From: Dehalococcoidia bacterium | GTDB taxonomy: Bacteria > Chloroflexota > Dehalococcoidia > SZUA-161 > SpSt-899 | Length of the DNA: 60,642 bases | NCBI GenBank assembly: GCA_028711995.1 | Contig: JAQTRE010000004.1 | Coordinates: forward strand, 1 to 60,642 | Direction of reading: 5' to 3' | Part shown: in pieces, positions 1 to 60,642 of the stretch | Numbering within the stretch: the stretch's first letter is position 1 | Layout: each line of letters starts with the position of its first letter | Made by a program: the position numbers and the translations under genes | Notes under the pieces: generated by a model | The model's input: the letters and a program-made list of their open reading frames with translations, nothing else | Told to the model about the DNA's origin: nothing | The model's database searches: none

Positions 1-872
1 CTGGCTCTCTCTGCCTCATCGGTCATCGCATCCGCATCATAGACGCGCTCGAAAAGGAATTCCCTCAAGGTGTTCATGGCTTCCAGAATTGCAGGACTCA
101 GGAGAATCGCTGGTGGGCTCTCCTCCTCTACCAGACCAGTCACTGCCCACGAATAATCAACCACATCGCTGACCAAGGTATTGATCCTTTTGGAGTGAGA
201 ATCCCCCAGTGTGGAAGTGACTAAACGAGGTAGGTCATCTAGGGTGATCAGGCCAGCCCTCAGAGCATCGTCGATGTCGTGATTGATATACGCGATGGAG
301 TCCGCTATCTTGCAAATCTGTCCTTCAAAGGTAGCGGGAGCATCCCAACATTCTCCCATCAGGCCTTCCCTAGGCTTGGAGTGTTTCAGTATACCCTCTC
401 TGACATCGGTTGTCAAGTTGAGCCCTTCCCCCCCCCTCTCCAGCACTTCAACCACTCTGAGGCTCTGTTCGTTGTGGCGAAAACCGCCCGGCAAAATCTG
501 ATTGAGGACATCTTCCCCCACATGACCAAAGGGCGTGTGGCCCAGATCATGTCCCAGAGATATGGCTTCCGCAAGGTCTTCGTTCAGACGCAATGCTCGT
601 GCGATTGTGCGGGCGATTTGAGAAACCTCAAGGGTATGGGTCAACCGGGTAACGTAGTGGTCACCCATTGGAGCAATGAATACCTGTGTTTTGTGCTTGA
701 GGCGACGGAAGGCTTTGGTGTGGATGATGCGATCCCGGTCGCGCTGGAACTCAGTACGGATAGGAGATGGTTCTTCCGGTTTATCCCGTTTTGCCAGCCT
801 GCTTTGGGCAGCATAAGGCGAAAGGCCTTCTTCCCGTTCCTCAAGCCACTGGCGAATATTGCGACCAGACAT
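1..872 (-). CDS. dgt: dGTP triphosphohydrolase-like HD-domain phosphohydrolase (N-terminal ~290 aa; the gene runs off the window start)
   Basis: Absent from the ORF track because the window edge truncates it. My translation of the minus strand from the ATG at 872-870 reads MSGRNIRQWLEEREEGLSPYAAQSRLAKRDKPEEPSPIRTEFQRDRDRIIHTKAFRRLKHKTQVF..HYVTRLTHTLEVSQIARTIARAL..SLGHDLGHTPFGH..KIADSIAYINHDIDDA. FQRDRDRI, RLTHxLEV and HDxGHxPFGH are Dgt-family HD motifs. The + strand ORF 279..1553 is its antisense shadow. Confidence 0.85.
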   Translation of the reverse strand, partial: MSGRNIRQWLEEREEGLSPYAAQSRLAKRDKPEEPSPIRTEFQRDRDRIIHTKAFRRLKHKTQVFIAPMGDHYVTRLTHTLEVSQIARTIARALRLNEDLAEAISLGHDLGHTPFGHVGEDVLNQILPGGFRHNEQSLRVVEVLERGGEGLNLTTDVREGILKHSKPREGLMGECWDAPATFEGQICKIADSIAYINHDIDDALRAGLITLDDLPRLVTSTLGDSHSKRINTLVSDVVDYSWAVTGLVEEESPPAILLSPAILEAMNTLREFLFERVYDADAMTDEAERA

Positions 873-944
873 CAAACTCTATTATATCGCATTGCAGGGA
901 ATAGGGGCACGGCATGGCCTGCCGTGCCCCTACCGGAATCAAAA

Positions 945-3650
945 CTAATCGTCCAACGCGGCGTGAGCTGCGGCCAGCCTGGCAATCGGCACCCGGAACG
1001 GCGAGCAGCTGACGTAATCCAGCCCCACACGATGGAAGAACTCGATCGACTTCGGATCACCACCGTGCTCACCGCAGACGCCCAGCTTGATACCAGGGCG
1101 AGCCTTCCGGCCTTTCTCCACTGCGATTCGCACCAGCTCACCGACGCCGCTGGCATCCAGAGTCTGGAAGGGGTCCCGCTCAAATATGCCCAGTTCTACA
1201 TATGGCTTAAGGAACTTGCCGGCATCATCTCGGCTGAAGCCGCAACCCATCTGGGTCAAATCGTTGGTGCCGAAACTGAAGAACTCCGCCTCTTTGGCAA
1301 TCTCATCAGCCGTTACTGCCCCACGCGGCACTTCGATCATCGTCCCGATCTTGATCTCGGGAGCCTTCTGACGCTTCTTCTCCGCCTTGACCTGTTCAAA
1401 AACATCCAGCACAATCTTCTTCTGGTGGATAAATTCTTTCACATGGCCCACCAGCGGGATCATGATCTCAGCCTTGGCTCCCTTGACTTCATACGCTGCT
1501 TCGATAATGGCCCTGGCCTGCATCGCGGTGATCTCCGGATAGGTAATGCCTAGCCGGCAACCCCGATGCCCCAACATCGGATTGAACTCAAAGAGTGCGT
1601 CCACCTTCTCCCTGACCTTTTCAGCGCTGATACCCATTGCCTTGGCCATCTCTTTCTGCCCTGCCTCATCATGAGGAACAAACTCATGCAAGGGTGGATC
1701 GAGGAACCGGATGGTTGCCGGACGCCCCTTCAGCGCCTTGAAGATACCGATGAAGTCCTCTCGCTGCAGCGGCAACAACTCTTCCAGGGCCTTCTCTCGG
1801 CCTGCCAGGTCATCAGCCAGGATCATCTTTCGCATGGAAACGATGCGATCACCTTCAAAGAACATGTGCTCGGTTCGGGTCAGACCGATTCCCTCTGCGC
1901 CGAACTTGACGGCGATTTCCGCATCGATCGGCCTATCGGCGTTAGTGCGTACGCCCAGCCTTCGGGTGCTATCGGCAAGCTCCATCAATTTCTTGTACCA
2001 GGGATTCTTTTCCGGTTCTGCGGGAACAACCGGAACCTTGCCCAAGTACACAATTCCTTTAGAGCCATTCAGGCTGATCCAGTCGCCTTCTTTGAGAGTC
2101 TTACCAGCGACTTTAACGGTGCGTGCCTGGTAATCGACATCCAGTTCGCCACAGCCCACGATGCAGCACTTGCCCCATCCGCGAGCCACCAGAGCAGCGT
2201 GACTGGTCATGCCGCCACGAGCCGTCAGGATACCTTCAGCCACATGCATGCCTTCCACGTCTTCCGGGCTGGTTTCAGTGCGAACCAGAATCAGCTTATC
2301 GCCCTTTTTGCCTAATTCATGGGCGCGCTCGCTATTAAGCACAATCTTGCCTATAGCGCCGCCGGGACCGGCCGGGAGACCTTTGGCCAATTTGACAGCC
2401 GTCTTTTCGCCATCAGGATCGAGCATCGGATGCAGGAGTTCATCCAACTGCTCCGGCTTGACGCGCCTAAGTGCCGTTTTCGCATCGATCAGCCCTTCAT
2501 CCAGCATATCCACCGCCATGCGAACTGCCGCCGTACCATTGCGTTTGCCGGAGCGAGTCTGCAACATCCAGAGCCGCCCATGCTCGATGGTAAACTCGAG
2601 GTCCTGCATATCCGTATAGTGCTTTTCAAGCGTATTACGAATATCCACCAGCTGTCGGTAAATATCAGGCATGGCTTCTTCCAGAGAAGGAAGCTTATCG
2701 TTCTGCCCAGGCTGCTTGCAATACTTGTTCAATGCATTCGGTGTGCGGATGCCGGCCACCACGTCCTCACCCTGGGCATTCACCAGCCACTCGCCGTAGA
2801 AATGGGAATCTCCCGTGGCCGGATCGCGAGTAAACGCCACGCCCGTGGCGCTGCCTTCTCCCATATTCCCGAAAACCATCGTCTGAACATTGACCGCGGT
2901 CCCCCATTCCGCTGGAATTCCTTCCACCCTTCGATAGGATACCGCTCTCTTGCCATACCATGACTGGAACACCGCACCGATAGCACCCCAGAGTTGCGCC
3001 CACGGATCATCCGGAAATTCCTTACCCAACACCTCTTTGACTTTCGCCTTGTACTGCTCGCAGAGAGACTTAAGGTCTTGGGCGGTCAGATCGGTATCCA
3101 GCTTGCATCCCCGCTTCTTCTTGAGGGCGTCCATCAGCTTTTCCAACTGAGGACGGACGGCCATTCCCTCATTCTCCGGTTCGATCCCGGACGACTTCTC
3201 CATCACCACATCCGAGTACATGGTGATCAATCGACGATACGCATCATACACAAAGCGCTCGTCCTTGGATTGCGTGATCATGCCGGGGATGGTAAGTTCA
3301 CAAAGCCCCACATTGAGCACGGTCTCCATCATGCCGGGCATGGATTTGCGCGCCCCGCTGCGCACCGAAACCAGAAGAGGATTTTCCGCATCGCCAAAGC
3401 GGCGGCCCATTTCCTTCTCCACCTTTTTCATCGACTTGCGGACCTGGTCCATAACGTCATCAGGGAGTTTGCTTCCTGCCTGGAAATAGGCGGCACTGGT
3501 CTCTGTAGTGATCACGAAACCCGGGGGCACCGGCAACCCCAGGGTTGACATCTCTGCCAGATTGGCACCCTTGCCCCCCAAGAGATTGACCATGCTGGCA
3601 TTCCCTTCTGAAAAATTGTACACCCACTTTGTCGTGCGCGAAGCTGTCAT
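945..3650 (-). CDS. ppdK: pyruvate, phosphate dikinase
   Basis: 901-aa ORF. N-terminus KWVYNFSEG..GGKGANLAEM, phosphohistidine motif GGMTSHAALVARGWGK, C-terminal PEP-utiliser barrel (FFSFGTNDLTQ). Full PPDK architecture. Confidence 0.95.
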   Translation of the reverse strand: MTASRTTKWVYNFSEGNASMVNLLGGKGANLAEMSTLGLPVPPGFVITTETSAAYFQAGSKLPDDVMDQVRKSMKKVEKEMGRRFGDAENPLLVSVRSGARKSMPGMMETVLNVGLCELTIPGMITQSKDERFVYDAYRRLITMYSDVVMEKSSGIEPENEGMAVRPQLEKLMDALKKKRGCKLDTDLTAQDLKSLCEQYKAKVKEVLGKEFPDDPWAQLWGAIGAVFQSWYGKRAVSYRRVEGIPAEWGTAVNVQTMVFGNMGEGSATGVAFTRDPATGDSHFYGEWLVNAQGEDVVAGIRTPNALNKYCKQPGQNDKLPSLEEAMPDIYRQLVDIRNTLEKHYTDMQDLEFTIEHGRLWMLQTRSGKRNGTAAVRMAVDMLDEGLIDAKTALRRVKPEQLDELLHPMLDPDGEKTAVKLAKGLPAGPGGAIGKIVLNSERAHELGKKGDKLILVRTETSPEDVEGMHVAEGILTARGGMTSHAALVARGWGKCCIVGCGELDVDYQARTVKVAGKTLKEGDWISLNGSKGIVYLGKVPVVPAEPEKNPWYKKLMELADSTRRLGVRTNADRPIDAEIAVKFGAEGIGLTRTEHMFFEGDRIVSMRKMILADDLAGREKALEELLPLQREDFIGIFKALKGRPATIRFLDPPLHEFVPHDEAGQKEMAKAMGISAEKVREKVDALFEFNPMLGHRGCRLGITYPEITAMQARAIIEAAYEVKGAKAEIMIPLVGHVKEFIHQKKIVLDVFEQVKAEKKRQKAPEIKIGTMIEVPRGAVTADEIAKEAEFFSFGTNDLTQMGCGFSRDDAGKFLKPYVELGIFERDPFQTLDASGVGELVRIAVEKGRKARPGIKLGVCGEHGGDPKSIEFFHRVGLDYVSCSPFRVPIARLAAAHAALDD

Positions 3651-3803
3651 CTACGGCCTCCTTTTATTCAATCTATCCTTCATCGATGCAAAATCCCTTC
3701 TCGATGGTAGAGTCATTCACGCCAAGGATATAATAATGGTTGTAAGCCGTCAAATTCAATACCCCGCGCTGTTTTGTGCTAGGAAAACTCCTACTATAAG
3801 TCC

Positions 3804-3895
3804 TGATCAACCCCCTCGCCCCCAATCTTGGGGGAAGAAAGAGAATCTGGGGGACACCCCCAACCCCCCGGAAGGGAAGTGTCCCTTCGCCCTCT
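3804..3895. repeat. family C G/C-run repeat
   Basis: tgatcaaccccctcgcccccaatcttgggggaaga.. shares about 32 nt with 16556-16612 (taatcaaccccctaacccccaatcatgggggaaga). Related ccccc..ggggg units lie at about 20858, 38286, 40045, 40640, 41605 and 43005. Confidence 0.7.
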
Positions 3896-4058
3896 TGAAA
3901 ACTGATCACTGATAACTGGATTTGGAATACCCCAGACCTCAGGCAGGAGGAATCCTGTATCTCTTGATCAGAGCTTCCTCAGACTACCTTGTCGCTATCC
4001 TGACTGAGAAACGATATAATATGGCTCACCGGGAAACGATGCTGTTACATTCGAGAAG

Positions 4059-5660
4059 ATGAACTGGAAAACGCTTCAGAAAGCACGGGAAAGACTTGCC
4101 AGAGAACAGGGGACTCTGCTCAAGGATTGGGGCGGCAAAACCAGCATTGCTCTCATCTACCCCAATTCCTACTTTCTGGGCATGTCCAATCTGGGATTTC
4201 AAACCCTCTACGAGCTCCTCAACAGGAACGATTGCATCGTCTGCGAAAGGGTTTTCTGGGAGGGAGATGAGACCGTCTCTCTGGAATCACAAAGGCCGTT
4301 GGGAGACTTCGACGTTCTGGCCTTCTCTTTTTCTTATGAACTCGATTATCTCAACGCCGCCCGGGTTCTGAAATCGAGCTCCATTCCACTCTTCGCCTCC
4401 GAGCGCGGCGAACAACACCCTTTGATCATCGCCGGTGGGGCGGCGGTAACCGCCAATCCGGGGCCGTTGTCATCGATGATCGACTGTTTTGCCATCGGCG
4501 AGGGCGAGGAGATTTTACCGAGGATGACCCAGATCATTCTGGACGGTGTCGACTCTCCCCGAAAAGAGCTGCTCATAGAATTGGCCCGGGTGCCGGGAAT
4601 CTACGTTCCCAGCATCCCCAATCCACCCATAGTTCGCCAATCGGTGGCCAACCTGTCGGAAACGGCCACAACCTCGATCGTGCTGACGCCGGATACTGAG
4701 TTGGGCGATTTGTATCTGATGGAAATTGCGCGGGGTTGTTCATGGGGGTGCCGGTTCTGCCTGGCCGGATTTCACTTCCGTCCCGTGCGATATCGCCCGG
4801 TGGAGAAGATCCTGGAACAGGCCATACAGGGATCGAAATATCGAAAACGCATGGGATTGGTGAGCGCCGCCATCTCCGACCATCCCCAGATCGACGAGCT
4901 TGTGGTCGGACTCAGGAAGCGGGGAATTGAGTTCTCAGTGAGCTCGATAAGGATAAAACCCCTTTCCGACGTCCTTCTCCACGGCCTGGCCGATAGCGGC
5001 ACAAAGACCGTAACGCTGGCCCCTGAAGCCGGCTCCGAGAGATTGCGACAGGTCATCAAGAAAGGCATAACAGAGGACGATATTCTGAAAGCCGCGGATC
5101 GGATTGCCGGGATCGGACTGAGGCAACTTAAGCTCTATTTCATGGTCGGGTTACCAACGGAAACTGATGACGATATATCGGATATCATCAAACTGGCGCT
5201 TGCCGCCAGGGACATCGCCGGGAAGCATCGATCGGGAACCCAACTGACCCTGAATATAACGCCATTCGTGCCCAAGCCGGGAACGCCCTTTCAGTGGCTC
5301 CCGATGGCCACTGCCGATGTGCTCAAGCACCGGCTTTCTATGCTTAAGAAAGGTTTGAATCATAAAGGACTGGAGGTCAAAGCGGATAGCATCGAATGGT
5401 CTCTGATCCAGGGCATGCTTTCGCGAGGGGATTGGCGGATGGGAGAGGTTATCTCCAATTTGCCCCGGGGTTCGCTCTCGGAATGGCAAAAGGCCATGGA
5501 GAAAGCCGGCATTGATCCCGGACGAATCCATCGCGAGATACCTCAAGATGAGCCCCTCTCGTGGTCGATAATAGACTCAGGGATAAAGCCAGCGCATCTC
5601 CGGGCCGAAATGGAAAAGGCGCTCGGAAGTTACGGTGAATCCAACTCTTGCACGAGGTAA
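4059..5660 (+). CDS. B12-binding-like domain / radical SAM protein (TIGR03960-like uncharacterised family)
   Basis: 533 aa. CSWGCRFC (CxxxCxxC) cluster motif after an N-terminal Rossmann-like half (IALIYPNSYFLGMSNLGFQ). Confidence 0.75.
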   Translation: MNWKTLQKARERLAREQGTLLKDWGGKTSIALIYPNSYFLGMSNLGFQTLYELLNRNDCIVCERVFWEGDETVSLESQRPLGDFDVLAFSFSYELDYLNAARVLKSSSIPLFASERGEQHPLIIAGGAAVTANPGPLSSMIDCFAIGEGEEILPRMTQIILDGVDSPRKELLIELARVPGIYVPSIPNPPIVRQSVANLSETATTSIVLTPDTELGDLYLMEIARGCSWGCRFCLAGFHFRPVRYRPVEKILEQAIQGSKYRKRMGLVSAAISDHPQIDELVVGLRKRGIEFSVSSIRIKPLSDVLLHGLADSGTKTVTLAPEAGSERLRQVIKKGITEDDILKAADRIAGIGLRQLKLYFMVGLPTETDDDISDIIKLALAARDIAGKHRSGTQLTLNITPFVPKPGTPFQWLPMATADVLKHRLSMLKKGLNHKGLEVKADSIEWSLIQGMLSRGDWRMGEVISNLPRGSLSEWQKAMEKAGIDPGRIHREIPQDEPLSWSIIDSGIKPAHLRAEMEKALGSYGESNSCTR

Positions 5661-5662
5661 CC

Positions 5663-6328
5663 ATGGACATCGAGCATAATATCCAGGCAATAAAAAGCCG
5701 CATCGCCCGGGCGTGCGAGCGGGCTGGGCGGTCATCGGACGAAATTACCCTGATCGCCATCACCAAAACCGTTGACCCGGCAGCCATCCGCGCTGCCTTT
5801 CAGGCAGGCATCCGGCACTTTGGTGAGAACAGAATCCAGGAAGCACAATCAAAATTTCCCCAGCTGCAGGATGTGAGATCACAGTCCACCTGGCACCTGG
5901 TGGGACATCTCCAGACCAACAAGGCAAAGACAGCAGTAGAGCTTTTTGATATAATCCAGAGTGTCGATTCCCTGAGATTGGCAGAATTTATCAGCCGTCA
6001 TATCGAGCACCCGATTCCTGTATTGCTTGAGGTCAATGCGGGCGGAGAGGCCAGTAAAGGAGGCTTCTCGCCGGTGGAGATATCCTCAACGCTGAAGAGT
6101 CTGCAAGAAATGCCTGCCCTGAAGGTGGAAGGATTGATGACCGTCGCGCCTCTGGTCAGCGACCCGGAAGAAGTCAGGCCGGTGTTTCGCCGACTATGGG
6201 AATTGGGCAACGCGCTGGGACTCAAAGAGCTTTCCATGGGAATGAGCGATGACTTCGAGGTGGCCATTGAAGAGGGCGCTACCATGATACGGGTGGGCCG
6301 GGGAATATTTGGAGAACGGAGGGCTTAA
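5663..6328 (+). CDS. yggS: YggS-family pyridoxal-phosphate homeostasis protein
   Basis: ITLIAITKTV..FGENRIQEA..WHLVGHLQTNKAK..LSMGMSDDFEVAIEEGATMIRVG. The ATG at 5663 (MDIEHN) is preferred over the TTG at 5648, which overlaps the previous gene. Confidence 0.9.
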   Translation: MDIEHNIQAIKSRIARACERAGRSSDEITLIAITKTVDPAAIRAAFQAGIRHFGENRIQEAQSKFPQLQDVRSQSTWHLVGHLQTNKAKTAVELFDIIQSVDSLRLAEFISRHIEHPIPVLLEVNAGGEASKGGFSPVEISSTLKSLQEMPALKVEGLMTVAPLVSDPEEVRPVFRRLWELGNALGLKELSMGMSDDFEVAIEEGATMIRVGRGIFGERRA

Positions 6329-6331
6329 ACG

Positions 6332-7141
6332 ATGAGGATCGCTTTTATCGGCGCGGGGGCGATGGCAGAAGCCATGATATCCGGTCTCGTCAGAAGTGGT
6401 TCCATAAAGGCGGAGGCGATTACGGCCAGCGATGTCAATCCAGCCCGCCTCAAGGCTTTAGAGGAACTCTATGGAATCAAATTCACCACGGACAATCGAA
6501 AGGCAGCCAAGGGCAAGGAGATCGTGGTCCTGGCAATCAAGCCTCAGGTTCTCCCCGCCGTCACACAAGAGCTGAAAGGGGCTTTCAAACCCGACCAGAT
6601 GGTGATTTCGATTGTTGCCGGAGCCAATATCGAAACCCTGCGCCAGCAGATTGATCACAACTGTATCGTTTTGGTCATGCCCAATACCCCGGCGCAGATC
6701 GGGGAAGGAATGAGCGTCTGGACAGCCACCGAAGCGGTGAGCCCCAGGCAGAGAGAAATGACCCGATCCATCCTAGCTGCCCTGGGCAAAGAGTATTATG
6801 TTGCCGATGAGAAGTACCTCGCCATGGCCACAGCAGTAAGCGGGAGCGGCCCAGCTTATATCTTTCTCTTCATCGAAGCGTTGATCGATGCGGCAGTGCA
6901 TATCGGGATGTCACGCGATATGGCATCAGAGCTAGTGCTGCAAACGATGCTGGGTTCCACCCACCTCGCCCAGATCAGCGGAAAACACGTTGCAGAACTT
7001 CGCAACATGGTCACCTCTCCGGGAGGGACGTCTACCGAAGGACTGCTACAGCTTGAAAATGGCGGCCTGCGAGCCATTATTACACAGGCGGTGATTGCCG
7101 CATACGAAAAAGCCAAAAACCGGAGTAAGGAACAGAAATGA
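6332..7141 (+). CDS. proC: pyrroline-5-carboxylate reductase
   Basis: 269 aa. N-terminal Rossmann IAFIGAGAMAEA, C-terminal VTSPGGTSTEGL motif. Classical yggS-proC-yggT neighbourhood. Confidence 0.92.
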   Translation: MRIAFIGAGAMAEAMISGLVRSGSIKAEAITASDVNPARLKALEELYGIKFTTDNRKAAKGKEIVVLAIKPQVLPAVTQELKGAFKPDQMVISIVAGANIETLRQQIDHNCIVLVMPNTPAQIGEGMSVWTATEAVSPRQREMTRSILAALGKEYYVADEKYLAMATAVSGSGPAYIFLFIEALIDAAVHIGMSRDMASELVLQTMLGSTHLAQISGKHVAELRNMVTSPGGTSTEGLLQLENGGLRAIITQAVIAAYEKAKNRSKEQK

Positions 7142-7386
7142 GTTTTCCCCAATTATTTGCATACTTCCTTTGCCAGGTGCTTTCAATTGCCATCTTTGCC
7201 CGGGCCATACTCTCATGGTTTCCGGTGAATCCCGGCAACCAGTTAGTCGCTTTCCTCTATCAAATCACCGAGCCCATACTGGCGACCATGCGGCGGATCA
7301 TCCCGCGGCTTGGCATGTTCGATCTAACCCCGATGATCGTTTTCTTCGTACTGCAAATGACTGCAGGCGTCATCGCCGGGCTGTAA
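7138..7386 (+). CDS. yggT: YggT-family membrane protein
   Basis: 82 aa. ARAILSWFP..ITEPIL..RRIIP..FDLTPMI is the YggT signature. ATGA overlap with proC. Confidence 0.85.
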   Translation: MSFPQLFAYFLCQVLSIAIFARAILSWFPVNPGNQLVAFLYQITEPILATMRRIIPRLGMFDLTPMIVFFVLQMTAGVIAGL

Positions 7387-7390
7387 GAAT

Positions 7391-8959
7391 TCATCTCTTT
7401 TCCCACATCACTTTCCCGCCGATGATGGTCTTTTCTACGGTAATCCCTTTGATCGCTTCCATCGGCACTCCGGTGGGATCAGCGTTCAACACCACCAGAT
7501 CGCCGAGCTTCCCCGGCGCTATGCTGCCCCCGATATTCTCTTGAAAGCAGGCATAAGCTCCTCCCATTGTGTACATCCGGAGCGCCTGATGAGGTGAAAT
7601 CGCTTCTGTGGAAGAAAGGACCTGTCCAGCCTCAGATTTGCGAGTTACAGCGGCGTAGATCCCGATAAGCGGGTTCAGAGGTATGATGGGTGCATCGGAG
7701 CTGAAAGCAAGGGGGATTTGCCTTTCGTGAAACGCCCCGACTCGATAGAGCCACGGCAGAATTCGGCGATCAACCGTTTGCAGATATCTCTCGCCGCCGA
7801 AGTAGAGAAAAGCAGGCTGAGTAACAACGATGGCTTCCACTTTCTTGACTCTCTCAAACAAATGAGGCGGACACTCAGAGCAATGTTCGATCCGGTGGCG
7901 ATGATCGGCCTTTGGCATCCGCCGCTGAGCATACTCGATGGCGCTTATCGCCGCTTCAACCGTGTTCTCTTCAACGGCATGGAGAGCTACCTGGAAACCA
8001 GCTCTATGCGCCTCAAACACCATCTCATTGAGCACCGGTTGAGGCGGATTAAGGGGCCCTCTGATCTCATCGACCTGGATTTTCACCATGCCCAATCGAA
8101 GGTGGTCATCGCCCGCTCCGGCGCCCAGTGATCGCTCCAGAATTCGATCCAATGCCTCAGAATCAAACATCATAGTGATTCGAGATACCAACTTACCTTC
8201 AGCCTTGAGAGTTTGAAACTGTTCCCACTGGTCAACCCCATTGTGCGATGTCGCATCCGCCAGTGAAGTAAGGCCTGATGCCAGCAGGAGTTCGTTGGTC
8301 CGCCTCAACCCTTCATCCACATCCTCTGCGGATAGAGGCGGGATAACCTTCTTGCTGAGGTAGGACTCCATTCCAAAAAGGACTCCGGTGGGTTCTCCCG
8401 TTTCAGCATCTCTATCGATGAGTCCGCCGTCAGGATCAGGAGTCTGGCTGCTTATTCCTGCCATAGAGAGTGCCAGGCTGTTGAGCACAGAGGCGTGTCG
8501 GGTGCGATGGGTCAGCCTGACAGGATGGTCAGTCGCCACCTGATCCAGATCCCGGCGATTCGGATGGCGTTTCTCCTTCAGATAAAACTCGTTATAATCT
8601 GAGGCTTTTACCCAGGACCCTTTCGGAGTCTCTGCTGCTCTCAATGCAATCAGTCGCTGGATATCGGCTATCGAAGAGACGGCCGAGGGACTGCAATCGA
8701 GGCTCAACAAACTGGAAAGCAGCGAAAAGATGTGCAGGTGGGAATCATGAAAGCCCGGGATGACGGTTTTGCCATGGCAATCGATGAGAGTGGTCCGGTC
8801 TCCAGTGAAAGCTCGACAATCGCTGTTGCTGCCAACCGCAATTATTCGATCCCCCTTGATGGCTACAAGCTCCACTCGAGGTTTCAGACCCTCCATGGTA
8901 AGCACATTTGCGTTGAACAGGATGAGGTCAGCGCTATTTGCAGTAGTCATCTTTCTCAC
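7391..8959 (-). CDS. amidohydrolase-3 family (YtcJ-like) metal-dependent hydrolase
   Basis: 522 aa. IPGFHDSHLHI metal motif near the N-terminus, HAVE.., FSSDAP and GSIAPGKLGDLVVL near the C-terminus. Confidence 0.8.
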   Translation of the reverse strand: MRKMTTANSADLILFNANVLTMEGLKPRVELVAIKGDRIIAVGSNSDCRAFTGDRTTLIDCHGKTVIPGFHDSHLHIFSLLSSLLSLDCSPSAVSSIADIQRLIALRAAETPKGSWVKASDYNEFYLKEKRHPNRRDLDQVATDHPVRLTHRTRHASVLNSLALSMAGISSQTPDPDGGLIDRDAETGEPTGVLFGMESYLSKKVIPPLSAEDVDEGLRRTNELLLASGLTSLADATSHNGVDQWEQFQTLKAEGKLVSRITMMFDSEALDRILERSLGAGAGDDHLRLGMVKIQVDEIRGPLNPPQPVLNEMVFEAHRAGFQVALHAVEENTVEAAISAIEYAQRRMPKADHRHRIEHCSECPPHLFERVKKVEAIVVTQPAFLYFGGERYLQTVDRRILPWLYRVGAFHERQIPLAFSSDAPIIPLNPLIGIYAAVTRKSEAGQVLSSTEAISPHQALRMYTMGGAYACFQENIGGSIAPGKLGDLVVLNADPTGVPMEAIKGITVEKTIIGGKVMWEKR

Positions 8960-9296
8960 ACATAAAACAATCTCGACTCAGGCGTCTCTCCAAGGTCAGA
9001 TTACCACCTGGCATGGATATAATCAACGGAACGATTTGTCCTTTTCAGCAAGAGACACAACCCATTCGGTTTGGGAGGCCCATAGACATCTTTTTCTTAT
9101 CTGAGGGCTTTGACCTATTGTGTTGTAGCAAAAAAAATGTTAGAATGCACACCGTTTCACGAACATTTCGAAATTAGATATGCAGTTGATTATCTTGTGC
9201 CGGGGAAAATCGTACAGAAAGGTCATCTCGAAAAGCAGATCGGCGTCATCCCAAAAGTGATTTTCACCTGGATTTGAGTTTAGGAGGACAAAGTAT

Positions 9297-10097
9297 ATGA
9301 AGCTCAGCAATACCGATGATGCCATCAGCCTGGCAATGCAGGGGCGGTGGGAAGAGGCGGTGGCACTTAACCGGAGAATTATTGAGACTTCACCAGATGA
9401 TATCGATGCTCGCAATCGTTTGGGGAAGGCACTGACAGAATTAGGCCGCTATGCCGAATCGAAGCAGTCATACGAACGCGTACTTGAACTGGACCCGACC
9501 AATGCCATCGCCAAAAGGAATATCCAGCGATTATCCCTTCTGAAGAGCGAAGACCGTCCGCCAAAAGAGAGCCCCAAGTTCAATTCCAAGTTTTTCATCG
9601 AAGAGACCGGCAAGGCCAGAATCGTGAGCCTGCAAAAAATAGCCCCAAGAGAGGCCTTGATCAAAATGTCTCCCGGCGACCCCGCCCATCTTCAAATCCG
9701 GGATCAGAGCCTGGTCATAATCAATGATGCCGGTGATTACCTAGGTGAGGTCGAACCCAAGCTGACATCCCGTCTGATTGAGTTAATGGAAGGGGGAAAC
9801 AAATATCAGGCAGCGATCACCAGCCTCAGAGATGACAGGATCAAAGTAATCATCCGGGAGACATTCCAGCATCCCAGCCAGATAGGGCATCTTTCATTCC
9901 CTCCAAGGGTAGTCGAGGAAATGAAGCCCTATTTCAAGAGTAGCCTGGCCAAATACGATGCCGAGGAAGATTTCGCCTCAGAAGCAGATGAAGGCGGCGA
10001 CCTGGAGGGAGAACCAGACCCTCTTTGGGACGATGACACCCAATCTGAAGAGGACGTATCCATTCTCTCCAGTGAGGATGCAGACGCTATCGTGTAA
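9297..10097 (+). CDS. tetratricopeptide-repeat protein with acidic C-terminal tail
   Basis: 266 aa. TPR-like helices (GRWEEAVALNRRIIE..GRYAESKQSYERVLELDP), strong SD (taggagg) upstream, C-terminus rich in D/E. Confidence 0.6.
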   Translation: MKLSNTDDAISLAMQGRWEEAVALNRRIIETSPDDIDARNRLGKALTELGRYAESKQSYERVLELDPTNAIAKRNIQRLSLLKSEDRPPKESPKFNSKFFIEETGKARIVSLQKIAPREALIKMSPGDPAHLQIRDQSLVIINDAGDYLGEVEPKLTSRLIELMEGGNKYQAAITSLRDDRIKVIIRETFQHPSQIGHLSFPPRVVEEMKPYFKSSLAKYDAEEDFASEADEGGDLEGEPDPLWDDDTQSEEDVSILSSEDADAIV

Positions 10098-10173
10098 AAC
10101 GGCCCGTGTTTTATGTAAAGTTATCTAAGGGGACTCTGACTGAGTCTTGAACAGCCCACTAGCCCCCACGTGA

Positions 10174-11436
10174 TCAGAGGCTCGCTGGCGTTGGTAAATG
10201 ACTGAAGGTGAAACAAAGCGCCATACCGGGCAATCCACGCCGAAATCCGCTGGCTAAAGGTGCCCCAATCCCGAGACTGAGACGCCACACGCTATCCAGT
10301 CCGTTGGTGTCAAAGCCATACACCGCCAATAAGGCATCATCTGGGCTGCTGCCATTCCTGAACACGTGGAGCAGATCCAGCATCTTGTCAGCGCCATAGC
10401 TATCGATGATAAATTTTACGAGTTGATAGCTCTCAGCATAGGCCAGAAGTGCTTCTCCGGCATCGGCAGGAAAACTGCTGCTCAAACTCTGCACCGAAAT
10501 GAGTGCAGAATTGAATACGGCACCCGTGAATAGTTCTTCGAAGTTTTCCGTCAATTCGCCCTCGGCATACATTGCCAGGCCTTCACTAAGCCAGGTCGGC
10601 AAGCCGGCATAAGGATTGAAAGTGACCTGGCTTATGACCAGATGGGCCAACTCATGAGCCACTGTTCCTTTCCCCCAGTCTAAATTACCGGGAGAAACGC
10701 CGATGGCTATGATACCGTAGTCGGTAAAGGCAATTCCTCCCGTCCAATCCTGAGAATATACCAAGGCGTTCTGTAACTCATCTGCGCTGGCGTAGATATA
10801 GATTTTAACTTCCTTCTCCAGCAGCGCCCCCGTATCTTCGGCCAGTTTATCCAGCGCACCCTGGGCCGCATTCATCAATGCCTGACCGAATGACTTATCG
10901 CCCTGATGCCAGAATAACCGGACATTATTTTCCAATAGCTCCCGCCAGTCATAGCGGGTGTCATCGAAGCTGAGTTTCTCCGCAGTCAGGGTAGAAACCA
11001 CTCCCGATGCATTCTTGATAACCCAGTGATATTCAACCTCTGCCCCTGGCGGCAAGCTGGCCTTCTTCATGTCCCAAACCCAGCTCGTCTTCACCCGATA
11101 GCCCGGAGTGAAATCCGGTTTGATGGTGGCAATCACCGAAGGTGAAGTAACCTTGGCGATTTTGTACCGCAACTCAACTCCGGTGATCTGGCCATCGCTT
11201 TCGACTTCCAGATTGAAGGTGAGGGATTTGGGGAAATCGGTCTTGGTACTCCTGGAGAGCACAGTGATATCGCCCTGAGATATGATCGGCACAACAGTGG
11301 AACTTGAGGTGGGTTCTTTCGGAGAGGGGGTATCTCCACCTGAATTACAGCCGCTCACAAAGCTCGCCAGGAGCATCATCAGAGCCAAGACACAAACAAA
11401 CTCTCTTCTGCCTACCATGCTGCGCTCCATAAACAC
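10174..11436 (-). CDS. MA-clan zinc metallopeptidase lipoprotein (Peptidase_MA_2-like)
   Basis: 420 aa. Lipobox LLASFVSGC after a signal sequence, HELAHLV zincin motif followed by EGLAMYAEG. Directly downstream of the J-domain/SBP gene. Confidence 0.65.
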   Translation of the reverse strand: MFMERSMVGRREFVCVLALMMLLASFVSGCNSGGDTPSPKEPTSSSTVVPIISQGDITVLSRSTKTDFPKSLTFNLEVESDGQITGVELRYKIAKVTSPSVIATIKPDFTPGYRVKTSWVWDMKKASLPPGAEVEYHWVIKNASGVVSTLTAEKLSFDDTRYDWRELLENNVRLFWHQGDKSFGQALMNAAQGALDKLAEDTGALLEKEVKIYIYASADELQNALVYSQDWTGGIAFTDYGIIAIGVSPGNLDWGKGTVAHELAHLVISQVTFNPYAGLPTWLSEGLAMYAEGELTENFEELFTGAVFNSALISVQSLSSSFPADAGEALLAYAESYQLVKFIIDSYGADKMLDLLHVFRNGSSPDDALLAVYGFDTNGLDSVWRLSLGIGAPLASGFRRGLPGMALCFTFSHLPTPASL

Positions 11437-11484
11437 CGACTGTTGTATTCTATGTCCATATCTCGCGGTTTGGCCTGAAGCCGG

Positions 11485-13947
11485 CTAATCGTGCGATTCA
11501 ACAATGATATACTTCAGCCAGGCAATCGGCATGGGAGCCGCCACAAAGTCCTTCACATAGGGTTTAACCAGGATATAGTTGACGTTGAAAAACATCGGCA
11601 AGCAGGCCGCATCCTCAACGATCATCCGCTCGATATCCTGGTACATCTTCAGGCGAGCATCAGTATCCATTTCTCCGCGTGCCGTTTGGAGCAATACATC
11701 CACTTCAGGGTTGCTGTACTCCCCTGCGTTATCCTCGCTCTGGCTATAGAACAACATATCCAGGAAATTCTGCGGATCGGGGTAGTCGGCAATCCAGCCC
11801 GAATCGAAAAGCTCGTCTTTGTCTTCCTTGAGAACATCGAAGTAATCGTCGGGATCGATCTGTCTGACAGCCACATCCACCCCCAGATTCTGCTTCCACA
11901 TATCGATGAGCGCCTGATTGATCGGCGAGATATCGCCGAGTCCGGCAGTGGTAAAGGTAATGGGAGGAAGATTCGAAACGCTCCCGTATGTTGACTCTCC
12001 GATCAGTTCCTTGGCTTTGGCGGGATCGAATTCCAGTCCTTTGAGTCCTTCGCTATAGCCGGGCATCCCCGGCGGCAAAATACCGTCGGCTCGTTTGGCC
12101 ATATCCTTAATCACCAGCTTGATGATTTTATCCTTATCCACCGCGTAACAAAACGCCTGACGCACCCTGGGGTCATCAAAGGGAGGCTTGGTCACATTGA
12201 AACCAATATACCACAGGCTGAACTCGGGGATAGTGATCAGTTCCTTGTTCAGCGCATTGGCCGGATCAAGAACTCGCTCGATATCTTGCGTAGACACATA
12301 GTTGATATCGATCTCCCCTGTTTCGTACATCATCATCGGGATTCCGGCATACAACCGAAAGACCACGTTTTTGACCTTGGGCATTTCCCCATAATAGCCG
12401 TCATTGCGTTCCAGAGTGATGATCTCGTCCACCTTCCATTCCTTCAGTTTGAAGGGGCCGGTGCCGTTGGGCTCGCGCCACCATTCCCCGCCCGACTCCA
12501 CATTGGCCTGATCCACCACAAAAGCTACCGGATGAGTGAGCTTGGCCAGAAAGTATGCCTTGGGCGCATCGATAGTGATTCGGAGGGTATATTTATCCAT
12601 AACCTTCACACCACTGATTTCCCTGGCTGTTCCGGCGAGTCTGTCATTGACACCGACAATGTCTCCGAGATAATTGGCCGCCGTCTTAGACCCTGTGGCG
12701 GGATTACAGGCACGCTCCAGTGAATACTTGAAATCATCGGCAGTCACTTTCTTTCCGTCCTGGAACTTCACGTCCTGCCGCAAATGAAAAGTGTATGTTT
12801 TGCCGTCATCGGAAACCTCCCACTTTTGAGCGATTTCCGGAACTACTTTCAGGCCCTTATCAAGCGTCACCAGCCCGGAGAACAGCTCCATCACGTACGA
12901 AGCAGAGGTGCTATCGCGCGAAAGCGCCGGGTCCATAGTCGTCGGCCCAATGTCTGTCAAGATCAGAGACTCATTCCGAGGGACGCCGGAGAGGCTCGGT
13001 TCCTCCAACCGCAAGCTGTAAAGGATTTCGTCAAAAGTATCCGCCTGAGAAGCGAAGTCAGATTCGGGGCTCAAAGCCAGAGCGGCAAAGGCCCGGCTGC
13101 CGCGCACCATGCTGATCACCTTCACTTTCAGCGGCAGGCCTGATTCGGCTCCGGTGAACACCTGTTCATAGCCGGATTCCGCATCCACCTTGACCTCTCC
13201 TTCAGATAGCAGGGCAAAGTCGCTCAGCCCCTGCTCAAGACCCTTAATGTTTTCGGCAGCAAATTCCTGAGGCGTCATTTTCGCAGACAAATACTGGACC
13301 CACACCTGCACCATGCCGGTCCTATCAGGAGAGAGAACGAGCAGTAAAGCACCGCCTTGCGGAGAATCCTGCTTCTCCCAATCTGTAGGATAACTCAGGG
13401 AAAAACCATAGGTGGCGTTTCTGTAGAAGCCAGCTTGGTCCACTTCAGTGAGTTGTGGTGTTGCTGCATCACTTGGCCCATTGGAAGGATTCGATTTCGA
13501 TACGTTGCTCCATACTGCAGCAACTATAGCCACAAGGATCACCACGCTAACCAAAGCCAAAATCAACTGTCGACCATGCCAACCTGAGGTGGCGCCGCGC
13601 GAGATCGAGGGTTTTTTAGATGGTTGGACGCGAGTATCTTTGGGTTTTTGCGGTGGTGGGTACGAAGTTTCATTCTGTGTTGTATTCTTCGATGAATATT
13701 CACCACCATAAGATGAACTACCGCGAGGCTTGCCAAAGACTCCCTTGACCCTATCATACTCAGCGCGCTTTTGCGGGTCACCGAGGACTTCATATGCCTC
13801 ATTGATTTCTTTCATCCGGGCTTCAGCGTTGGCGCTCTTATCGATGTCTGGGTGATACTTTTGCGCCAAGCGCTTATAAGCACTCTTAATAACCTCTGGA
13901 TCAGCTTCAGAGTCAACCTGAAGTATCTTATAATAGTCTCTTGCCAT
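11485..13947 (-). CDS. J-domain / single TM helix / PsbP-like module / family-5 solute-binding protein fusion
   Basis: 820 aa. N-terminal [24 protein letters not shown] domain, TM segment [19 protein letters not shown], then [14 protein letters not shown], then a peptide/nickel SBP_bac_5-type domain ([40 protein letters not shown]). Confidence 0.8.
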
Positions 13948-14142
13948 TTCGCTCCTGTTGCTTGCCGTGTCTGATCTAAAACACTGACTGAAGTATACTA
14001 TCCCCCTGGTCTCAGTGGCAAGGACAATCCGCTTCGGTTTTGTCCGTGGATTTCCCGGTTCAAGTGTTTTTAGACCCGCACTTCCTCGGAAGCAATGTTG
14101 GCGAGTATAATATCATCCACTGAAGGAATTAAGAGGTCGCTT

Positions 14143-14463
14143 ATGAAATTCATCATCATCTACATCACTCATAAGAACCGGGAAGAGGCATCAAAGATCA
14201 CCGCTCATCTGCTGGAGAAGAGGCTCATCGCCTGCGCCAATATCTTCCCCATCCAAAGCTCCTACCGGTGGCAGGGAAAAATTGAGAACGAGGATGAGGT
14301 GGTCTCTATCGTCAAGACAAGAAGAGAGAACTGGGAGAGCGTAAAATCCGAGGTGAAGAGGATTCATCCCTACGAAGTGCCCTGCATTATCAAAATTGAA
14401 GTTGAGGCCAACGAAGACTACGCGGCGTGGATTGGCGCGGAAACCGTACAAGGCAATTCATGA
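14143..14463 (+). CDS. cutA: divalent-cation tolerance protein CutA
   Basis: MKFIIIYIT..AHLLEKRLIACANIFP..SSYRWQGKIE..E..KT..HPYEVPCI. The ATG at 14143 with an aagagg SD is preferred over the track start at 14095. Confidence 0.85.
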   Translation: MKFIIIYITHKNREEASKITAHLLEKRLIACANIFPIQSSYRWQGKIENEDEVVSIVKTRRENWESVKSEVKRIHPYEVPCIIKIEVEANEDYAAWIGAETVQGNS

Positions 14464-14470
14464 ATCGCCC

Positions 14471-15106
14471 CTACAGGCGGCCGATGCTTTTGAGGTGCCG
14501 GAGAAAACCCTCCATCACATCTTTGCCCAGGTAATTCAGACCAGCACCGGCACTGTGAGAGATGACCAACAATCGAGAGACAAATTCCAGCGTTTCGGTC
14601 GCCAGCAAACACTCATCCAGCGAAGAGCCAAAGCAAACCACGCCGTGGTTGTTCAACAGCAAGACCCGGCCGGACTGCGCGGCAACAGCCACAGCTTCGG
14701 CCAGCGCTTGACTTCCGGCATGATAATAGGGCACTCGCACCACCTGGCCCAAATAGGCCATCGCCTCCGGCAAACAGTCGGGTCTGATATCCACATCAGA
14801 GCACGCAATCAAGGTGGAATAAAAAGGCTGGGAGTGAATCACGGCCTTTGCATCCTCACAGTTATGGTATATCCCCCGATGCATTCCGGTCTCCATCGAC
14901 GGCCGCCTGGTACCTTCCCATGAATCGGATTTGATCCGGCAGAGGACGAGGTCTTCCTGGCGCAAGCAGTTCAGATCAGAGCCACCGGCAGAAATGAGGA
15001 AGCTGTCCGATTGCGTTCTCATACTGATATTGCCGCTATGTCCCCAGATCAGTTTCCGATCAGCCAGATTGCGGCCACAGGCGATCAAATCCTCTCGTGA
15101 TTCCAT
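14471..15106 (-). CDS. class II aldolase/adducin-family protein
   Basis: 211 aa. GHSGNISMR, VIHSQP, LLLNNHGVVCFGSSLDEC are characteristic of fuculose-phosphate aldolase / MTRu-1-P dehydratase-type enzymes. Confidence 0.8.
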   Translation of the reverse strand: MESREDLIACGRNLADRKLIWGHSGNISMRTQSDSFLISAGGSDLNCLRQEDLVLCRIKSDSWEGTRRPSMETGMHRGIYHNCEDAKAVIHSQPFYSTLIACSDVDIRPDCLPEAMAYLGQVVRVPYYHAGSQALAEAVAVAAQSGRVLLLNNHGVVCFGSSLDECLLATETLEFVSRLLVISHSAGAGLNYLGKDVMEGFLRHLKSIGRL

Positions 15107-15301
15107 TCGGGGGTTCTCTCCATGAACTGTTTTGACTTATCCTAACCCCAGGCCATCGCCGCAGTCAAGATAAACGGCTTTCTTTTCCATAACAAACGGG
15201 CAGATCGGGGTATCGATCCGCATATTGTGATATGATCAAGTTGTAGCCGATTTCTCAGGCTACGGCATCCCAGCGTTACTATCAAAAGGAGATTCGACCC
15301 G

Positions 15302-15781
15302 ATGACCGCAAAGACATGGACCACCGCACCCCAGATGCAGATCGACGTCAAGAAGACTTACCAGGCCACCATCGAAACCGACAAGGGCACCATTGAACTG
15401 GAGCTCTACCCTGCCCATGCGCCAAAAACCGTCAACAACTTCGCTTTTCTGGCAGGAGAAGGTTTCTATGACGGAGTTTTGTTCCATCGCGTGATCAACA
15501 ACTTCATGATTCAGGGGGGAGACCCTACCGGCACCGGAAGAGGCGGACCGGGATACAAATTTGAAGATGAATTGAAGGGGAATCCCCTCAAGCACGAAAA
15601 AGGGGTGATCTCGATGGCCAATGCCGGGCCGAACACCAATGGGAGTCAATTCTTCATTACCCATTCTCCCCAGCCTCACTTGAACGGACATCATACAGTG
15701 TTCGGCAAGGTCATCAAGGGCCAGAATGTAGTGGACACCATTTGCCAGGGAGATCGGATGTTGAAAGTAACGGTCACTTAA
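15302..15781 (+). CDS. cyclophilin-type peptidyl-prolyl cis-trans isomerase
   Basis: 159 aa. [41 protein letters not shown]. Confidence 0.93.
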
Positions 15782-15912
15782 GGATTCATATCGAGCAATG
15801 GCCAACACTGAGCGCCATTGTGTTGGCCATTGCTCGGTCAGATGCTGTCTCAAAATAGAGTCGATATTCGATCATCTAATGGCTTGCTCTTCTTTTTCAG
15901 AGGAGGTGGATC

Positions 15913-16509
15913 GTGGTAATAGACTCGCAGCCGTACCCTGTTTCCATCAAGGGCAACCTGGAAGAACCCCTATCCCGCTGGTTGTGGCTGGTCAAGTGGT
16001 TCCTGCTCATCCCTCATGTCTTCATCCTGGTGTTTCTCTGGATCGCCTTCTTTGCCATCCTGTTCACCGGCAAGTATCCCCGCGGCCTATTCGACTTCAA
16101 TGTGGGTGTTCTGCGCTGGACATGGAGGGTCGGGTTCTACAGCTATCTGGCACTGGGAACGGATAAATACCCTCCTTTCACCCTTAAATCCGTGGACTAC
16201 CCCGCCGATCTGCAAGTGGAATACCCGTCAGAGAAGCTCTCCCGAAGACTGGTACTGGTCAAGTGGTGGCTTCTGGCCATCCCGCACTACCTGGTCGTCG
16301 CCTTTTTCCAGGGAGGCATAGGACCTCGTTGCGGCGGGTTGACCACCCTTCTCGTCCTCTACGCGGGTGTGATCCTGTTATTCAAAGGAACCTATCACAA
16401 GGACATCTTCGACTTCGTGATGGAGATGAACCGCTGGTCTGCGAGAGTGTATGGCTATGCAGGCCTGATGACAGACCGCTATCCGCCATTCAAGCTTGGC
16501 GAGGCATAG
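15913..16509 (+). CDS. DUF4389-like membrane protein
   Basis: 198 aa. Two internal repeats of (R)WLWLVKW(F/W)LLIPHY..., each followed by YPPF. The family assignment is from memory of the motif. Confidence 0.5.
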   Translation: MVIDSQPYPVSIKGNLEEPLSRWLWLVKWFLLIPHVFILVFLWIAFFAILFTGKYPRGLFDFNVGVLRWTWRVGFYSYLALGTDKYPPFTLKSVDYPADLQVEYPSEKLSRRLVLVKWWLLAIPHYLVVAFFQGGIGPRCGGLTTLLVLYAGVILLFKGTYHKDIFDFVMEMNRWSARVYGYAGLMTDRYPPFKLGEA

Positions 16510-16555
16510 TCTTTTCCAGCCGACAACCAATCTCAAACAGGCTCTGATCAAGTTC

Positions 16556-16612
16556 TAATCAACCCCCTAACCCCCAATCATGGGGGAAGAGGAGGGGGAT
16601 TTGGGACAGCCT
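16556..16612. repeat. family C G/C-run repeat
   Basis: See 3804-3895. Confidence 0.7.
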
Positions 16613-16743
16613 TCCCGAATTCTGATCCCAATTATCCCTGTGCTACTTAATCAGAGGTTTCTGAATGTGCTATACTGTCGCAAGGAAACCTTTCTACGGT
16701 TGCGACCTTGGGATTCCAAGACCGATATCCCTCATGATCAAGA

Positions 16744-17673
16744 ATGACAGTCCAAGCCAAAGCGGTAATTGAGGTCACCGATCTCTTCAAGAGCTACGGA
16801 AACGTCAAGGCGGTGAATGGAATCAGCCTTGACGTCGCCAGGGGAGAGGTCTTCGGCATGTTAGGCCCCAATGGTGCGGGAAAGACCACAACGGTTGAGA
16901 TCATCGAAGGGCTGCGCGCCGCTGATGGCGGCACGGTGAGAGTGCTGGGTATGGATGTTTCCCAGGACGTTCGCGCTGTAAAGGAACGCATAGGAATACA
17001 GCCTCAGCACCCGGCGCTTTTCCCAACGTTGACCGTTCAAGAAATCATCCGCTTCTTCCGAGGCCTGTACCAGAAAACCATCCCTTCGGCTCAAATCATC
17101 GAGATGGTTTCCCTTCAGGAAAGCCGGAATGTCCTTGTCAGCCACCTTTCCGGAGGCCAACAGCAGCGCCTTTCGGTAGGCTTGGCCTTTGTCAACGACC
17201 CGGAGATCGTCTTTCTTGACGAACCGACCACGGGACTGGACCCGCAGGCACGCCGCGCCATGTGGGACGTAATCGAGACATACCGAAAGACAGGAAAAAC
17301 GATCTTCCTCACTACCCATTACATGGAAGAGGCGGAGCGCCTCTGCGACCGCGTTGCCATCATGGACCACGGACAGATCATTGCCATGGAAAGTCCCAAA
17401 CGGTTGATTGAGGAACACATCAGGGAAAGCGCCATCCAGTTCAAGATGACCAACTATCCCGGTATGGAGCCTCTGGCCAGGCTTCCGGGCGTGACCAAAG
17501 CGGTCAAAGAAGAGGATGAGATACTCCTTTACACAGAGGACATCCCCCCCACGATAGCCGCTCTGCTGACGCTGGTTTCCTCTCAATCATCCGCGCTCTC
17601 AGAGCTGTTCATTCGGCAGGCAACACTTGAGGATGTCTTCCTCAAACTGACCGGGAAAAGGATAAGGGATTGA
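16744..17673 (+). CDS. ABC transporter ATP-binding protein
   Basis: Walker A GPNGAGKTT, signature LSGGQQQRL, Walker B IVFLDEPTTGLD. Confidence 0.93.
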   Translation: MTVQAKAVIEVTDLFKSYGNVKAVNGISLDVARGEVFGMLGPNGAGKTTTVEIIEGLRAADGGTVRVLGMDVSQDVRAVKERIGIQPQHPALFPTLTVQEIIRFFRGLYQKTIPSAQIIEMVSLQESRNVLVSHLSGGQQQRLSVGLAFVNDPEIVFLDEPTTGLDPQARRAMWDVIETYRKTGKTIFLTTHYMEEAERLCDRVAIMDHGQIIAMESPKRLIEEHIRESAIQFKMTNYPGMEPLARLPGVTKAVKEEDEILLYTEDIPPTIAALLTLVSSQSSALSELFIRQATLEDVFLKLTGKRIRD

Positions 17674-18767
17674 AAGCTTTCACTCAGGTGTTCATGGCGC
17701 ATTACCGGCAGTTCATGCGGGACAGAGCCGCCCTGTTTTTCACCTTCATCTTCCCGATCATGTTCATTCTGATATTCGGGTGGGTCTTCCGCAATCCGGG
17801 GACGGAGATCTTCAAAATAGGGATCGTCGATCAGGGCTCACCCCATAGCGCCGGGTTCATCACTCAGGGACTCGATAGCGTCGTCGTTAAAGGGGAGAAA
17901 TCGTTCAAAATAAAGACAGGCGAGCTGGCCAATCAATTACAGTTGCTCCGGGATGGGGATCTTGATGCCGTAATCGTCATACCCGAGTCTATGGATAGCT
18001 CCCTTAACCTGAATCAACCGGCAGACCTTCAACTCTACTATGACCCCAGCACGACCGTCAATCAACAAATATTGGTTCCCATTCTGCACCAGGTGATCGA
18101 TGGGATAAATCTGAGCCTGCCGGGAAATGTCCGATTCATCAGCATGGAGGAGCAAAGCATTCAGTCGCACGACCTGCGGTATATCGACTATCTGCTCCCC
18201 GGGATACTGGGGATGCAACTGATGTTCACCGGCATCTTCGGCGGTCTGCCCATCATTCAGCAAAGGCAAGCTCATATCATCAAGCGGCTGGGAGGCACGC
18301 CTTTGCGCAGATCGACGCTGGTCTTTGGCGAATTGGTCTTCCGCATGATCCTTGTTCTGTTGACTGCGGTGTTGATCATTCTGGTGGGTCGGCTTGTCTT
18401 TGACGTACAGATGGTAGGCAACTGGCTGGTCCTTTGCGGAATGGTGATTCTGGGAACGCTGGTATTTACCTGTTTGGGATATCTGGTGGCCGCCTTTGTG
18501 AAGACAGAGGAAGCAGCCAATCCTCTCCTCAATATCATCACCTTTCCGATGATGTTCCTCTCCGGCACGTTCTTCGAGGTGAACAATATGCCCTCTTATA
18601 TCGAGCCGGTGGTCAAGATGTTGCCGTTGACCTATCTCAGCGATGCCCTGAGGCAGATCATGGTAGACGGCTCTCCCCTTTACTCGATGACAACCGATAT
18701 CGGAGTAATGCTGGTATGGACAGTTGTTTCCCTGGCGATCACGATCCGCTTCTTCCGGTGGGATTAG
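17670..18767 (+). CDS. ABC-2 type transporter permease
   Basis: 365 aa. One N-terminal TM helix, a large loop, then 5 TM helices. Overlaps the ATPase stop. The true start may be the GTG at 17686 or the ATG at 17692. Confidence 0.8.
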   Translation: MKAFTQVFMAHYRQFMRDRAALFFTFIFPIMFILIFGWVFRNPGTEIFKIGIVDQGSPHSAGFITQGLDSVVVKGEKSFKIKTGELANQLQLLRDGDLDAVIVIPESMDSSLNLNQPADLQLYYDPSTTVNQQILVPILHQVIDGINLSLPGNVRFISMEEQSIQSHDLRYIDYLLPGILGMQLMFTGIFGGLPIIQQRQAHIIKRLGGTPLRRSTLVFGELVFRMILVLLTAVLIILVGRLVFDVQMVGNWLVLCGMVILGTLVFTCLGYLVAAFVKTEEAANPLLNIITFPMMFLSGTFFEVNNMPSYIEPVVKMLPLTYLSDALRQIMVDGSPLYSMTTDIGVMLVWTVVSLAITIRFFRWD

Positions 18768-18911
18768 ATTAAGTGGATGATTCTGTAGAGGTTCCGTTAC
18801 AGGATTGTGTTATAATGGATCGGTAAAAACGGCGCCAGATAATGGGGTCTGGTCCAAAGGAACGCTAGCACTTGCTTGGTTTTTCAGTGCTATGGGACTT
18901 CTTTTTCCCCG

Positions 18912-18986
18912 CTCCCCTTCGACAAGCTCAGGGCGAACGGAGAAAAAAGTGTTCCGTTCGTGGTGAGCTTGTCGAACCATGAACGG
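18912..18986. repeat. family B palindromic repeat
   Basis: ctccccttcgacaagctcagggcgaacgg..ccgttcgtggtgagcttgtcgaaccatgaacgg. Confidence 0.9.
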
Positions 18987-19015
18987 CATGGTATAATGCC
19001 TTTTTTTGTGAGCAA

Positions 19016-19540
19016 GTGCCAGGTCTGGGAATAATCGCAGCACTGTCTTTTCTCATCGCGATAGGCAGCCTAATGATGACGATGGAAATCCTTTCTCAAA
19101 GCCCTGACCACAATGTGGCCCACAGGAAGGGCACATCCCGGTTTCGATCCGACGCCGTTATCATCATGACGGTTTATGCCGTCTTTTGGCTGCTCATCGG
19201 TATTTTTGAGCTCATCTCCAAAGACACCGTCGGGGTGATCCATCTAATCCCGGCGATTCTAACGGGCAGCCTCATCTTGCTGGTGAAGAACCGCCCCTTT
19301 CTTACGGGACGTATCCTCGTTGCCGTAGGCATCATCCTTTCCATCATCTATCTAGCAGAAATGCATGGCGGATGGTTGTTTCGATTACAGGCTGTACTGG
19401 TAGTTGGAGTGCCGCTTCTGGTGTCCGGCGCATTCCTCCTCACCACTCCCACATCGATCCAGCCTGCCTGTCTACCAGAAACCCTGCCACCAGAAATACC
19501 CCCTGCCGATCCACCTCCAACCGATCCCGATGCTCAATAG
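19016..19540 (+). CDS. hypothetical polytopic membrane protein with Pro-rich tail
   Basis: 174 aa. 5 predicted hydrophobic helices, C-terminal PETLPPEIPPADPPPTDP. No family recognised. Confidence 0.45.
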   Translation: MPGLGIIAALSFLIAIGSLMMTMEILSQSPDHNVAHRKGTSRFRSDAVIIMTVYAVFWLLIGIFELISKDTVGVIHLIPAILTGSLILLVKNRPFLTGRILVAVGIILSIIYLAEMHGGWLFRLQAVLVVGVPLLVSGAFLLTTPTSIQPACLPETLPPEIPPADPPPTDPDAQ

Positions 19541-19563
19541 ACTGCCGTTCTTTGGCAAATCTA

Positions 19564-20856
19564 TTACCCTGCCTTAGCAACAGCAGCCAACGCCCCATCA
19601 ATCGCTTCCAGTGTACGGTCGATATCCTCATCATCATGAGCCAGGGAGATAAATGCTGCTTCAAATTGTGAGGGGGGCCAGTAGATGCCTTCTTCCAGCA
19701 AATACCGGAAGAACCTGCCGAACAACTGAGTGTCCGCCTTTTTGGCCGATTCATAGTCGAAAACCGATTCAGGGGTGAAAAAGGCCGTCAGGATGGATCC
19801 GATTCGATGAACCTGCAAGTCCACGCCGGCCTTCTCGGCTGCGGCCAGAATCCCCGCTTCCAGAGACGATGCCCTCTGCTCCAGAATAGAATAAACTCCG
19901 GGCTGGTTGAGCAATCGAAGCGTCTGGATCCCGGACGTCATTGCCAGCGGATTACCGGAAAGCGTTCCCGCCTGATATACCGGCCCCGATGGAGCCACCC
20001 TCTGCATGATATCCCTGCGACCGCCATAGGCTCCTACCGGCAATCCCCCGCCGATGATCTTCCCCAGGCAGGTTAAGTCCGGCGCGATCCCGTAAATCTC
20101 CTGGGCTCCGCCGTAGGCCAGCCGGAAGCCGGTGATCACCTCATCGAAAATCAGGAGAGCACCCGCTGCACAAGTGATCTCGCGCAGGCCTTCCAGGAAT
20201 CCAGGCTGAGGCAAGATCACTCCCATATTGGCTGCCACCGGCTCGACGATCACCGCCGCGATGTCGTTGTAGCGGGTGAAGAGATCACCGACAGCCTTCA
20301 CATCATTGTAAGGAGCGATGAGAGTGTTCTCGGCGTATCCTCTCGGGATGCCGGGGCTATCGGGCACGCCCAGTGTGGTGGCCCCCGAACCGGCTTTGGC
20401 CAGAAGTCCATCAGCATGGCCGTGATAGCCGCCGGAGAATTTGATGATCTTGTCTCGATTGGTGAAAGCGCGAGACAGCCTCAAGGCGCTCATCGTGGCT
20501 TCGGTGCCGGAACTGACAAAACGGACCATCTCAATAGAAGGCATAGCATCGCAAACGATCTTGGCCAGCGTGGTCTCCAGTTGGCTTGGAGCCCCGAAGG
20601 TCATTCCCGAGTCGGCGATTCTCTTGACCGCCTCCACCACTTTGAGGTGAGCGTGACCCAGTATCAGCGGCCCCCACGAGCCGACATAGTCGATGTACTC
20701 GTTATCGTCTTCATCGACGATTCGGCAACCCCGCCCTCGACGAATGAAAATTGGATCGCCGCCGACCGCCTTAAAGGCGCGCACCGGACTATCAACACCT
20801 CCCGGCAGGTATTTTTTGGCCTCATCGAACAATTCTTTTGAGCGGCTTCTTTTCAC
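19564..20856 (-). CDS. hemL: glutamate-1-semialdehyde 2,1-aminomutase
   Basis: 430 aa. [24 protein letters not shown]-terminus, class-III aminotransferase body. Sits in the hem cluster. Confidence 0.93.
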
Positions 20857-20937
20857 TCATCCCCCTCCATTCCCCAAATCTATGGGGAAGAAATCAAAGA
20901 CTGAGAAACACTCTTCACCGCTTTTTCGACAGTCACT

Positions 20938-21846
20938 TCACGTGAGCAGCCGACTCGCCCCCAGCCTGGCCATTTCACCAGCCAAGCGCTCCCCAACCTC
21001 AACCGGATCCGAAGCGCTGCCCATGACTTCCGCACGCAGCATCTGACCGCCTTGAGGCGCAGCCACCATTCCCAGGAGCTGAATCATTCCGCATCTGGCT
21101 CTGCCAAGCGCCGCGATCGGGGCGCGGCATCCTCCGCCCATCGACGCCATGAATGCACGCTCGGCGGTCACCTCCTGCCAAGCAGATTCATTATTCATAA
21201 GAGACACCATCTCTGCTGTGGAAGCATCGTTGGCCCGAATCTCAATCCCTATCGCCCCTTGGCCCACCGCCGGAATAAAGATTTCCGGTGAAAAATACTC
21301 GGCAATTCGATCTTCCAAATCCAGCCGGATCAACGCTGCGGCGGCCATGATAATGCCATCATAATCTCCGGCTGAGACCTTTCGGAGGCGCGTATCGATA
21401 TTGCCCCTCAGGCCGGCGATATGCAGGTCCGGGCGTTGCGCCAGAAGCTGAACTGCCCGACGGGGACTCCCGGTTCCTATCTTGGCCCCCTGAGGAAATT
21501 CGGATAGTTTACCTAATGGTGAGACAAGCACATCCCGCGGGTCAATCCGCTCGGTTACTGAGGCAAGGCTGAGGACTTCCGGAATCAGAGTGGGCATATC
21601 CTTGAGGCTATGCACCGCCATATCGATCCTTCCATCCAGAAGGGCCTCTTCAAGCTCCTTGACGAACACCCCTTCGCCTCCGAGTTGTTCGAGAGAAATC
21701 TCTTTGTTCTGATCTCCGGTGGTGCTGACGGTGATGATCTCAAACTGGATTTCGGGATGAAGTCGGCTCAATTTCTCCAGAACAACTCGAGCTTGAACCT
21801 GCGCCAGCTTGCTGCCTCGTGAACCAATCCGGATGTGGCGTTTCAT
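20938..21846 (-). CDS. hemC: hydroxymethylbilane synthase (porphobilinogen deaminase)
   Basis: IRIGSRGSKLAQVQA.., LRGNIDTRLRK, cofactor Cys in GGGCRAPI. Confidence 0.93.
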   Translation of the reverse strand: MKRHIRIGSRGSKLAQVQARVVLEKLSRLHPEIQFEIITVSTTGDQNKEISLEQLGGEGVFVKELEEALLDGRIDMAVHSLKDMPTLIPEVLSLASVTERIDPRDVLVSPLGKLSEFPQGAKIGTGSPRRAVQLLAQRPDLHIAGLRGNIDTRLRKVSAGDYDGIIMAAAALIRLDLEDRIAEYFSPEIFIPAVGQGAIGIEIRANDASTAEMVSLMNNESAWQEVTAERAFMASMGGGCRAPIAALGRARCGMIQLLGMVAAPQGGQMLRAEVMGSASDPVEVGERLAGEMARLGASRLLT

Positions 21847-21848
21847 TT

Positions 21849-23138
21849 CTACTTCACTTCGTCCAGGGCGAACATCTCCCGTAACAGCCGAACGGCTTCC
21901 TCATTTTGATGTCCGTGCTGCTTGACGTACCGGACGGGATGATCAAGGATCTTATTGACGATCGCGCGGGTCATGGAATCCAGGCTTTCCTGCTGCTCCT
22001 CAGTGAGCGTCGGCAGCTTCTTGAGGGTCATGCTCAACTGGCGCTGACGAATATCCTCAGCCATCTGCATCAGTGCGCCTATCGTCGGTTTGGCCTCCAG
22101 AGTCTGCCACCACTCCAGTAGATGCTCCAGCTCTGCGGTGATGATCGCCAGGGCCTTCTGAACTTCCTTCTCTCGCTCCCCTTTGTTGGTCCCCACCATC
22201 CGATTCAGGTCGTCGATATCGTAAAGAAAGACATTCTCGATCTGCGAGACATCGGGTTCTACATCACGGGGAACAGCGATATCCACAATCGCCAGGGGTT
22301 TTTCCGAACGCCTTTCCATTGACCTCTGAACCACCTCTCGATGGATCACAAAATGAGGTGATCCGGTACAACTGATGACAATATCGGCAGTCGCCATCTC
22401 GTTTTCTATTTCGCGGATATCGATCGCCATGGCTCCGAGGCTGGATGCCAGGCCTTGAGCCCTTTCCACAGACCGGCTGGCCACATAAATCGCCGATGCG
22501 CCTCGTTTCACAAAAGCCTTGGTGGCCAATGTTCCCGCTTCTCCGGCCCCCACCAGGAGGACCCGGCAGGACCGAACATCGGCAGAGACAGCCTTAGTGG
22601 CCAAGTCAACCGCCACCGAACTGACCGAGAGGGCATTCCGGCTGATACCAGTTTCCGCCCTGACTTTTCTGCCAATGGCAATAGCATGGCGGAAAAGCTG
22701 GCGGAGGGCAGGATCGACCATTTTGGCCTTCTCCGCTTCTTCCAGGGCGTCAGCCGTCTGCCCCAGGATTTCGTATTCGCCGAGAATCATGGAGTAAAGC
22801 CCCGATGTTATCTTGCAGAGCCTTCTCATGGCGCGGTAATCGCGGTGGAGATAGAGATAAGGCGTTAGCTCTTCAGCGGAAAGATGAGACCAATCCAGAA
22901 GGAATTGCTTGAGGGCGCGCTCGGTGAAGCGGCTATCATCGCTCAGGGCATAGACTTCGGTTCGATTGCAGGTGGACAAGATGATTCCTCTGGGAACATA
23001 AGTGCGCAGAGAAACCAGAGCCTCCTGAAGCTGTGTTTTGGGAATGACCAGCTTTTCCCGAATCACCAGCGGGGTGGTGCTGTAATTGACGCCAACCGTG
23101 CAGAAACGCGGCCCTTTCAGCTTGCGATCCTCTACCAC
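21849..23138 (-). CDS. hemA: glutamyl-tRNA reductase
   Basis: 429 aa. Catalytic LSTCNRTEVY motif and NADPH-binding LLVGAGEAG. Confidence 0.93.
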   Translation of the reverse strand: MVEDRKLKGPRFCTVGVNYSTTPLVIREKLVIPKTQLQEALVSLRTYVPRGIILSTCNRTEVYALSDDSRFTERALKQFLLDWSHLSAEELTPYLYLHRDYRAMRRLCKITSGLYSMILGEYEILGQTADALEEAEKAKMVDPALRQLFRHAIAIGRKVRAETGISRNALSVSSVAVDLATKAVSADVRSCRVLLVGAGEAGTLATKAFVKRGASAIYVASRSVERAQGLASSLGAMAIDIREIENEMATADIVISCTGSPHFVIHREVVQRSMERRSEKPLAIVDIAVPRDVEPDVSQIENVFLYDIDDLNRMVGTNKGEREKEVQKALAIITAELEHLLEWWQTLEAKPTIGALMQMAEDIRQRQLSMTLKKLPTLTEEQQESLDSMTRAIVNKILDHPVRYVKQHGHQNEEAVRLLREMFALDEVK

Positions 23139-23145
23139 CTTGAAC

Positions 23146-23775
23146 CTATCCTTTTACCAGATTGGCTAACAGCTCTTCTTTGGCCTGTGTGAATTTTCCC
23201 GCGCGTAAGAGTTCGAGAAGGGAAGGAATATCCAGTGCTCGCTGCCAGACATCTTCCCGAATGACAATTTTGCGCGCTTTCAAATCAGATCGAACTTCAT
23301 CGACCAGCGAAACCAGTTGAGCATACTCATCGCTAAAACGCTCTTCCAACTCCGTTCTGATCTTGCGTGCCAGAGCCGGACTCTTTCCATTGGTGGAAAC
23401 AGCCACCGTCAAATCGCCGCGTCGCAGATATGAAGGGACAATGAAATCCGAGATTCTGGGGACATCCACCACATTTATCAATATCCCCCGCCGGTGGGCT
23501 TCTTTAGCCACTCGTTCATTGGTTCGGCTATTATTGGTGGCAGCAATGACCACCCAGGCGCCTTCGAGGTCTACCGATTCATATTCCCGCCGAGCCAATT
23601 TCACCTCGCCCTTGGCAGCCATTTCCTCGATCTGTGAACAGATCTCAGGGCTGATCACGTCTACTTTTGCACCATATTCCAGAAGCATATTCACCTTGCG
23701 CAGACCCACCAGCCCACCACCGATAACGATGCATCTCTTGTCGCTAATATTCAGGAAAACGGGATAGTATGCCAT
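23146..23775 (-). CDS. sirC: precorrin-2 dehydrogenase / sirohydrochlorin ferrochelatase (SirC / CysG N-terminal type)
   Basis: 209 aa. YPVFLNISDKRCIVIGGGLVGLRK Rossmann start. First gene of the hem operon. Confidence 0.85.
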   Translation of the reverse strand: MAYYPVFLNISDKRCIVIGGGLVGLRKVNMLLEYGAKVDVISPEICSQIEEMAAKGEVKLARREYESVDLEGAWVVIAATNNSRTNERVAKEAHRRGILINVVDVPRISDFIVPSYLRRGDLTVAVSTNGKSPALARKIRTELEERFSDEYAQLVSLVDEVRSDLKARKIVIREDVWQRALDIPSLLELLRAGKFTQAKEELLANLVKG

Positions 23776-23980
23776 GATCGTTCCACGCCCCGAGAGACTG
23801 GGAAAATCTATAAGAATCTATAATAGGATACCACGGCGATAAGTCAGGTTCAATCTTCCGAGAACTGCCCTTGATACGAGAATCGCTTGTTTCTATGAGC
23901 GGTGCTCAAATAAGCCCTTTCCCTGGGCCGTCAAGCATTGGGAGTTTTGTCGTTGCTTAGAAAACAGTTTTTAGCCGTCT

Positions 23981-24056
23981 ACCCTGAGCCCTTCGGCTTA
24001 GATCAGGACAGGCTTGTCGAAGGGCCGCTCATGGTTCGACAGGCTCACCACGAACG
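23981..24056. repeat. family B palindromic repeat (opposite orientation, variant half)
   Basis: ..cttgtcgaagggccgctcatggttcgacaggctcaccacgaacgg is the reverse complement of the right arm of the 45026 copy. Confidence 0.8.
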
Positions 24057-24097
24057 GTATTTGATCCTTTGTGCTGGATGAAGCGCCATGCCACCAA

Positions 24098-24134
24098 TAA
24101 AAAACTTCACCCCCGCCAATGGCGGGGGTGAAGT
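24098..24134 (-). terminator. intrinsic terminator downstream of etfA
   Basis: cttcacccccgcc-aat-ggcgggggtgaag hairpin, preceded on the + strand by aaaaaa (a U-run on the minus strand). Confidence 0.7.
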
Positions 24135-24177
24135 TTCAATCGCTATAATCGGATATCGATAAATGGGCTAGGCTATC

Positions 24178-25179
24178 CTATTTGGCCACCAATTCCTTGC
24201 ACTTGGCCACAAACGCCGGCAGCACCTTCTTGTAGTCGCCGACGACGCCAAAGTGAGAAACACCAAAGATATTGGCCTCGCCATCCTTATTAATGGCGAC
24301 GATGTTCTTTGAACCGGTCATTCCCGCCAGATGCTGGCTGGAACCGGAAAGCGCTATGCCGATATAGAGGGTGGGTGCGACGATCTTGCCGGTGAGCCCA
24401 ATCTGGTTGATGGTGGGAACCCATCCGGAGTCGCACGGAGGCCTTGTGGCACCAACGGCGCCATTGAGCATCTTGGCCAGGTCAGCCAGTACGGTCTTGA
24501 AGGGATCCGGACCGCCCATGCCGCGGCCGCCGCAAATCACCACTGCGGCATCCTCGAGCTTGATTCCAGCCACTTCCTCTTTGACCCTATTGACCATTTT
24601 GCCTCTGACTTTGGATGCGTCCAGAGCCGGATCGAAGGCTTTCACTTCGCCTTTACGTGAGGCATCCTTGGGCAACGGTTCCATCGATTTCACCCGGATG
24701 GTCGCCATCTGAGGACGATCCTCGCCCACATACATCGCCAACGCATTGCCGCCGTAGACCGGTTTTGTCTTCTGCATCAACTTGGTTTCCGGATCGATAG
24801 CCAGCGCAACGCAGTCGAGCGTGACGCCCGTCCCGAGCCTGAACCCCAACCTTGGCCCCAGATCACGCCCCGTTGCAGTCTGCCCCAGCAGCACGATCTC
24901 CGGATTAGTCTCTTTGACCAGCTTCTCCAAGGCTCCCACGTAGGCATCGGTTAGATAGTCTTTGAACATGGGGTTATCGATGACATAGACCTTGTCGGCG
25001 CCGAGAGCGACGGCCTCATTAGCCAGATCGCCTACGCCACTGCCGATCAACACTGCAGAGAGATTTTGACCCAGGCTATCGGCGAGTTTGCGACCGATCC
25101 CCAGAAGCTCTCCTGTAATCGAAGCAAGCTTCCCTTCCAGAAGCTCGCCTACAATCAAAACGCCTTTATTCTCCGACAT
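24178..25179 (-). CDS. etfA: electron transfer flavoprotein alpha subunit
   Basis: 333 aa. C-terminal FAD-binding region [23 protein letters not shown]. Confidence 0.92.
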
Positions 25180-25207
25180 TTCTTCCTCCTATCAATTTTG
25201 GCAAACC

Positions 25208-25990
25208 CTAGAACAGCTTGGCTTCTCTGAGCCTGACTGCCAATTTGGCACCAGCTTCTTCGGGGGTCTCGCCGGTGATGAATTCGCACTTAGCTTCGCG
25301 AACCGGAATAAAGAGCTTAAGCATCTTGTTCTTGGCCGCCACTGCCGGCACGTCCTTGGAACTCCAGTTGGTGACCTTTTTCTTGGCTGCCGCCATAATG
25401 CCCTTAAGGGTAGCATATCGCGGTTCACCGATCTCATTGCTCACCGTGACCAACACCGGCAGAGGAACCTCAACCACTTCATAACCATCCGGCAGAATGC
25501 GCTCCACCACTGCCGTGCCATCCTTTACCTGGATCTTCTTGATCGCCGTCACGCTCGGAATTCCTAACAGCTCGGCGATGCCTGATCCAACCTGACCCGC
25601 ATCCCAGTCCGCTTCCTGTCTGCCGCAAAAGATAATGTCGCACGGGCCTATCTTCTTGATGGCCTCAGCCAGAATAGAAGCCGTGGCAAAACTATCGGAA
25701 TCATCGAACGCCGGGTCAGTAAGCTGCACACCTTCGTCTCCACCCATCGCCAACCCGTGTTTTATGACTTCCTTGGCCGAGTCTCCGCCCATTGATAGCA
25801 CGGTCACCTTGGTGCCCGCATTGGCATCCTTGACCTTCAGCGCAGCCTCGACCGCGCTCTCGTCATAGGGACTGATGACCATCGGTTTTTCCTTGGGTGG
25901 GATCGCTCGTTTCTTCTCAGGGTCGATCTTGAAAGAAGCCGCGGGCGTTTCCGGATCAAACACCTGCTTAACGCAAACGATCAGGTTCAT
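25208..25990 (-). CDS. etfB: electron transfer flavoprotein beta subunit
   Basis: Real start is MNLIVCVKQVFDPE at 25990, preceded by an aggagg SD. The 87-codon N-terminal extension in the track (to 26251) has no ETF homology. Confidence 0.9.
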   Translation of the reverse strand: MNLIVCVKQVFDPETPAASFKIDPEKKRAIPPKEKPMVISPYDESAVEAALKVKDANAGTKVTVLSMGGDSAKEVIKHGLAMGGDEGVQLTDPAFDDSDSFATASILAEAIKKIGPCDIIFCGRQEADWDAGQVGSGIAELLGIPSVTAIKKIQVKDGTAVVERILPDGYEVVEVPLPVLVTVSNEIGEPRYATLKGIMAAAKKKVTNWSSKDVPAVAAKNKMLKLFIPVREAKCEFITGETPEEAGAKLAVRLREAKLF

Positions 25991-26250
25991 TTTGAATCCT
26001 CCTTCATACATATAAGAAGCATTGGCGCCAACTCTGGACCAATGCCTCTGGGAACCCCGTGTTGAATTTATCATAGAGCCAGAGTTGGTGTCAAGAAAAA
26101 TTCTCCCTGAAAACAACGATTCACGGCAGTCGCCTTTCGCCATTGGATTAAAGGAGCCCACAACAGTCATGCCGATAGAGAAAACAAAAGAAGGTGAGGT
26201 AAAAAGTTGAGCCTTCCGCGATTTGAAGCCAGGATGATCCCAGAAAAGCA

Positions 26251-26280
26251 ATAGCTAGCCTCCCGTGGGAGGCTAGCTAT
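26251..26280. terminator. hairpin terminator downstream of the fibro-slime gene
   Basis: atagctagcctccc-gtg-ggaggctagctat followed by tttt. Perfect 13-bp stem. Confidence 0.6.
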
Positions 26281-26316
26281 TTTACTTTCAACAAGCTCAA
26301 CTGTTGGCAGAAAAAC

Positions 26317-27180
26317 TTATACTACTTCTGCATGCTTGCGGCGTGCCACCCAGACAAGGCCTCCCAAGGCAAAAATGCCAAAGGCTATGAGGATAATTGT
26401 CGAGAGTTCCGGCGTCGGCGCGGTGGCGCACAACTGCGAATCGACCGTGTGGCGCTCAGCAAAGAACAGATCGAATGTGTGAGACCCTGTCTCACTAAGG
26501 CCCAATTCATCAAAGTTGACGGAGTGGAGTGCACTGGAGGCCGATGCCGCATCGTGAACACCGCCCAGATCGACCACCAGGTTGCCATCGATGAACACCC
26601 ATAGATCGTCGTCACTGAAGAATTGCAGCGTTCGGCCTTGCATCTGCTGGTAGGTGAAATCCGTGTGTAGCTGCAATGTGAAGTGATAGTTGTGGCTGAA
26701 CCCCTCATTTCCCAGTAGTATATCGTCGATAGGGAAGAAAGTAGTGTCCGAGAACACGTATAATTCTGATCCCGGAGACTTTTCCGTAAATGTCATGCTG
26801 TATGGCATGCTCTGATTGAAGGAATTGTCGGAATACCACTGCTTGAGAGAAGTCTCACTCATTATTGCCGCATCGGCCCAGTGGTTAGAATAGCTCGGAT
26901 TGAGATCAGGTGTACCGTCCACTCCAAGCGTATTCATGACCAATCCCGTCCTCACTCCATATCCATTGGCTGGCTGAACTCCGAAGTCAGAATGTCCCGT
27001 GACTCCGTTATTGTTGTTGCCTGAGTATTGGAAATCGCGGATCGTCCCCGTCAGGGTGATGGTGTCGTTGCCCGTCGGTGCAGGCGTGCAATCTTCACCT
27101 TCACACGCGGCAGCCACTGTTGGAATGGCCAGAACCGCCATCAAGATTAACATTAGAGCACCAAGAACCAGTTTTCTCAT
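26317..27180 (-). CDS. secreted fibro-slime (PA14-like) domain protein with PEP-CTERM-like C-terminal anchor
   Basis: 287 aa. Signal peptide MRKLVLGALMLILMAVLAIPTVAAA. Fibro-slime core TGTIRDF..GHSDF..FFPID..FTLQLHTDFTY..FFSDDDLWVFIDGNLVVDLGGVH..FDLFFAERH. C-terminus APTPELSTIILIAFGIFALGGLVWVARRKHAEVV. Confidence 0.8.
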   Translation of the reverse strand: MRKLVLGALMLILMAVLAIPTVAAACEGEDCTPAPTGNDTITLTGTIRDFQYSGNNNNGVTGHSDFGVQPANGYGVRTGLVMNTLGVDGTPDLNPSYSNHWADAAIMSETSLKQWYSDNSFNQSMPYSMTFTEKSPGSELYVFSDTTFFPIDDILLGNEGFSHNYHFTLQLHTDFTYQQMQGRTLQFFSDDDLWVFIDGNLVVDLGGVHDAASASSALHSVNFDELGLSETGSHTFDLFFAERHTVDSQLCATAPTPELSTIILIAFGIFALGGLVWVARRKHAEVV

Positions 27181-27428
27181 TTTCCCTCCTTTTTTTGTTC
27201 CTCGATCATTTCTGCATATATAGGCCTACTTGGTTCAAGATTAGCAACTCCAGGTCAATACGCCAGTAAGAGGACGGTAAATTTCTGTAGACGTTCGGTG
27301 GAGATTGAGTGAAGATTCGGTAACATTGGGGAAGGTTTCGAATAAGCGGCCATGAGGTTTGGCCTACCGCCAGTTGATGCGCCACTTTAGGTTGGAGATA
27401 GGCTGCAAGCACAAGCAGACGCCAACAG

Positions 27429-27476
27429 AAAACCAAAAGATCGAGCCTCCTTCGGGAGGCTCGATCTTTTGGTTTT
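27429..27476 (-). terminator. long hairpin terminator downstream of 27502..28215
   Basis: aaaaccaaaagatcgagcctcc-ttcg-ggaggctcgatcttttggtttt. 22-bp perfect stem. Confidence 0.65.
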
Positions 27477-27501
27477 CGACTATCGTAATTGAAGGAGGAA
27501 T

Positions 27502-28215
27502 CTACACAGCTTCTGCGTGTTTGCGGCGTGCCATCCAGACAAAGCCACCAAGAGCCAGAACGCCCAGCGTCAGCAGAATCACGGTTGAAACTTCAGGCGT
27601 AGGAGCGAGAGGTATTCCTCTATTGGCTACAGCCGATGTCTTAGACTCGCCATCCACCCATACCTGGGTATGGACATTTAGGTCATAACACTGATTAGGG
27701 GATAGTCTCATGGATGCTTCCCATCCGTCAGCGATGGAACGGCCATCAGCATTGTCTCGCTGGTTGATCCACTGGAAGTCGGGAGGTGTTCCATCATTCC
27801 CATAGGTACCATCAACGAGCTTGGTGTCGTTTCCCAGCTTCACAAAGGATTCTTCCTCCAATGCCGTTCCGGCGAGTATGAGCACCCCTGGCTCGGCCAG
27901 AACCAAGACATACAACACTCCATCATCGCAGTCATATTTCACATAGAGTTTGGACAGAAGGGCATAATTGGGTTTAGTAGGGTCGGGTTCACCAGCATTA
28001 AACATGTTGGCAAAGAAATCCGTGTCGGCAGCCGATTCATCCAGCACCCATTCACCTTTGTCCCCATCGACAATTGCTGTGCCGCACTTCGGCTGATCGC
28101 ATGGCCCACATGTTGGTGGCGGCGGTGGCGGTGGTTTGGTTGCCATGGCTATCCCGGGCATGACCAGCATTGCAACCAGGATGATCACGGGTACCAGAAA
28201 CAGCAGTTTCTTCAT
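27502..28215 (-). CDS. secreted protein (unknown domain) with poly-Pro linker and the same PEP-CTERM-like C-terminal anchor
   Basis: Start MKKLLFLVPVIILVAMLVMPGIAMA at 28215 with an aaggag SD. KPPPPPPPTCGPC linker. C-terminus APTPEVSTVILLTLGVLALGGFVWMARRKHAEAV, near-identical to that of the neighbouring gene. Confidence 0.7.
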   Translation of the reverse strand: MKKLLFLVPVIILVAMLVMPGIAMATKPPPPPPPTCGPCDQPKCGTAIVDGDKGEWVLDESAADTDFFANMFNAGEPDPTKPNYALLSKLYVKYDCDDGVLYVLVLAEPGVLILAGTALEEESFVKLGNDTKLVDGTYGNDGTPPDFQWINQRDNADGRSIADGWEASMRLSPNQCYDLNVHTQVWVDGESKTSAVANRGIPLAPTPEVSTVILLTLGVLALGGFVWMARRKHAEAV

Positions 28216-28355
28216 TCTTTTCTCCTTGAACGAATGTGCATTCACAATTGATGACATTACACGAAAACTAGGGGGAAGTCAGTACATGAAAGGTTAAGAA
28301 TTGGTAAATATTCGGTAGCTTCATTGATCAGCCATTACCAGGAGCCCTAACTCGG

Positions 28356-28976
28356 CTATCCCAGATGGCTGACGTCGTTAAACAGAGTGAGAGATGTTCC
28401 CCACTCGTGAGTGTCCAGTATCGCTAGAGCGGCATTGCTCAGCCGCAGTTGCCACCAATGGTCCAGTCCAATACCGAGAAGCTCACACAACAGCACCTGC
28501 AGGGGTCCGCCATGGGCGACGATCAAGATGGAATCATCCTCGCCATGCGCTTCCAGCACCTTGATAAACTCTTTGACCCTCTCGGCCACGTGAGAGAGGC
28601 TTTCACCATTTGGCGCGCACACATCAGCCGCCCGATTCCTCCAAGCCATCCGTTCGGTCAGGCGGTCCGGAAACCGCTGTTTCATCTCTTCCCAGTCCAA
28701 GCCCTCAAAATCGCCGAAATCCATCTCCCTCAGCAGGGCCGTTTCCTGAATTGATCCTGCTCCATTGTGCCTTGAGGCGATGATCTCAGCCGTTTTTACA
28801 GCCCGTTTCATATCGCTGGCGTAAATGAAGTCGATCTTCTCCGCCGCCAGCCGTTTCCCAAGCTCCTGGGCCTGCCGGATGCCGGTTTCATTCAGATCGA
28901 TATCGCTCTGACCCTGATACCGGAGTTGCCGATTCCACTCCGTCTCGCCGTGCCTTACAAGTATGAACCTAGCCAA
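28356..28976 (-). CDS. cobC: histidine-phosphatase family protein, alpha-ribazole phosphatase by context
   Basis: RFILVRHGETEWN RHG motif. Last gene of the cobT-cobS-cobC operon. Confidence 0.75.
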   Translation of the reverse strand: MARFILVRHGETEWNRQLRYQGQSDIDLNETGIRQAQELGKRLAAEKIDFIYASDMKRAVKTAEIIASRHNGAGSIQETALLREMDFGDFEGLDWEEMKQRFPDRLTERMAWRNRAADVCAPNGESLSHVAERVKEFIKVLEAHGEDDSILIVAHGGPLQVLLCELLGIGLDHWWQLRLSNAALAILDTHEWGTSLTLFNDVSHLG

Positions 28977-29722
28977 CTAGTCCCTCCTGCCTCTCCTATT
29001 ATAGCAAGTGACACCAAAACACACACCTCAGTGATTTCGATCATCGCCCCGTAGGTATCGCCGGTGAGCCCCCCGAGCCGGGAGGCAAAAAGCCTGGCCA
29101 CTGAAAAGGTGACCAACCAGATTCCCGCCAGGATTGCCGGCCCCAGATAAGTCATGAAAGCCGAGGCTATCACCAGGGTGATCAGCGTGGCACTGGCAAA
29201 AGTGAACAAGCTCATCTTCTCCTTATACGCCTGTCCCAATCCTTCCCTTTTGGCTGAGGGAAAAGCGAATAAGGCATAGGCCGCGCTCCACCGGCCCAGC
29301 GTCGGCATCAACAAGAGTGCAGCGGGTATGAGTTCCACGGGCAACGATATTAGTGAAACATATTTGAGCAGGATGAGCGAGCCGGCAGCCACTACCCCGA
29401 ATCCTCCTACATGGCTGTCGTCCATGATTTTGAGGCGCTCGGCAGCAGACTTTCTCACCGCGAATCCATCGAAGGTGTCCATCAGTCCGTCAAGATGAAG
29501 CGCTCCGGTGAAGATGATAAGCGCCACAACAAGCCAAGCGCTGACCAGAATCGGCGGCATGAACAGATCGAACAGCTGATCAAAGCCCAGCAGAAAAGAC
29601 CCGAGTATGAACCCAACCAGCGGGAAATAAGCCGCTGAGGAACCGATCCCTTTTTGATCGATTCCCGCGTCCTTCGGTGAGGGGAATATGGTCAAAAATC
29701 GCCAGGCTGTCCAGAATCCCAT
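28955..29722 (-). CDS. cobS: adenosylcobinamide-GDP ribazoletransferase (cobalamin synthase)
   Basis: 255-aa polytopic membrane protein. FLTIFP.., HLDGLMDTFDG motif typical of CobS. Confidence 0.88.
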   Translation of the reverse strand: MGFWTAWRFLTIFPSPKDAGIDQKGIGSSAAYFPLVGFILGSFLLGFDQLFDLFMPPILVSAWLVVALIIFTGALHLDGLMDTFDGFAVRKSAAERLKIMDDSHVGGFGVVAAGSLILLKYVSLISLPVELIPAALLLMPTLGRWSAAYALFAFPSAKREGLGQAYKEKMSLFTFASATLITLVIASAFMTYLGPAILAGIWLVTFSVARLFASRLGGLTGDTYGAMIEITEVCVLVSLAIIGEAGGTSWLGSYL

Positions 29723-29731
29723 TTTTCTCCC

Positions 29732-30790
29732 CTACGTCGCTTCTGATACTCCGGCCTCATCGAAGGTGGCCATCTCATCAAGAATTCGGGCAGATGCTTC
29801 AACGATGTTCATCGCTAACGCTGCTCCGGTACCCTCACCGAGCCGCATATCGAAATCCAACACCGGCTTCAACCCCATATGATCCAACAGCACTCTATGC
29901 CCGGATTCCACCGAGAGATGGGCGGCGATGAAGTAATCCTTTGTAACAGGGGCCAGCCCCGCCGCAATGAGCGCCGCCGCGCCTGAGATAAAGCCATCGA
30001 TCACCACCGGAACACGGTTTGCCGCCGCACCCAGCATCACCCCGGCAAGCCCCCCGATCTCAAATCCTCCCACTTTTGCCAGCACATCAAGCGCATCTTG
30101 CGGGTTGGGCCGGTTGATTTGCAACGCCTTCTCAATCATTTTGATCTTCTGCGCCAGTTGATCATCACCCAGACCCGTGCCCCGTCCGGTGACCCTTTCC
30201 ACCGGCATTCCCGTCATGCAAGCACAAATAGCGCTTGAGGCTGTGGTGTTGCCGATGCCCATATCGCCCGTCCCTACGATATCCAGCCCCCTGGCAATCT
30301 CGGACTCGACCACTCTTATCCCGGCCTCTATGGCATCCAGCGCTTGCCTTCGGCTCATCGCTGGGCCTTTGGTCATGTCACGGGTCCCGAAATCAATCAT
30401 CTCGCAAATGAGTTTGGGGTTGGGCTCAAATCCACCGATGACCCCCATGTCGACCACTACAACCCGCGCTCCCATATGCCGGGCCAACACGTTAATGGCC
30501 GCTCCTCCATTCACAAAGTTGAGCACCATCTGCCGGGTGACCTCCTGCGGATAGAGGCTGACGCCTGCAGCGGCTACGCCGTGATCGGCAGCCATAACGA
30601 TGATAGCCTTCCGCTGAATCTTCGGCCGGGGATTGGCGGTTATGCCCGCCAGTCTGATGGAAAGCTCCTCAAGCTTCCCCAAGCTCCCCTGAGGTTTGGT
30701 AAGCTGGTCCTGCCGCATTCGGGCCGCATCAATGGATGATCGATCCAACGGCTTGATGGACCTTACGGTCTGTTCTAAAGATTCTGCCAT
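29732..30790 (-). CDS. cobT: nicotinate-nucleotide--dimethylbenzimidazole phosphoribosyltransferase
   Basis: LTKPQGSLGKLEEL.., GTGDMGIGNTTASSAI, MRLGEGTGAALA. The ATG at 30790 (MAESLEQ) is preferred over the longer track ORF. Confidence 0.92.
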   Translation of the reverse strand: MAESLEQTVRSIKPLDRSSIDAARMRQDQLTKPQGSLGKLEELSIRLAGITANPRPKIQRKAIIVMAADHGVAAAGVSLYPQEVTRQMVLNFVNGGAAINVLARHMGARVVVVDMGVIGGFEPNPKLICEMIDFGTRDMTKGPAMSRRQALDAIEAGIRVVESEIARGLDIVGTGDMGIGNTTASSAICACMTGMPVERVTGRGTGLGDDQLAQKIKMIEKALQINRPNPQDALDVLAKVGGFEIGGLAGVMLGAAANRVPVVIDGFISGAAALIAAGLAPVTKDYFIAAHLSVESGHRVLLDHMGLKPVLDFDMRLGEGTGAALAMNIVEASARILDEMATFDEAGVSEAT

Positions 30791-30824
30791 TAGCTTGCTC
30801 CTTATTGTTTTTGGCCGGCTACAA

Positions 30825-31048
30825 AACAAAAAATCCCTAAACCACTTATCTGGCTTAGGGATTTACCATCTCCCACGCACTCCGCCTTGAAGGCTTTGAG
30901 GGGATTTGCTGGCAGGTCTTCTGACTCCTGGGTCTTCCTACTCCTGGAGGCCTTCCCATTCCGTTAACACAGAACAGTGGCAGTTTCTCGAGTTTCGTCT
31001 CCAATCACAGCGGCGGGACCGCGACTGATTTTCACAGTCTTCCCTTTT
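30825..31048 (-). promoter_or_regulatory. cobalamin (AdoCbl) riboswitch with terminator-type expression platform, leader of cobT-cobS-cobC
   Basis: The minus strand reads ..gggaagactGTGAAAATCagtcgc..GCCACTG (rc of 30975-30981)..GGGAAGGCc..AGTCAGAAGACCTGCC (B12 box, rc of 30911-30926). This is followed by the hairpin aaatccctaa(n)ttagggattttttgtttt (30832-30864), immediately before the cobT SD. Confidence 0.9.
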
Positions 31049-31286
31049 TAAGCTTTGAAAGCACCAACAAACACCCGTATTCAGTTGCAGCCTTACTATA
31101 GCGAATTGATTTTTGGTTGTCAAAACGTACTATGGGGTCTTCTCTCAAAGTCGGAGATATGGTATAGTGAGAGAAAACTTGGATCAGGACTTCATCCACT
31201 ACGAATATCGAGTGAAGTCCCCTCTGCCAGGGTACAAAGGTTCCCCAGGCATGAACTGAGAAACCAAAACAAGAAGGAGGATGCCC

Positions 31287-31940
31287 ATGTTAGTGAGAGA
31301 CATTATGACAACCAACGTAGTGACTATCCCCAGCAGTACTCCGATCATGGACGCCAGGAAGATCATGGAAGCTCACAAATTTGAGCGTCTTCCGGTAGTG
31401 GACAAGGGCAAACTGGTAGGCATCGTAACCAAGAATGTACTGCAGCGGGCTGCTCCTTCCGCCGCCACCTCGCTGAGCGTATGGGAAATCAACTACCTTC
31501 TAGCCAAGATGACGGTCCGGGAAGCGATGAGAAAATCGGTGATCACAGTTTCCCCCGATGCAAGTGTAGAGGCAGCAGCAACCCTTGCTCAGAACCACGG
31601 TGTAGGTTCGCTGCCAGTGGTGGAAAACGACAAACTGGTAGGCATCCTCACAACAAATGACTACTTCTATAAGATACTCAATCCGCTGCTGGGCATCAAT
31701 GTAAGTGGCCAGCGCATCGTCGTACGCGAAGGCGGAACCCCGGATCGCATCTGCAAGACCATGCAGATATTGCAGGAGGAAGGGGTCGCGGTAAAGGCCA
31801 TATACACTTCTGGAACAGAAGACGCAGCCGAAAAGGATCTGTTTCTCCATCTGGATACCGAGGATATGAAGAAAGTCACCACGATCAATGAACGGCTGGG
31901 AAAGATGGGCATCCGATCCGACGTGAGAGAACCCGTCTAA
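31287..31940 (+). CDS. CBS-pair domain protein with extra C-terminal domain
   Basis: VRDIMTTNVVTIPSSTPIMDARKIM..HKFERLPVVDKGKLVGIVT, plus a second CBS (REAMRKSVITVSPD..GVGSLPVVENDKLVGILT). The ATG at 31287 has better SD spacing than the one at 31281. Confidence 0.85.
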   Translation: MLVRDIMTTNVVTIPSSTPIMDARKIMEAHKFERLPVVDKGKLVGIVTKNVLQRAAPSAATSLSVWEINYLLAKMTVREAMRKSVITVSPDASVEAAATLAQNHGVGSLPVVENDKLVGILTTNDYFYKILNPLLGINVSGQRIVVREGGTPDRICKTMQILQEEGVAVKAIYTSGTEDAAEKDLFLHLDTEDMKKVTTINERLGKMGIRSDVREPV

Positions 31941-31956
31941 CAAGGGCGGCGGTTTG

Positions 31957-31991
31957 AGCAGGGCAGATGATTTTGGCTCATCTGCCCTGCT
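31957..31991. terminator. bidirectional hairpin between convergent genes
   Basis: agcagggcagatga-ttttggc-tcatctgccctgct. 14-bp perfect stem between the CBS gene (+) and the DUF167 gene (-). Confidence 0.7.
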
Positions 31992-31994
31992 TTG

Positions 31995-32237
31995 TCAGAC
32001 GGTGATCTCCACCACCTTGTTGCGTGACGTTTCTCCCCTGATAATGCGGATGCTGCTCTTTTTGACATTGAAATGATCGGCCAGGAGTTCAATCATGGCC
32101 TTATTGGCCCGGCCCTTATCGGGCGGAGCGGTTACGTAAGCCTTCAGTTGCCCCTGTTCGCTCACAACCTTGTTTTGCTTTGCGTTGGGGATTACTCTGA
32201 CGTTCAGTACGCTCATCTTTGGCTCAAATAGTCCCAT
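31995..32237 (-). CDS. DUF167 (YggU/UPF0235) family protein
   Basis: 80 aa. VRVIPNAKQNKV..VTAPPDKGRANKAMIELLADHFNVKKSSIRIIRGETSRNKVVEI. Confidence 0.8.
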   Translation of the reverse strand: MGLFEPKMSVLNVRVIPNAKQNKVVSEQGQLKAYVTAPPDKGRANKAMIELLADHFNVKKSSIRIIRGETSRNKVVEITV

Positions 32238-32245
32238 CCGGCTTT

Positions 32246-32725
32246 TTACGTCTTCAGCGGATTGGTGACCATCTTCTCAAAACTCACCTTGTAGGAATCG
32301 GCACCGACCTTCAGCCATGCATCTCCCTCCACTTTCAGACGGGAGGGATCGGTGCCGAATAGCGACTCCATGAGCAAGCTCGATCTCTCTTTGTCTTCCA
32401 CAACTTGAACCACCAGATTGGTCGTAGAACTGGCGCTGATATCGAGCGTTCCTCTCTCGCCGTTGCCCAGCAGATACCACTTCTCCTTGTGCCCAAACCG
32501 CACGTGGCACTCGATCTTTTCCAGCGTGGCCCCGATTGGATTGGGGTTATCGATCTCAATCGTGGTATCAACCGTAAGCGTGGCACTGGAAGTATCGCCG
32601 AGAAATATCCCCACCACCCTCACTGAAGGCTTGAGCGAATCTGCACCCCCGCCACCAGAGCAGCCATTGCATACACCCAACAGGATAAGAACCAGAATGG
32701 ATATGGATATAATCAACCGATTCAT
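32246..32725 (-). CDS. lipoprotein with LEA_2 / NDR1-like (water-stress/hypersensitive-response) fold
   Basis: Real start MNRLIISISILVLILLGVCNGCSGG (lipobox) at 32725, in an ATGA overlap with the cobD stop. The track ORF extension to 33061 overlaps cobD and is spurious. The domain call is from pattern memory. Confidence 0.5.
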   Translation of the reverse strand: MNRLIISISILVLILLGVCNGCSGGGGADSLKPSVRVVGIFLGDTSSATLTVDTTIEIDNPNPIGATLEKIECHVRFGHKEKWYLLGNGERGTLDISASSTTNLVVQVVEDKERSSLLMESLFGTDPSRLKVEGDAWLKVGADSYKVSFEKMVTNPLKT

Positions 32726-33807
32726 TTCCACATCTCTCCGATTGCGGCGATCAATCGCCGGCAGTCCGGCAAAGGCCGGGGAGAGATGCGGACATATTCC
32801 GGCAAGCCGAATGAAGCACAATCGCGAACCATGATTCCATACCGGAGAAGCCTTTCCCTGAATTGCTTTGCATCGCCTACCCTGACCAAGAAAAAGTGCG
32901 CGCCGGAGGGAAGAGGGGAAAGACCCAGTTGGGACAGCTCTTCTCTTAGAAATGCGTGAATCAGCCGAGTCTCTTCCAGAGAACTCTGCAGGTGGACTGA
33001 GTCTCTCAAGGCCATTATCCCGGCAGACTGGGCCATCGCGTTGACATTCCAAGGAAGACACACTTTTCTCAGGGCTCGGATAATCTCAGCGCTGGCAATC
33101 GCATATCCCAAGCGGAGACCGGCCAGAGCGTAGTCCTTGGTCATCGAGCGCAGGATGATCACATTGCCCCGACCAATCAACTCCTGCGATCTCCATGGAT
33201 TTTCAGCAAAAGCGATGTAAGCCTCATCTAGAATCAAGAGGGTGTTTTCGCAAGCCGAGCAAATCTCTTCAACCTCGGGCCTGGTAAGGTACAAGCCCGT
33301 AGGATTGTTCGGATTGCACAGGAACAGGCCTTTGGGACGATGGGATCGAAGCAGCTCCGCGACTTCGTTTAAATTCAGCCTGAAATCCTCTTCCGCTGAC
33401 GAACGGTGTTTGATGACCTTCGATCCGGCGATGCGACAGGCAACCTCATATTCCCCAAAGGTAGGCTCGATGATCAGCACATCATCGTCACTGCCGAAAT
33501 AGGCCAGGGCGATGAGCCGGATCAATTCCATCGATCCGCTGCCGATAATGATATTCTTCGCACTTATGCCAATGCTCTCGGCCAGCGCACTCTTGAGTTC
33601 GGCCGATTCCGAATCCGGATAGCGATCGATGGCTACTGAAGTCAGAGCTTGTGCAATTCCCGGCGAAGGCCCGAAAGGATTGGCGCTGACGCTGAAATCC
33701 AGCACCTCTTCCGGCTTTATCCCCAGCCGTCCGAGTTCGGCATAATCGGGGCCTCCATGAGGACAGATTTCGAGCGCTTCTATTTCCGGTCTAGGACGCA
33801 ACACCAT
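32722..33807 (-). CDS. cobD: class I/II aminotransferase, L-threonine-O-3-phosphate decarboxylase by context
   Basis: 361 aa. LDFSVSANPFGPSP, PLP lysine in SMTKDYALAGLRLGY. Translationally coupled to cbiB. A hisC-type alternative cannot be excluded. Confidence 0.7.
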   Translation of the reverse strand: MVLRPRPEIEALEICPHGGPDYAELGRLGIKPEEVLDFSVSANPFGPSPGIAQALTSVAIDRYPDSESAELKSALAESIGISAKNIIIGSGSMELIRLIALAYFGSDDDVLIIEPTFGEYEVACRIAGSKVIKHRSSAEEDFRLNLNEVAELLRSHRPKGLFLCNPNNPTGLYLTRPEVEEICSACENTLLILDEAYIAFAENPWRSQELIGRGNVIILRSMTKDYALAGLRLGYAIASAEIIRALRKVCLPWNVNAMAQSAGIMALRDSVHLQSSLEETRLIHAFLREELSQLGLSPLPSGAHFFLVRVGDAKQFRERLLRYGIMVRDCASFGLPEYVRISPRPLPDCRRLIAAIGEMWK

Positions 33808-34729
33808 AGATTATCCCTTTCATGCTAAAGCACAGCACTGCGCAAATCAAGGCCACAAGGCACATCAAAAGCAGCACCGAGTTGATTTTCTCCAGGGTGA
33901 GCGTGCTTTTTGCCTCACCCAGCTTGTAGTGTCCCACCTTCTCCAGCTCTATCTCCAAAGCTCCGGCAGCTGCACTCATCGGCCAACCGGCATTGGGGCT
34001 TTCGGTTTTGCTGTGATCGCGCAACATGATGTTCCAAGCAGCCCGGCCTTCTTTTCGAGCTATGAAAGCAGCCGCCACCATCATCAGAGCGGTGAGCCTG
34101 GCCGGAATGAAGTTGAGCACATCGTCCAGGCGAGCGGCGAATTTGCCCAGATATTCGTACTTGCCGTGATAACCGATCATGGAATCGAAGGTGTTGACCA
34201 CCCGATAGCCCACTGCTCCCGGTATGCCGAGGATCAGGAACCAGAAGAGCGGGGCCACAATACTATCGGAGGTGTTTTCCGCCACCGACTCTACAGTGGC
34301 TGCTATGACGAGAGCCTCATCCAGATCCTCAGGGTTTCGACTGACCAAAGCCCCCATCCCAGCGCGTGCGTCTGCCAGTTGATTATCATTCAGTCGATCT
34401 CTCACCTTCACTGCAGCAGAGCGCAGGCCCCTTATCGAAAAGGTCGATTTCAATATCAACGCCCCGACGATCACATAGATAATCCTGCTGCCCTCGCTCA
34501 CATATACCAGCAAGAAATAGATCGGGACAACGAATGAGATGATGCCCACAAGAACCATCCCGATCCCATAGAAGAACTGCGCATTGGGGCGGCCCTTCGG
34601 AGCGAGTCTCTCGGCAAGGGAAATCAGTTTGCCCATCCATCCGACGGGATGCAACAACGTCGGCGGGTCTCCCACGACCAGATCAATCGTCAGCGCAAGC
34701 GCCAGTATAATTATTCCATCCATGAGCAC
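33791..34729 (-). CDS. cbiB: adenosylcobinamide-phosphate synthase
   Basis: 312-aa membrane protein. DLVVGDPPTLLHPVGWMGKLI is the typical CbiB/CobD N-terminus. Confidence 0.9.
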   Translation of the reverse strand: MLMDGIIILALALTIDLVVGDPPTLLHPVGWMGKLISLAERLAPKGRPNAQFFYGIGMVLVGIISFVVPIYFLLVYVSEGSRIIYVIVGALILKSTFSIRGLRSAAVKVRDRLNDNQLADARAGMGALVSRNPEDLDEALVIAATVESVAENTSDSIVAPLFWFLILGIPGAVGYRVVNTFDSMIGYHGKYEYLGKFAARLDDVLNFIPARLTALMMVAAAFIARKEGRAAWNIMLRDHSKTESPNAGWPMSAAAGALEIELEKVGHYKLGEAKSTLTLEKINSVLLLMCLVALICAVLCFSMKGIIYGVAS

Positions 34730-34942
34730 CTGAACACAAAGCGAAAACCGTAAGACTTAAACAGAGTGTTGAATCCGTATTTCAGGTCTGATTTCCGGGA
34801 AAAGTATATCCTCGTACCTCGATCATAGAGTAGAACAGAAGATATCCCCGCTGTCAATACCCTTCTGAGAGGGCCTCAATGAGCCGATTCCTTACGTTCG
34901 AACGAGGGATCCTGCCGAGCCAGCATCACCCCCTTTGAGAGG

Positions 34943-34971
34943 TTGACAGCCACAGCGAGCAATGCTATCAT
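34943..34971 (+). promoter_or_regulatory. sigma70-like promoter of the activase pair
   Basis: TTGACA (34943-34948), 17 nt, TATCAT (34966-34971). This argues against the TTG start at 34981 and for the ATG at 35008/35011. Confidence 0.5.
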
Positions 34972-35007
34972 CGGCCCGGATTGCATGATCGAACATACCA
35001 AGGGGAT

Positions 35008-35853
35008 ATGATGCAACTTATTACCGCCGGTGTAGATATCGGCTCGACGATGACCAAAGTAGTCCTGATGGATGCGAATATCAGGGCTTCGGTGATCGGC
35101 CCCACCGGGGCTGAGCATCGGCGGCTGGCCAACAAAGTGATGCAGCAGGCCCTGGAGAAAGCGCAACTCCCCTTTGAACAAGTCGCCTATGTCGTAGCTA
35201 CCGGCTATGGGCGCATCAACGTTCCCTTCGCCGATAAACAAATCACGGAGATCACCTGCCATGCCCGCGGCGTTTACAGCCTTTTCCCCACCGTTCGCAC
35301 TGTCATCGATATCGGCGGCCAGGACAGCAAGGCCATCAAGCTGGTCGATGGCAAGGTGTCCAACTTCGTTATGAATGACAAGTGCGCTGCAGGTACCGGC
35401 CGCTTTCTGGAAGTGATCGCTGAAGCCCTTGGGCTGGGCCTTGATGAGATGGCTCAACTCTCTCTGACGGCCACTAAGAAGGAGAATGTCAGCAGCACCT
35501 GTACCGTATTTGCCGAGCAGGAAATCGTCTCCCGCTTGTCTGAGGGAGCAGCAATAGAAAATGTGGCGGCCGGATTGTTCGAATCCATCGCCAGCCGGGT
35601 CTGCGGCATGGCCGATAGACTCAAGATAGAAAGGGATGTGGTGCTCACCGGCGGGGGAGCCAAGAATATCGGTTTAGTCAAGGCATTTGAAAACAGGCTC
35701 GGTTTCCGCCCTCTGGTGCCCGAGGAGCCACTGATCACCGGAGCCATCGGGGCTGCCTTGCTGGGCCGTGAATTGGCCCTCAAAGCGCTGGAGAGAGGCG
35801 AGGAATTGGGAGGCAAAAAGCGTCGGCTGGAGGAAGCCACCTTTTTCGGCTGA
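35008..35853 (+). CDS. BadF/BadG/BcrA/BcrD-family ATPase (2-hydroxyacyl-CoA dehydratase activator / HgdC-like), copy 1
   Basis: MMQLITAGVDIGSTMTKVVL (ASKHA phosphate-1), ATGYGR, IDIGGQDSK, cluster-ligand cysteines in NDKCAAGTGRFLE and SSTCTVFAEQE, LTGGGAKN. Confidence 0.88.
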   Translation: MMQLITAGVDIGSTMTKVVLMDANIRASVIGPTGAEHRRLANKVMQQALEKAQLPFEQVAYVVATGYGRINVPFADKQITEITCHARGVYSLFPTVRTVIDIGGQDSKAIKLVDGKVSNFVMNDKCAAGTGRFLEVIAEALGLGLDEMAQLSLTATKKENVSSTCTVFAEQEIVSRLSEGAAIENVAAGLFESIASRVCGMADRLKIERDVVLTGGGAKNIGLVKAFENRLGFRPLVPEEPLITGAIGAALLGRELALKALERGEELGGKKRRLEEATFFG

Positions 35854-35859
35854 GCAAAG

Positions 35860-35962
35860 TGTCTTTGCGAGGAGCCGCCAGGCGACGAAGCAATCTCAAG
35901 GCGAGCAAAGAGATTGCCGCACGGAGTTTATCCTGAGTTTACCGAAGGGTTCGCAATGACAG
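35860..35962. repeat. palindromic repeat (family A with a family B half) inserted between the two activase genes
   Basis: tgtctttgcgaggagccgccaggcgacgaagcaatctc..gagattgccgcacggagtttatcctgag..ttcgcaatgaca. Same arms as the repeats at 37566, 38673, 39744, 41652 and 43752. Confidence 0.85.
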
Positions 35963-35985
35963 ACACTCTATTGAGGACATGAAGA

Positions 35986-36780
35986 ATGATTTATGTAGCC
36001 GGAATTGATAGCGGTGCGGCCTACGCGAAAGCAGTGATCCTCGGCGATGGGATTATGGTTTCTCACCATGTGATGCTCTCCGGGAAGAACTACCGTGAGA
36101 CCGCTCGAGAAGTATTCCAAATCGCTCTGGACAAGGCGGGGATCAAGTTTCCGGAAATCGCTCTGATCGTTTCCACCGGATACGGGGCCGCCAACGTACC
36201 TTTTGAAAAGGAGCAGATGACCGAGATATCCTGCCAGGCGCGGGCTATCAGCCATCTGTTTCCCTCGGCCCGGACGGTGATTGACATCGGCGGGCAATCT
36301 ACTAAGATCATCAAACTGGATGGGAAAGGCCGCCCAGCCGACTTCACAGTCAATGAGAAGTGCGCTGCCGGCAGCGGCCGTTTTTTGCAGGTGATAGCCC
36401 GGGTTCTAGGAGTACCTCTGGAGGAGATCGGCCCGCTTTCCCTCAAGGCTACGAAGGTAGTCAAATTCACCACCAGTTGCGCTGTGTTCACCGAGTCTGA
36501 AGCCGTCTCACGGGTGGCTGAAGGCGAGAAGAAAGAGGATATCCTGGCCGGAGTTCACCACGCTATTGCCGTCAAGGTAGCCACTATGGTGGAGCGGGTC
36601 CGGATGGAAAAAGACTGCGTCATCACCGGCGGAGGCGCTAAAGACACTGGGCTGGTGAAGAGCATAGAGGAGAACACGAATTGCCAATTACTGGTGCCTC
36701 CGGAGCCTCAGTTGACCGCTGCGCTGGGGGCTGCGCTCATCGCCTGGGATAGGGTGCAAGAGAAGAAAGCCTCCGGTTGA
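35986..36780 (+). CDS. BadF/BadG/BcrA/BcrD-family ATPase (HgdC-like activator), copy 2
   Basis: MIYVAGIDSGAAYAKAVIL, STGYGA, IDIGGQSTK, NEKCAAGSGRFLQ, TTSCAVFTESE, ITGGGAKD. Ends ..AWDRVQEKKASG*. Confidence 0.88.
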   Translation: MIYVAGIDSGAAYAKAVILGDGIMVSHHVMLSGKNYRETAREVFQIALDKAGIKFPEIALIVSTGYGAANVPFEKEQMTEISCQARAISHLFPSARTVIDIGGQSTKIIKLDGKGRPADFTVNEKCAAGSGRFLQVIARVLGVPLEEIGPLSLKATKVVKFTTSCAVFTESEAVSRVAEGEKKEDILAGVHHAIAVKVATMVERVRMEKDCVITGGGAKDTGLVKSIEENTNCQLLVPPEPQLTAALGAALIAWDRVQEKKASG

Positions 36781-36807
36781 GCAGGCTAATCCACGAGAAG
36801 ATTACTT

Positions 36808-37140
36808 CTATTTTTCGGCAACAGAGACTGCGGATTCAAGCACTTCTGTAACCCAGGTGTTCACGCTCGTATTTTCCAGATTGGCTTTAATATGGATTTT
36901 GCGGTGGAGATCGGGCTCAAGTCTCAGCGTAAATTTGCCCGAGTATGGTTTCTCCGGTTTCTCTCCGCGTGTCTTACAGAAGTCTAGATAATCATCAATC
37001 GAATCCCGAAACGACTGAGTTATCTCTGCAACGGTTTGACCTTGAAAGGTGATGACATCTCTTGTATTAATTACCTCGCCGTGAAGGATACCGGCTTCCT
37101 CATCCAATTCAACCTTTCCGATGTATCCTTTGTATTCCAT
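36808..37140 (-). CDS. hicB: HicB-family antitoxin (with C-terminal RHH-like DNA-binding part)
   Basis: 110 aa. MEYKGYIGKVELDEEAGILHGEVIN..FQGQTVAEITQSFRDSIDDYLDFC..KPYSGKF.LRL. TAATG overlap with the upstream toxin gene. Confidence 0.8.
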   Translation of the reverse strand: MEYKGYIGKVELDEEAGILHGEVINTRDVITFQGQTVAEITQSFRDSIDDYLDFCKTRGEKPEKPYSGKFTLRLEPDLHRKIHIKANLENTSVNTWVTEVLESAVSVAEK

Positions 37141-37394
37141 TATGGTTCAACCCCCGCTTCTTTCAAGAACCTTTGCACGGATTTGACGGCACCTTTATCC
37201 GTCGTTTTTTGTGGATGCGGCCTGTGAAAAACAGCCCTTACACCTTGCAGTGCAACCCTGACTCGGGATCCTCGGCCTTCAGACAAGTCAGCTCCTACCG
37301 CTATGAATAGTGCCTCGATGTCTTTCCATAGGATGTCTGACCGAACGGGACTCTCGAAAATAGCGTCGAGCGTCTTCTGATGCCGCTTGTTCAC
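37140..37394 (-). CDS. hicA: HicA-family toxin
   Basis: 84 aa, GTG start. KTLDAIFESPVRSDILWKDIEALFIAVGADLSEGRGSRVRVAL.GV.AVFHRPHP...DKGAVKSV..FL is the HRPHP-type HicA family. Confidence 0.75.
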   Translation of the reverse strand: MNKRHQKTLDAIFESPVRSDILWKDIEALFIAVGADLSEGRGSRVRVALQGVRAVFHRPHPQKTTDKGAVKSVQRFLKEAGVEP

Positions 37395-37565
37395 AGATGT
37401 ATGGTGTCATAATATGCCACCATTGTCAATAACGCTTGTGATCTTGTGAGGCTCTCAGTGCCAGTTGTTGAGTTTGCTTTAATCCAGCCATCAAAATGCT
37501 CAAAAGCTGATGGCTCCTGACCCGGCGTATCCGGGAACAAATGCAACCGCGGAAAGCCCAGAGAA

Positions 37566-37672
37566 TGTCATTGCGAGCTCCGCAGGGGCGCGGCAACCTC
37601 CAAGAGCGCAGCTCTGTATTCCCCCTCTCCCCCCTGAGATTGCTTCGTCGCCAGTAGCTCCTCGCAAAGACA
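37566..37672. repeat. family A hairpin repeat
   Basis: tgtcattgcgagctccgcaggggcgcggcaacctc...ctgagattgcttcgtcgccagtagctcctcgcaaagaca. Confidence 0.85.
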
Positions 37673-37790
37673 TTTCTATTTTCATTTCTCAGCGATCCCC
37701 GGCGCTCTCTGCGGTGAAATTCAGGTAAGGTGGAACATTCCAGTATAAGCGGGTAAAATGAAGTATCGCTGGTTTCTGAGGAGAACCATT

Positions 37791-37982
37791 ATGGAAAAGA
37801 AACGATATGTATACTGGCAAGATGGAGAGATGTGGTTGGGTTATCTGGAAGAATACCCGGACTACATGTCTCAAGGCGAAACTCTGACCGAACTCAAGGA
37901 TAATTTGAAGGACATCATCTCAGATTTGCTGAGCGGCGAAATCCCGTGTGTTCGTAGAGTCGCCGAACTTGAAATAGTATGA
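37791..37982 (+). CDS. hicB: HicB-family (UPF0150) antitoxin
   Basis: MEKKRYVYWQDGEMWLGYLEEYPDYMSQGETLTELKDNLKDII. The ATG at 37791 has a gaggag SD. ATGA overlap with the next gene. Confidence 0.75.
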   Translation: MEKKRYVYWQDGEMWLGYLEEYPDYMSQGETLTELKDNLKDIISDLLSGEIPCVRRVAELEIV

Positions 37983-38155
37983 AAAGACGAGACTTGATTC
38001 GGGAACTGGAAAAGATGGGGTGTATTCTGATTCGACACGGTTCGAAGCATGATTGGTACCAAAACCCGTCCTCCAAAATATCGCAGCCGGTTCCAAGACA
38101 CAATGAGATAAAAGAATTCCTGGCCCGACACATCATCAAAATGCTCAAAAACTGA
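37979..38155 (+). CDS. hicA: HicA-family (YcfA-like) toxin, 58 aa, below the ORF-track size cutoff
   Basis: My translation: MKRRDLIRELEKMGCILIRHGSKHDWYQNPSSKISQPVPRHNEIKEFLARHIIKMLKN*. This is the canonical HicA pattern (L..L...G....R..GSH......P.....VP.H.EI......I.K.L). Confidence 0.8.
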   Translation: MKRRDLIRELEKMGCILIRHGSKHDWYQNPSSKISQPVPRHNEIKEFLARHIIKMLKN

Positions 38156-38395
38156 TGGCTCCTGATTCCCTCTCTTTCCCCCTATTGGTTCACTGGTAAC
38201 CCTTGTGCTGCTAATCAATTTTCATAGCAGCACGCCGCAACATGGATACCATTTTATAGCGCCGGAGGCTTCGTGGCCATGAACTCCCCCTAACCCCCTC
38301 TTTTCGAAAGAGGGGGAAGCGCGAATGCGCTGGGGGCGTTTGATATTGCGCAAGTAATTTGTCTGGCTGAGCCTTACAAAAAAGTGTTTCAATAT

Positions 38396-38636
38396 ATCCT
38401 GGCCGGAGTCCACCAACGCCATTGCAGTCAAGGTAGCCACCATGGTGGAGAAGGTCCGAATGGAAAAAGACTGCGTCATCACCGGCGGAGGCGCCAAGGA
38501 TATCGGGATGGTCAAGAGCGTGGAGGAGAACACGGGTTGCAGCCTATTGGTGCCGCCGGAGCCTCATCTCACCGCTGCCCTGGGGGCCGCACTCATTGTC
38601 TGGGATAGGGTGCAGGAAAAGAAAGCCTCCGGTTGA
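38396..38636 (+). pseudogene. detached copy 2 of the activase 3' end (corresponds to 36541-36780)
   Basis: Hand alignment gives about 34 mismatches plus a 1-nt insertion (caccaacgcc vs caccacgct) over 240 nt. It encodes MVEKVRMEKDCVITGGGAKDIGMVKSVEENTGCSLLVPPEPHLTAALGAALIVWDRVQEKKASG* but lacks the first ~180 codons of the gene. Confidence 0.85.
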
Positions 38637-38672
38637 GAAGGTAAATCCACGCTTAGTCGCTGAGAATAGGAA

Positions 38673-39045
38673 TGTCATTGCGAGCCCCGCAGGGGCGCGG
38701 CAATCTCCGTAATATCATCTCAGTATTCAGCCTCTCGCTCTCTCTGAGATTGCTTCGTCGCCGACGGCTCCTCGCAACGACACTTGAACTGTCATTGCGA
38801 ATGAAGTGTGGCAATCTCTCTTGTGCCTGCCCTGAGATTGCTTCGTCGCCGACGGCTCCTCGCAACGACACTTGAACTGTCATTGCGAATGAAGTGTGGC
38901 AATCTCTCTTGTGCCTGCCCTGAGATTGCTTCGTCGCCGGTGGCTCCTCGCAAAGACACTTGAACTGTCATTGCGAATGAAATGTGGCAATCTCCTTTTT
39001 CCCGCCCTGGGATTACTTCGTCGCCGATGGCTCCTCGCAAAGACA
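38673..39045. repeat. tandem array of family A hairpin repeats (88-bp period, about 4 units, preceded by a variant unit)
   Basis: ctgagattgcttcgtcgcc recurs at 38744, 38832 and 38920, with a variant ctgggattacttcgtcgcc at 39006. Each unit is gagattgc..ctcgcaacgac-acttgaact-gtcattgcga..gcaatctc. Confidence 0.9.
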
Positions 39046-39085
39046 TTTTTCTTTTCTGCGTTCTCTGCGGTGAAATTTTGACCAA

Positions 39086-39160
39086 TACCATGGCCGTCAA
39101 GATAGCCACCCTGGTAGAGCGGGTCCGGATGGAAAGGAGTCCGGCAAGTGAATCCCTCCC
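39086..39160 (+). pseudogene. copy 3 of the activase 3' region (5' stub only), truncated by the hicAB cassette
   Basis: accatggccgtcaagatagccaccctggtagagcgggtccggatggaaa matches 36562-36611. It then carries ggagtccggcaagtgaatccctcccc, shared with copies 4 and 5. Confidence 0.65.
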
Positions 39161-39164
39161 CAAC

Positions 39165-39389
39165 CTACAAAAGGGACCGGAACTCATCCCGGGTCATCTC
39201 GCAATCATGGAGGATCTTAGCCATAAGACCAGGGCCGATTATTTCGCCGCTATGCATGGGAACGACTGTGGTGCGACCATCCGAATGACGCATGAAGTGG
39301 TGACTACCTCTGACTCTGACAAGCTCAAAGCCTGCCCTGTGCAACGCAACGATAGTTTCCTTACCGGTGATTCTGAGAGGCCTTGTCAT
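39165..39389 (-). CDS. hicA: HicA-family toxin
   Basis: 74 aa. ITGKETIVALHRAGFELVRVRGSHHFMRHSDGRTTVVPMHSGEIIGPGLMAKIL. Confidence 0.85.
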   Translation of the reverse strand: MTRPLRITGKETIVALHRAGFELVRVRGSHHFMRHSDGRTTVVPMHSGEIIGPGLMAKILHDCEMTRDEFRSLL

Positions 39390-39601
39390 TGTGCCAGAAC
39401 AACCTTCTGCACCCCAATAAAGTCGAGAGCCTCAATATCTTCGCCCTCTACCTCAAGACACAGTTCAATGGCTTCTTGGATTCGTTCCATGACCTCATCG
39501 AGAGACTTGGCCTGGGTATGACAGGCACGCAGGGAAGGCACAGATGCAACATAGTAGCCCTCGGAGTCACGCTCAATGATGACGTTGAATTCCTTTTTCA
39601 T
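39386..39601 (-). CDS. hicB: HicB-family (UPF0150) antitoxin
   Basis: Real start MKKEFNVIIERDSEGYYVASVPSLRACHTQAKSLDEVMERIQEAIELCLE at 39601. The upstream part of the track ORF is a translated repeat. Confidence 0.8.
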   Translation of the reverse strand: MKKEFNVIIERDSEGYYVASVPSLRACHTQAKSLDEVMERIQEAIELCLEVEGEDIEALDFIGVQKVVLAQ

Positions 39602-39743
39602 CGGACACTTCCAGATTTTCGTTAGGCTTTGATTATACCGCATTGTATCTGATTCGTCATGGAGGTCACCAAAATGCTCAAAGGCTGATGGCTTCTGATC
39701 CGGCATAGCCGGAACCAAATGCAACAGAGGAAAGCCCAGAGGA

Positions 39744-39937
39744 TGTCATTGCGAGCCCCGCAGGGGCGCGGCAATCTCCGTAATATCATCTCAGTATTCA
39801 GCCTCTCTCCCCCTGAGATTGCTTCGTCGCCGGTGGCTCCTCGCAAAGACACTTGAACTGTCATTGCGAATGAAATGTGGCAATCTCCTTTTTCCCGCCC
39901 TGGGATTACTTCGTCGCCGACGGCTCCTCGCAAAGAC
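39744..39937. repeat. two family A hairpin repeats, near-identical to the outer units of 38673-39045
   Basis: 39745-39806 is almost letter-for-letter the same as 38674-38735 (gtcattgcgagccccgcaggggcgcggcaatctccgtaatatcatctcagtattcagcctctc). Confidence 0.9.
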
Positions 39938-39978
39938 ATTTTTCTTTTCTGCGTTCTCTGCGGTGAAATTTAGACCAA

Positions 39979-40192
39979 CGCCATTGCCGTCAAAGGTGGC
40001 CACACGGTGGAGCGGGTCCGTATGGAAAGGAGACGGGCAAGTGAATCCCTCCCGGCCTCCCTTTACGAAAGGGAGGAGCAAAAGTCCCCCTCTTTTGAAA
40101 GGGGGACTGCGAGGAGGATTTCCCGTTACGCCGCCCGGGGGGCTGCGCTCATTGCCCGGGATGGGGTGAGGGAGAAGAGAATCTCTGATTGA
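39979..40192 (+). pseudogene. copy 4 of the activase 3' end, with its centre replaced by G-rich palindromic repeats
   Basis: Keeps ..gccgtcaaaggtggccacacggtggagcgggtccgtatggaaa and ..gctgcgctcattgcccgggatggggtgagggagaag..tga. The middle is ggcaagtgaatccctcccggcctcccttt.cgaaagggagg..ccccctcttttgaaagggggac. Confidence 0.75.
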
Positions 40193-40208
40193 GAGACTGT
40201 GACCCGCT

Positions 40209-40406
40209 TCATCCTGCTATTTGCTGGTAAGAGAATTCACTGATATCCGTCTGGTGTTTGGCATGTTCAACCGTCATACTCACCAGTTGACCCTCCTTAT
40301 CCAATTCAACCAGGATAGTCTCGTTCAGGTCATGGGTATCGGCTATTCTTTTATCGCTGAAAGTCAGGAGCAAGGTATCGGTATCAGGGAAATATTTAAC
40401 TTTCAT
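40209..40406 (-). CDS. DUF2283-domain protein (antitoxin-like partner of DUF4258 toxins)
   Basis: 65 aa. MKVKYFPDTDTLLLTFSDKRIADTHDLNETILVELDKEGQLVSMTVEHAK. The upstream 61-aa ORF 40396..40581 may be a decayed toxin remnant, but I could not confirm it. Confidence 0.7.
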   Translation of the reverse strand: MKVKYFPDTDTLLLTFSDKRIADTHDLNETILVELDKEGQLVSMTVEHAKHQTDISEFSYQQIAG

Positions 40407-40573
40407 GTATCCACCTCAGTTGGATATCTTTCCGATCCTCTCGCTGACGTGTGTAAAGGAAATATTGGGTGAACCTCATGCCTTGCGCCCTCTTTTGTAC
40501 TCCAACTATATTTCCATCGATAGGGTTTGTCAAGATGAAAAGATTGTTTTGTGAATCGGGATTCCTCAATAGG

Positions 40574-40769
40574 GCCACCATGGTAGAGCGGGTCCGGGTG
40601 GAAAGGAGCCCGGCAAGTGAATCCCTCCCGGCCTCCCTTTCTGAAAGGGAGGAGCAAGCGTCCCCCTTTTTTGAAAGGGGGACTGCGAGGGGGATTTCCC
40701 GTTACGCTGCCCTGGGGGCTGCGCTCATTGCCTGGGATAGGGTGCAGGAAAAGAAAGCCCTCCGGTTGA
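40574..40769 (+). pseudogene. copy 5 of the activase 3' end, same derived structure as copy 4
   Basis: gccaccatggtagagcgggtccgggtggaaaggagcccggcaagtgaatccctccc ... gctgcgctcattgcctgggatagggtgcaggaaaagaaagccctccggttga. Confidence 0.8.
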
Positions 40770-40828
40770 GAAAGAGAAGACAAGCAAATACACGTATTTG
40801 TCCTCGCATAAATGAAGGTGAGACAAAA

Positions 40829-40860
40829 GGGAACAGGCACCTCACTGGGTACCTGTTCCC
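40829..40860. terminator. hairpin between copy 5 and the pilin gene
   Basis: gggaacaggcacc-tcactg-ggtacctgttccc followed by tctttat. Lies 3' of the minus-strand pilin gene. Confidence 0.55.
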
Positions 40861-40895
40861 TCTTTATCTAACTTCTACGTCAACCATCCGAGTCT

Positions 40896-41348
40896 TTACG
40901 GATACCATTCTTGAACAACTTGTCCGTTTGCATCTACTGTGTAGTGTCCCTGAATGGCGGTTGCCCCACCACCGATTAAAGTAGTCAGGTCATCAGTACC
41001 ATCGCCATTTAAGTCAACATCGATGCTGGGAGTGGTGCCATCCTCATCATCATCACCAAAATCTAATGCAGTTGTTATTGGAGTACAGACCGGCGGAGTA
41101 GTAGTAGTGCAGTTCGACACAGCCCCTATGCCAAGATCAGCCATGGCTGCGGTTACCGCCAACTGAATGTTATCCAACTCCGTATCGGCAGCCGCTTCAT
41201 CACCACTCCCGATAAACTTACTCACATTGGGAACCACTACGGCTGCCAGCACGCCCAGGATGGCCACCACCACCAATAGTTCAATCAGGGTAAAGCCTTT
41301 TTCCTTGCGGCTGGTCTTCTTCACGGGTTTTTTTACAGGTGTTGTCAT
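40896..41348 (-). CDS. type IV pilin / pseudopilin with prepilin N-terminal cleavage-methylation motif
   Basis: 150 aa. ..KEKG|FTLIELLVVVAILGVLAAVVVPNV. C-terminal acidic DDDEDGTTPSIDVDLNGDGTDDL (DxNxDGxxD-like Ca-binding loop). Confidence 0.88.
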   Translation of the reverse strand: MTTPVKKPVKKTSRKEKGFTLIELLVVVAILGVLAAVVVPNVSKFIGSGDEAAADTELDNIQLAVTAAMADLGIGAVSNCTTTTPPVCTPITTALDFGDDDEDGTTPSIDVDLNGDGTDDLTTLIGGGATAIQGHYTVDANGQVVQEWYP

Positions 41349-41651
41349 ATCTTGTTTCCTCCTTTATTTTGGGCAACTTGGGTTGCCCTGCCTAAATGAC
41401 ATCGGGTTCATGATTGCTGTTGTTCCCGCTATCTACAATTCTCCACCTCCTGATGCCTAGTTGGTAAATAATCCGTAAACATTAACAGGTGATTAAATGT
41501 TATTCCGTGAGCCCATCAGGGTAAATAGCCCAAAAGGGGTAGACGGAGTGGGTATATCGTACTAGGGGGCGCAACTGTCTTTATTCAACGCCCCCTGCAG
41601 CTTTGCCGCTTCCCCCTCTTTGCGAAAGAGGGGGACCAGAGGGGGAGTTTC

Positions 41652-41775
41652 GAGATTGCCGCGCGGAGTTTATCCTGAGCCCTTCGACACGCTCAGGACA
41701 GGCCTGACGAAGGGCTCGCCATGACAGGCCAAATGTCTTTGCGAGGGAGCCACCGGCGACGAAGCAATCTCAGGG
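41652..41775. repeat. composite family A/B palindromic repeat
   Basis: gagattgccgcgcggagtttatcctgagcccttcgacacgctcaggacaggcctgacgaagggctcgccatgaca..tgtctttgcgagggagccaccggcgacgaagcaatctc. Confidence 0.8.
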
Positions 41776-41826
41776 CAGGCGGAGAGAGCTTGCAGAATGC
41801 TCGATTAATCACACCGAACTACACAA

Positions 41827-41855
41827 TTGCACGGAAAGCGTGAATCAGATATAAT
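41827..41855 (+). promoter_or_regulatory. sigma70-like promoter of higBA
   Basis: TTGCAC, 17 nt, TATAAT, ending 18 nt before the GTG at 41874. Confidence 0.5.
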
Positions 41856-41873
41856 TTCACTTGTGAGGGCAAC

Positions 41874-42164
41874 GTGATTGAATCCTTTGGTAACGGCGCA
41901 ACAGAAGACCTGTACCACGGACGCAGCACGAATCGAGTGCGTCGTTTCCCGCCGGAGATAAGAATCATGGCTGTTCGTAAACTGGATATTCTCAATGCGG
42001 CCCATCGTTTGGAAGACCTGCGTGAACCGCCCGGCAATCGTTTGGAGACCTTAAGAGGCGACTTGCTGGGTTATCATAGTATCCGCGTCAATGATCAATG
42101 GAGGATTATTTTCCAGTGGGAAAACAACAACGCCTATGCGGTATCGTTGACGGACTATCACTGA
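41874..42164 (+). CDS. higB: HigB-type toxin (plasmid maintenance killer protein, RelE/ParE superfamily)
   Basis: 96 aa. IESFGNGATEDLYHG...RFPPEI...A.RKLD.LNAA..LEDLREPPGNRLE.L.GDL.GYHSIRVNDQWRIIFQWE...A..V.L.DYH. Confidence 0.88.
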   Translation: MIESFGNGATEDLYHGRSTNRVRRFPPEIRIMAVRKLDILNAAHRLEDLREPPGNRLETLRGDLLGYHSIRVNDQWRIIFQWENNNAYAVSLTDYH

Positions 42165-42182
42165 GCAAAAGAGGGAAGAGAG

Positions 42183-42470
42183 ATGTTGCCGGAAAATAGA
42201 GTAACCACGCACCCTGGAGAGATACTGAAAGCGGAGTTCCTGGATCCGATGGGGATAACGCAGATGGCGTTTGCACAACACATTGGGGTACCGCTACAGC
42301 GGGTGAATGAAGTGATACGGGGTAAGCGAGGGGTCACACCCGAAACAGCGTGGCTGTTTTCACAAGCCCTGGGAACAACTCCTCAGTTCTGGATGAACCT
42401 GCAAAACGCCTATGATCTGACCAGCAAGCGACCGCAACGGTCAGTGGAACGTTTGGCGAAGGCTGCATAA
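42183..42470 (+). CDS. higA: HigA-family antitoxin (XRE-type HTH)
   Basis: 95 aa. HPGEILKAEFLDPMGITQMAFAQHIGVPLQRVNEVIRGKRGVTPETAWLFSQALGTTPQFWMNLQNAYDL. Confidence 0.9.
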   Translation: MLPENRVTTHPGEILKAEFLDPMGITQMAFAQHIGVPLQRVNEVIRGKRGVTPETAWLFSQALGTTPQFWMNLQNAYDLTSKRPQRSVERLAKAA

Positions 42471-42597
42471 ACTGTATCCAGGTTGAGGTGATGGTCTGAT
42501 GAAAGGTGGGGCAATCCCCCTATTTGACGGATGGGCTGGTTTATGGCAAGCTAAGGATCGGATGGGATCGTTTCATCATCGTTCAGGAGATTAAGTT

Positions 42598-42795
42598 ATG
42601 TCTACATCTGTGAAGCAACTTCTCGATACTTTCGATCGTTTGCCTGATGCGGACAAGCGGGAAATGGCAGCTGAAATAATGCGCCGCACGGTGAAGCTTG
42701 ACCTGTCACCTCTAGCAGATGAATATCTCGTTTTGAATGCGGAAGACCTATTTCTGGAACTCGATAAAAGAGAGTCTTTAGCTATTGGCCTCTGA
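42598..42795 (+). CDS. small acidic antitoxin-like protein (addiction-module-component-like), no adjacent toxin
   Basis: 65 aa. VKQLLDTFDRLPDADKREMAAEIMRR..EDLFLELDKRE. Good SD (aggaga). The family assignment is tentative. Confidence 0.4.
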   Translation: MSTSVKQLLDTFDRLPDADKREMAAEIMRRTVKLDLSPLADEYLVLNAEDLFLELDKRESLAIGL

Positions 42796-42959
42796 TCCAC
42801 GGCACAACAGCCTCCCCCAGCGCATGAGTTTTCTTAGCCTCAAAGACCCCAATAATGACATGGCAAATGTCTTTGCGAGAAACGGATACCGCCGGCGGCG
42901 GCATACACCCAAATAGAAACTGTCACTTGGGCCTTTGTCTACCCCACCCCAGGAGAAGG

Positions 42960-43002
42960 GTTGTTGCAGGGAGTTGCGCTTGGCGCAACTCCCTGCAACA
43001 AC
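42960..43002. repeat. perfect 20-bp-stem hairpin
   Basis: gttgttgcagggagttgcgc-ttg-gcgcaactccctgcaacaac. Confidence 0.95.
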
Positions 43003-43146
43003 AAACACTTTCCCCCATGATTGGGGGATCAAGGGGGTTGACCCGCTGGAACGGCGTATGAGCATCACGAGTTTCTGAGTAGGAACGGCAGGTGATTGAT
43101 CTGACATGAGGTTGAGTTGTACATGCAAAAGATGTACAATCAGGCT

Positions 43147-43431
43147 ATGAGATACGAGTGGGACCCGCAGAAGAACGAGCGGCTGAAGGAAGAACGGGGC
43201 ATCTCTTTCGAGAAAATAGTGTTTCATCTGTCTCAAGGCGACGTCTGGAAGATTGCCGATCATCCCGACCAGGAGAATTATCCAGAGCAGAAGATATATT
43301 TCGTCATTGTGGAGGGTTATGTTTATCTTGTGCCTCATGTTGTTGAAAGGGATTACATTTTCTTGAAGACGATCATTCCCAGCAGAAAGACAACCAGAGA
43401 GTACAAGAAGGATAAGGAGGCTGAAATATGA
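43147..43431 (+). CDS. brnT: BrnT-family toxin (DUF497)
   Basis: MRYEWDPQKNERLKEERGISFEKIVF...YFVIVEGYVYLVPHV..D.IFLKTIIPSRK. An upstream ATG at 43123 is an alternative start. Confidence 0.8.
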   Translation: MRYEWDPQKNERLKEERGISFEKIVFHLSQGDVWKIADHPDQENYPEQKIYFVIVEGYVYLVPHVVERDYIFLKTIIPSRKTTREYKKDKEAEI

Positions 43432-43700
43432 AACACGACAAAGAAGAAAAGACCATCATTAATGCTTACGAAACCGGCAGTATGAAACTCTCGACTCCGT
43501 CTGAAGCGGAAATCGCAGCCATTAAAGCCACGGCACGGAAGACGCTGGTAAAAGACAAACGGATCACTATCCGGCTTTATGAGCATGATTATCGCGGCAT
43601 CCAGAAGAAAGCTCTGGAAATGGGCATCCCCTATCAGACGCTGATCTCCGGAATAATTCATCGATACATTGAAGGCGACCTGACCTCGAAAACCGGATAA
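43428..43700 (+). CDS. brnA: BrnA-type antitoxin (RHH/CopG-like)
   Basis: 90 aa. KDKRITIRLYEHDYRGIQKKALEMGIPYQTLISGIIHRYIEGDL. ATGA overlap with brnT. Confidence 0.8.
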   Translation: MKHDKEEKTIINAYETGSMKLSTPSEAEIAAIKATARKTLVKDKRITIRLYEHDYRGIQKKALEMGIPYQTLISGIIHRYIEGDLTSKTG

Positions 43701-43751
43701 CCCTGTCAATTCAGACCGCAAGGGCATCCTCCGTTAGCATGACACGTCAAA

Positions 43752-43846
43752 AGTCTTTGCGAGGAGCTACCGGGAGACGAAGCAATCTCAAGGCAGGCGC
43801 AAGCAGAGATTGCCGCGCCCCGATTTCATCGGGACTCGCAATGACA
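43752..43846. repeat. family A hairpin repeat
   Basis: agtctttgcgaggagctaccgggagacgaagcaatctcaaggcaggcgcaagcagagattgccgcgcc..ctcgcaatgaca. Confidence 0.85.
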
Positions 43847-44222
43847 CCTGAGGTTTCCCCCTTCCGATAATTGGGGTCCACCCTCATTCCTCCGGACAGG
43901 CATTGGTGTATAATCAGGAATCACTGAACGCATGGGCTGATCGGCTGTTTGCCGGAAAAGAGCAAATTCTGGGCAAACAGAGATTCTTCGCTGCACTGTT
44001 CAGCCCCCCTGGATTACAGGGGGAGAAGCCTTGATCCGTCTCCCCGGTGAAAACCGGGGTCCAAGAGCGACTGGATTCCGGCCTTCGCCGGAAAGACGAA
44101 TGGCGTGTGATTGCCTTGTCGTACGGAGTTTCTTGTCAAGCGCATTCCGCGCGGGCGGAATCGGCAACTCAGAATGACATGTCCGAAGAGCCCATACGAA
44201 CACCCTGGGAGCGGATGGTAAT

Positions 44223-44981
44223 TTGATATTCGTAATGTTCCTGATCGGGATTGCGATCGGCAGCTTCCTGAATGTGGTCATCGACCGCCTGCCGGAAGGC
44301 CAATCTCTGGTGCGGCCTCCTTCCCATTGCCCCAACTGTGGAAATCGTCTGGCGAGAAAGGACCTGATCCCACTGATTAGCTATCTCCGGTTGAGAGGTC
44401 GCTGCCGATACTGCCAGGCTCACATCCCATGGCGGCTTTTCTGCATAGAACTAGCAACGGGGATTATCTTCGCCCTTTTGTGGTGGCATTACGGCTCTGA
44501 AGCTGAATTCGCGATCATGGCTGTTTACAGTTGTATCTTCCTGGTGATCTTCGTCATCGACCTGGATCACTGCCTGATTCTGGACAAAGTAGTGTTTCCA
44601 GCGAGCGTCTTTGCGCTGGCTACCATCCCCCTTCGCGACGATATCACCATCACCGAATCGCTGATCGGCGGCGTCAGCGGCCTAGTCCTCCTTGGCCTGG
44701 TGGTCTGGGTTGTGCCGATGATGATTGGCCGTGAAGCCATGGGATTGGGAGATGTCAAAATGGCCCTCCTGATGGGGCTGGCAAACGGAGTTGCGGGGAT
44801 ATTCGTGGCCCTGTTTGTGGGCATCGTCACCGGGGGGCTGGTGGCTATCGCATTAGTATTGTTGAAACTGAGAGGACGAAAGGATGCCATTCCCTTTGGC
44901 CCGTTTCTGGCCATCGGAGCCATGACCGCCTTGCTATGGGGGAGTGATATCTGGGATTGGTATACCCATCCGTTCAACTAG
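44223..44981 (+). CDS. pilD: prepilin peptidase (A24 family, PilD-like)
   Basis: 252 aa. GSFLNVVIDRLPEGQSLVRPPSHCPNCGNRL...DLIPL.SYL.LRGRCRYC zinc-finger N-terminus, GLGDVKM and PFGPFLA active-site regions. Confidence 0.92.
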   Translation: MIFVMFLIGIAIGSFLNVVIDRLPEGQSLVRPPSHCPNCGNRLARKDLIPLISYLRLRGRCRYCQAHIPWRLFCIELATGIIFALLWWHYGSEAEFAIMAVYSCIFLVIFVIDLDHCLILDKVVFPASVFALATIPLRDDITITESLIGGVSGLVLLGLVVWVVPMMIGREAMGLGDVKMALLMGLANGVAGIFVALFVGIVTGGLVAIALVLLKLRGRKDAIPFGPFLAIGAMTALLWGSDIWDWYTHPFN

Positions 44982-45025
44982 TACTTGCTCAGATTGGTCT
45001 GCGTTATGGGCCTTTTCTTCCCCGA

Positions 45026-45096
45026 TCCCCTTCGACAAGCTCAGGGCGAACGGGGAAGAAAAGGTGTTCCGTTCGTGGTGAGCCTGTCGAACCATC
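45026..45096. repeat. family B palindromic repeat
   Basis: ccccttcgacaagctcagggcgaacgg..ccgttcgtggtgagcctgtcgaaccat. Almost identical to 18912-18986. Its antisense translation gives the spurious peptide MVRQAHHERN. Confidence 0.9.
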
Positions 45097-45245
45097 AGGC
45101 TCTCGAAGTATGAACGCATGGTATAGCGCATATTTGCAAGCAAGTACCAGCTTTGGAGGGAAGAGCTTTTCCGGCAATCCTTCTCGGAAAGGCAGGCCGT
45201 GCCAAGTTAGCGGATAGTAGCTCAGAGTCGAAACGCTTCACAACT

Positions 45246-45274
45246 TTGACCTTTTCACACTTGGAGCGTATAAT
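45246..45274 (+). promoter_or_regulatory. near-consensus sigma70 promoter of clpC
   Basis: TTGACC, 17 nt, TATAAT, about 30 nt before the clpC ATG. Confidence 0.55.
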
Positions 45275-45304
45275 CCAGATAGGTTTAAGAACTAGGGGTA
45301 AAAG

Positions 45305-47779
45305 ATGTCAAGTCGATTTGATAAATTCACCGAGAGAGCCCGAAAAGTCCTGGCCCTTGCCCAGGAAGAAGCGCAGCGCTTCAACCATAATTACATTAGT
45401 ACCGAGCATATCTTGCTGGGTATAGTGAGTGAGGGAACCGGCGTAGGCACAAAGGTTCTGGCCAATCTTGGCGTGGAACTACCGAAAATCAGGACGGCAG
45501 TCGAGTTCATCATTGGCCGGGGCGAAAGCAAAGGCCAGGGAGAGGTGGGGCTGACTCCGCGGGCAAAGAAGGTGATCGAACTTGCCGTCGATGAAGCCAG
45601 ACACCTGAACCACAACTACATCGGCACAGAGCATCTGCTTCTGGGTTTGTTGCGCGAAGATGAAGGGGTAGCCGCAGGGGTGCTGGAAAGCCTTGGCGTC
45701 ACTCTTGAGAAAGCCCGGGCAGAGGTTACGCGCTTCCTCAGTGAAAGCGTGCCGCAGCATCGCGCCGGGACCGGAGCTAAAACTGCTTCCAAAACCCCCA
45801 CGCTCGATCAGTTAGGGATAGATCTAACTGCTGCCGCTGCCGCTGGAAAGCTCGACCCCGTTGTGGGTCGAGAGAAGGAACAGCAAAGGGTAATCCAGAT
45901 ACTCAGCCGACGCAGAAAAAACAACCCCGTTCTCATCGGAGAGGCAGGAGTGGGCAAGACGGCCATTGCCGAAGCGATTGCTCACCGCATTGCCAACGGC
46001 ACCATCCCCGAAACCCTGCGAGGGAAGAGGCTGCTGACACTCGATATCGGAGCGCTCGTTGCCGGGACCAAGTATCGGGGAGAATTCGAGGAGCGCCTCA
46101 AAAAGGTCCTCGCAGAGTTGAAGGCGGCAGGAAACTGCATGCTGTTTATCGATGAATTACACACTCTCGTGGGTGCGGGAGCTGCAGAAGGCGCCGTTGA
46201 TGCATCCAGCCTGCTCAAGCCCTCACTGGCGCGAGGAGAGATTCAATGCATCGGGGCCACCACGGCTAATGATTTTCGCAAATACATCGAAAAAGACACC
46301 GCGCTTGAGCGCCGGTTCCAACCTATTCGGGTGGAAGAGCCCAGTGTGGAAGAAACGGTTGAAATCCTCCGCGGAATAAAGTCGCGTTATGAAGACCACC
46401 ATGAATTGATAATCAGTGATGAAGCTATTAAGGCTGCAGCTTCACTGGCGTCCCGCTACATACCGGACCGCTTCCTCCCGGACAAGGCAATCGATCTCAT
46501 CGATGAAGCGGCTTCAAGGGTGCGGATTGACAGCCTAACGCCTCCGCTTCCGGTATCAGAACTGGAAAAGGCTCTCGAGTCCGTTCGCCGGGAGAAAGAT
46601 CAGGCCATTGCCAAGCAACAATATGAGTTTGCCGCCGAGCTTCGAGATCGAGAGTTAAAGCTGGAAGAGAAGGTAGTCAAGGCGCAAAAGGATTGGAAGC
46701 AGGTCAAAACCGCCGGGAAAGTGGAAGTTCTCGAGGAAGATATCGCCAAAGTCGTCGAGATGTGGACGGGTATCCCGGCCACCAAACTGGCGGCCGATGA
46801 GACCAGCCGTCTGCTCAAGATGGAAGAGGCCTTGCACAAGCGCATCATCGGACAGGATGAAGCCATCGAACTGATCTCCAAGTCGGTCAGAAGAGCCAGG
46901 GCAGGGCTCAAAGATACCAGGAAGCCCATCGGAACATTTATTTTTCTGGGACCAACGGGTGTAGGGAAAACTGAACTGGTCCGGGCATTGGCTGAATTCA
47001 TGTTCGGCAGCGAGGATGCCCTGATCCGGATCGATATGTCCGAGTTCATGGAGAAGCATGCCGTAGCCAGGCTTGTAGGCGCGCCTCCGGGGTACATTGG
47101 CTATGAGGAAGGAGGGCAACTCACCGAGGCGGTCAGACGTAAATCGTATTCCGCCATCCTTCTTGACGAAATCGAAAAGGCGCATCCCGACGTGTTCAAC
47201 ATCCTCCTTCAGATATTCGATGACGGACATCTCACCGATGCCAAAGGAAGACGCGTGGACTTCCGCAATACGATCATCATCATGACGAGCAACATTGGTG
47301 CGGAGACAATCAAGAAGGGAAGCGCCATCGGCTTCATGAGCCGCACGGATGAAACCAAGGTGGCCCAGGTTACATACGAGAAAATGAGGGATAAGCTGCT
47401 TGAGGAGATGAAGAAAACATTCCGGCCGGAATTCATCAATCGGCTGGATGGTGCGGTGGTCTTCCACTCTCTCACCAAAGAGCACATCCTTCAAATTGTC
47501 GATCTGATGCTCTCGCAAGTGCGAAAACAACTTAAGGAACAGGATATTGGACTTGAGGTAAGCACCCCGGCCAAGGAACTGCTGGCAGATAAGGGTTTTG
47601 ATGCCGCTTTCGGGGCTCGTCCTTTAAGAAGGACGATTCAGACGATGATCGAGGATCCTCTTTCGGATATGATTCTTCGAGGCGAGTTCCATGTGGGGGA
47701 CACGGTGCACATTGATCGGGAAGGCGAAAGCATTGTGTTCAGGGCAGCAGCTGTTCCGCTGGCGGTCTCGCCTGCTTAA
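45305..47779 (+). CDS. clpC: ATP-dependent Clp protease ATP-binding subunit ClpC
   Basis: 824 aa. Two Clp_N repeats, Walker [13 protein letters not shown] and [14 protein letters not shown]-like linker ([13 protein letters not shown]). Confidence 0.95.
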
Positions 47780-47854
47780 ATGAAAGATACAGCCGGATTT
47801 GCTGTAAGCAAGAGGGAAGCTAAATTAGCTTCCCTCTTTGGTATCGGAAACGAT

Positions 47855-47927
47855 CCGTTCGTGCTGAGTTTGTCGAAGCATGAATGGATTCAACCAATTA
47901 CCCTTCGACGTAGCTCAGGGTGACCGG
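47855..47927. repeat. family B palindromic repeat, overlaps the spurious N-terminal extension of radA
   Basis: gatccgttcgtgctgagtttgtcgaagcatgaa...cccttcgacgtagctcagggtgaccgg. Confidence 0.8.
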
Positions 47928-47945
47928 AATTCAGGGCTATTAATC

Positions 47946-49289
47946 ATGGCAAAAACAAAAACCGTCTTCTTCTGTCAGAATTGCGGCCATGAAAGCATCA
48001 AATGGATAGGCTATTGCCCTCAATGCGAAGCGCGCAACAGCTACGTCGAAAAGACGATTGCCACCACCAGCAGCGGTAAGCCATCGGCCACAGCGCAGGA
48101 ACTCTCCCACATCTCGCTCGAGGATTCTCCCCGCTTAACGCTCCCGTTTTCCGAGTTCAATCGGGTGCTCGGAGGAGGAATTGTGCCTGGCTCTCTGATC
48201 CTGATCGGCGGTGATCCCGGCATCGGGAAATCCACTCTGCTGCTTCAAACAGCCTCAGCCATCGCCCAGAGAGAAAGCAAGGTCCTCTACGCATCGGGCG
48301 AGGAATCGGTTTCCCAGATCAAGCTGAGAGCAGACCGCCTGGGAGTAGCCGGGGAAAACCTCTTCGTTCTTCCCGAGACCAATATCGAAAACATTCTGGA
48401 TCACGCCCGGAAACTCTCTCCGCAACTGGCTGTGATCGATTCCATCCAGACCGTCTATCTGGAAGGCGCCGGAGCAGCCGGGAGCATCACCCAGGTTCGA
48501 GAGTGCACCCTTCGCCTCATGGAGTGGGGCAAAACGAGCAATGTCCCGATTTTCCTGGTAGGACACGTCACCAAAGAGGGAGCCATCGCCGGACCGCGTG
48601 TGCTGGAACACATTGTCGATGTTGTCCTTTACCTGGAGGGAGAACGTTTCAGCACTTATCGGCTCCTTCGCAGCGTCAAGAACCGATTTGGCTCTACGAA
48701 CGAGATCGGCATGTTCGAGATGAGAGATCGAGGCCTTGTTGAAGTGAGCGACCCGTCACAGGCGCTTCTCTCACAGCGAACCAGCGGATCTATCGGATCA
48801 GTGATTGTCCCCACACTGGAAGGGACCAGGCCGCTGCTGGTGGAAATCCAAGCATTGACCAATGCCACCAGTTTTGGATTGCCTCGCCGCACCGCCAATG
48901 GAGTTGACTTTAATCGGTTGCTGCTCATCGCTGCCGTCCTCTCCAGGCGAAGCCGCATTTCGCTGGCCAATCAGGATATCATCGCCAACGTTGCCGGGGG
49001 AATGAAGATCAATGAACCGGCAGCTGACCTTGGCATAGCTCTGGCCATTGCCTCCAGCTTCCGAAGCAAAGAAATCGATTCCAGACTGGTGGCTATCGGA
49101 GAAGTGGGACTGAGCGGTGAGCTGAGAGCCATCACACAGATGGGAAGGAGAATCGCCGAAGCAGCCAGGTTCGGATTTGAAACCTGCCTTCTTCCTTCCC
49201 CGATTTCTGCGGATTTCTCGCCACCAGCCGGGATTGAGCTTCGTCCGGTGGCCACGCTAACCGAAGCGCTGAAAGCAGCACTGGGCTGA
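47946..49289 (+). CDS. radA: DNA repair protein RadA/Sms
   Basis: MAKTKTVFFCQNCGHESIKWIGYCPQC zinc ribbon, GDPGIGKST Walker A, KNRFGSTNE motif, Lon-like C-terminal domain. The start at 47946 avoids the repeat-derived extension. Confidence 0.93.
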   Translation: MAKTKTVFFCQNCGHESIKWIGYCPQCEARNSYVEKTIATTSSGKPSATAQELSHISLEDSPRLTLPFSEFNRVLGGGIVPGSLILIGGDPGIGKSTLLLQTASAIAQRESKVLYASGEESVSQIKLRADRLGVAGENLFVLPETNIENILDHARKLSPQLAVIDSIQTVYLEGAGAAGSITQVRECTLRLMEWGKTSNVPIFLVGHVTKEGAIAGPRVLEHIVDVVLYLEGERFSTYRLLRSVKNRFGSTNEIGMFEMRDRGLVEVSDPSQALLSQRTSGSIGSVIVPTLEGTRPLLVEIQALTNATSFGLPRRTANGVDFNRLLLIAAVLSRRSRISLANQDIIANVAGGMKINEPAADLGIALAIASSFRSKEIDSRLVAIGEVGLSGELRAITQMGRRIAEAARFGFETCLLPSPISADFSPPAGIELRPVATLTEALKAALG

Positions 49290-49352
49290 CACTCTCCAAT
49301 TGACTTAAACCGGTCGCTCTGATATATTCTTTACAAACTTAAAGAGGATAAT

Positions 49353-50495
49353 ATGCCAACACGAGAACGCAGAACATTACGATTTGCTTATGGATTCGAT
49401 GACATCGCCATAATTCCCGGTGATATCACCATTAATCCCGACCAGACGGATATCGGGTTCGACTTGGATAGTTTGCACTTTTCCGCTCCCGTCCTGGCCG
49501 CCGCCATGGATGGGGTGGTAGATCCGAAAATGGCCATCGCCTTCACCAAAATCGGAGGCCTCGCCGTGCTGAACCTGGAAGGGATTCAGACCCGGTATGA
49601 TGACCCTGACGCCATCCTGGAGCAAATTGCCGTAACCCCTCAATCGGAGGTCACCGCGCTGCTCCAGAAAGTCTATTCCGCACCGATCAAAAATAACCTC
49701 GTCGGTGAGCGGATACAGGAGATCAAGAAGGGAGGCGGAGTGGCCGCCGTCTCGGTAACTCCGGCCCTGACCAAGCAACTCTATGGAATCTGCGGCGAGG
49801 CAGGAATGGATGTGCTGGTGGTTCAATCCACAGTTACTACCACCCGGCATATTTCCAAGAGTACAAAGGGCCTTGTTTTCTCCGAACTGCGCAAATGGGT
49901 CTCGACACCGATTATTGTGGGGAATTGCGTCAGCTACAATGTAGCCAAGGGTTTGATGGAAACAGGTATCAGTGCTGTTTTGGTGGGCGTAGGACCCGGG
50001 GCAGCATGTACTACCAGAGAAGTATTGGGTGTCGGCGTGCCGCAGGTCACCGCGACGATGGACTGCGCCGCTGCCCGTGACGACTACTTCCGCGAAACAA
50101 AGCGATACGTCCCCATCATCACCGATGGCGGCATTAGAGCCGGAGGTGACCTCTGCAAGGCTTTCGCCTGCGGGGCGGATGCCGTGATGCTGGGCTCGAT
50201 CATGGTGCAGACGGCTGAAGCTCCGGGAAGAGGCAGCCACTGGGGGATGGCAACCCCTCATGGCGCACTGCCGAGAGGGACGCGGGTAAAGGTGCCCGTC
50301 AACAGCACTCTGCAAAAGACCTTGTTTGGGCCAGCCACCGTTACCAACGGAACCCAGAACCTGATCGGTGCGCTTCGTACTTGTATGGGAGTCTGCGGGG
50401 CCAAAAACATCAAAGAGATGCACAAGGCCGAGATCGTTATCGCCCCGGCAATCAAGACCGAGGGGAAGCAGCTCCAAAGACTCCAAGCTCAATAA
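49353..50495 (+). CDS. guaB3: GuaB3-type IMP dehydrogenase-related protein (no CBS insert)
   Basis: 380 aa. FAYGFDDIAIIPGD.., GVGPGAACTTREVLGVGVPQ, ITDGGIRAGGDLCKAFACGADAVMLGS. Confidence 0.85.
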   Translation: MPTRERRTLRFAYGFDDIAIIPGDITINPDQTDIGFDLDSLHFSAPVLAAAMDGVVDPKMAIAFTKIGGLAVLNLEGIQTRYDDPDAILEQIAVTPQSEVTALLQKVYSAPIKNNLVGERIQEIKKGGGVAAVSVTPALTKQLYGICGEAGMDVLVVQSTVTTTRHISKSTKGLVFSELRKWVSTPIIVGNCVSYNVAKGLMETGISAVLVGVGPGAACTTREVLGVGVPQVTATMDCAAARDDYFRETKRYVPIITDGGIRAGGDLCKAFACGADAVMLGSIMVQTAEAPGRGSHWGMATPHGALPRGTRVKVPVNSTLQKTLFGPATVTNGTQNLIGALRTCMGVCGAKNIKEMHKAEIVIAPAIKTEGKQLQRLQAQ

Positions 50496-50521
50496 CAGGG
50501 CGATTTCAAGAGCCTGAATTC

Positions 50522-50547
50522 AAAGGGCGACCGTAATGGTCGCCCTT
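50522..50547 (+). terminator. intrinsic terminator after guaB3
   Basis: aaagggcgacc-gtaa-tggtcgcccttt hairpin followed by a pyrimidine-rich tail. Confidence 0.6.
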
Positions 50548-50613
50548 TCCTGTTATAGACATCTCTCCCGCTGAGTGCTAAACTTTAGCCACCTCATGCA
50601 ACGGGGTGGTCAT

Positions 50614-51630
50614 ATGCGCGAGGCAATCCTCTATGAGAAGCTGCCCGGCTCCAGAGTCCGTTGCCACGTTTGCCAGTGGCGATGTCTCATCCAGCCGGAT
50701 CAATATGGCCTCTGCCGGATGCGTCACAATATCGACGGCATTCTTGAGGTCTTGAACTATGGTGAGGTTTCCTCCGTAGCCGTCGACCCGATAGAAAAGA
50801 AACCGCTGTTTCACTTCCATCCCACAAGCAAGGTCTTTTCCCTGGGAAGCTGGGGCTGTAATTTCCGCTGTAAACACTGCCAGAACTGGCAGATATCCCA
50901 TCAGACTCAGGATAAAGCAGACCGCGATTCACAGAATATCCCCCCCCAGGAAGCAATCCGGCTCACCAGGCAATATGGATGTAAAGGCATCGCCTGGACT
51001 TACAATGAGCCCTGCATCTGGCTGGAATATACACTGGATTCGGCAAAATTGGCCAAAAAGGAAAACCTCTATACCGCCTATGTGACCAATGGATTCTTCA
51101 CCGAAGAGGCTTTGGACACCATGGGGCCTTATCTTGATGCATGGAGGGTGGATATCAAAGGCTTCAGCGACGCTCTCTACCAAGGGCTGGCCAAGGTGGT
51201 CAACTGGCGCAAAATTCTGGAAACAACCCGGCGTGCTCAAGAGAAATGGAAGATGCATGTGGAAGTGGTCACCAACATTATCCCCACGCTGAATGATGAC
51301 GATGAGCAGCTTGAAGGGATCGCAAATTGGATCAGAGCCGAACTGGGAGAACTCACCCCCTGGCATGTGACGCGCTTCTATCCGCAATACCAGATGCTGG
51401 ATCTTCCCCCAACGCCGGTATCGACCATCGAGCGCGCTTATGAGATCGGCAAGAAAGCAGGCCTTCGGTTTGTCTATGTCGGCAACATACCGGGACACCA
51501 GGGCGAAAGTACCGTCTGCTACTCCTGCGGTAAACTGGTGGTGGAGCGAGTGGGTTACCACACCAGGATCACCGGTCTCGACGGTTCTTCCTGCCAATTC
51601 TGCGGCGCGGATCTCAATTTCAGGAGATAG
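50614..51630 (+). CDS. amrS: AmmeMemoRadiSam system radical SAM enzyme
   Basis: MREAILYEKL..VRCHVCQWRC..CRMR, radical SAM motif GCNFRCKHCQNW, C-terminal CYSCG..C.FCG. Confidence 0.88.
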   Translation: MREAILYEKLPGSRVRCHVCQWRCLIQPDQYGLCRMRHNIDGILEVLNYGEVSSVAVDPIEKKPLFHFHPTSKVFSLGSWGCNFRCKHCQNWQISHQTQDKADRDSQNIPPQEAIRLTRQYGCKGIAWTYNEPCIWLEYTLDSAKLAKKENLYTAYVTNGFFTEEALDTMGPYLDAWRVDIKGFSDALYQGLAKVVNWRKILETTRRAQEKWKMHVEVVTNIIPTLNDDDEQLEGIANWIRAELGELTPWHVTRFYPQYQMLDLPPTPVSTIERAYEIGKKAGLRFVYVGNIPGHQGESTVCYSCGKLVVERVGYHTRITGLDGSSCQFCGADLNFRR

Positions 51631-51641
51631 AGGAGGTTGCG

Positions 51642-52448
51642 ATGGAAAGGAATCCGATAGCAGCGGGTAAGTTCTATCCGGGCACATCCTCTGAACTCGA
51701 AGCTCAGATAGAGACTTTGATCGACAACAATGTGCCCAAAGAGGAAGTCATCGGCCTGGTTTCACCTCACGCCGGATACATCTATTCCGGACCCGTAGCC
51801 GGAGCCACCTTCTCGCGCATCCAATTCACAGACACGTTCGTTATCATGGGGCCCAATCATTACGGAAGGGGAGCACCCTTCAGCATCATGTCCGAGGGCC
51901 ATTGGAAAACTCCCCTGGGCAAGGTGAAGATCGATTCAGACCTGGGCTGTCGGATACTAAGGAACTCCAGCTATCTTGAGGAGGACATCGAGGCACATCG
52001 CTACGAGCACTCCATTGAGGTTCAGGTGCCGTTCCTGCAGTATTTCAAGAGAGACGTTCACATTGTGCCGATCGTGCTCGGCCTTGCCGAGGGGGCCATC
52101 TATAAGGATATCGGCAAAGGCATCGCGAAGGCGATCAAGGATTCCGGCAAGGGAGCGGTGATCGTGGCCAGCAGCGATATGACCCATTACGAGCCTCAGG
52201 CATCGGCCAAAAAAAAGGATGCCCGGGCCATTGAGGCCATCCTTGATTTGGACGAGGATGAGCTGCTCAAGAGAATCCAGGAACTCAATATAACCATGTG
52301 TGGGTATGCCCCGACGATTGCCCTCATCGCCGCTGCCAAGGAACTGGGAGCCACGAAAGCAACCCTTGTCAGGTACCAGACCAGTGGTGATGTTAGCCGC
52401 GACTATGAAAGCGTGGTAGGCTACGCAGGGATACTCATGAAGGGGTGA
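51642..52448 (+). CDS. amrB: AmmeMemoRadiSam system protein B (Memo-like)
   Basis: 268 aa. AGKFYPG.., VSPHAGYIYSG, EHSIEVQVPFLQ, SSDMTHY. Confidence 0.9.
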   Translation: MERNPIAAGKFYPGTSSELEAQIETLIDNNVPKEEVIGLVSPHAGYIYSGPVAGATFSRIQFTDTFVIMGPNHYGRGAPFSIMSEGHWKTPLGKVKIDSDLGCRILRNSSYLEEDIEAHRYEHSIEVQVPFLQYFKRDVHIVPIVLGLAEGAIYKDIGKGIAKAIKDSGKGAVIVASSDMTHYEPQASAKKKDARAIEAILDLDEDELLKRIQELNITMCGYAPTIALIAAAKELGATKATLVRYQTSGDVSRDYESVVGYAGILMKG

Positions 52449-52451
52449 ATA

Positions 52452-52997
52452 ATGAGCGTGAAGAAGTCGCATCCCCTGGTGGAACTGGCCAGGCAATCGG
52501 TAGAGATGTATGTCCGCGATGGAGAGATACCCCGGCCGAAAGCATTAACACCGGAGATGGAGGAAAAGGGGGGAACATTTATCTCGATCCACAAAAGCGG
52601 ACAGCTTCGCGGATGCATCGGCACCTTCCAGCCCACCCGACGCAATGTGGCCGAAGAGGTCATCTACAACGCCATCAACTCAGCCACCGGAGACTACCGA
52701 TTCAGTCCGGTAACCCCTGAAGAACTTCCCGAACTGACCTACAAGGTCGATATCCTCACCGCACCAGAGCTGGTCAAAAACAAGGATGAGCTCGATCCCA
52801 AGAAATATGGGGTCCTGGTGGAATACCAAGGCAGGCGGGGAATACTCCTCCCCGACCTCCCAGGGGTAGACAGCGTAGACCAGCAGATTGAGATCGCCAG
52901 CGCCAAGGGAGGCATCCTGCCCACTGAACCGGTCAGGATTTACCGCTTTCAGGTCCGCCGTTTTGAAGAGGGCAAGCCATATCCAGATGAAGATTAG
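52452..52997 (+). CDS. amrA: AmmeMemoRadiSam system protein A (AMMECR1 domain)
   Basis: 181 aa. GTFISIHKSGQLRGCIGTFQP, DYRFSPV, GILLPDLP. Confidence 0.9.
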   Translation: MSVKKSHPLVELARQSVEMYVRDGEIPRPKALTPEMEEKGGTFISIHKSGQLRGCIGTFQPTRRNVAEEVIYNAINSATGDYRFSPVTPEELPELTYKVDILTAPELVKNKDELDPKKYGVLVEYQGRRGILLPDLPGVDSVDQQIEIASAKGGILPTEPVRIYRFQVRRFEEGKPYPDED

Positions 52998-53187
52998 TAA
53001 GTCCTGATCAACTCCTGTCCCCCTCATCAGGGAAATCACCAGAGGGCACGACAAATCGTCAGGCCCCTATTGCCCCCAGTCAATCGACAACAGCCGCTGC
53101 AATCGCCACAGCAACGGTGAGAAAAGCGAAGGTGCCATGCCATTTGACCACGGATCGATCGATCCACCCACGGTGGATTGATACACC

Positions 53188-53244
53188 TCAGGCTGCGGTG
53201 AGGAAAGCCAGAACCGCAGTGGCAATGCTCAGAGACGTCTCCAT
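53188..53244 (-). CDS. candidate 18-aa hydrophobic micro-ORF
   Basis: AAGGAGG, 5 nt, ATG. METSLSIATAVLAFLTAA*. A related GTG-initiated ORF lies at 53080..53151 (VKWHGTFAFLTVAVAIAAAVVD*). Speculative. Confidence 0.25.
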   Translation of the reverse strand: METSLSIATAVLAFLTAA

Positions 53245-53273
53245 TATTGCCTCCTTATAGATAGAGGTCGATG

Positions 53274-53369
53274 TGGCGGGAGCGAGGGGAGTCGAACCAC
53301 CACGAGCATCGCGAGATACCCGCCAACGGTTTTGAAGACCGCGAGCACCACCGGGCACCATTCGCTCCC
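53274..53369 (-). tRNA. selC: tRNA-Sec (anticodon UCA)
   Basis: The minus strand reads GGGAGCGAAUGGUGCCCGGUGGUGCUCGCGGUCUUCAAAACCGUUGGCGGGUAUCUCGCGAUGCUCGUGGUGGUUCGACUCCCCUCGCUCCCGCCA (96 nt). 8-bp acceptor stem GGGAGCGA/UCGCUCCC, G73 plus an encoded CCA, anticodon loop CUUCAAA, long variable arm, GGUUCGACUCC T-loop. The layout parallels E. coli selC. The T-stem has one U:C mismatch. Confidence 0.85.
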
Positions 53370-53374
53370 TAGAT

Positions 53375-54598
53375 TCAAACATGAGCAATTTCCCGACGCC
53401 ACATTGGGCCCAGAAAGGATTTTGCTAACCGTTTGCTAACCGAGACCTGTTCAATGCTGTCTTTCAGGCTCTCTTCAAATCGCAAGGCCGCTGCCTCTTG
53501 AATGCCTTCGGTCACATGACTGTACCTGTCCAACGTGATGCTTATCGTGCTGTGACCTAGCCTTTCACTCACAATCTTGGGATGGACGCCTTCCCGTAAC
53601 ATCAACGACGCGTGTGTGTGGCGCAGGCTCTTCAAGCTCAACTCGGGCTGGCCGATGTTCCGGGCGATGGTCTTGAAGCAGCGGGTAATGGTATAAGGCT
53701 TGATATAACTTCCGTCCGGCCGGGCGAAAACCAAGTCATTCGGTCTGAGCGGCAATCCAAGCTCCCGGCGAATGTTCTCTTGCGCTGCCTTATGTTCGCG
53801 CAACAGAAGCGCCACAGACGATGAGAGACTGATCAGCCGTTTGCCCCGCTTTGACTTGGGTTCCCGCAGGATAAATTCACCGTTGCGCAGCCGGTGAAGG
53901 CTCTCGACGACCGATAGGTGACACAGGTCCAAGTCAACCCGAGACCATTTCAAGGCCAGAATTTCGGATCGCCGCATTCCGGTGAATAAGTCGAGGTAAA
54001 ATACCACGTAATAGGGCGATTTCTGGGCCGCCTGCAGGAACCGGGTCACATGATCATGCTCGACCGTCACCATTTCGCAATGCTTGGGCTGGGGCGGTGT
54101 GCAGGCTGAAGCCGGATTCCGGGCAAGAAGACCTTGACGAACCGCCGTTTCCAAGGCGACATGCAAGAGGTGATGGAAGTGCAGCACGGTCTGAGCACTT
54201 AGTCCGCCCTTACCATCAACCCGCCCGACCTTCAGGGCCTTAGTGTAATAGCTTTGGATACGGGCCGGCTTCAAATCGGACAGAGGAATTCTCCCAAATT
54301 CGGGCACCAGGTGCAGCCGGATGATCTCCGCGTAGCGATCGGCCACTTGGGGAGATAGATTCACACTATAGTCTTGAATCCATTGCGTCAGAAACTGGCC
54401 CGTTGTCAGCTTTGAAGGCGAGACATAGGCACCGGTGTCCATCTCGTGAAGAACATCGGCGAGTTTTGCCTCCGCTTGCTTGCGGGTTCCTTGAACCGTG
54501 AGCCATTGCTGCTTGCGCTTCCCGGTTTCATCCTTACCCTGGTTGATGACCAGGCTCCAGGATCCTTTGCTGCGTTTGACCAGGTGTCCGCGTGCCAT
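53375..54598 (-). CDS. int: tyrosine-type site-specific integrase
   Basis: 407 aa. N-terminal arm-binding-like GHLVKRSKGSWSLVINQGKDETGKRKQQW, SAM-like core-binding domain, catalytic RRSEILAL...LRHTHASLML..GVHPKIVSERLGHSTISITLDRYSH (R..HxxR..Y). The stop is 5 nt from the tRNA-Sec 5' end. Confidence 0.93.
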   Translation of the reverse strand: MARGHLVKRSKGSWSLVINQGKDETGKRKQQWLTVQGTRKQAEAKLADVLHEMDTGAYVSPSKLTTGQFLTQWIQDYSVNLSPQVADRYAEIIRLHLVPEFGRIPLSDLKPARIQSYYTKALKVGRVDGKGGLSAQTVLHFHHLLHVALETAVRQGLLARNPASACTPPQPKHCEMVTVEHDHVTRFLQAAQKSPYYVVFYLDLFTGMRRSEILALKWSRVDLDLCHLSVVESLHRLRNGEFILREPKSKRGKRLISLSSSVALLLREHKAAQENIRRELGLPLRPNDLVFARPDGSYIKPYTITRCFKTIARNIGQPELSLKSLRHTHASLMLREGVHPKIVSERLGHSTISITLDRYSHVTEGIQEAAALRFEESLKDSIEQVSVSKRLAKSFLGPMWRREIAHV

Positions 54599-54634
54599 GA
54601 TACTCCCATTATATCCAATTTGCGGCCTTTGGTG

Positions 54635-55294
54635 TTACTTTGTCTTCTTCTTTCTTTTTGGAACCGGCAACGGTCCCCGCATTTCACATGGTTCAGATGT
54701 TTCTATCACGGTCCCCGCAAAGCTAACAAATAGCTTATCGTCCGGCTGGAGCTGTTTATAAGCCGACAGAAAAGCCTTCTGGTTCTGTTCGCTTTGCCAT
54801 GGCGCGTACCTCACGGCCATACTGACATAAGGCTCATGTCCACCGACACGCAATTCAGCCAAGGCTTTGGCATTTTCGAACGGAATCTCTGGGCAACGGC
54901 TCGCAATCTCAATCAGCTCAGCAGCCACCTTCTGACGAGTAGCATTGCCATTTGCCTCCGTTATGTCAACAAAGGCCAGCACCCACCCCGCTATCTCTGG
55001 GGATACCCCCTTTTTGATCAAACTCTGCACCGTCCAAGTAGATCCCGTTCCAGGCTTCCCGCCGGTTTTGGGCAGTTCCGGGGCCTTGGCTTCGTGGGTT
55101 AGCTGGACTGCGGTTTGTTTCAGTGTGATGGTGCCTTCACGCACCCCTCTTTCCCAGAGATAGAGTGTTTTTTCATGACGCGGTGCATTCTCGCCGAATT
55201 CCTCCTCTAGTATTTCAAGAACGTCCGAACGTTTCTTCGTTTTACGAAGCTCTAATGCCCTCTTGACGATATCTTCATTGCGAACCCGTGTCAT
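54635..55294 (-). CDS. hypothetical protein, occupies the repressor position next to int
   Basis: 219 aa. No motif recognised beyond a helical N-terminus and a basic tail PKRKKKTK. Co-directional with int and divergent from xis. Confidence 0.5.
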   Translation of the reverse strand: MTRVRNEDIVKRALELRKTKKRSDVLEILEEEFGENAPRHEKTLYLWERGVREGTITLKQTAVQLTHEAKAPELPKTGGKPGTGSTWTVQSLIKKGVSPEIAGWVLAFVDITEANGNATRQKVAAELIEIASRCPEIPFENAKALAELRVGGHEPYVSMAVRYAPWQSEQNQKAFLSAYKQLQPDDKLFVSFAGTVIETSEPCEMRGPLPVPKRKKKTK

Positions 55295-55386
55295 GATAAC
55301 CCCTATCCTAATACATACTTATCTACTTGCCATATAAATTACTATGTAATGCAATCATAATTATCTAAATGCCGTTTACGAATTCT

Positions 55387-55415
55387 ATATTATTGTTTTA
55401 GACTGGAACTGTCAA
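55387..55415 (-). promoter_or_regulatory. near-consensus leftward promoter in the AT-rich switch region
   Basis: The minus strand reads TTGACA (55415-55410), 17 nt, TAATAT (55392-55387). A weaker rightward TTGCCA-17-TGCAAT lies at 55327-55355, so the two would fire face to face. Confidence 0.4.
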
Positions 55416-55446
55416 GACTTAGCAATACCTGAGGGAGGTTCATAAC

Positions 55447-55629
55447 ATGGATAAAGTTCTGTTAACTCTGGAGGAAACGAGACAGCAGTATATCCCAGTG
55501 GGCAGAAATCGTATCTATGAGCTGGCAGCCGAAGGCAAACTACCCATCATTCGCTTCGGAAGGAAAATTTTTGTCAACCGTATCGCCTTGGAAAAAATGC
55601 TTGCAGAGGCTGCAAGTTCTGTTCAGTAA
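55447..55629 (+). CDS. xis: excisionase/AlpA-like helix-turn-helix protein
   Basis: 60 aa. LLTLEETRQQYIPVGRNRIYELAAEGKLPIIRFGRKIFVNRIALEKML is an HTH_17/MerR-like excisionase pattern. gagggagg SD. Confidence 0.8.
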   Translation: MDKVLLTLEETRQQYIPVGRNRIYELAAEGKLPIIRFGRKIFVNRIALEKMLAEAASSVQ

Positions 55630-55663
55630 CCCGAGGGGAGAGCTTGGATAGGAGGTGTTGTGA

Positions 55664-58393
55664 ATGTATGTAGATACACTCCCCAGGGAACTCTTGCCTC
55701 TTCCGAACTGGGTTGCATGGCGATTCGATCCCCCGCCTGAAGTAGGTGGAAAGCCCCGTAAAGTTCCCATCAACCCGAACACGGGTATGCCGGCCAGCAC
55801 CATCGATCCGGCTACCTGGAGCACCTTCGCTGGGGCCAACGAGAGAGCCGAACAGGACAGACTGAACGGCGTTGGATTCGTGTTCACCAACAGTGGCTTC
55901 ACCGGCATTGATTTGGACCATTGCGTCAGTGACGGAATCATCGAACCGTGGGTTGAACGGATCATCCAAGACTTCAACAGCTATGCAGAACTTTCCCAAT
56001 CTAGCACTGGCGTTCACATTATCGTCCAAGGGAAGTTACCTCCAGGTGCGCGCCGGAAGGGCAATATCGAGGCTTATGATTCAGGACGTTACTTTGTGAT
56101 CACCGGCGAACATCTTGAAGGGACACCGGTCACAATTGAGCCCCGTCAACCGGAACTGGCGGCTTTCCATGCCAAGCATTTGGGGAGTAACGGCCATGGG
56201 GAGGTTACTCCGGCCGCCGCCACAGTCACCATCACGATGGATGACCAAGAAATTGTTCGGCGAATGCTATCCAGCTCCAGTGGGGCCAAGATCAAGGCAC
56301 TCATGGATGGCGACACCGCCGCCTATGGCGGCGATGACTCTGCGGCAGATATGGCTTTGTGCGCGCACCTCGCCTTCTGGTGTCAAAAAGACCCCGGACA
56401 AATGGATAGGCTGTTCAGAAGTTCAGGGCTCATGCGGGCCAAGTGGGATGAAAAGCGCGGGGCTGCGACTTACGGCCAACTCACTATTGCCAGGGCCGTT
56501 GAGGGATGCCGCCAAATCTACACTCCAGGTAACCATTCTTCCAACGCCAAAGAGACGTCGGAGATCAAGAATATACCACAACCATCCCGGGCCAAAAATC
56601 CGTGGGAATATGAAATTGCTGGGGGCGAGCTTTGTCTCGTAAGAAAGGCAAGAGATGGTGGAGAGTATTTGCAACCGCTATGTTCCTTTGACCCTAAGAT
56701 CGAAGAGGAAATCATGCGTGATGACGGACTCAACACCGTTCGAGAGTATATTATCTCGGCCACCATGGACGGTGCCAATCTGCCCGCGGGTCGTGTATCC
56801 GAGGCAGACCTACAATCCGGGGCTTGGCCAAGGAAGCTGTGGGGCGCCCAAGCCAATGTCTATCCGGGGTCAACGACATCACAGCATATCCGGAGCTATC
56901 TTCAGTCTGGGCGACGGGGCACAACGGCCAAACCCATCTTCACCCATACCGGGTGGCGCCAAATAGGAAAACGGAATGTGTTTCTTTCAGCCTCTGGTGC
57001 CACCGGTCTCGAAGGCATTCAAGTCGAGCTGTCAGACCGATTAGCGCGCTACAGTTTGCCAACAGACTTCACTCGAATTTCAGCATGCGAGAGCATGAAA
57101 ACCAGCCTGAAGTTCATCGAGCCCGGCTTTGGACAGCCCGGCGTAATGGTCCCGTTATGGGCAGCAATGTATGGATGTCCCCTTATGGAATTCATGGAAC
57201 CCTCGTTCACGCTCTTCCTATGCGGCCAGTCGGGTGCCCTGAAATCAACGCTTGAAGCTCTTGCGTTGAACCACTTCGGCGAGTTCACCTATTTGAACCT
57301 ACCGTCTTCTTGGGAGGACACGGCGAATCGCCTGCAATACAATTGCTTTGTCCTCAAGGATCTTCCTCTAGTTATCGACGACTGGGCACCGGCGGCAACC
57401 GTAGCGGCTCAGCGAGAACAGGAGCAGAAAATGGCCGCGATCCTCCGTTCCCAGGGCAACCGTCAGGGCCGCGGTCGGCTGGCAGCGGACGCCAGCCCAA
57501 AGGACACCTATGTTCCACGCGGGTTGGTGATCACGTCGGGAGAGCAACTTCCCCGGGGCGAGTCCAATGCAGCACGCACGTTCACGCTTGGCCTCCAGCG
57601 CGGTCAGGTGAATATGGAGATGTTGACAGAAGCACAACAGACTGCACACATGTACCGTTACGCCATGGCCCAATATGTAGTGTGGATAACATCCCATTGG
57701 GAGTATCTGGCCAAGTATGTGCCTGATCTCTTCTTTCAGGTGCGCGATAGCGCGCAAAAGGCTGGCCTGCACCTGCGCTTACCTGGGACTCTCGGCTGGC
57801 TATATGCATCGCTCGATGTAGCCCTGAGTTTCGCCCAGGAAGCTGGAGTGCTATCGGACAGCCAAAAGTCAGAAGTGCTCAATGCCAACTGGGAAATGCT
57901 GTTCCAGTTGGCTCAAGAGCAGGGCGAGCGAGTGAACTCGAGGCGTGCCGGGGTGGTATTCCTTGGAGCCCTGCAGGCACTGTTGAGTCAAAGCAAGCTG
58001 GTCCTGATCTCCAAGAAGTTCGCTGACCTTACAGAGATTTGTGGCGCTTTGGGAGAACCAGAGCCCCGAACATTGAAAGCCCATGAAACGTTTGTGGGTT
58101 GGGAAGATGCCGAGTACCTGTATTTGATCCCTGCCGTTACCTATGAACGTGTCTATTCGTTCTTGATGGCAGCGGGCCAGGCCATCACATCAAATCCGGA
58201 CTCGGTGTGGTCAGACCTTCATGCCGGCGGTTACTCGGAATGTAATCCAGGTCGCGATACATTCGTTGCCAAAGTGGGCACGGGAGAAAAAGCCATCTCG
58301 AAGCGAGTCATCAAACTGAAGAAGAAGGTACTCGCAGACATGGAGGGGGCATGCCCCGATCAAACTGAGGGGGCCATATCCGAAAATTGGTAA
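55664..58393 (+). CDS. bifunctional primase-polymerase / helix-bundle domain / DUF927-like SF3-type helicase fusion
   Basis: 909 aa. N-terminus LPNWVAWRF..GKPRKVPINP..GFTGIDLDHC..STGVHIIVQG..IEAYDSGRYFVITG (prim-pol DxD and H motifs). DSAADMALCAHLAFWCQKDPGQMDRLFRSSGLMRAKWDEKRG..TYGQLTIARAV. C-terminal HTGWRQIG.., P-loop-like LCGQSGALKST, Walker B LPLVIDDW. Confidence 0.85.
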   Translation: MYVDTLPRELLPLPNWVAWRFDPPPEVGGKPRKVPINPNTGMPASTIDPATWSTFAGANERAEQDRLNGVGFVFTNSGFTGIDLDHCVSDGIIEPWVERIIQDFNSYAELSQSSTGVHIIVQGKLPPGARRKGNIEAYDSGRYFVITGEHLEGTPVTIEPRQPELAAFHAKHLGSNGHGEVTPAAATVTITMDDQEIVRRMLSSSSGAKIKALMDGDTAAYGGDDSAADMALCAHLAFWCQKDPGQMDRLFRSSGLMRAKWDEKRGAATYGQLTIARAVEGCRQIYTPGNHSSNAKETSEIKNIPQPSRAKNPWEYEIAGGELCLVRKARDGGEYLQPLCSFDPKIEEEIMRDDGLNTVREYIISATMDGANLPAGRVSEADLQSGAWPRKLWGAQANVYPGSTTSQHIRSYLQSGRRGTTAKPIFTHTGWRQIGKRNVFLSASGATGLEGIQVELSDRLARYSLPTDFTRISACESMKTSLKFIEPGFGQPGVMVPLWAAMYGCPLMEFMEPSFTLFLCGQSGALKSTLEALALNHFGEFTYLNLPSSWEDTANRLQYNCFVLKDLPLVIDDWAPAATVAAQREQEQKMAAILRSQGNRQGRGRLAADASPKDTYVPRGLVITSGEQLPRGESNAARTFTLGLQRGQVNMEMLTEAQQTAHMYRYAMAQYVVWITSHWEYLAKYVPDLFFQVRDSAQKAGLHLRLPGTLGWLYASLDVALSFAQEAGVLSDSQKSEVLNANWEMLFQLAQEQGERVNSRRAGVVFLGALQALLSQSKLVLISKKFADLTEICGALGEPEPRTLKAHETFVGWEDAEYLYLIPAVTYERVYSFLMAAGQAITSNPDSVWSDLHAGGYSECNPGRDTFVAKVGTGEKAISKRVIKLKKKVLADMEGACPDQTEGAISENW

Positions 58394-58636
58394 CGTGGTA
58401 ACCCAGCCATGATCTGGAAGCTGTGAATGACTCATCTACATTCAACTCTTGGTTACCAGGAGTTACCGCAAAAGTAATGTGTCGAATTCAAATGGTTACC
58501 AAAAGTTACCAGAAGTCAGAACGGTTCTCTTGGTTACCAGACCCGGTAACCATTCAGATTCAAGTTACCAACCGGTTACCAGCAAAATTTGAAGCTATCG
58601 TGAATCCAGATGCGACTACTGGTTACCAGGTTACCA
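58388..58636. repeat. iteron-like array of 12 (G)GTTACC / GGTAAC(C) heptamers, candidate replication origin
   Basis: Copies at 58389, 58397, 58451, 58462, 58494, 58505, 58532, 58545, 58564, 58574, 58621 and 58629. They are mostly in pairs 8-13 bp apart, starting at the primase stop codon. Confidence 0.85.
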
Positions 58637-58977
58637 AAAATAATATATACCCTTGAGTTTTGTGCATCGAGATAGCCCAGCAGGGATACTGAGTTTTGGA
58701 GCATCAATATCATGGATAGTTCGATAGGGGAACACAGACGAGATGGCAATGAAGGTGCAGCAGTTGTAGGGGTGAACAGTCGCGTTTTGGTCGCCCCACT
58801 AATATATCTCGTATCGAGTGTCCCGTTTTGGGACAAGGTCCCAAGGTTCCCGAAAGGACGATCATAGTCGAGCTATCCAGGCGAAGTATAGGATTTCGAT
58901 GGCAGTGAGTCATAGAGTGTGAAGCCGAAGGGATTATACACGGTCTCTTCTGATACAACGAAAAAAGGAGGGGGACA

Positions 58978-59436
58978 ATGAGAAAACTCGGCAAGTTCAA
59001 TGAGTCCAAGGCCAAAACCTTGTTGGTGGTAAAGGAGAACGAGACAAGCAATCTGCGCCGGTATCCGTGGGGTGATAAGAAGGTCAATGTCCTGACTATC
59101 GATGATGTTCATGAGTTATCCGGCGTGAGCATTCAGACACTCAGAAAGTTGATGCCTCGGTGGCACAACTGGGGGCTATTGGCACGAATTCCCGTCGCAG
59201 CCACGCAGCAGCCGCGGGGACGGGTGAAAACCTGCCGGTGTTTCAGAGAGCGCCCCGTGTGGGGCTATTTTTCTACTAAGAAGGGCTCCTCATGGTTGGA
59301 ATTCTACGCCAGGGACTATTTGGATGTTCGTCGGTTTGAAGCTGAGATCAAGGATTGGCGCGACTTGGAAACCGAGCGACTGAAGGCTGCATTGCTTCCG
59401 GCAAATCCCGGAAACGACTCCAACCGGAAGGCCTAG
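58978..59436 (+). CDS. hypothetical protein with HTH-like segment
   Basis: 152 aa. aaaggaggggg SD. LTIDDVHELSGVSIQTLRKLM resembles a helix-turn-helix. No family recognised. Confidence 0.55.
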   Translation: MRKLGKFNESKAKTLLVVKENETSNLRRYPWGDKKVNVLTIDDVHELSGVSIQTLRKLMPRWHNWGLLARIPVAATQQPRGRVKTCRCFRERPVWGYFSTKKGSSWLEFYARDYLDVRRFEAEIKDWRDLETERLKAALLPANPGNDSNRKA

Positions 59437-59643
59437 ACATCGGACTTCACGTGTCTCGACGATCGTGGCGGCGCTCACCTTTGATGTACGTGAAGTGATC
59501 CGGAGCTTGCGGATGAGTTCATAGCGTCTATCCGCTGTTCACCAAATAAAGGGGTCTCCAGAAGGGCATATCTCTCGAATCTGAAAAAACCACCAGAACC
59601 CGCACCCAACAAGGTAGTGATTCTTTGCTGATAGAGGTAGATT

Positions 59644-59931
59644 ATGGAATTCGATCAAAAACTCCTGGAGCCCGGATGGGCTGGCGATCTGTCGCCAGAA
59701 GAACTGGCATTCATCAAAGGCAAGCTGAAGTCCGACCGGCGATTAAGGGCAAGGTGGGGCATGCCAAGGGGCACTGGTAAAGTGAACGATGAGAAAATCC
59801 GCTTGGTGGCAATCGGTGGAACCAATAGCCCTGAATTATCATCTCACAAACCAGTGGAAGGCGTTTTCCACGCACGACGAAATTTAGAACAACCGTCGCC
59901 CTGTACGATTCATCAACTCGCTCTTGTTTAA
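59644..59931 (+). CDS. hypothetical protein
   Basis: 95-aa ORF with a gataga-ggtag purine-rich stretch upstream. No recognisable motif. Confidence 0.35.
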   Translation: MEFDQKLLEPGWAGDLSPEELAFIKGKLKSDRRLRARWGMPRGTGKVNDEKIRLVAIGGTNSPELSSHKPVEGVFHARRNLEQPSPCTIHQLALV

Positions 59932-60642
59932 GCCGAAGAACACACCATTGTTATTCGCCATGTACTGGCTATCGCCACCACCATATCCATCATTTCCACC
60001 ATCACCGTGGTGATCACTGCCATCATCACCCTCATCCACAATTTCCCTCTTTGGCGTGGGAAAAAGCCGCCGAAGTTACCGAAACTGCTACGGCGATCAT
60101 GTACGTATCAGCGGCAATGGGAACAGGGGAACTACCGCTCGCGTCAAGGAGAGGTTCCCAAACGACGCAATTTTGAGAAACCCGGGGATATCTGCTGAGC
60201 GAAAACCTTGTGTACGGCAATGGTCAGAAGCAATGGCACGACCGTGGGTTTTATCATTAGTGTGAAGTGTCGGCTTCAGTGCATGTCCTCTGGGCTTTCA
60301 GACAATCATACAGAAGTAGTTTGCGCTCCATTCAGGGACCGCAATCCCCCGTAGCTACCACAGCGTTTTGGTAAAAATGGATGTCTCACACGGACTTCCT
60401 TCCCCTCTGTCAGTTCTGCTGAGATCACCCTTCCACATGTAGCGTGGTAATGGTACGAATCTCCCGTTTTGACTGCTAGGACCTTGGGGGGTATAATGAT
60501 TGCAGCCTATACTAGGGAACCTCTGATCAAGTCCGTCGAAAAATAAATTCAGCGGAATTCCCTCAATAAAATAACGTCGAAGTGTGGGTTTTCCGTGGTT
60601 CCGCTCTCTGAATAACCCCTTTTCAGGGGAAATCCTGTCTGC

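Follow-up and report, generated by a model that had tools for sequence, protein, structure and literature searches.

Direct copies of an ATPase gene 3′ end separate toxin-antitoxin cassettes in an uncultured Dehalococcoidia genome, a pattern consistent with repeated insertion

The window (the whole stretch of DNA analyzed, 60,642 nucleotides) comes from an uncultured Dehalococcoidia genome and carries a pair of BcrAD/BadFG-type ATPase ("activase") genes, the second of which is followed downstream by copies of its own end. This second gene is intact, with a PF01869 match that spans the full profile and a length equal to that of its orthologues. Its 3′ end (the last ~240 bases) is present in five copies, which separate small toxin-antitoxin (TA) cassettes. 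A preliminary description of this DNA had reported five copies in the same orientation. This was borne out by a BLASTN search of the window with 36480-36830 as query, whole-window self-BLASTN, a repeat search, and a MAFFT alignment. The cassettes that it had placed between the copies, comprising three different hicAB pairs and one DUF2283 gene, were likewise recovered by Pfam. The features of the region are as follows.

34981 to 35853, plus strand: first BcrAD/BadFG-type ATPase gene of the pair (Pfam PF01869, E = 4.6e-65)
35986 to 36780, plus strand: second BcrAD/BadFG-type ATPase gene (BcrAD/HgdC-type), 264 aa, intact, the target gene (Pfam PF01869, E = 1e-57)
36539 to 36795, plus strand: copy 1, in frame as the 3′ end of gene 35986-36780 and extending 15 nt beyond the stop (BLASTN, self-BLASTN, repeat search, MAFFT)
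36808 to 37394, minus strand: hic cassette 1, hicA 37140-37394 (Pfam HicA_toxin, E = 2.2e-12) and hicB 36808-37140 (HicB, E = 1.6e-21)
37489 to 37564, plus strand: 76-nt block that starts with a 32-nt copy of the hicA-2 3′ end (..IKMLKS-stop), then a small hairpin (repeat families D7, D11)
37565 to 37724, plus strand: REP cluster 1, units D8-D1-D13 (repeat search, self-BLASTN)
37758 to 38155, plus strand: hic cassette 2, HicB-like 37758-37982 (Pfam UPF0150, 22.9 bits, under the curated cut-off) and hicA 37979-38155 (HicA_toxin, E = 5.6e-12)
38166 to 38393, no strand: non-coding spacer immediately preceding copy 2, with a palindromic G-rich element at 38282-38343 (repeats I3, D17)
38394 to 38651, plus strand: copy 2, full-length displaced 3′ end (BLASTN, self-BLASTN, MAFFT)
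38672 to 39080, plus strand: REP cluster 2, D8, three 88-nt units, D1, D13 (repeat search, self-BLASTN)
39084 to 39160, plus strand: copy 3, 5′ stub (BLASTN, self-BLASTN, MAFFT)
39165 to 39601, minus strand: hic cassette 3, hicA 39165-39389 (Pfam HicA_toxin, E = 5.6e-17) and HicB-like 39386-39601 (HicB_lk_antitox, E = 1.2e-6)
39667 to 39973, plus strand: second 76-nt hicA-end block (39667-39742), then REP cluster 3 (39743-39973) (repeat search, self-BLASTN)
39978 to 40193, plus strand: copy 4, both ends retained, centre replaced by a 99-nt palindromic insert (BLASTN, self-BLASTN, MAFFT, fold analysis)
40029 to 40127 (copy 4) and 40605 to 40703 (copy 5): 99-nt G-rich palindromic insert with inverted ends and two hairpins
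40209 to 40406, minus strand: solitary DUF2283 gene (Pfam PF10049, E = 2.9e-14)
40566 to 40772, plus strand: copy 5, with the same palindromic insert as copy 4 (BLASTN, self-BLASTN, MAFFT)
40896 to 41348, minus strand: type IV pilin-like gene, distal flank of the array (Pfam N_methyl, E = 2.7e-10)

The fragments begin at nearly one point of the gene and end just beyond its stop codon. Copy 2 starts sharply within the codons of the conserved DILAGVH motif (36539/38394); the first 22 nt of copy 1 (36539-36560) match this start at 21 of 22 positions, an identity that is not significant alone (P about 0.14 at 85% background identity). Beyond the stop, copies 1 and 2 remain alike for 15 nt, to ..CCACG, as the preliminary description had noted. 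Its full length and 1-nt insertion for copy 2 also stood, whereas its hand count of about 34 mismatches did not: the alignment gives 37 (85.3% identity over 258 columns). The insertion lies near the 5′ edge, and the following 73 codons stay open to the ending reported earlier, ..WDRVQEKKASG and stop. Across all copies, identity ranges from 78 to 94%, and decay rises with distance from the gene, copy 2 being nearly intact and copies 3 to 5 disrupted and devoid of the 5′ edge of the repeat.

The 99-nt element (DNA fold z-score, −3.4) takes the place of the centre (the counterpart of 36607-36714) in copies 4 and 5, and the last ~25 nt of copy 3 (39136-39160) are the start of this same insert. All three enter it at an identical breakpoint (..ATGGAAA followed by GGAG.C.GGCAAGTGAATCCCTCCC). 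The earlier account of replaced centres with both ends kept thus holds for copies 4 and 5, but the treatment of copies 3 to 5 as independent does not, since one derived insert and breakpoint common to all three indicate a single lineage. Nor do five copies equal four serial insertions, given the derived insert and deletion that copies 3 to 5 share in the MAFFT alignment. We conclude that copies 3 to 5 descend from a single dead fragment, which duplication or gene conversion has spread, and that at most three independent gene-end alleles are present. The 3′ part of copy 4 is strongly decayed. Copy 5 is a hybrid, with a 5′ part and insert like those of copies 3 and 4 (89 to 91%) and a 3′ part that shares 94% identity with copy 2 and 92% with copy 1. 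A 94% duplicate (38918-39160 versus 39811-40053) spans REP cluster, stub, and part of the palindromic insert.

The first two units of the array are alike in order: gene-end fragment, minus-strand hic operon, 76-nt block, and REP cluster. The 76-nt block at 37489-37564 is common to 39667-39742, and the non-coding backbone of these units (37489-37686 versus 39667-39865) is 84% identical by self-BLASTN, close to the 85% identity of their gene-end fragments. The hic genes that they carry, in contrast, are unrelated by BLASTP. A 32-nt block, CATCAAAATGCTCAAAAGCTGATGGCTCCTGA, occurs three times in one orientation, each time at a hic cassette border (zero occurrences expected by chance); it contains a short inverted repeat and equals the end of hicA-2. 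Two of the three 88-nt units in REP cluster 2 are 100% identical. Within the window, the REP family is restricted to this 8-kb region; REPs also lie between the two ATPase genes and, in opposite orientation, around the higBA and brnTA genes.

Cargo G+C (0.47 to 0.51) is below that of the flanks (0.53 to 0.58), and at 90% identity all cargo proteins stand as singletons in the collection searched. For the HicB-like protein of cassette 3, it is the 71-aa form that is on public record. The open reading frame (ORF) upstream of the DUF2283 gene (40396-40581) matched no family. Just past the pilin gene, at 41.9 to 43.7 kb, higBA and brnTA form two more TA modules without gene-end repeats, so that TA accumulation here is independent of the fragments. 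No recombinase, integrase, integrase remnant, or transfer gene was detected among the ORFs of 36.8-44.2 kb, in agreement with the earlier statement that this interval holds no integrase or transposase gene. The sole recombinase in the window, at 53.4 kb, adjoins tRNA-Sec and fits a separate tRNA-Sec island. A protein-based scan of viral contigs yielded no element with an activase fragment beside an integrase, and a DNA-pattern scan yielded just one match, attributable to chance. The proposal that related genomes might contain empty sites or other cassettes was pursued as well, and neither an empty site nor a second array was found among relatives in the collections, where this lineage has no close relatives.

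To examine the origin of copy 2, we took as a reference L007, an orthologue (86.7% nucleotide identity over the gene) that belongs to a different organism in the same sequencing run, so that a potential donor lineage co-occurs. Copies 1 and 2 differ mainly at synonymous sites (dN 0.092, dS 0.53), and the substitution pattern indicates that they diverged under purifying selection. Relative to L007, copy 1 has 7 changes on its branch and copy 2 has 19, of which 13 are synonymous and 6 are non-synonymous, against a neutral expectation of 25-29% synonymous (P = 8e-5 to 4e-4). This synonymous excess implies that copy 2 evolved mostly within a working gene. Over 195 nt, copy 1 and L007 differ at 23 positions, copies 1 and 2 at 31, and copy 2 and L007 at 35, so that copy 2 falls outside the pair formed by copy 1 and L007, as anticipated for fragments of foreign origin. 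A decayed local duplicate is disfavored as the source of copy 2 by its mostly synonymous changes and by copy 1 being closer to L007 than to copy 2. Taken together, the selective signature and this placement suggest that at least one gene end derives from the working gene of another lineage. Divergence from L007 has no step at the junction (14.1% before 36539, 13.3% after), and copy 1 therefore cannot be shown to be an imported end.

With somewhat better than even confidence, we interpret the array as a decayed scar left when elements of foreign DNA, which brought their own gene end, repeatedly inserted into the second BcrAD/HgdC-type ATPase gene at its 3′ end. From what is directly observed (the repeats with their borders, the genes carried as cargo, the mark of selection on copy 2, and the insert shared by copies 3 to 5), we infer the following order of events. 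Each insertion would have joined an element-borne end to the gene, leaving it intact (now copy 1) and displacing the earlier end downstream as a fragment running from the crossover point to just beyond the stop (copy 2, then the ancestor of copies 3 to 5). The elements may later have lost all but their self-stabilizing TA modules. Two palindromic repeat families presumably entered the non-coding DNA, one of them striking a dead fragment that local duplication or gene conversion would then have carried to three places. The inserting agent was probably a site-specific recombinase, since lost or encoded elsewhere. This interpretation is supported by the border geometry (the sharp start of copy 2 and the ends of copies 1 and 2 at 15 nt beyond the stop, as in icd/icdC of e14), by the decay gradient away from the gene, which nested insertion at a gene end predicts, and by the shared backbone with differing, lower-G+C cargo. 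The earlier suggestion that inserted DNA brought a replacement gene end thus gains support from purifying selection, the placement of copy 2, and the fragment borders. The spread of copies 3 to 5 with different cargo between them requires a second process, whether homologous recombination, duplication, or gene conversion.

Functionally, the array would represent tandem accretion of integrative elements at a protein-coding target, followed by decay to integrase-less remnants: a known process at a new target, in unusually stripped-down form. Precedent also favors insertion, and the preliminary claim that no such system had been described could not be upheld. Tandem accretion with decay to integrase-less cis-mobilizable elements (CIMEs) bounded by target-end repeats has been described (PMC5704250), the ssrA islands of Dehalococcoides include some without an integration module, for which cis-mobilization was suggested (PMC3146451), and e14, which leaves the C-terminal pseudogene icdC at icd, is a protein-gene precedent (PMC13626634). 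A close parallel is with e14 (and phage 21) at Escherichia coli icd. There too, a protein-coding housekeeping gene is targeted at its 3′ end and kept intact by a replacement end that the element brings, the old end stays downstream as a same-orientation C-terminal fragment, and most differences between the attached and the displaced end fall at synonymous sites (PMC13626634). However, e14 is a 15-kb prophage that encodes its own integrase and has left only one displaced fragment, whereas here there are five fragments, no integrase, and units of 0.4 to 1.6 kb with TA genes as sole cargo. CIMEs, such as those related to ICESt1 at the fda 3′ end of Streptococcus thermophilus, are similarly tandem elements at a protein-coding gene end with direct repeats of the target end between them, some having no integration or transfer genes yet remaining repeat-bounded (definition in PMC5704250). 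A CIME is recognized by its kinship to an autonomous element whose integrase has the same specificity, and no such element was found for this array; a further difference is that the presumed crossover edge is missing from three of the five copies here. The fda repeats are tens of bases long, against about 255 here. The ssrA islands occur in the same bacterial class as the array host (whose best named ClpC matches are Dehalococcoidia) and likewise form multiple tandem units downstream of a single-copy gene, bounded by direct repeats of its 3′ end; yet their target is a tmRNA gene with 20-bp repeats rather than a protein-coding gene with repeats of about 255 nt, and they span kilobases, carrying a serine-recombinase module and, in place of TA genes only, rdhA cargo.

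Homology-driven stacking without a dedicated recombinase offers an unlikely but credible alternative, in which the gene-end fragments are portable homology only. Strains would carry different TA cassettes between the same non-coding flanks (gene-end fragment and REP cluster or pilin flank), and imported DNA or looped-out circles would re-enter through RecA in the ~200-300-nt repeats, with unequal exchange stacking the cassettes. The repeats around cassette 3 (38918-39160 and 39811-40053, 94%) have arbitrary ends, a trace of Campbell-type integration or unequal crossing-over unlike a short defined att site; the hybrid make-up of copy 5 and the lack of a nearby recombinase fit as well. Stacking leaves unexplained both the sharp start of the first fragment in a conserved motif with its end just beyond the stop and the arrival of the first foreign gene end, and it requires strain diversity, whereas the cargo proteins are all singletons at 90% identity. 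A purely local history, with the gene end or a whole extra copy repeatedly duplicated in place by unequal crossing-over and then decayed, cassettes arriving later and no foreign ends, is already disfavored and we regard it as improbable. Copies 3 to 5 clearly arose locally from one another, REP clusters and tandem 88-nt units mark a region prone to local duplication, TA cassettes also lie outside the array (41.9 to 43.7 kb), and the 19 versus 7 changes of copies 2 and 1, alone, would fit a neutral copy beside a constrained one. Against this, 13 of the 19 changes are synonymous, rejecting neutral decay (P about 1e-4), and copy 1 has a nearer match in the orthologue of another organism than in copy 2; rescue would need a third full-length paralogue, long selected and then truncated, with a second independent truncation within about 20 to 40 nt of the first.

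The preliminary description had likened the array to an integron-like platform, and a dedicated cassette-capture system with an unrecognized or distant recombinase acting in the repeats or the 32-nt block now seems very improbable. As in chromosomal integrons and integrase-less attC clusters (CALINs), small promoter-containing TA cassettes are stacked in order, in either orientation, with no recombinase nearby; homologous flanks surround unrelated cargo, the 32-nt block with its short inverted repeat recurs in one orientation at three hic borders, and the REP family is confined to 8 kb of the window. However, what borders the cassettes here is gene-end fragments and REP clusters, not attC hairpins; in a consensus scan, attC-like sites were absent from the array and attC-type R-box pairs from the cassette borders, the region's only pair lying inside the DUF2283 gene, and the window contains no intI integron integrase. 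A remnant of a replaced cassette suffices to explain a block that is the hicA-2 end, REPs also occur between the ATPase genes and, inverted, around higBA and brnTA, and these two modules stand without gene-end repeats. Finally, a false tandem array, built by the assembler from strain variants of a single locus, is hardly credible, even for a metagenome-derived contig with a repeat-rich region, two identical 88-nt units, and a related population in the same run. The copies are only 78 to 94% identical, with few long exact words in common, and their 5′ junctions lie in unique sequence. A second assembler (the independent Logan assembly of run SRR22315508) leaves the interior at 38.3-40.5 kb outside its matched parts and reproduces 36609-38307 and 40493-41775 at 100% identity, so the junctions from copy 1 to cargo and from cargo through copy 5 to the pilin gene are not peculiarities of one assembler.

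The window comes from the chromosome of an uncultured Dehalococcoidia bacterium: its ClpC protein has its best named relatives in the Dehalococcoidia (82-83% identity), and the genes around the array described here are assigned by Pfam to housekeeping functions (cobalamin, haem, ETF, ClpC, and RadA). The window carries a tandem pair of BcrAD/BadFG-type ATPase genes. The 3'-terminal 242 nt of the second gene, together with 15 nt of flank (36539-36795, copy 1), are followed downstream by four more copies in that orientation (copies 2 to 5), the five direct repeats bounding four intervals. BLASTN, self-comparison, and alignment show that the preliminary description of these repeats and of the cassettes between them was correct apart from small coordinate shifts. 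The features are as follows.

34981-35853 and 35986-36780, plus strand: tandem pair of BcrAD/BadFG-type ATPase genes (Pfam)
36808-37394, minus strand: hicAB pair 1 (Pfam)
37565-37724, 38672-39080, and 39743-39973: three clusters of an 88-nt structured repeat (REP)
37758-38155, plus strand: hicAB pair 2 (Pfam; antitoxin match below the cut-off)
38394-38651, plus strand: copy 2, 85% identity to copy 1, with 37 mismatches and a 1-nt insertion
39084-39160, plus strand: copy 3, a 5' stub
39165-39601, minus strand: hicAB pair 3 (Pfam)
39978-40193, plus strand: copy 4, with an insert in place of its centre
40209-40406: solitary DUF2283 gene (Pfam)
40566-40772, plus strand: copy 5, its centre also replaced by copy 4's insert
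41874-42470: higBA, between the pilin and prepilin peptidase genes (Pfam)
43117-43700: brnTA-like genes, between the pilin and prepilin peptidase genes (both Pfam matches below the curated cut-off)

Comparison of 36539-36795 with 38394-38651 revealed sharp borders at both ends. The displaced fragment lies downstream of an intact gene, starts abruptly at one point within a conserved motif, and extends a little beyond the stop codon. Decay of the copies grows with distance from the gene, and single-strand folding of the repeat's 5' edge was unremarkable (z = -0.55). Within the array, each of the three hic pairs consists of adjacent small HicA toxin and HicB antitoxin genes, as in type II toxin-antitoxin (TA) systems; no relatedness among the three was detected by BLASTP.

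Over the 65 codons comparable with orthologues, copies 1 and 2 differ at 31 nucleotides and 8 amino acids (dN 0.092, dS 0.53). Changes were assigned to branches with the closest orthologue of the target gene as reference (L007; 91% identical protein, 86.7% identical DNA), which belongs to another organism in the same sequencing run, SRR22315508. With this reference, the copy 2 branch carries 13 synonymous and 6 nonsynonymous changes, against a synonymous share of 25-29% under random change in these codons (P = 8e-5 to 4e-4). This substitution pattern indicates that copy 2 belonged for most of its history to a functional gene of another lineage; on the same pattern, it could not have been a pseudogene drifting since a local duplication. 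L007 and copy 1 have 23 differences, fewer than the 31 between copies 1 and 2, bearing out the foreign origin that the preliminary description had expected among the 3' fragments. Given the history of copy 2 in another lineage's working gene, either copy 1 or copy 2 was imported. Divergence from L007 is equal on either side of position 36539 (14.1% before, 13.3% after), with no step at the repeat border to single out one of the two. In the L007 population, the target gene stops earlier (..WDRVKQ-stop) and has a different downstream flank.

Copies 3, 4, and 5 exit the gene sequence at an identical base (after ..ATGGAAA) into a common 99-nt G-rich element with inverted ends and two hairpins (40029-40127 and 40605-40703, with only its start at 39136-39160), and copies 4 and 5 return to the gene sequence at an identical point. 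This shared insertion plus deletion indicates that copies 3 to 5 cannot have had three separate origins. Copy 5 is a hybrid that resembles copies 3 and 4 in its 5' part and insert and copy 2 in its 3' part (94% identity); the 3' part of copy 4 matches copy 1 at only about 78% identity. Since copies 3 to 5 form one lineage and copy 5 is a hybrid, the array holds at most three independent gene-end alleles, and an earlier proposal of serial insertion behind all five copies does not survive the common insert. The segment 38918-39160 is duplicated at 39811-40053 (94% identity), REP cluster and stub included. By all appearances, the distal half of the array has been reshaped by homologous recombination, duplication, or gene conversion. 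Copies 3 to 5 have lost the repeat's 5' edge and contain the insert, and their attachment sites are probably dead.

The 88-nt repeat comprises a core (GAGATTGCTTCGTCGCC), an outer stem (GAGATTGC/GCAATCTC), and an inner hairpin. All 10 matches to its 17-nt core fall in the 8-kb TA-rich stretch 35847-43814, and the remaining 52 kb contain none. A single copy sits between the tandem ATPase genes, the orientation flips across the pilin gene, and the units 38744-38831 and 38832-38919 are identical. The higBA and brnTA genes have REP copies on their flanks and no gene-end fragments. Array units 1 and 2 have the same build, namely, a gene-end fragment, a minus-strand hic operon, a 76-nt block, and a REP cluster; their shared noncoding backbone is 84% identical and their gene-end fragments 85%, and their hic genes differ. 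This fits small elements of a single kind that have diverged from each other, an argument of only moderate weight because part of the backbone is multicopy REP sequence. A 32-nt block identical to the final seven codons plus stop codon of hicA-2 (the HicA gene of the second hic cassette, 37979-38155) occurs at 37489-37520, 38134-38165, and 39667-39698, in a single orientation, once per hic cassette border, and twice upstream of a minus-strand operon. Its simplest reading is as a remnant of replaced cassettes, and it could also be a recombination site.

Because the fragment start is sharp, the orientation is constant, the upstream gene is intact, divergence is mainly synonymous, and decay is graded, we conclude that the array is most likely an insertion scar at the 3' end of the gene, a reading supported in its core. 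Integrative elements would have targeted the gene's 3' end and brought a replacement end, the old end being displaced downstream; repeated insertion would then build a tandem array, and decay of the elements would leave integrase-less remnants bounded by gene-end repeats, in which the TA genes alone may have remained under selection against their loss. We infer the site-specific insertion step from the geometry and from precedent. Among protein-coding targets, the textbook example is icd, where insertion of e14 leaves the icdC C-terminal pseudogene (PMC13626634); decayed elements become integrase-less "cis-mobilizable" remnants with gene-end repeats still at their borders (PMC5704250); and the Dehalococcoides ssrA islands are reported to include both tandem arrays and integrase-less remnants (PMC3146451). 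The array resembles the e14/icd type in having a sharp-edged displaced fragment that extends through the stop, in the same orientation and downstream of an intact gene, and in the mainly synonymous divergence between attached and displaced ends; unlike that type, it has no integrase gene inside it beside an attachment site. It shares with tandem accretion and cis-mobilizable elements the separation of tandem units by direct repeats of the target gene end, but no related autonomous element with a matching integrase was found for it. The process is of a described kind; what differs here is the target, which is new, and the reduction to TA modules. The array is not, on present evidence, an argument for a new recombination mechanism or machinery. 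The core of the insertion-scar interpretation first put forward is upheld by geometry and synonymous divergence, and its suggestion of an integron-like platform is not; the accompanying remark that no described system of this sort was known is superseded, as gene-end-targeting elements, their accretion, and their decay are on record.

Pfam detected no recombinase or remnant of one in any ORF of 36.8-44.2 kb, in agreement with the preliminary description, and genes for integration and transfer are absent from the array elements across the same interval. A single integrase gene is present in the window, next to a tRNA gene:

53275-53370, minus strand: tRNA-Sec, with the integrase gene abutting its 5' side
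53375-54598, minus strand: tyrosine integrase, the sole PF00589 protein in the window, abutting tRNA-Sec

After the integrase gene come one gene of unknown type and an NrS-1-like primase-polymerase gene (55664-58393); no repeat of tRNA-Sec occurs inside the window. This region (53275-58393, continuing to the window's end) has the look of a separate integrative element. Neither the window nor the surroundings of the fetched orthologues yielded an autonomous element with an integrase of the array's site specificity, and the searches turned up no element in which an activase fragment adjoins an integrase. Viral contigs gave no match to the C-terminal 80 aa of the target, and the 18-nt edge motif matched them once, by chance, within a phage structural gene; BLASTN of 36500-40900 against plasmids and phages returned generic hicAB similarity or nothing, and Rfam had no match in the array.

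Genome and metagenome contigs contained only 69-75% identical relatives of the target ATPase, which have the tandem ATPase pair and no gene-end fragments beside it, and long contigs with HGD-D plus BcrAD operons of more distant homologues showed no repeats in those operons. Because the window's proteins are singletons at 90% identity in the collection, from a lineage without close relatives in the collections, there was no sister strain for comparison. Among relatives anchored on ClpC, no empty site was seen; one locus (L026) loses synteny, and another (L027) ends 213 nt upstream of the prepilin peptidase gene. The search proposed earlier for empty sites or different cassettes in relatives found neither among the loci compared, which also lacked a second array. 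Short activase ORFs elsewhere (P0124, P0125, and P0129) were rejected as further fragments; they come from frameshift-ridden assemblies with many broken genes. A 69% identical relative (L001) has a 253-nt inverted repeat (3466-3718 and 8690-8942, 77% identical), one arm of which lies just downstream of the ATPase gene. HGD-D (dehydratase/reductase subunit) genes are absent beside the window's ATPase pair (34981-36780); operons of two HGD-D and two BcrAD genes hold the more distant homologues (L009 and L019), and the ORF list of a closer relative, L004, shows no pair of large ORFs upstream of the ATPase genes.

Other explanations of the array can be weighed against the insertion reading. Chaining of strain variants during assembly has next to no probability, because the copies are only 78-94% alike and the 5' junctions lie in unique sequence. 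In addition, a second assembly (Logan contigs of SRR22315508) is identical to the window over 36609-38307, which joins copy 1 to cargo, and over 40493-41775, which joins the last cargo, copy 5, and the pilin gene, not over the interior at 38.3-40.5 kb; no mention of this run accession was found in the searchable literature. Purely local duplication and decay of the gene end is improbable, contradicted as it is by the substitution pattern of copy 2. Homology-driven stacking of cassettes between conserved noncoding flanks gives a good account of the distal half of the array, but it leaves unexplained both the sharp first border and the arrival of a foreign gene end, and we regard it as unlikely overall.

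An integron-like cassette platform, the functional reading offered in the preliminary description, is very doubtful. The hicA-2-end block at every hic cassette border, always in one orientation, is a loose end in its favor, but the cassette borders have no attC-type sites in a crude consensus scan (RYYYAAC..GTTRRRY pairs, without a covariance model), which gave two pairs per strand in 60 kb; the only pair in the array region falls within the DUF2283 gene. Pfam found no intI beside the array or elsewhere in the window among ORFs of at least 150 aa, minus those merely overlapping already identified genes, and the nearby higBA (41874-42470) and brnTA (43117-43700) have no gene-end repeats. On the lack of attC-like sites and intI, an integron or CALIN was rejected. 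There is a slight chance that the fragments are working attachment sites of miniature, TA-only mobile cassettes, captured and shuffled beside the ATPase gene either by a recombinase with its gene at another place in the genome or through host recombination, with the fragment as portable homology; such a cassette-accumulation platform on a protein-coding gene end would be integron-like in function and unrelated in origin. A diversity-generating retroelement was discarded, with no reverse transcriptase domain by Pfam and with copy 1/2 mismatches of all types rather than adenine specific. So were orphan C-terminal modules of polymorphic toxins: the fragments encode the same C terminus or are disrupted, and the intervening genes are complete hicAB pairs.

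If the insertion reading holds, the locus records a pile-up of integrative elements targeting a protein-coding gene, whittled down to addiction modules and attachment scars, and would represent one route to "TA islands" in the streamlined genomes of uncultured Dehalococcoidia, with the BcrAD/HgdC-type ATPase gene as a new protein-coding integration site. Same-orientation gene-end pseudogene fragments that differ mostly synonymously from the live gene would then mark past integration where no integrase survives, and loci of this type would escape island-finding tools that depend on an integrase.

Elsewhere in the window, a cobalamin riboswitch (30894-31083, 115 bits) lies upstream of minus-strand cobT/cobS/cobC-type genes, and an interspersed repeat family has copies at 18865-18980 and 44978-45095 (85% identity across 119 nt) and shorter members near 24.0 kb.

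Follow-up and report, generated by a model that had tools for sequence, protein, structure and literature searches.

A probable integrative element with a SaPI-like replication module beside the tRNA-Sec gene of an uncultured Dehalococcoidia bacterium

The window analysed here is an entire contig of 60,642 nucleotides from an uncultured Dehalococcoidia bacterium in a landfill metagenome. Its left flank is chromosomal (ClpC, RadA, an IMPDH-like protein and an AmmeMemoRadiSam trio), with 66 to 74% identity to Dehalococcoidia MAGs, and it is followed by an element that leaves the contig at the right end after more than 7.27 kb. The order is tRNA-Sec, int and orf219 (minus strand), an AT-rich region, an HTH gene and pri-rep (plus strand), iterons, a winged-helix gene and a 95-aa ORF. 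Every feature listed in the initial annotation is present at its coordinates. The parts recognised in the present analysis are:

53275-53370, minus strand: intact tRNA-Sec gene (ARAGORN; Rfam RF01852 at 63.5 bits, over all 91 model positions)
53331-53379: candidate att identity block, running from 9 nt upstream of the tRNA-Sec 5' end into the anticodon loop
53375-54598, minus strand: tyrosine integrase, 407 aa (PF00589, PF14659; phrog_1, E 7e-65)
54635-55294, minus strand: orf219, 219 aa, co-directional with int; no family match
55295-55446: AT-rich divergent region, 152 bp (67.8% AT versus 46.9% for the whole window)
55447-55629, plus strand: HTH_17/excisionase-family gene, 60 aa, Xis- or AlpA-like (HTH_17, E 1.4e-7; PHROG excisionase families)
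55664-58393, plus strand: fused primase-initiator helicase (Pri-Rep), 909 aa (PDB sequence, profile and Foldseek matches)
58389-58660: putative replication origin with 12 GTTACC iterons, 9 forward and 3 reverse
58978-59436, plus strand: winged-helix DNA-binding protein of MarR-like fold, 152 aa (AF2 model and Foldseek)
59644-59931, plus strand: 95-aa ORF, function not recognised; no family match
59856-59888: assembly-graph branch point, with a second continuation after 59888
60511-60642: high-copy repeat (100-400x depth versus 6.5x beside it), with at least 4 different left flanks

The integrase keeps R210, K248, R326, H349 and Y359, and it has more than 5500 relatives at 50 to 59% identity; those with a source name bear the label Dehalococcoidia or subsurface metagenome. 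Of 84 loci from this integrase family, 63 have a tRNA gene beside the integrase. Here the tRNA-Sec gene (anticodon TCA at 53333-53335) points its 5' end towards the integrase stop codon across a gap of 4 nt, and we infer that the right edge of the att block, 53379, is the left boundary of the element. Evidence on junctions, as on depth, comes from the assembled contigs of the sample. Sample X1 offers an alternative rightward continuation for the sequence up to 53379, a 225-nt contig at 6.8x (TTCTAACCTTTCC...), and in a 193-nt sample contig unrelated DNA is fused to a stretch that matches 53331-53369 except at one position. The sister locus L176, in which a 49-nt repeat of a tRNA-Ser 5' half (positions -5 to 43) brackets a 7.8-kb element, proves a 5'-side geometry for the same-strand type; the tRNA-Sec junctions in the sample contigs correspond to this geometry. 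Taken together, these contigs and the related loci point to the 5' half of the tRNA gene as the integration site. There is no second copy of the tRNA block in 53000-60642 and no occurrence of a candidate distal junction 30-mer in the window; because the right end of the element lies outside the window, the second att copy would lie there too.

Between the two oppositely oriented gene pairs, the divergent region contains a leftward promoter-like sequence, TTGACA-17-TAATAT, at 55415-55387. The initial annotation had described orf219 as occupying the position of a repressor, a suggestion that its product does little to bear out, having neither a detectable DNA-binding domain nor relatives: there was no family match in Pfam, PHROGs, NCBIfam or PADLOC, there were zero relatives among 5.8 billion proteins, and no profile similarity was found to the same-position ORFs of sister elements. 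Those ORFs are 256-372 aa long, and in three of seven a DNA-binding domain can be recognised, an HTH in two and a zinc finger in one (HTH_38/HTH_23 or zf-CGNR). The 60-aa HTH protein scores 25 bits against the excisionase domain TIGR01764, under the 28.8-bit cut-off; its gene is preceded by the ribosome-binding site GAGGGAGG, and tblastn found relatives in 24 of the 84 loci.

Pri-Rep combines two parts. Residues 1-290 form an NrS-1-type prim-pol (DxD at 83-85, H118), with matches to the NrS-1 helix-bundle domain (Pfam) and to PHROG "DNA primase" families over residues 1-300; the PDB sequence matches are NrS-1 prim-pol and PriRep5, the N-terminus matching 7OLA at E 6e-34, an entry that is the primase part of SaPI5 PriRep5 (PMC9371898). 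Residues from about 310 to 909 form an MCM-like ATPase of the SaPIbov1-Rep/Cch type with a C-terminal helical/winged part, including a Walker A motif (GQSGALKST, 521-529) and a Walker B motif (VIDD, 570-573), of which G521, G524, K527 and D572 are invariant among 20 homologues. A profile match to SaPIbov1 Rep (8TCH, E 7e-6) agrees with the confident AF2 model (pLDDT 84), for which Foldseek returned NrS-1 (7e-21), 8TCH (5e-16, TM 0.65 over about 600 columns) and Cch (5DGK, 1e-15), so that the C-terminal 600 residues have the fold of both SaPIbov1 Rep and SCCmec Cch.

The first two iterons overlap the rep stop codon. GTTACC/GGTAAC occurs 12 times in 58389-58635, compared with 28 times in the whole window, in a regular array of six pairs spaced 8-12 nt apart beside an AT-rich stretch at 58636-58650. 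The 7-mer GGTTACC occurs 16 times in the window versus 3.2 expected, a count reached in none of 100 shuffles. Three distant Rep relatives have their own, different iterons directly 3' of rep: 13 of 14 copies of GGTATCAC in L002, 11 of 16 copies of TGGAAAC in L010, and three copies of GTAGCCGAA in L006. In L002, opposed iteron sets flank AT-rich DNA, the same arrangement as in the SaPI origin design (PMC9371898).

The replication module is SaPI-like in fold and layout. The order of int, divergent xis, pri-rep and iteron origin that had been likened to the SaPI replication-integration layout is upheld, and the Rep folds agree too (PMC9371898). No structural, terminase or lysis family matched the element ORFs in the visible 7.3 kb (PHROGs), as had been noted from the sequence alone. 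Both observations speak for a PICI-type phage satellite, of which the window would hold the integration-regulation-replication half. Past the contig end, such a satellite would have only hijack genes for packaging or capsid redirection (analogues of terS, cpm or ppi) besides its defence cargo, and its induction, replication and packaging would come at the cost of a Dehalococcoidia helper phage. Phage-like elements in public viral contigs that have head and packaging genes, and integrases 48-49% identical to this one, would be possible helpers, and defence genes, which many satellites have, occur in the sister elements as well. We nevertheless consider a satellite unlikely. The visible 7.3 kb show neither a packaging gene nor one for capsid hijacking; the satellite label has as its visible basis only int, the AlpA-like HTH gene and pri-rep, three of the five PICI core functions and a combination that SatelliteFinder calls "Type C" and deliberately leaves out as ambiguous (PMC10085698). 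The same Rep fold serves SCCmec, yet SCCmec is not a satellite, and no packaging gene was found among the genes tested in complete sister elements of 5.3-8.4 kb. To our knowledge, no helper has been described.

What do the sister elements indicate about the part that lies beyond the contig? Their template is int, a co-directional ORF, a small opposite-strand ORF (recognisably xis-like in L190 and L170) and a large replication protein that differs by sister (D5-like, prim-pol or AAA_25). Two kinds of complete element use related integrases. The first are replicons of 5-8.5 kb with defence cargo; direct repeats of tRNA halves bound the complete sisters L176, L195, L207 and L165 (5.3-8.4 kb). Since complete sisters carry GmrSD, Shedu/TIR/R-M or HD-CE genes, cargo beyond the visible part is plausible. 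The second are predicted proviruses of 14-23 kb in which genes for head and packaging lie near the integrase, and these bear on the possible, though somewhat doubtful, reading that the window ends within the left arm, the one for lysogeny and replication, of a small temperate phage or of a phage-like element that forms capsids and measures roughly 15-40 kb. Its genes for terminase, portal, head and perhaps tail would then come on the plus strand past the contig end. L249-L252 are the four IMG/VR loci whose integrases come closest (48-49% identity); L252 has TerS, TerL, portal and major head genes from about 750 bp off int, and L249-L251 have ORFs 4-8 kb from int that match these by size and order rather than by individual annotation. 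Relatives of the Rep C-terminal domain are encoded on 74 IMG/VR contigs, many of them predicted proviruses of 20-57 kb that repeat the order of int and rep, with a left-end integrase 3-6 kb before rep, and N-terminal prim-pols are common in temperate Firmicutes phages (e.g., phi105 and PSA). At more than 7.27 kb, moreover, the element already approaches the largest sisters of the cargo type in length. The earlier preference for a satellite over a prophage is undercut by these proviruses and head-encoding elements. However, a phage arm would be unusual in having no recognisable lytic-lysogenic repressor/cro pair and in passing directly from xis to rep, the usual early genes being absent between them. 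No cultured phage or plasmid record has at least 80% cover of Pri-Rep, and no structural module was found within 10 kb of the closest full-length Rep relatives (L002, L005, L006-9 and L010).

The closest of these relatives, L002 (35% identity), lies in a tRNA-Arg-adjacent element that has iterons after rep and encodes a 464-aa FtsK/SpoIIIE protein, another finding at odds with the satellite label. It would fit an actinomycete AICE-type integrative conjugative plasmid, with int, xis, a prim-pol Rep and, past the window, an FtsK/SpoIIIE-like translocase for transfer of double-stranded DNA. AICEs such as pMEA300 have prim-pol Rep proteins. The AICE reading we regard as very improbable: FtsK/Tra, Spd, Nudix and GntR-type genes were not found in the visible 7.3 kb, nor were any of these among the genes checked in sisters of the same integrase family, and the FtsK-like ATPase of L002 could equally be a packaging ATPase.

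Near the contig end, the sequence after 59888 has an alternative continuation (CTAAAGTTAAACACG...) at 8.5x, compared with 6.5x for the window's own. Two variants or contexts that have 53350-59888 in common, or a misjoin, are possible, and the last 750 bp of the window may not be contiguous with the element in all cells. The contig ends at 60642 because of the high-copy repeat, which had no Rfam match and of which neither the rest of the window nor any of 248 fetched loci contained a further copy. The 700 bp preceding it contain no convincing gene. A repeat abutting the element could mean that we are looking at a decaying remnant, interrupted at 60511 and no longer able to excise, and integrase fragments are indeed common in sister loci. 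In the alignment, K323-S324 replace the H-D of 19 of 19 relatives, and with lysine at the first catalytic His position the integrase may, to judge from its sequence, be impaired. Type IB topoisomerases have lysine at the equivalent catalytic position, however, so this substitution does not necessarily abolish activity. Every long ORF is intact and has a good ribosome-binding site, Rep has kept its catalytic motifs, the iteron array is regular, and the contig depth of the element (10x) is, if anything, above that of the flanks (5.7-8x), although the excess is within the noise of contig depths. Decay seems to us improbable.

The integrative element next to tRNA-Sec is real, and it probably replicates itself. 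We think it likely that it is an integrated, excisable mobile element that uses a SaPI-type module for its own replication and belongs to a large tRNA-targeting tyrosine-integrase family of Dehalococcoidia. As to how it moves, we tentatively favour a compact replicon with few cargo genes, dependent on a helper or on vesicles; this is only a plurality reading, because closely related integrases also serve head and packaging elements. A conjugative (AICE-like) element and a decaying remnant jointly account for what is left beside the satellite and the phage arm.

Gene content, protein folds, iteron enrichment and a rep-iteron cassette conserved in relatives are observed features; we infer att geometry, excision, origin firing and regulatory roles. 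The integrase would recombine an att site that covers the tRNA-Sec 5' half between the anticodon loop and a point 9 nt upstream of the gene; with att in the 5' half, the element would therefore lie on the 5' side of a rebuilt tRNA, the native promoter and partial 5' half having moved to the distal end outside the window. The AT-rich divergent region would drive leftward transcription of int and orf219 and rightward transcription of xis and rep, with the HTH_17 protein as a putative excision directionality factor, activator or both. After excision, Pri-Rep would bind the GTTACC iterons beginning at its own stop codon, melt the adjacent AT-rich DNA and load itself as a hexameric 3'-5' helicase; the N-terminal prim-pol would prime synthesis, and the circle would be copied by a host polymerase. 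The winged-helix protein and the small downstream ORF are candidate regulators of the element. The former, encoded behind a strong AAGGAGG ribosome-binding site, has an AF2 model (pLDDT 86) with consistent but weak Foldseek matches to MarR/wHTH proteins (E about 5e-3), and its family is rare (11 representatives among 1.8 billion). The 95-aa ORF had no family match in Pfam, PHROGs, NCBIfam or PADLOC, and over residues 3-40 it shares 45% identity with an ORF within the sister locus L200.

The right end of the contig carries a real, discrete-looking integrative element whose SaPI-type Pri-Rep/iteron replicon is well supported, a kind of replicon not previously described in this phylum. The gene-by-gene account in the initial annotation (integrase, repressor-position ORF, divergent excisionase-type gene, primase-helicase, iteron array) was borne out feature by feature.

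Features of the element and the adjoining tRNA gene
53275-53370, minus strand, intact tRNA-Sec (ARAGORN; Rfam RF01852, 63.5 bits, full length)
53375-54598, minus strand, tyrosine integrase, 407 aa (PF00589 and PF14659; phrog_1, E 7e-65)
54635-55294, minus strand, orf219, 219 aa, upstream of int on the same strand
55295-55446, AT-rich intergenic region, 152 bp (67.8% AT versus 46.9% in the window)
55447-55629, plus strand, HTH_17/excisionase-type gene, 60 aa
55664-58393, plus strand, Pri-Rep ORF (Rep), 909 aa
58389-58635, GTTACC iterons, 12 copies
58978-59436, plus strand, orf152, 152 aa, with a strong ribosome-binding site
59644-59931, plus strand, orf95, 95 aa

The integrase stop codon lies 4 bases from the 5' end of tRNA-Sec, and a leftward TTGACA-17-TAATAT site falls inside the AT-rich intergenic region. 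The left flank is ordinary chromosome, with ClpC, RadA, an IMPDH-like gene and a radical-SAM/Memo/AMMECR1 trio, the radical-SAM protein being 66-74% identical to proteins of Dehalococcoidia metagenome-assembled genomes (MAGs). Sample data were assembled contigs from three runs. The sole run containing the locus is a landfill metagenome, which covers 99% of it. An exact-protein look-up of Rep returned a single 6.5-kb Logan contig (from SRR22315508) corresponding to 53350-59885, and an exact look-up of the AMMECR1 neighbor gave no match. Contig depth was 10x over the element versus 5.7-8x in the flanks, a difference too noisy to serve as a sign of extrachromosomal copies.

Sequence searches of the PDB found residues 16-290 of Rep to be homologous to the prim-pol of phage NrS-1 (E 6e-42) and residues 6-292 to 7OLA (E 6e-34), which is PriRep5, the fused primase-helicase of SaPI5 (PMC9371898). 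By sequence, the C-terminal part gave only a subthreshold match to DUF927 (E 0.003); a profile built from 20 Rep homologues matched 8TCH, the Rep of SaPIbov1 (E 7e-6). An AlphaFold2 model made on the homologue alignment was confident (mean pLDDT, 83.9). In Foldseek comparisons its N terminus matched NrS-1 N300 (E 7e-21), and its approximately 600 C-terminal columns matched SaPIbov1 Rep 8TCH (E 5e-16; TM [target] of 0.65 over 608 columns), with weaker matches to PriRep5, PriRep1 and poxvirus D5/E5. The expected motifs are in place: an AEP-type DxD at 83-85 with H118, a Walker A motif, GQSGALKST, at 521-529 (G521, G524 and K527 invariant in the 20 homologues), and a Walker B motif, VIDD (D572 likewise invariant). 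By homology and predicted fold, Rep is a Pri-Rep fusion of a PriRep5/NrS-1-type primase with a SaPIbov1/Cch-type MCM-like initiator helicase, and its predicted structure has the AAA+/MCM-like self-loading helicase fold characteristic of SaPI-type replicons. The closest full-length relatives are approximately 35% identical, and among cultured phage and plasmid records none covers 80% of the protein.

Rep resembles the SaPI module (8TCH, 7OLA and the SaPI ori) in pairing a self-loading initiator helicase with a primase fusion as in SaPI5, although sequence identity to 8TCH is only approximately 13%, and the helicase is of the MCM-like SaPIbov1/Cch type, whereas that of PriRep5 is SF3. The N-terminal 290 residues, including the helix bundle PF22763, are homologous to the NrS-1 prim-pol (6A9W and 7RR3), but the matched PDB entries hold the N-terminal 300 residues only, and Rep is encoded by an integrated element rather than by a phage genome. 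The same helicase fold is found in SCCmec Cch (5DGK, E 1e-15), whose carrier is an integrative, nonphage element; unlike Rep, Cch has no fused NrS-1-type prim-pol. SCCmec elements use serine recombinases (Ccr) and integrate in rlmH (orfX).

Of the 28 GTTACC hexamers across the 60.6 kb, 12 lie in 58389-58635, and the 7-mer GGTTACC occurs 16 times in the window against 3.2 expected, a count that 0 of 100 shuffles reached. The iterons start within the last rep codons and form six pairs 8-12 nt apart, with two reverse copies at the left end of the array and AT-rich stretches at 58470-58500 and 58636-58650. This is the SaPI-type arrangement of 6-12 short iterons directly past rep with an AT-rich segment. 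SaPI origins hold 6-12 penta- or hexanucleotide iterons directly downstream of rep, with an AT-rich center, and the repeats differ between SaPIs at a conserved place, each set beside a diverged Rep (PMC9371898). The Rep relatives show the same pattern. In the locus L002, 13 of 14 copies of GGTATCAC fall within 450 bp past the rep stop codon, with reverse copies clustered to the left and forward triplets to the right of an AT-rich stretch, the halves not being clean; at the same place, a 290-bp stretch of L010 contains 11 of the 16 TGGAAAC copies in that locus, and L006 has GTAGCCGAA three times. Because distinct repeats occupy a conserved spot beside diverged Reps, as they do in SaPIs, we take 58389-58660 as the putative origin. 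The comparative evidence for this assignment is good, and we infer that the C terminus of Rep would bind and read the array. Compared with the SaPI ori, the window iterons run mostly in one direction and do not form two opposed halves.

SaPI-type replication, with a self-loading Rep and iterons at the rep stop codon, has been studied almost solely in staphylococci. Finding the same fold and rep-origin cassette in Chloroflexota implies that the design is ancient or widely exchanged, a point strengthened by the NrS-1-type prim-pol fusion and by the three distant iteron-bearing relatives. Together these loci provide four natural Rep-iteron pairs for studies of specificity.

Related elements in other genomes, which the initial annotation had proposed to seek by a shared int and pri-rep, were found by way of both the integrase and Rep. 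More than 5500 proteins are related to the integrase at 50-59% identity, those with a named source being labeled Dehalococcoidia or subsurface metagenome. We examined 84 integrase-family loci, and in 63 of them a tRNA gene lies no more than 600 nt from the int stop codon. For 42 of the 63, tRNA and int are on opposite strands, the classical layout, with duplication of the 3' part of the tRNA. The other 21 have the tRNA on the same strand, with int abutting the 5' end of the tRNA as in the window; these tRNAs are nearly all Ser or Leu, which share a long variable arm with Sec. Eight same-strand loci have a codirectional ORF upstream of int, L179, L190 and L199 each encode a large replication protein on the opposite strand, and L170 and L190 have a recognizable xis-like ORF. 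The window element fits this template (an A3-family integrase, an adjoining tRNA, a codirectional ORF and opposite-strand genes), that of a Dehalococcoidia tRNA-integrase element family, a grouping defined within this analysis.

One feature of the integrase itself departs from the family. Residues K323-S324 (window 53630-53635) replace the H-D found in 19 of 19 aligned relatives, at the first histidine of the catalytic signature, while R210, K248, R326, H349 and Y359 are retained. Type IB topoisomerases have a lysine at the equivalent catalytic position, so the integrase may still be active despite K323. The substitution leaves room for a decaying element.

Several complete sister elements have defined ends. 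Direct repeats derived from tRNA genes mark them: repeats of 74 nt (100% identical) bound an element of approximately 7.0 kb in L195 (128-7079), 42-nt repeats one of approximately 5.3 kb in L207 (307-5605), and 47-nt repeats one of approximately 8.4 kb in L165 (4648-12983). The 7.8-kb element of L176 is bounded by 49-nt repeats of 96% identity, the duplicated att segment lying at 496-544 and 8349-8397 and corresponding to tRNA-Ser positions -5 to 43, the 5' half. L176 shows that the same-strand type inserts in the 5' half of the tRNA. There, the int-side copy of the tRNA gets a new 5' half from the element, which carries its own TAGAAT -10 box, and the native 5' half and promoter are left at the far end. 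To our knowledge, targeting of the 5' half is unusual among tRNA-site integrases.

Contigs from the landfill run point to the same geometry in the window. The sequence is common up to 53379, 9 nt upstream of tRNA-Sec, where a second continuation begins on a 225-nt contig (6.8x) that we read, from its sequence, as an apparent TGGACT-17-TAGAAT, 8 nt upstream of the start of the tRNA. On another contig, of 193 nt, unrelated DNA (...GATGGACGATCCAAAGGCAA) is fused to 53331-53369 with one mismatch; this segment covers precisely the stretch between the anticodon loop and the 5' end of the tRNA, and the contig lacks the other strand of the anticodon stem, unlike the other tRNA-Sec variants in the sample. 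The two contigs would be the two sides of a distal att copy, and from them and one sister locus, L176, we infer an att site at 53331-53379. A coexisting strain with an empty site would give partly the same contig signals. Under the att model, the predicted distal junction would read ...GATGGACGATCCAAAGGCAA / TTTGAAGAC...CCC TAGATTCAA / TTCTAACCTTTCC; the empty site would read host-left, whole tRNA-Sec, TAGATTCAA and then TTCTAACC...; and the excised circle would read ...CCAAAGGCAA, tRNA 5' half, TAGATTCAA and then ACATGAGCAATTTCC. The candidate distal-junction 30-mer is absent from the window, and the right end therefore lies beyond 60642.

An att covering the whole 106-bp tRNA block, or a tRNA carried as element cargo, was also considered, because tRNA-Sec follows AMMECR1 in none of the 45 scanned loci of related Dehalococcoidia with the IMPDH-like/AmmeMemoRadiSam cluster (L084-L163); the position of tRNA-Sec is thus not conserved at the level of 70% identity. 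A search by synteny gave no empty site, the closest genomes being only approximately 70% identical and having no tRNA at this place. We set both ideas aside and preferred the 49-bp 5'-half model because of the L176 repeats and the partial-tRNA contig. A separate candidate att core, the 28-nt repeat D5 (53245-53272 and 59615-59642, 71% identity), was dismissed as chance, since it is exact over 9 nt, for which approximately 100 pairs are expected in 7.6 kb.

If the 5'-half model is right, tRNA-Sec expression in element-bearing cells would depend on transcription from the integrase gene. A scan of 53371-53450 found no sigma-70-like promoter on the element side of tRNA-Sec. Integration in the 5' half, if confirmed, would be an unusual att geometry and could couple tRNA expression to the element.

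The readable part of the element ends in a repeat. The window is the entire contig, and its final approximately 130 bp (60511-60642) lie inside a high-copy repeat with a depth of 100-400x (6.5x in the adjoining sequence), which has four or more different left flanks in the sample. The contig breaks at 60642 because of this repeat, and the element therefore continues past the readable sequence. Rfam found no RNA family other than tRNA-Sec in 50000-60642, so the repeat contains no recognizable intron, rRNA or small RNA. No further copies were found in the rest of the window or in the 248 fetched loci; the repeat could be an insertion sequence, a miniature element or something else. Exact-pattern scans of genome and metagenome collections gave no extension past the right end, and BLAST of the loose-end 30-mers and the terminal repeat against the 248 loci gave no match. 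Just upstream of the repeat, at 60469-60497, is a near-consensus promoter, TTGACT-17-TATAAT (11 of 12 matches). This truncation limits the value of the locus, and the satellite question cannot be answered from this contig alone.

The sister elements show that int/ORF/xis/rep is a chassis on which elements of different kinds are built. Its replication proteins vary: D5_N/DUF5906/Pox_D5 in L190, Prim-Pol in L179, AAA_25 in L199 and L233, and a rolling-circle Rep (REP_ORF2-G2P) in L195 and L207. Of the complete sisters of 5-8.5 kb, three bear from one to a few defense-type genes, namely GmrSD (L207), a 1149-aa HD-CE/HATPase protein (L195), and Shedu SduA_C with SEFIR/TIR and a methyltransferase-restriction pair (L165), and the fourth, L176, has a MEDS/PAS protein with a response regulator; no packaging genes were found among the larger genes scanned in them. 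That the window element is likewise a compact replicon with cargo is the leading reading, plausible if short of probable. A PADLOC scan of its visible ORFs returned no defense families.

Other relatives are phage-like. In IMG/VR, the closest integrases (48-49% identity) belong to four loci, L249-L252, which come from predicted proviruses of 14-23 kb. In L252 (1-9250; integrase, 48%), TerS, TerL, portal and major head genes begin approximately 750 bp from int; in L249-L251 (48-49%, contigs of 19-23 kb), ORFs that match these in size and order, recognized on that basis, lie at a distance of 4-8 kb from int; and in L191 a TerL-like gene (1172-2548) lies approximately 1 kb from int. Each of these loci may be a small phage or a capsid-forming satellite, and possibly a helper. 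Sequences related to the Rep C-terminal domain were found in 74 IMG/VR contigs, of which many are 20-57 kb long with an integrase 3-6 kb to the left. The closest full-length Rep relatives occupy small elements: L002 (GCA_026645575.1; Rep, 35%) lies beside tRNA-Arg and encodes an FtsK/SpoIIIE-family ATPase, an HNH endonuclease and an SH3_3 protein (features at 6094-7488 and 12848-13300), L005 is at tRNA-Lys, L006-L009 carry McrBC and Abi genes, and L010 has a serine recombinase. In the window, the initial annotation's report of no structural, terminase or lysis genes held up against PHROGs, with no head, tail, terminase or lysis family match in any visible ORF; no terminase, portal, capsid, tail or lysis gene appears in the visible 7.3 kb, which is a truncated part. 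A phage-like or capsid-forming element is a possibility we regard as doubtful.

Dehalococcoidia are important for bioremediation and subsurface carbon cycling, and gene flow among them is poorly understood. The integrase family, with its more than 5500 proteins, links compact defense-cargo replicons, regulator cargo and phage-like elements, making it a candidate for the main vehicle of gene exchange in the class.

The initial annotation had classed the element as a PICI-like satellite. SatelliteFinder defines a PICI by five core components and accepts elements with five or four of them, whereas three-component elements (e.g., int, AlpA and primase/replicase) are "Type C" and are left out because they could represent mobile elements of another kind (de Sousa et al. 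2023, PMC10085698). In that study, Proteobacteria and Firmicutes account for more than 99.9% of PICIs, and Chloroflexi receive no mention. The window element resembles PICIs in having a site-specific integrase at one end, adjoining tRNA-Sec, an AlpA/excisionase-like HTH gene and a primase-replicase with its own putative origin, in conserved order and with no visible tail or holin gene. Unlike accepted PICIs, it has three of the five core components visible, which corresponds to Type C, and no packaging or capsid-hijack gene was found in the visible part, 53375-60642 (PHROG "head and packaging," Pfam). It also shares with SaPIs the nearby int, the divergent transcription, the 6-12 short iterons directly past rep and the AT-rich DNA, and differs from them in its Chloroflexota host and in the lack of a Stl-type repressor, terS, ppi or cpm in the visible part. 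The SaPI-like replication module of the original claim therefore stands, yet with three components and no visible packaging gene, PICI membership is not shown. The satellite reading is one of several live options, and a classical PICI-type satellite is unlikely.

Prochlorococcus tycheposons are small tRNA-targeting tyrosine-recombinase elements with interchangeable primase/helicase modules, occurring in cargo forms and in PICI-like forms (with terS or a capsid gene) on a common integration-replication chassis (Hackl et al., bioRxiv 10.1101/2020.12.28.424599). The mixture of cargo and phage-like forms among the sister elements is similar, but the host phylum differs and the sisters carry mostly defense or regulator genes, not nutrient-acquisition genes. 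Within the same class, the ssrA islands of Dehalococcoides use a CcrB-like serine recombinase (DsiB) at the 3' end of ssrA and are reported to have no genes for independent replication (McMurdie et al. 2011, PMC3146451). Like the window element, they occupy a specific site at a gene for a small RNA, and their integrase gene overlaps att; the window element has neither a DsiB-type serine recombinase nor the ssrA 3' end as its site, and instead has a tyrosine integrase, the tRNA 5' half under the att model, and a full Pri-Rep with a putative origin.

Actinomycete integrative and conjugative elements (AICEs; SLP1, pSAM2 and pMEA300) also have int, xis and rep, sit at tRNA genes and replicate once excised. 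One AICE-like trait, the FtsK/SpoIIIE gene, occurs in the element of the closest Rep relative (L002), not in the window, and no transfer, spread or Kor genes, FtsK/SpoIIIE-type Tra, or type IV secretion system and relaxase were found in the visible part. Conjugative and remnant readings jointly take what probability the other readings leave.

A broader joint reading, which we consider improbable as a whole, is that the window element belongs to an undescribed family of small phage-dependent Dehalococcoidia elements, combining 5'-half tRNA insertion, promoter replacement, selenoprotein coupling and packaging by coresidents. Minimal satellites or "hitchers" may target class II tRNA genes (Ser, Leu and Sec); insertion would swap the tRNA promoter and 5' half for element DNA; and a SaPI-type replicon would amplify the excised circle, which would be packaged by coresident phage-like elements with related integrases. 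If this were true, tRNA-Sec expression, and hence selenoproteins, would depend on transcription from the integrase region.

As candidate master regulators, the element has the 60-aa HTH_17/excisionase-like gene, for which no Pfam Phage_AlpA match was reported, and the repressor-position orf219, which is without domain or relatives: it matched nothing in Pfam, PHROGs, NCBIfam or PADLOC, lenient thresholds included, and had no relatives among 5.8 billion proteins. Sister elements have proteins of 256-372 aa at this position; among the five that were scanned, an N-terminal HTH is present in two and a CGNR zinc finger in one, and orf219 shows no profile similarity to the proteins at this position. 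The orf152 family is rare (11 representatives among 1.8 billion proteins), and the orf152 model (pLDDT, 86) gave consistent but weak fold matches to MarR-type winged-helix regulators; orf152 was negative as a terminase small subunit by every test applied.

The assembly graph of the sample splits after 59888 (59856-59888), the alternative path (CTAAAGTTAAACACGATC...) having a depth of 8.5x and the window's path 6.5x. This branch means that either the element exists in two variants or the window may be misjoined there. An attR at this point was rejected, since the predicted attB and attP junctions differ from the alternative flanks seen; there is no tRNA-like repeat at 59888, and exact 30-mer scans for the alternative right flank found none in genome_contigs or metagenome_contigs. 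In the alternative path, the stop codon of orf95 would come two codons later. Over residues 3-40, orf95 shares 45% identity with an ORF of a sister locus.
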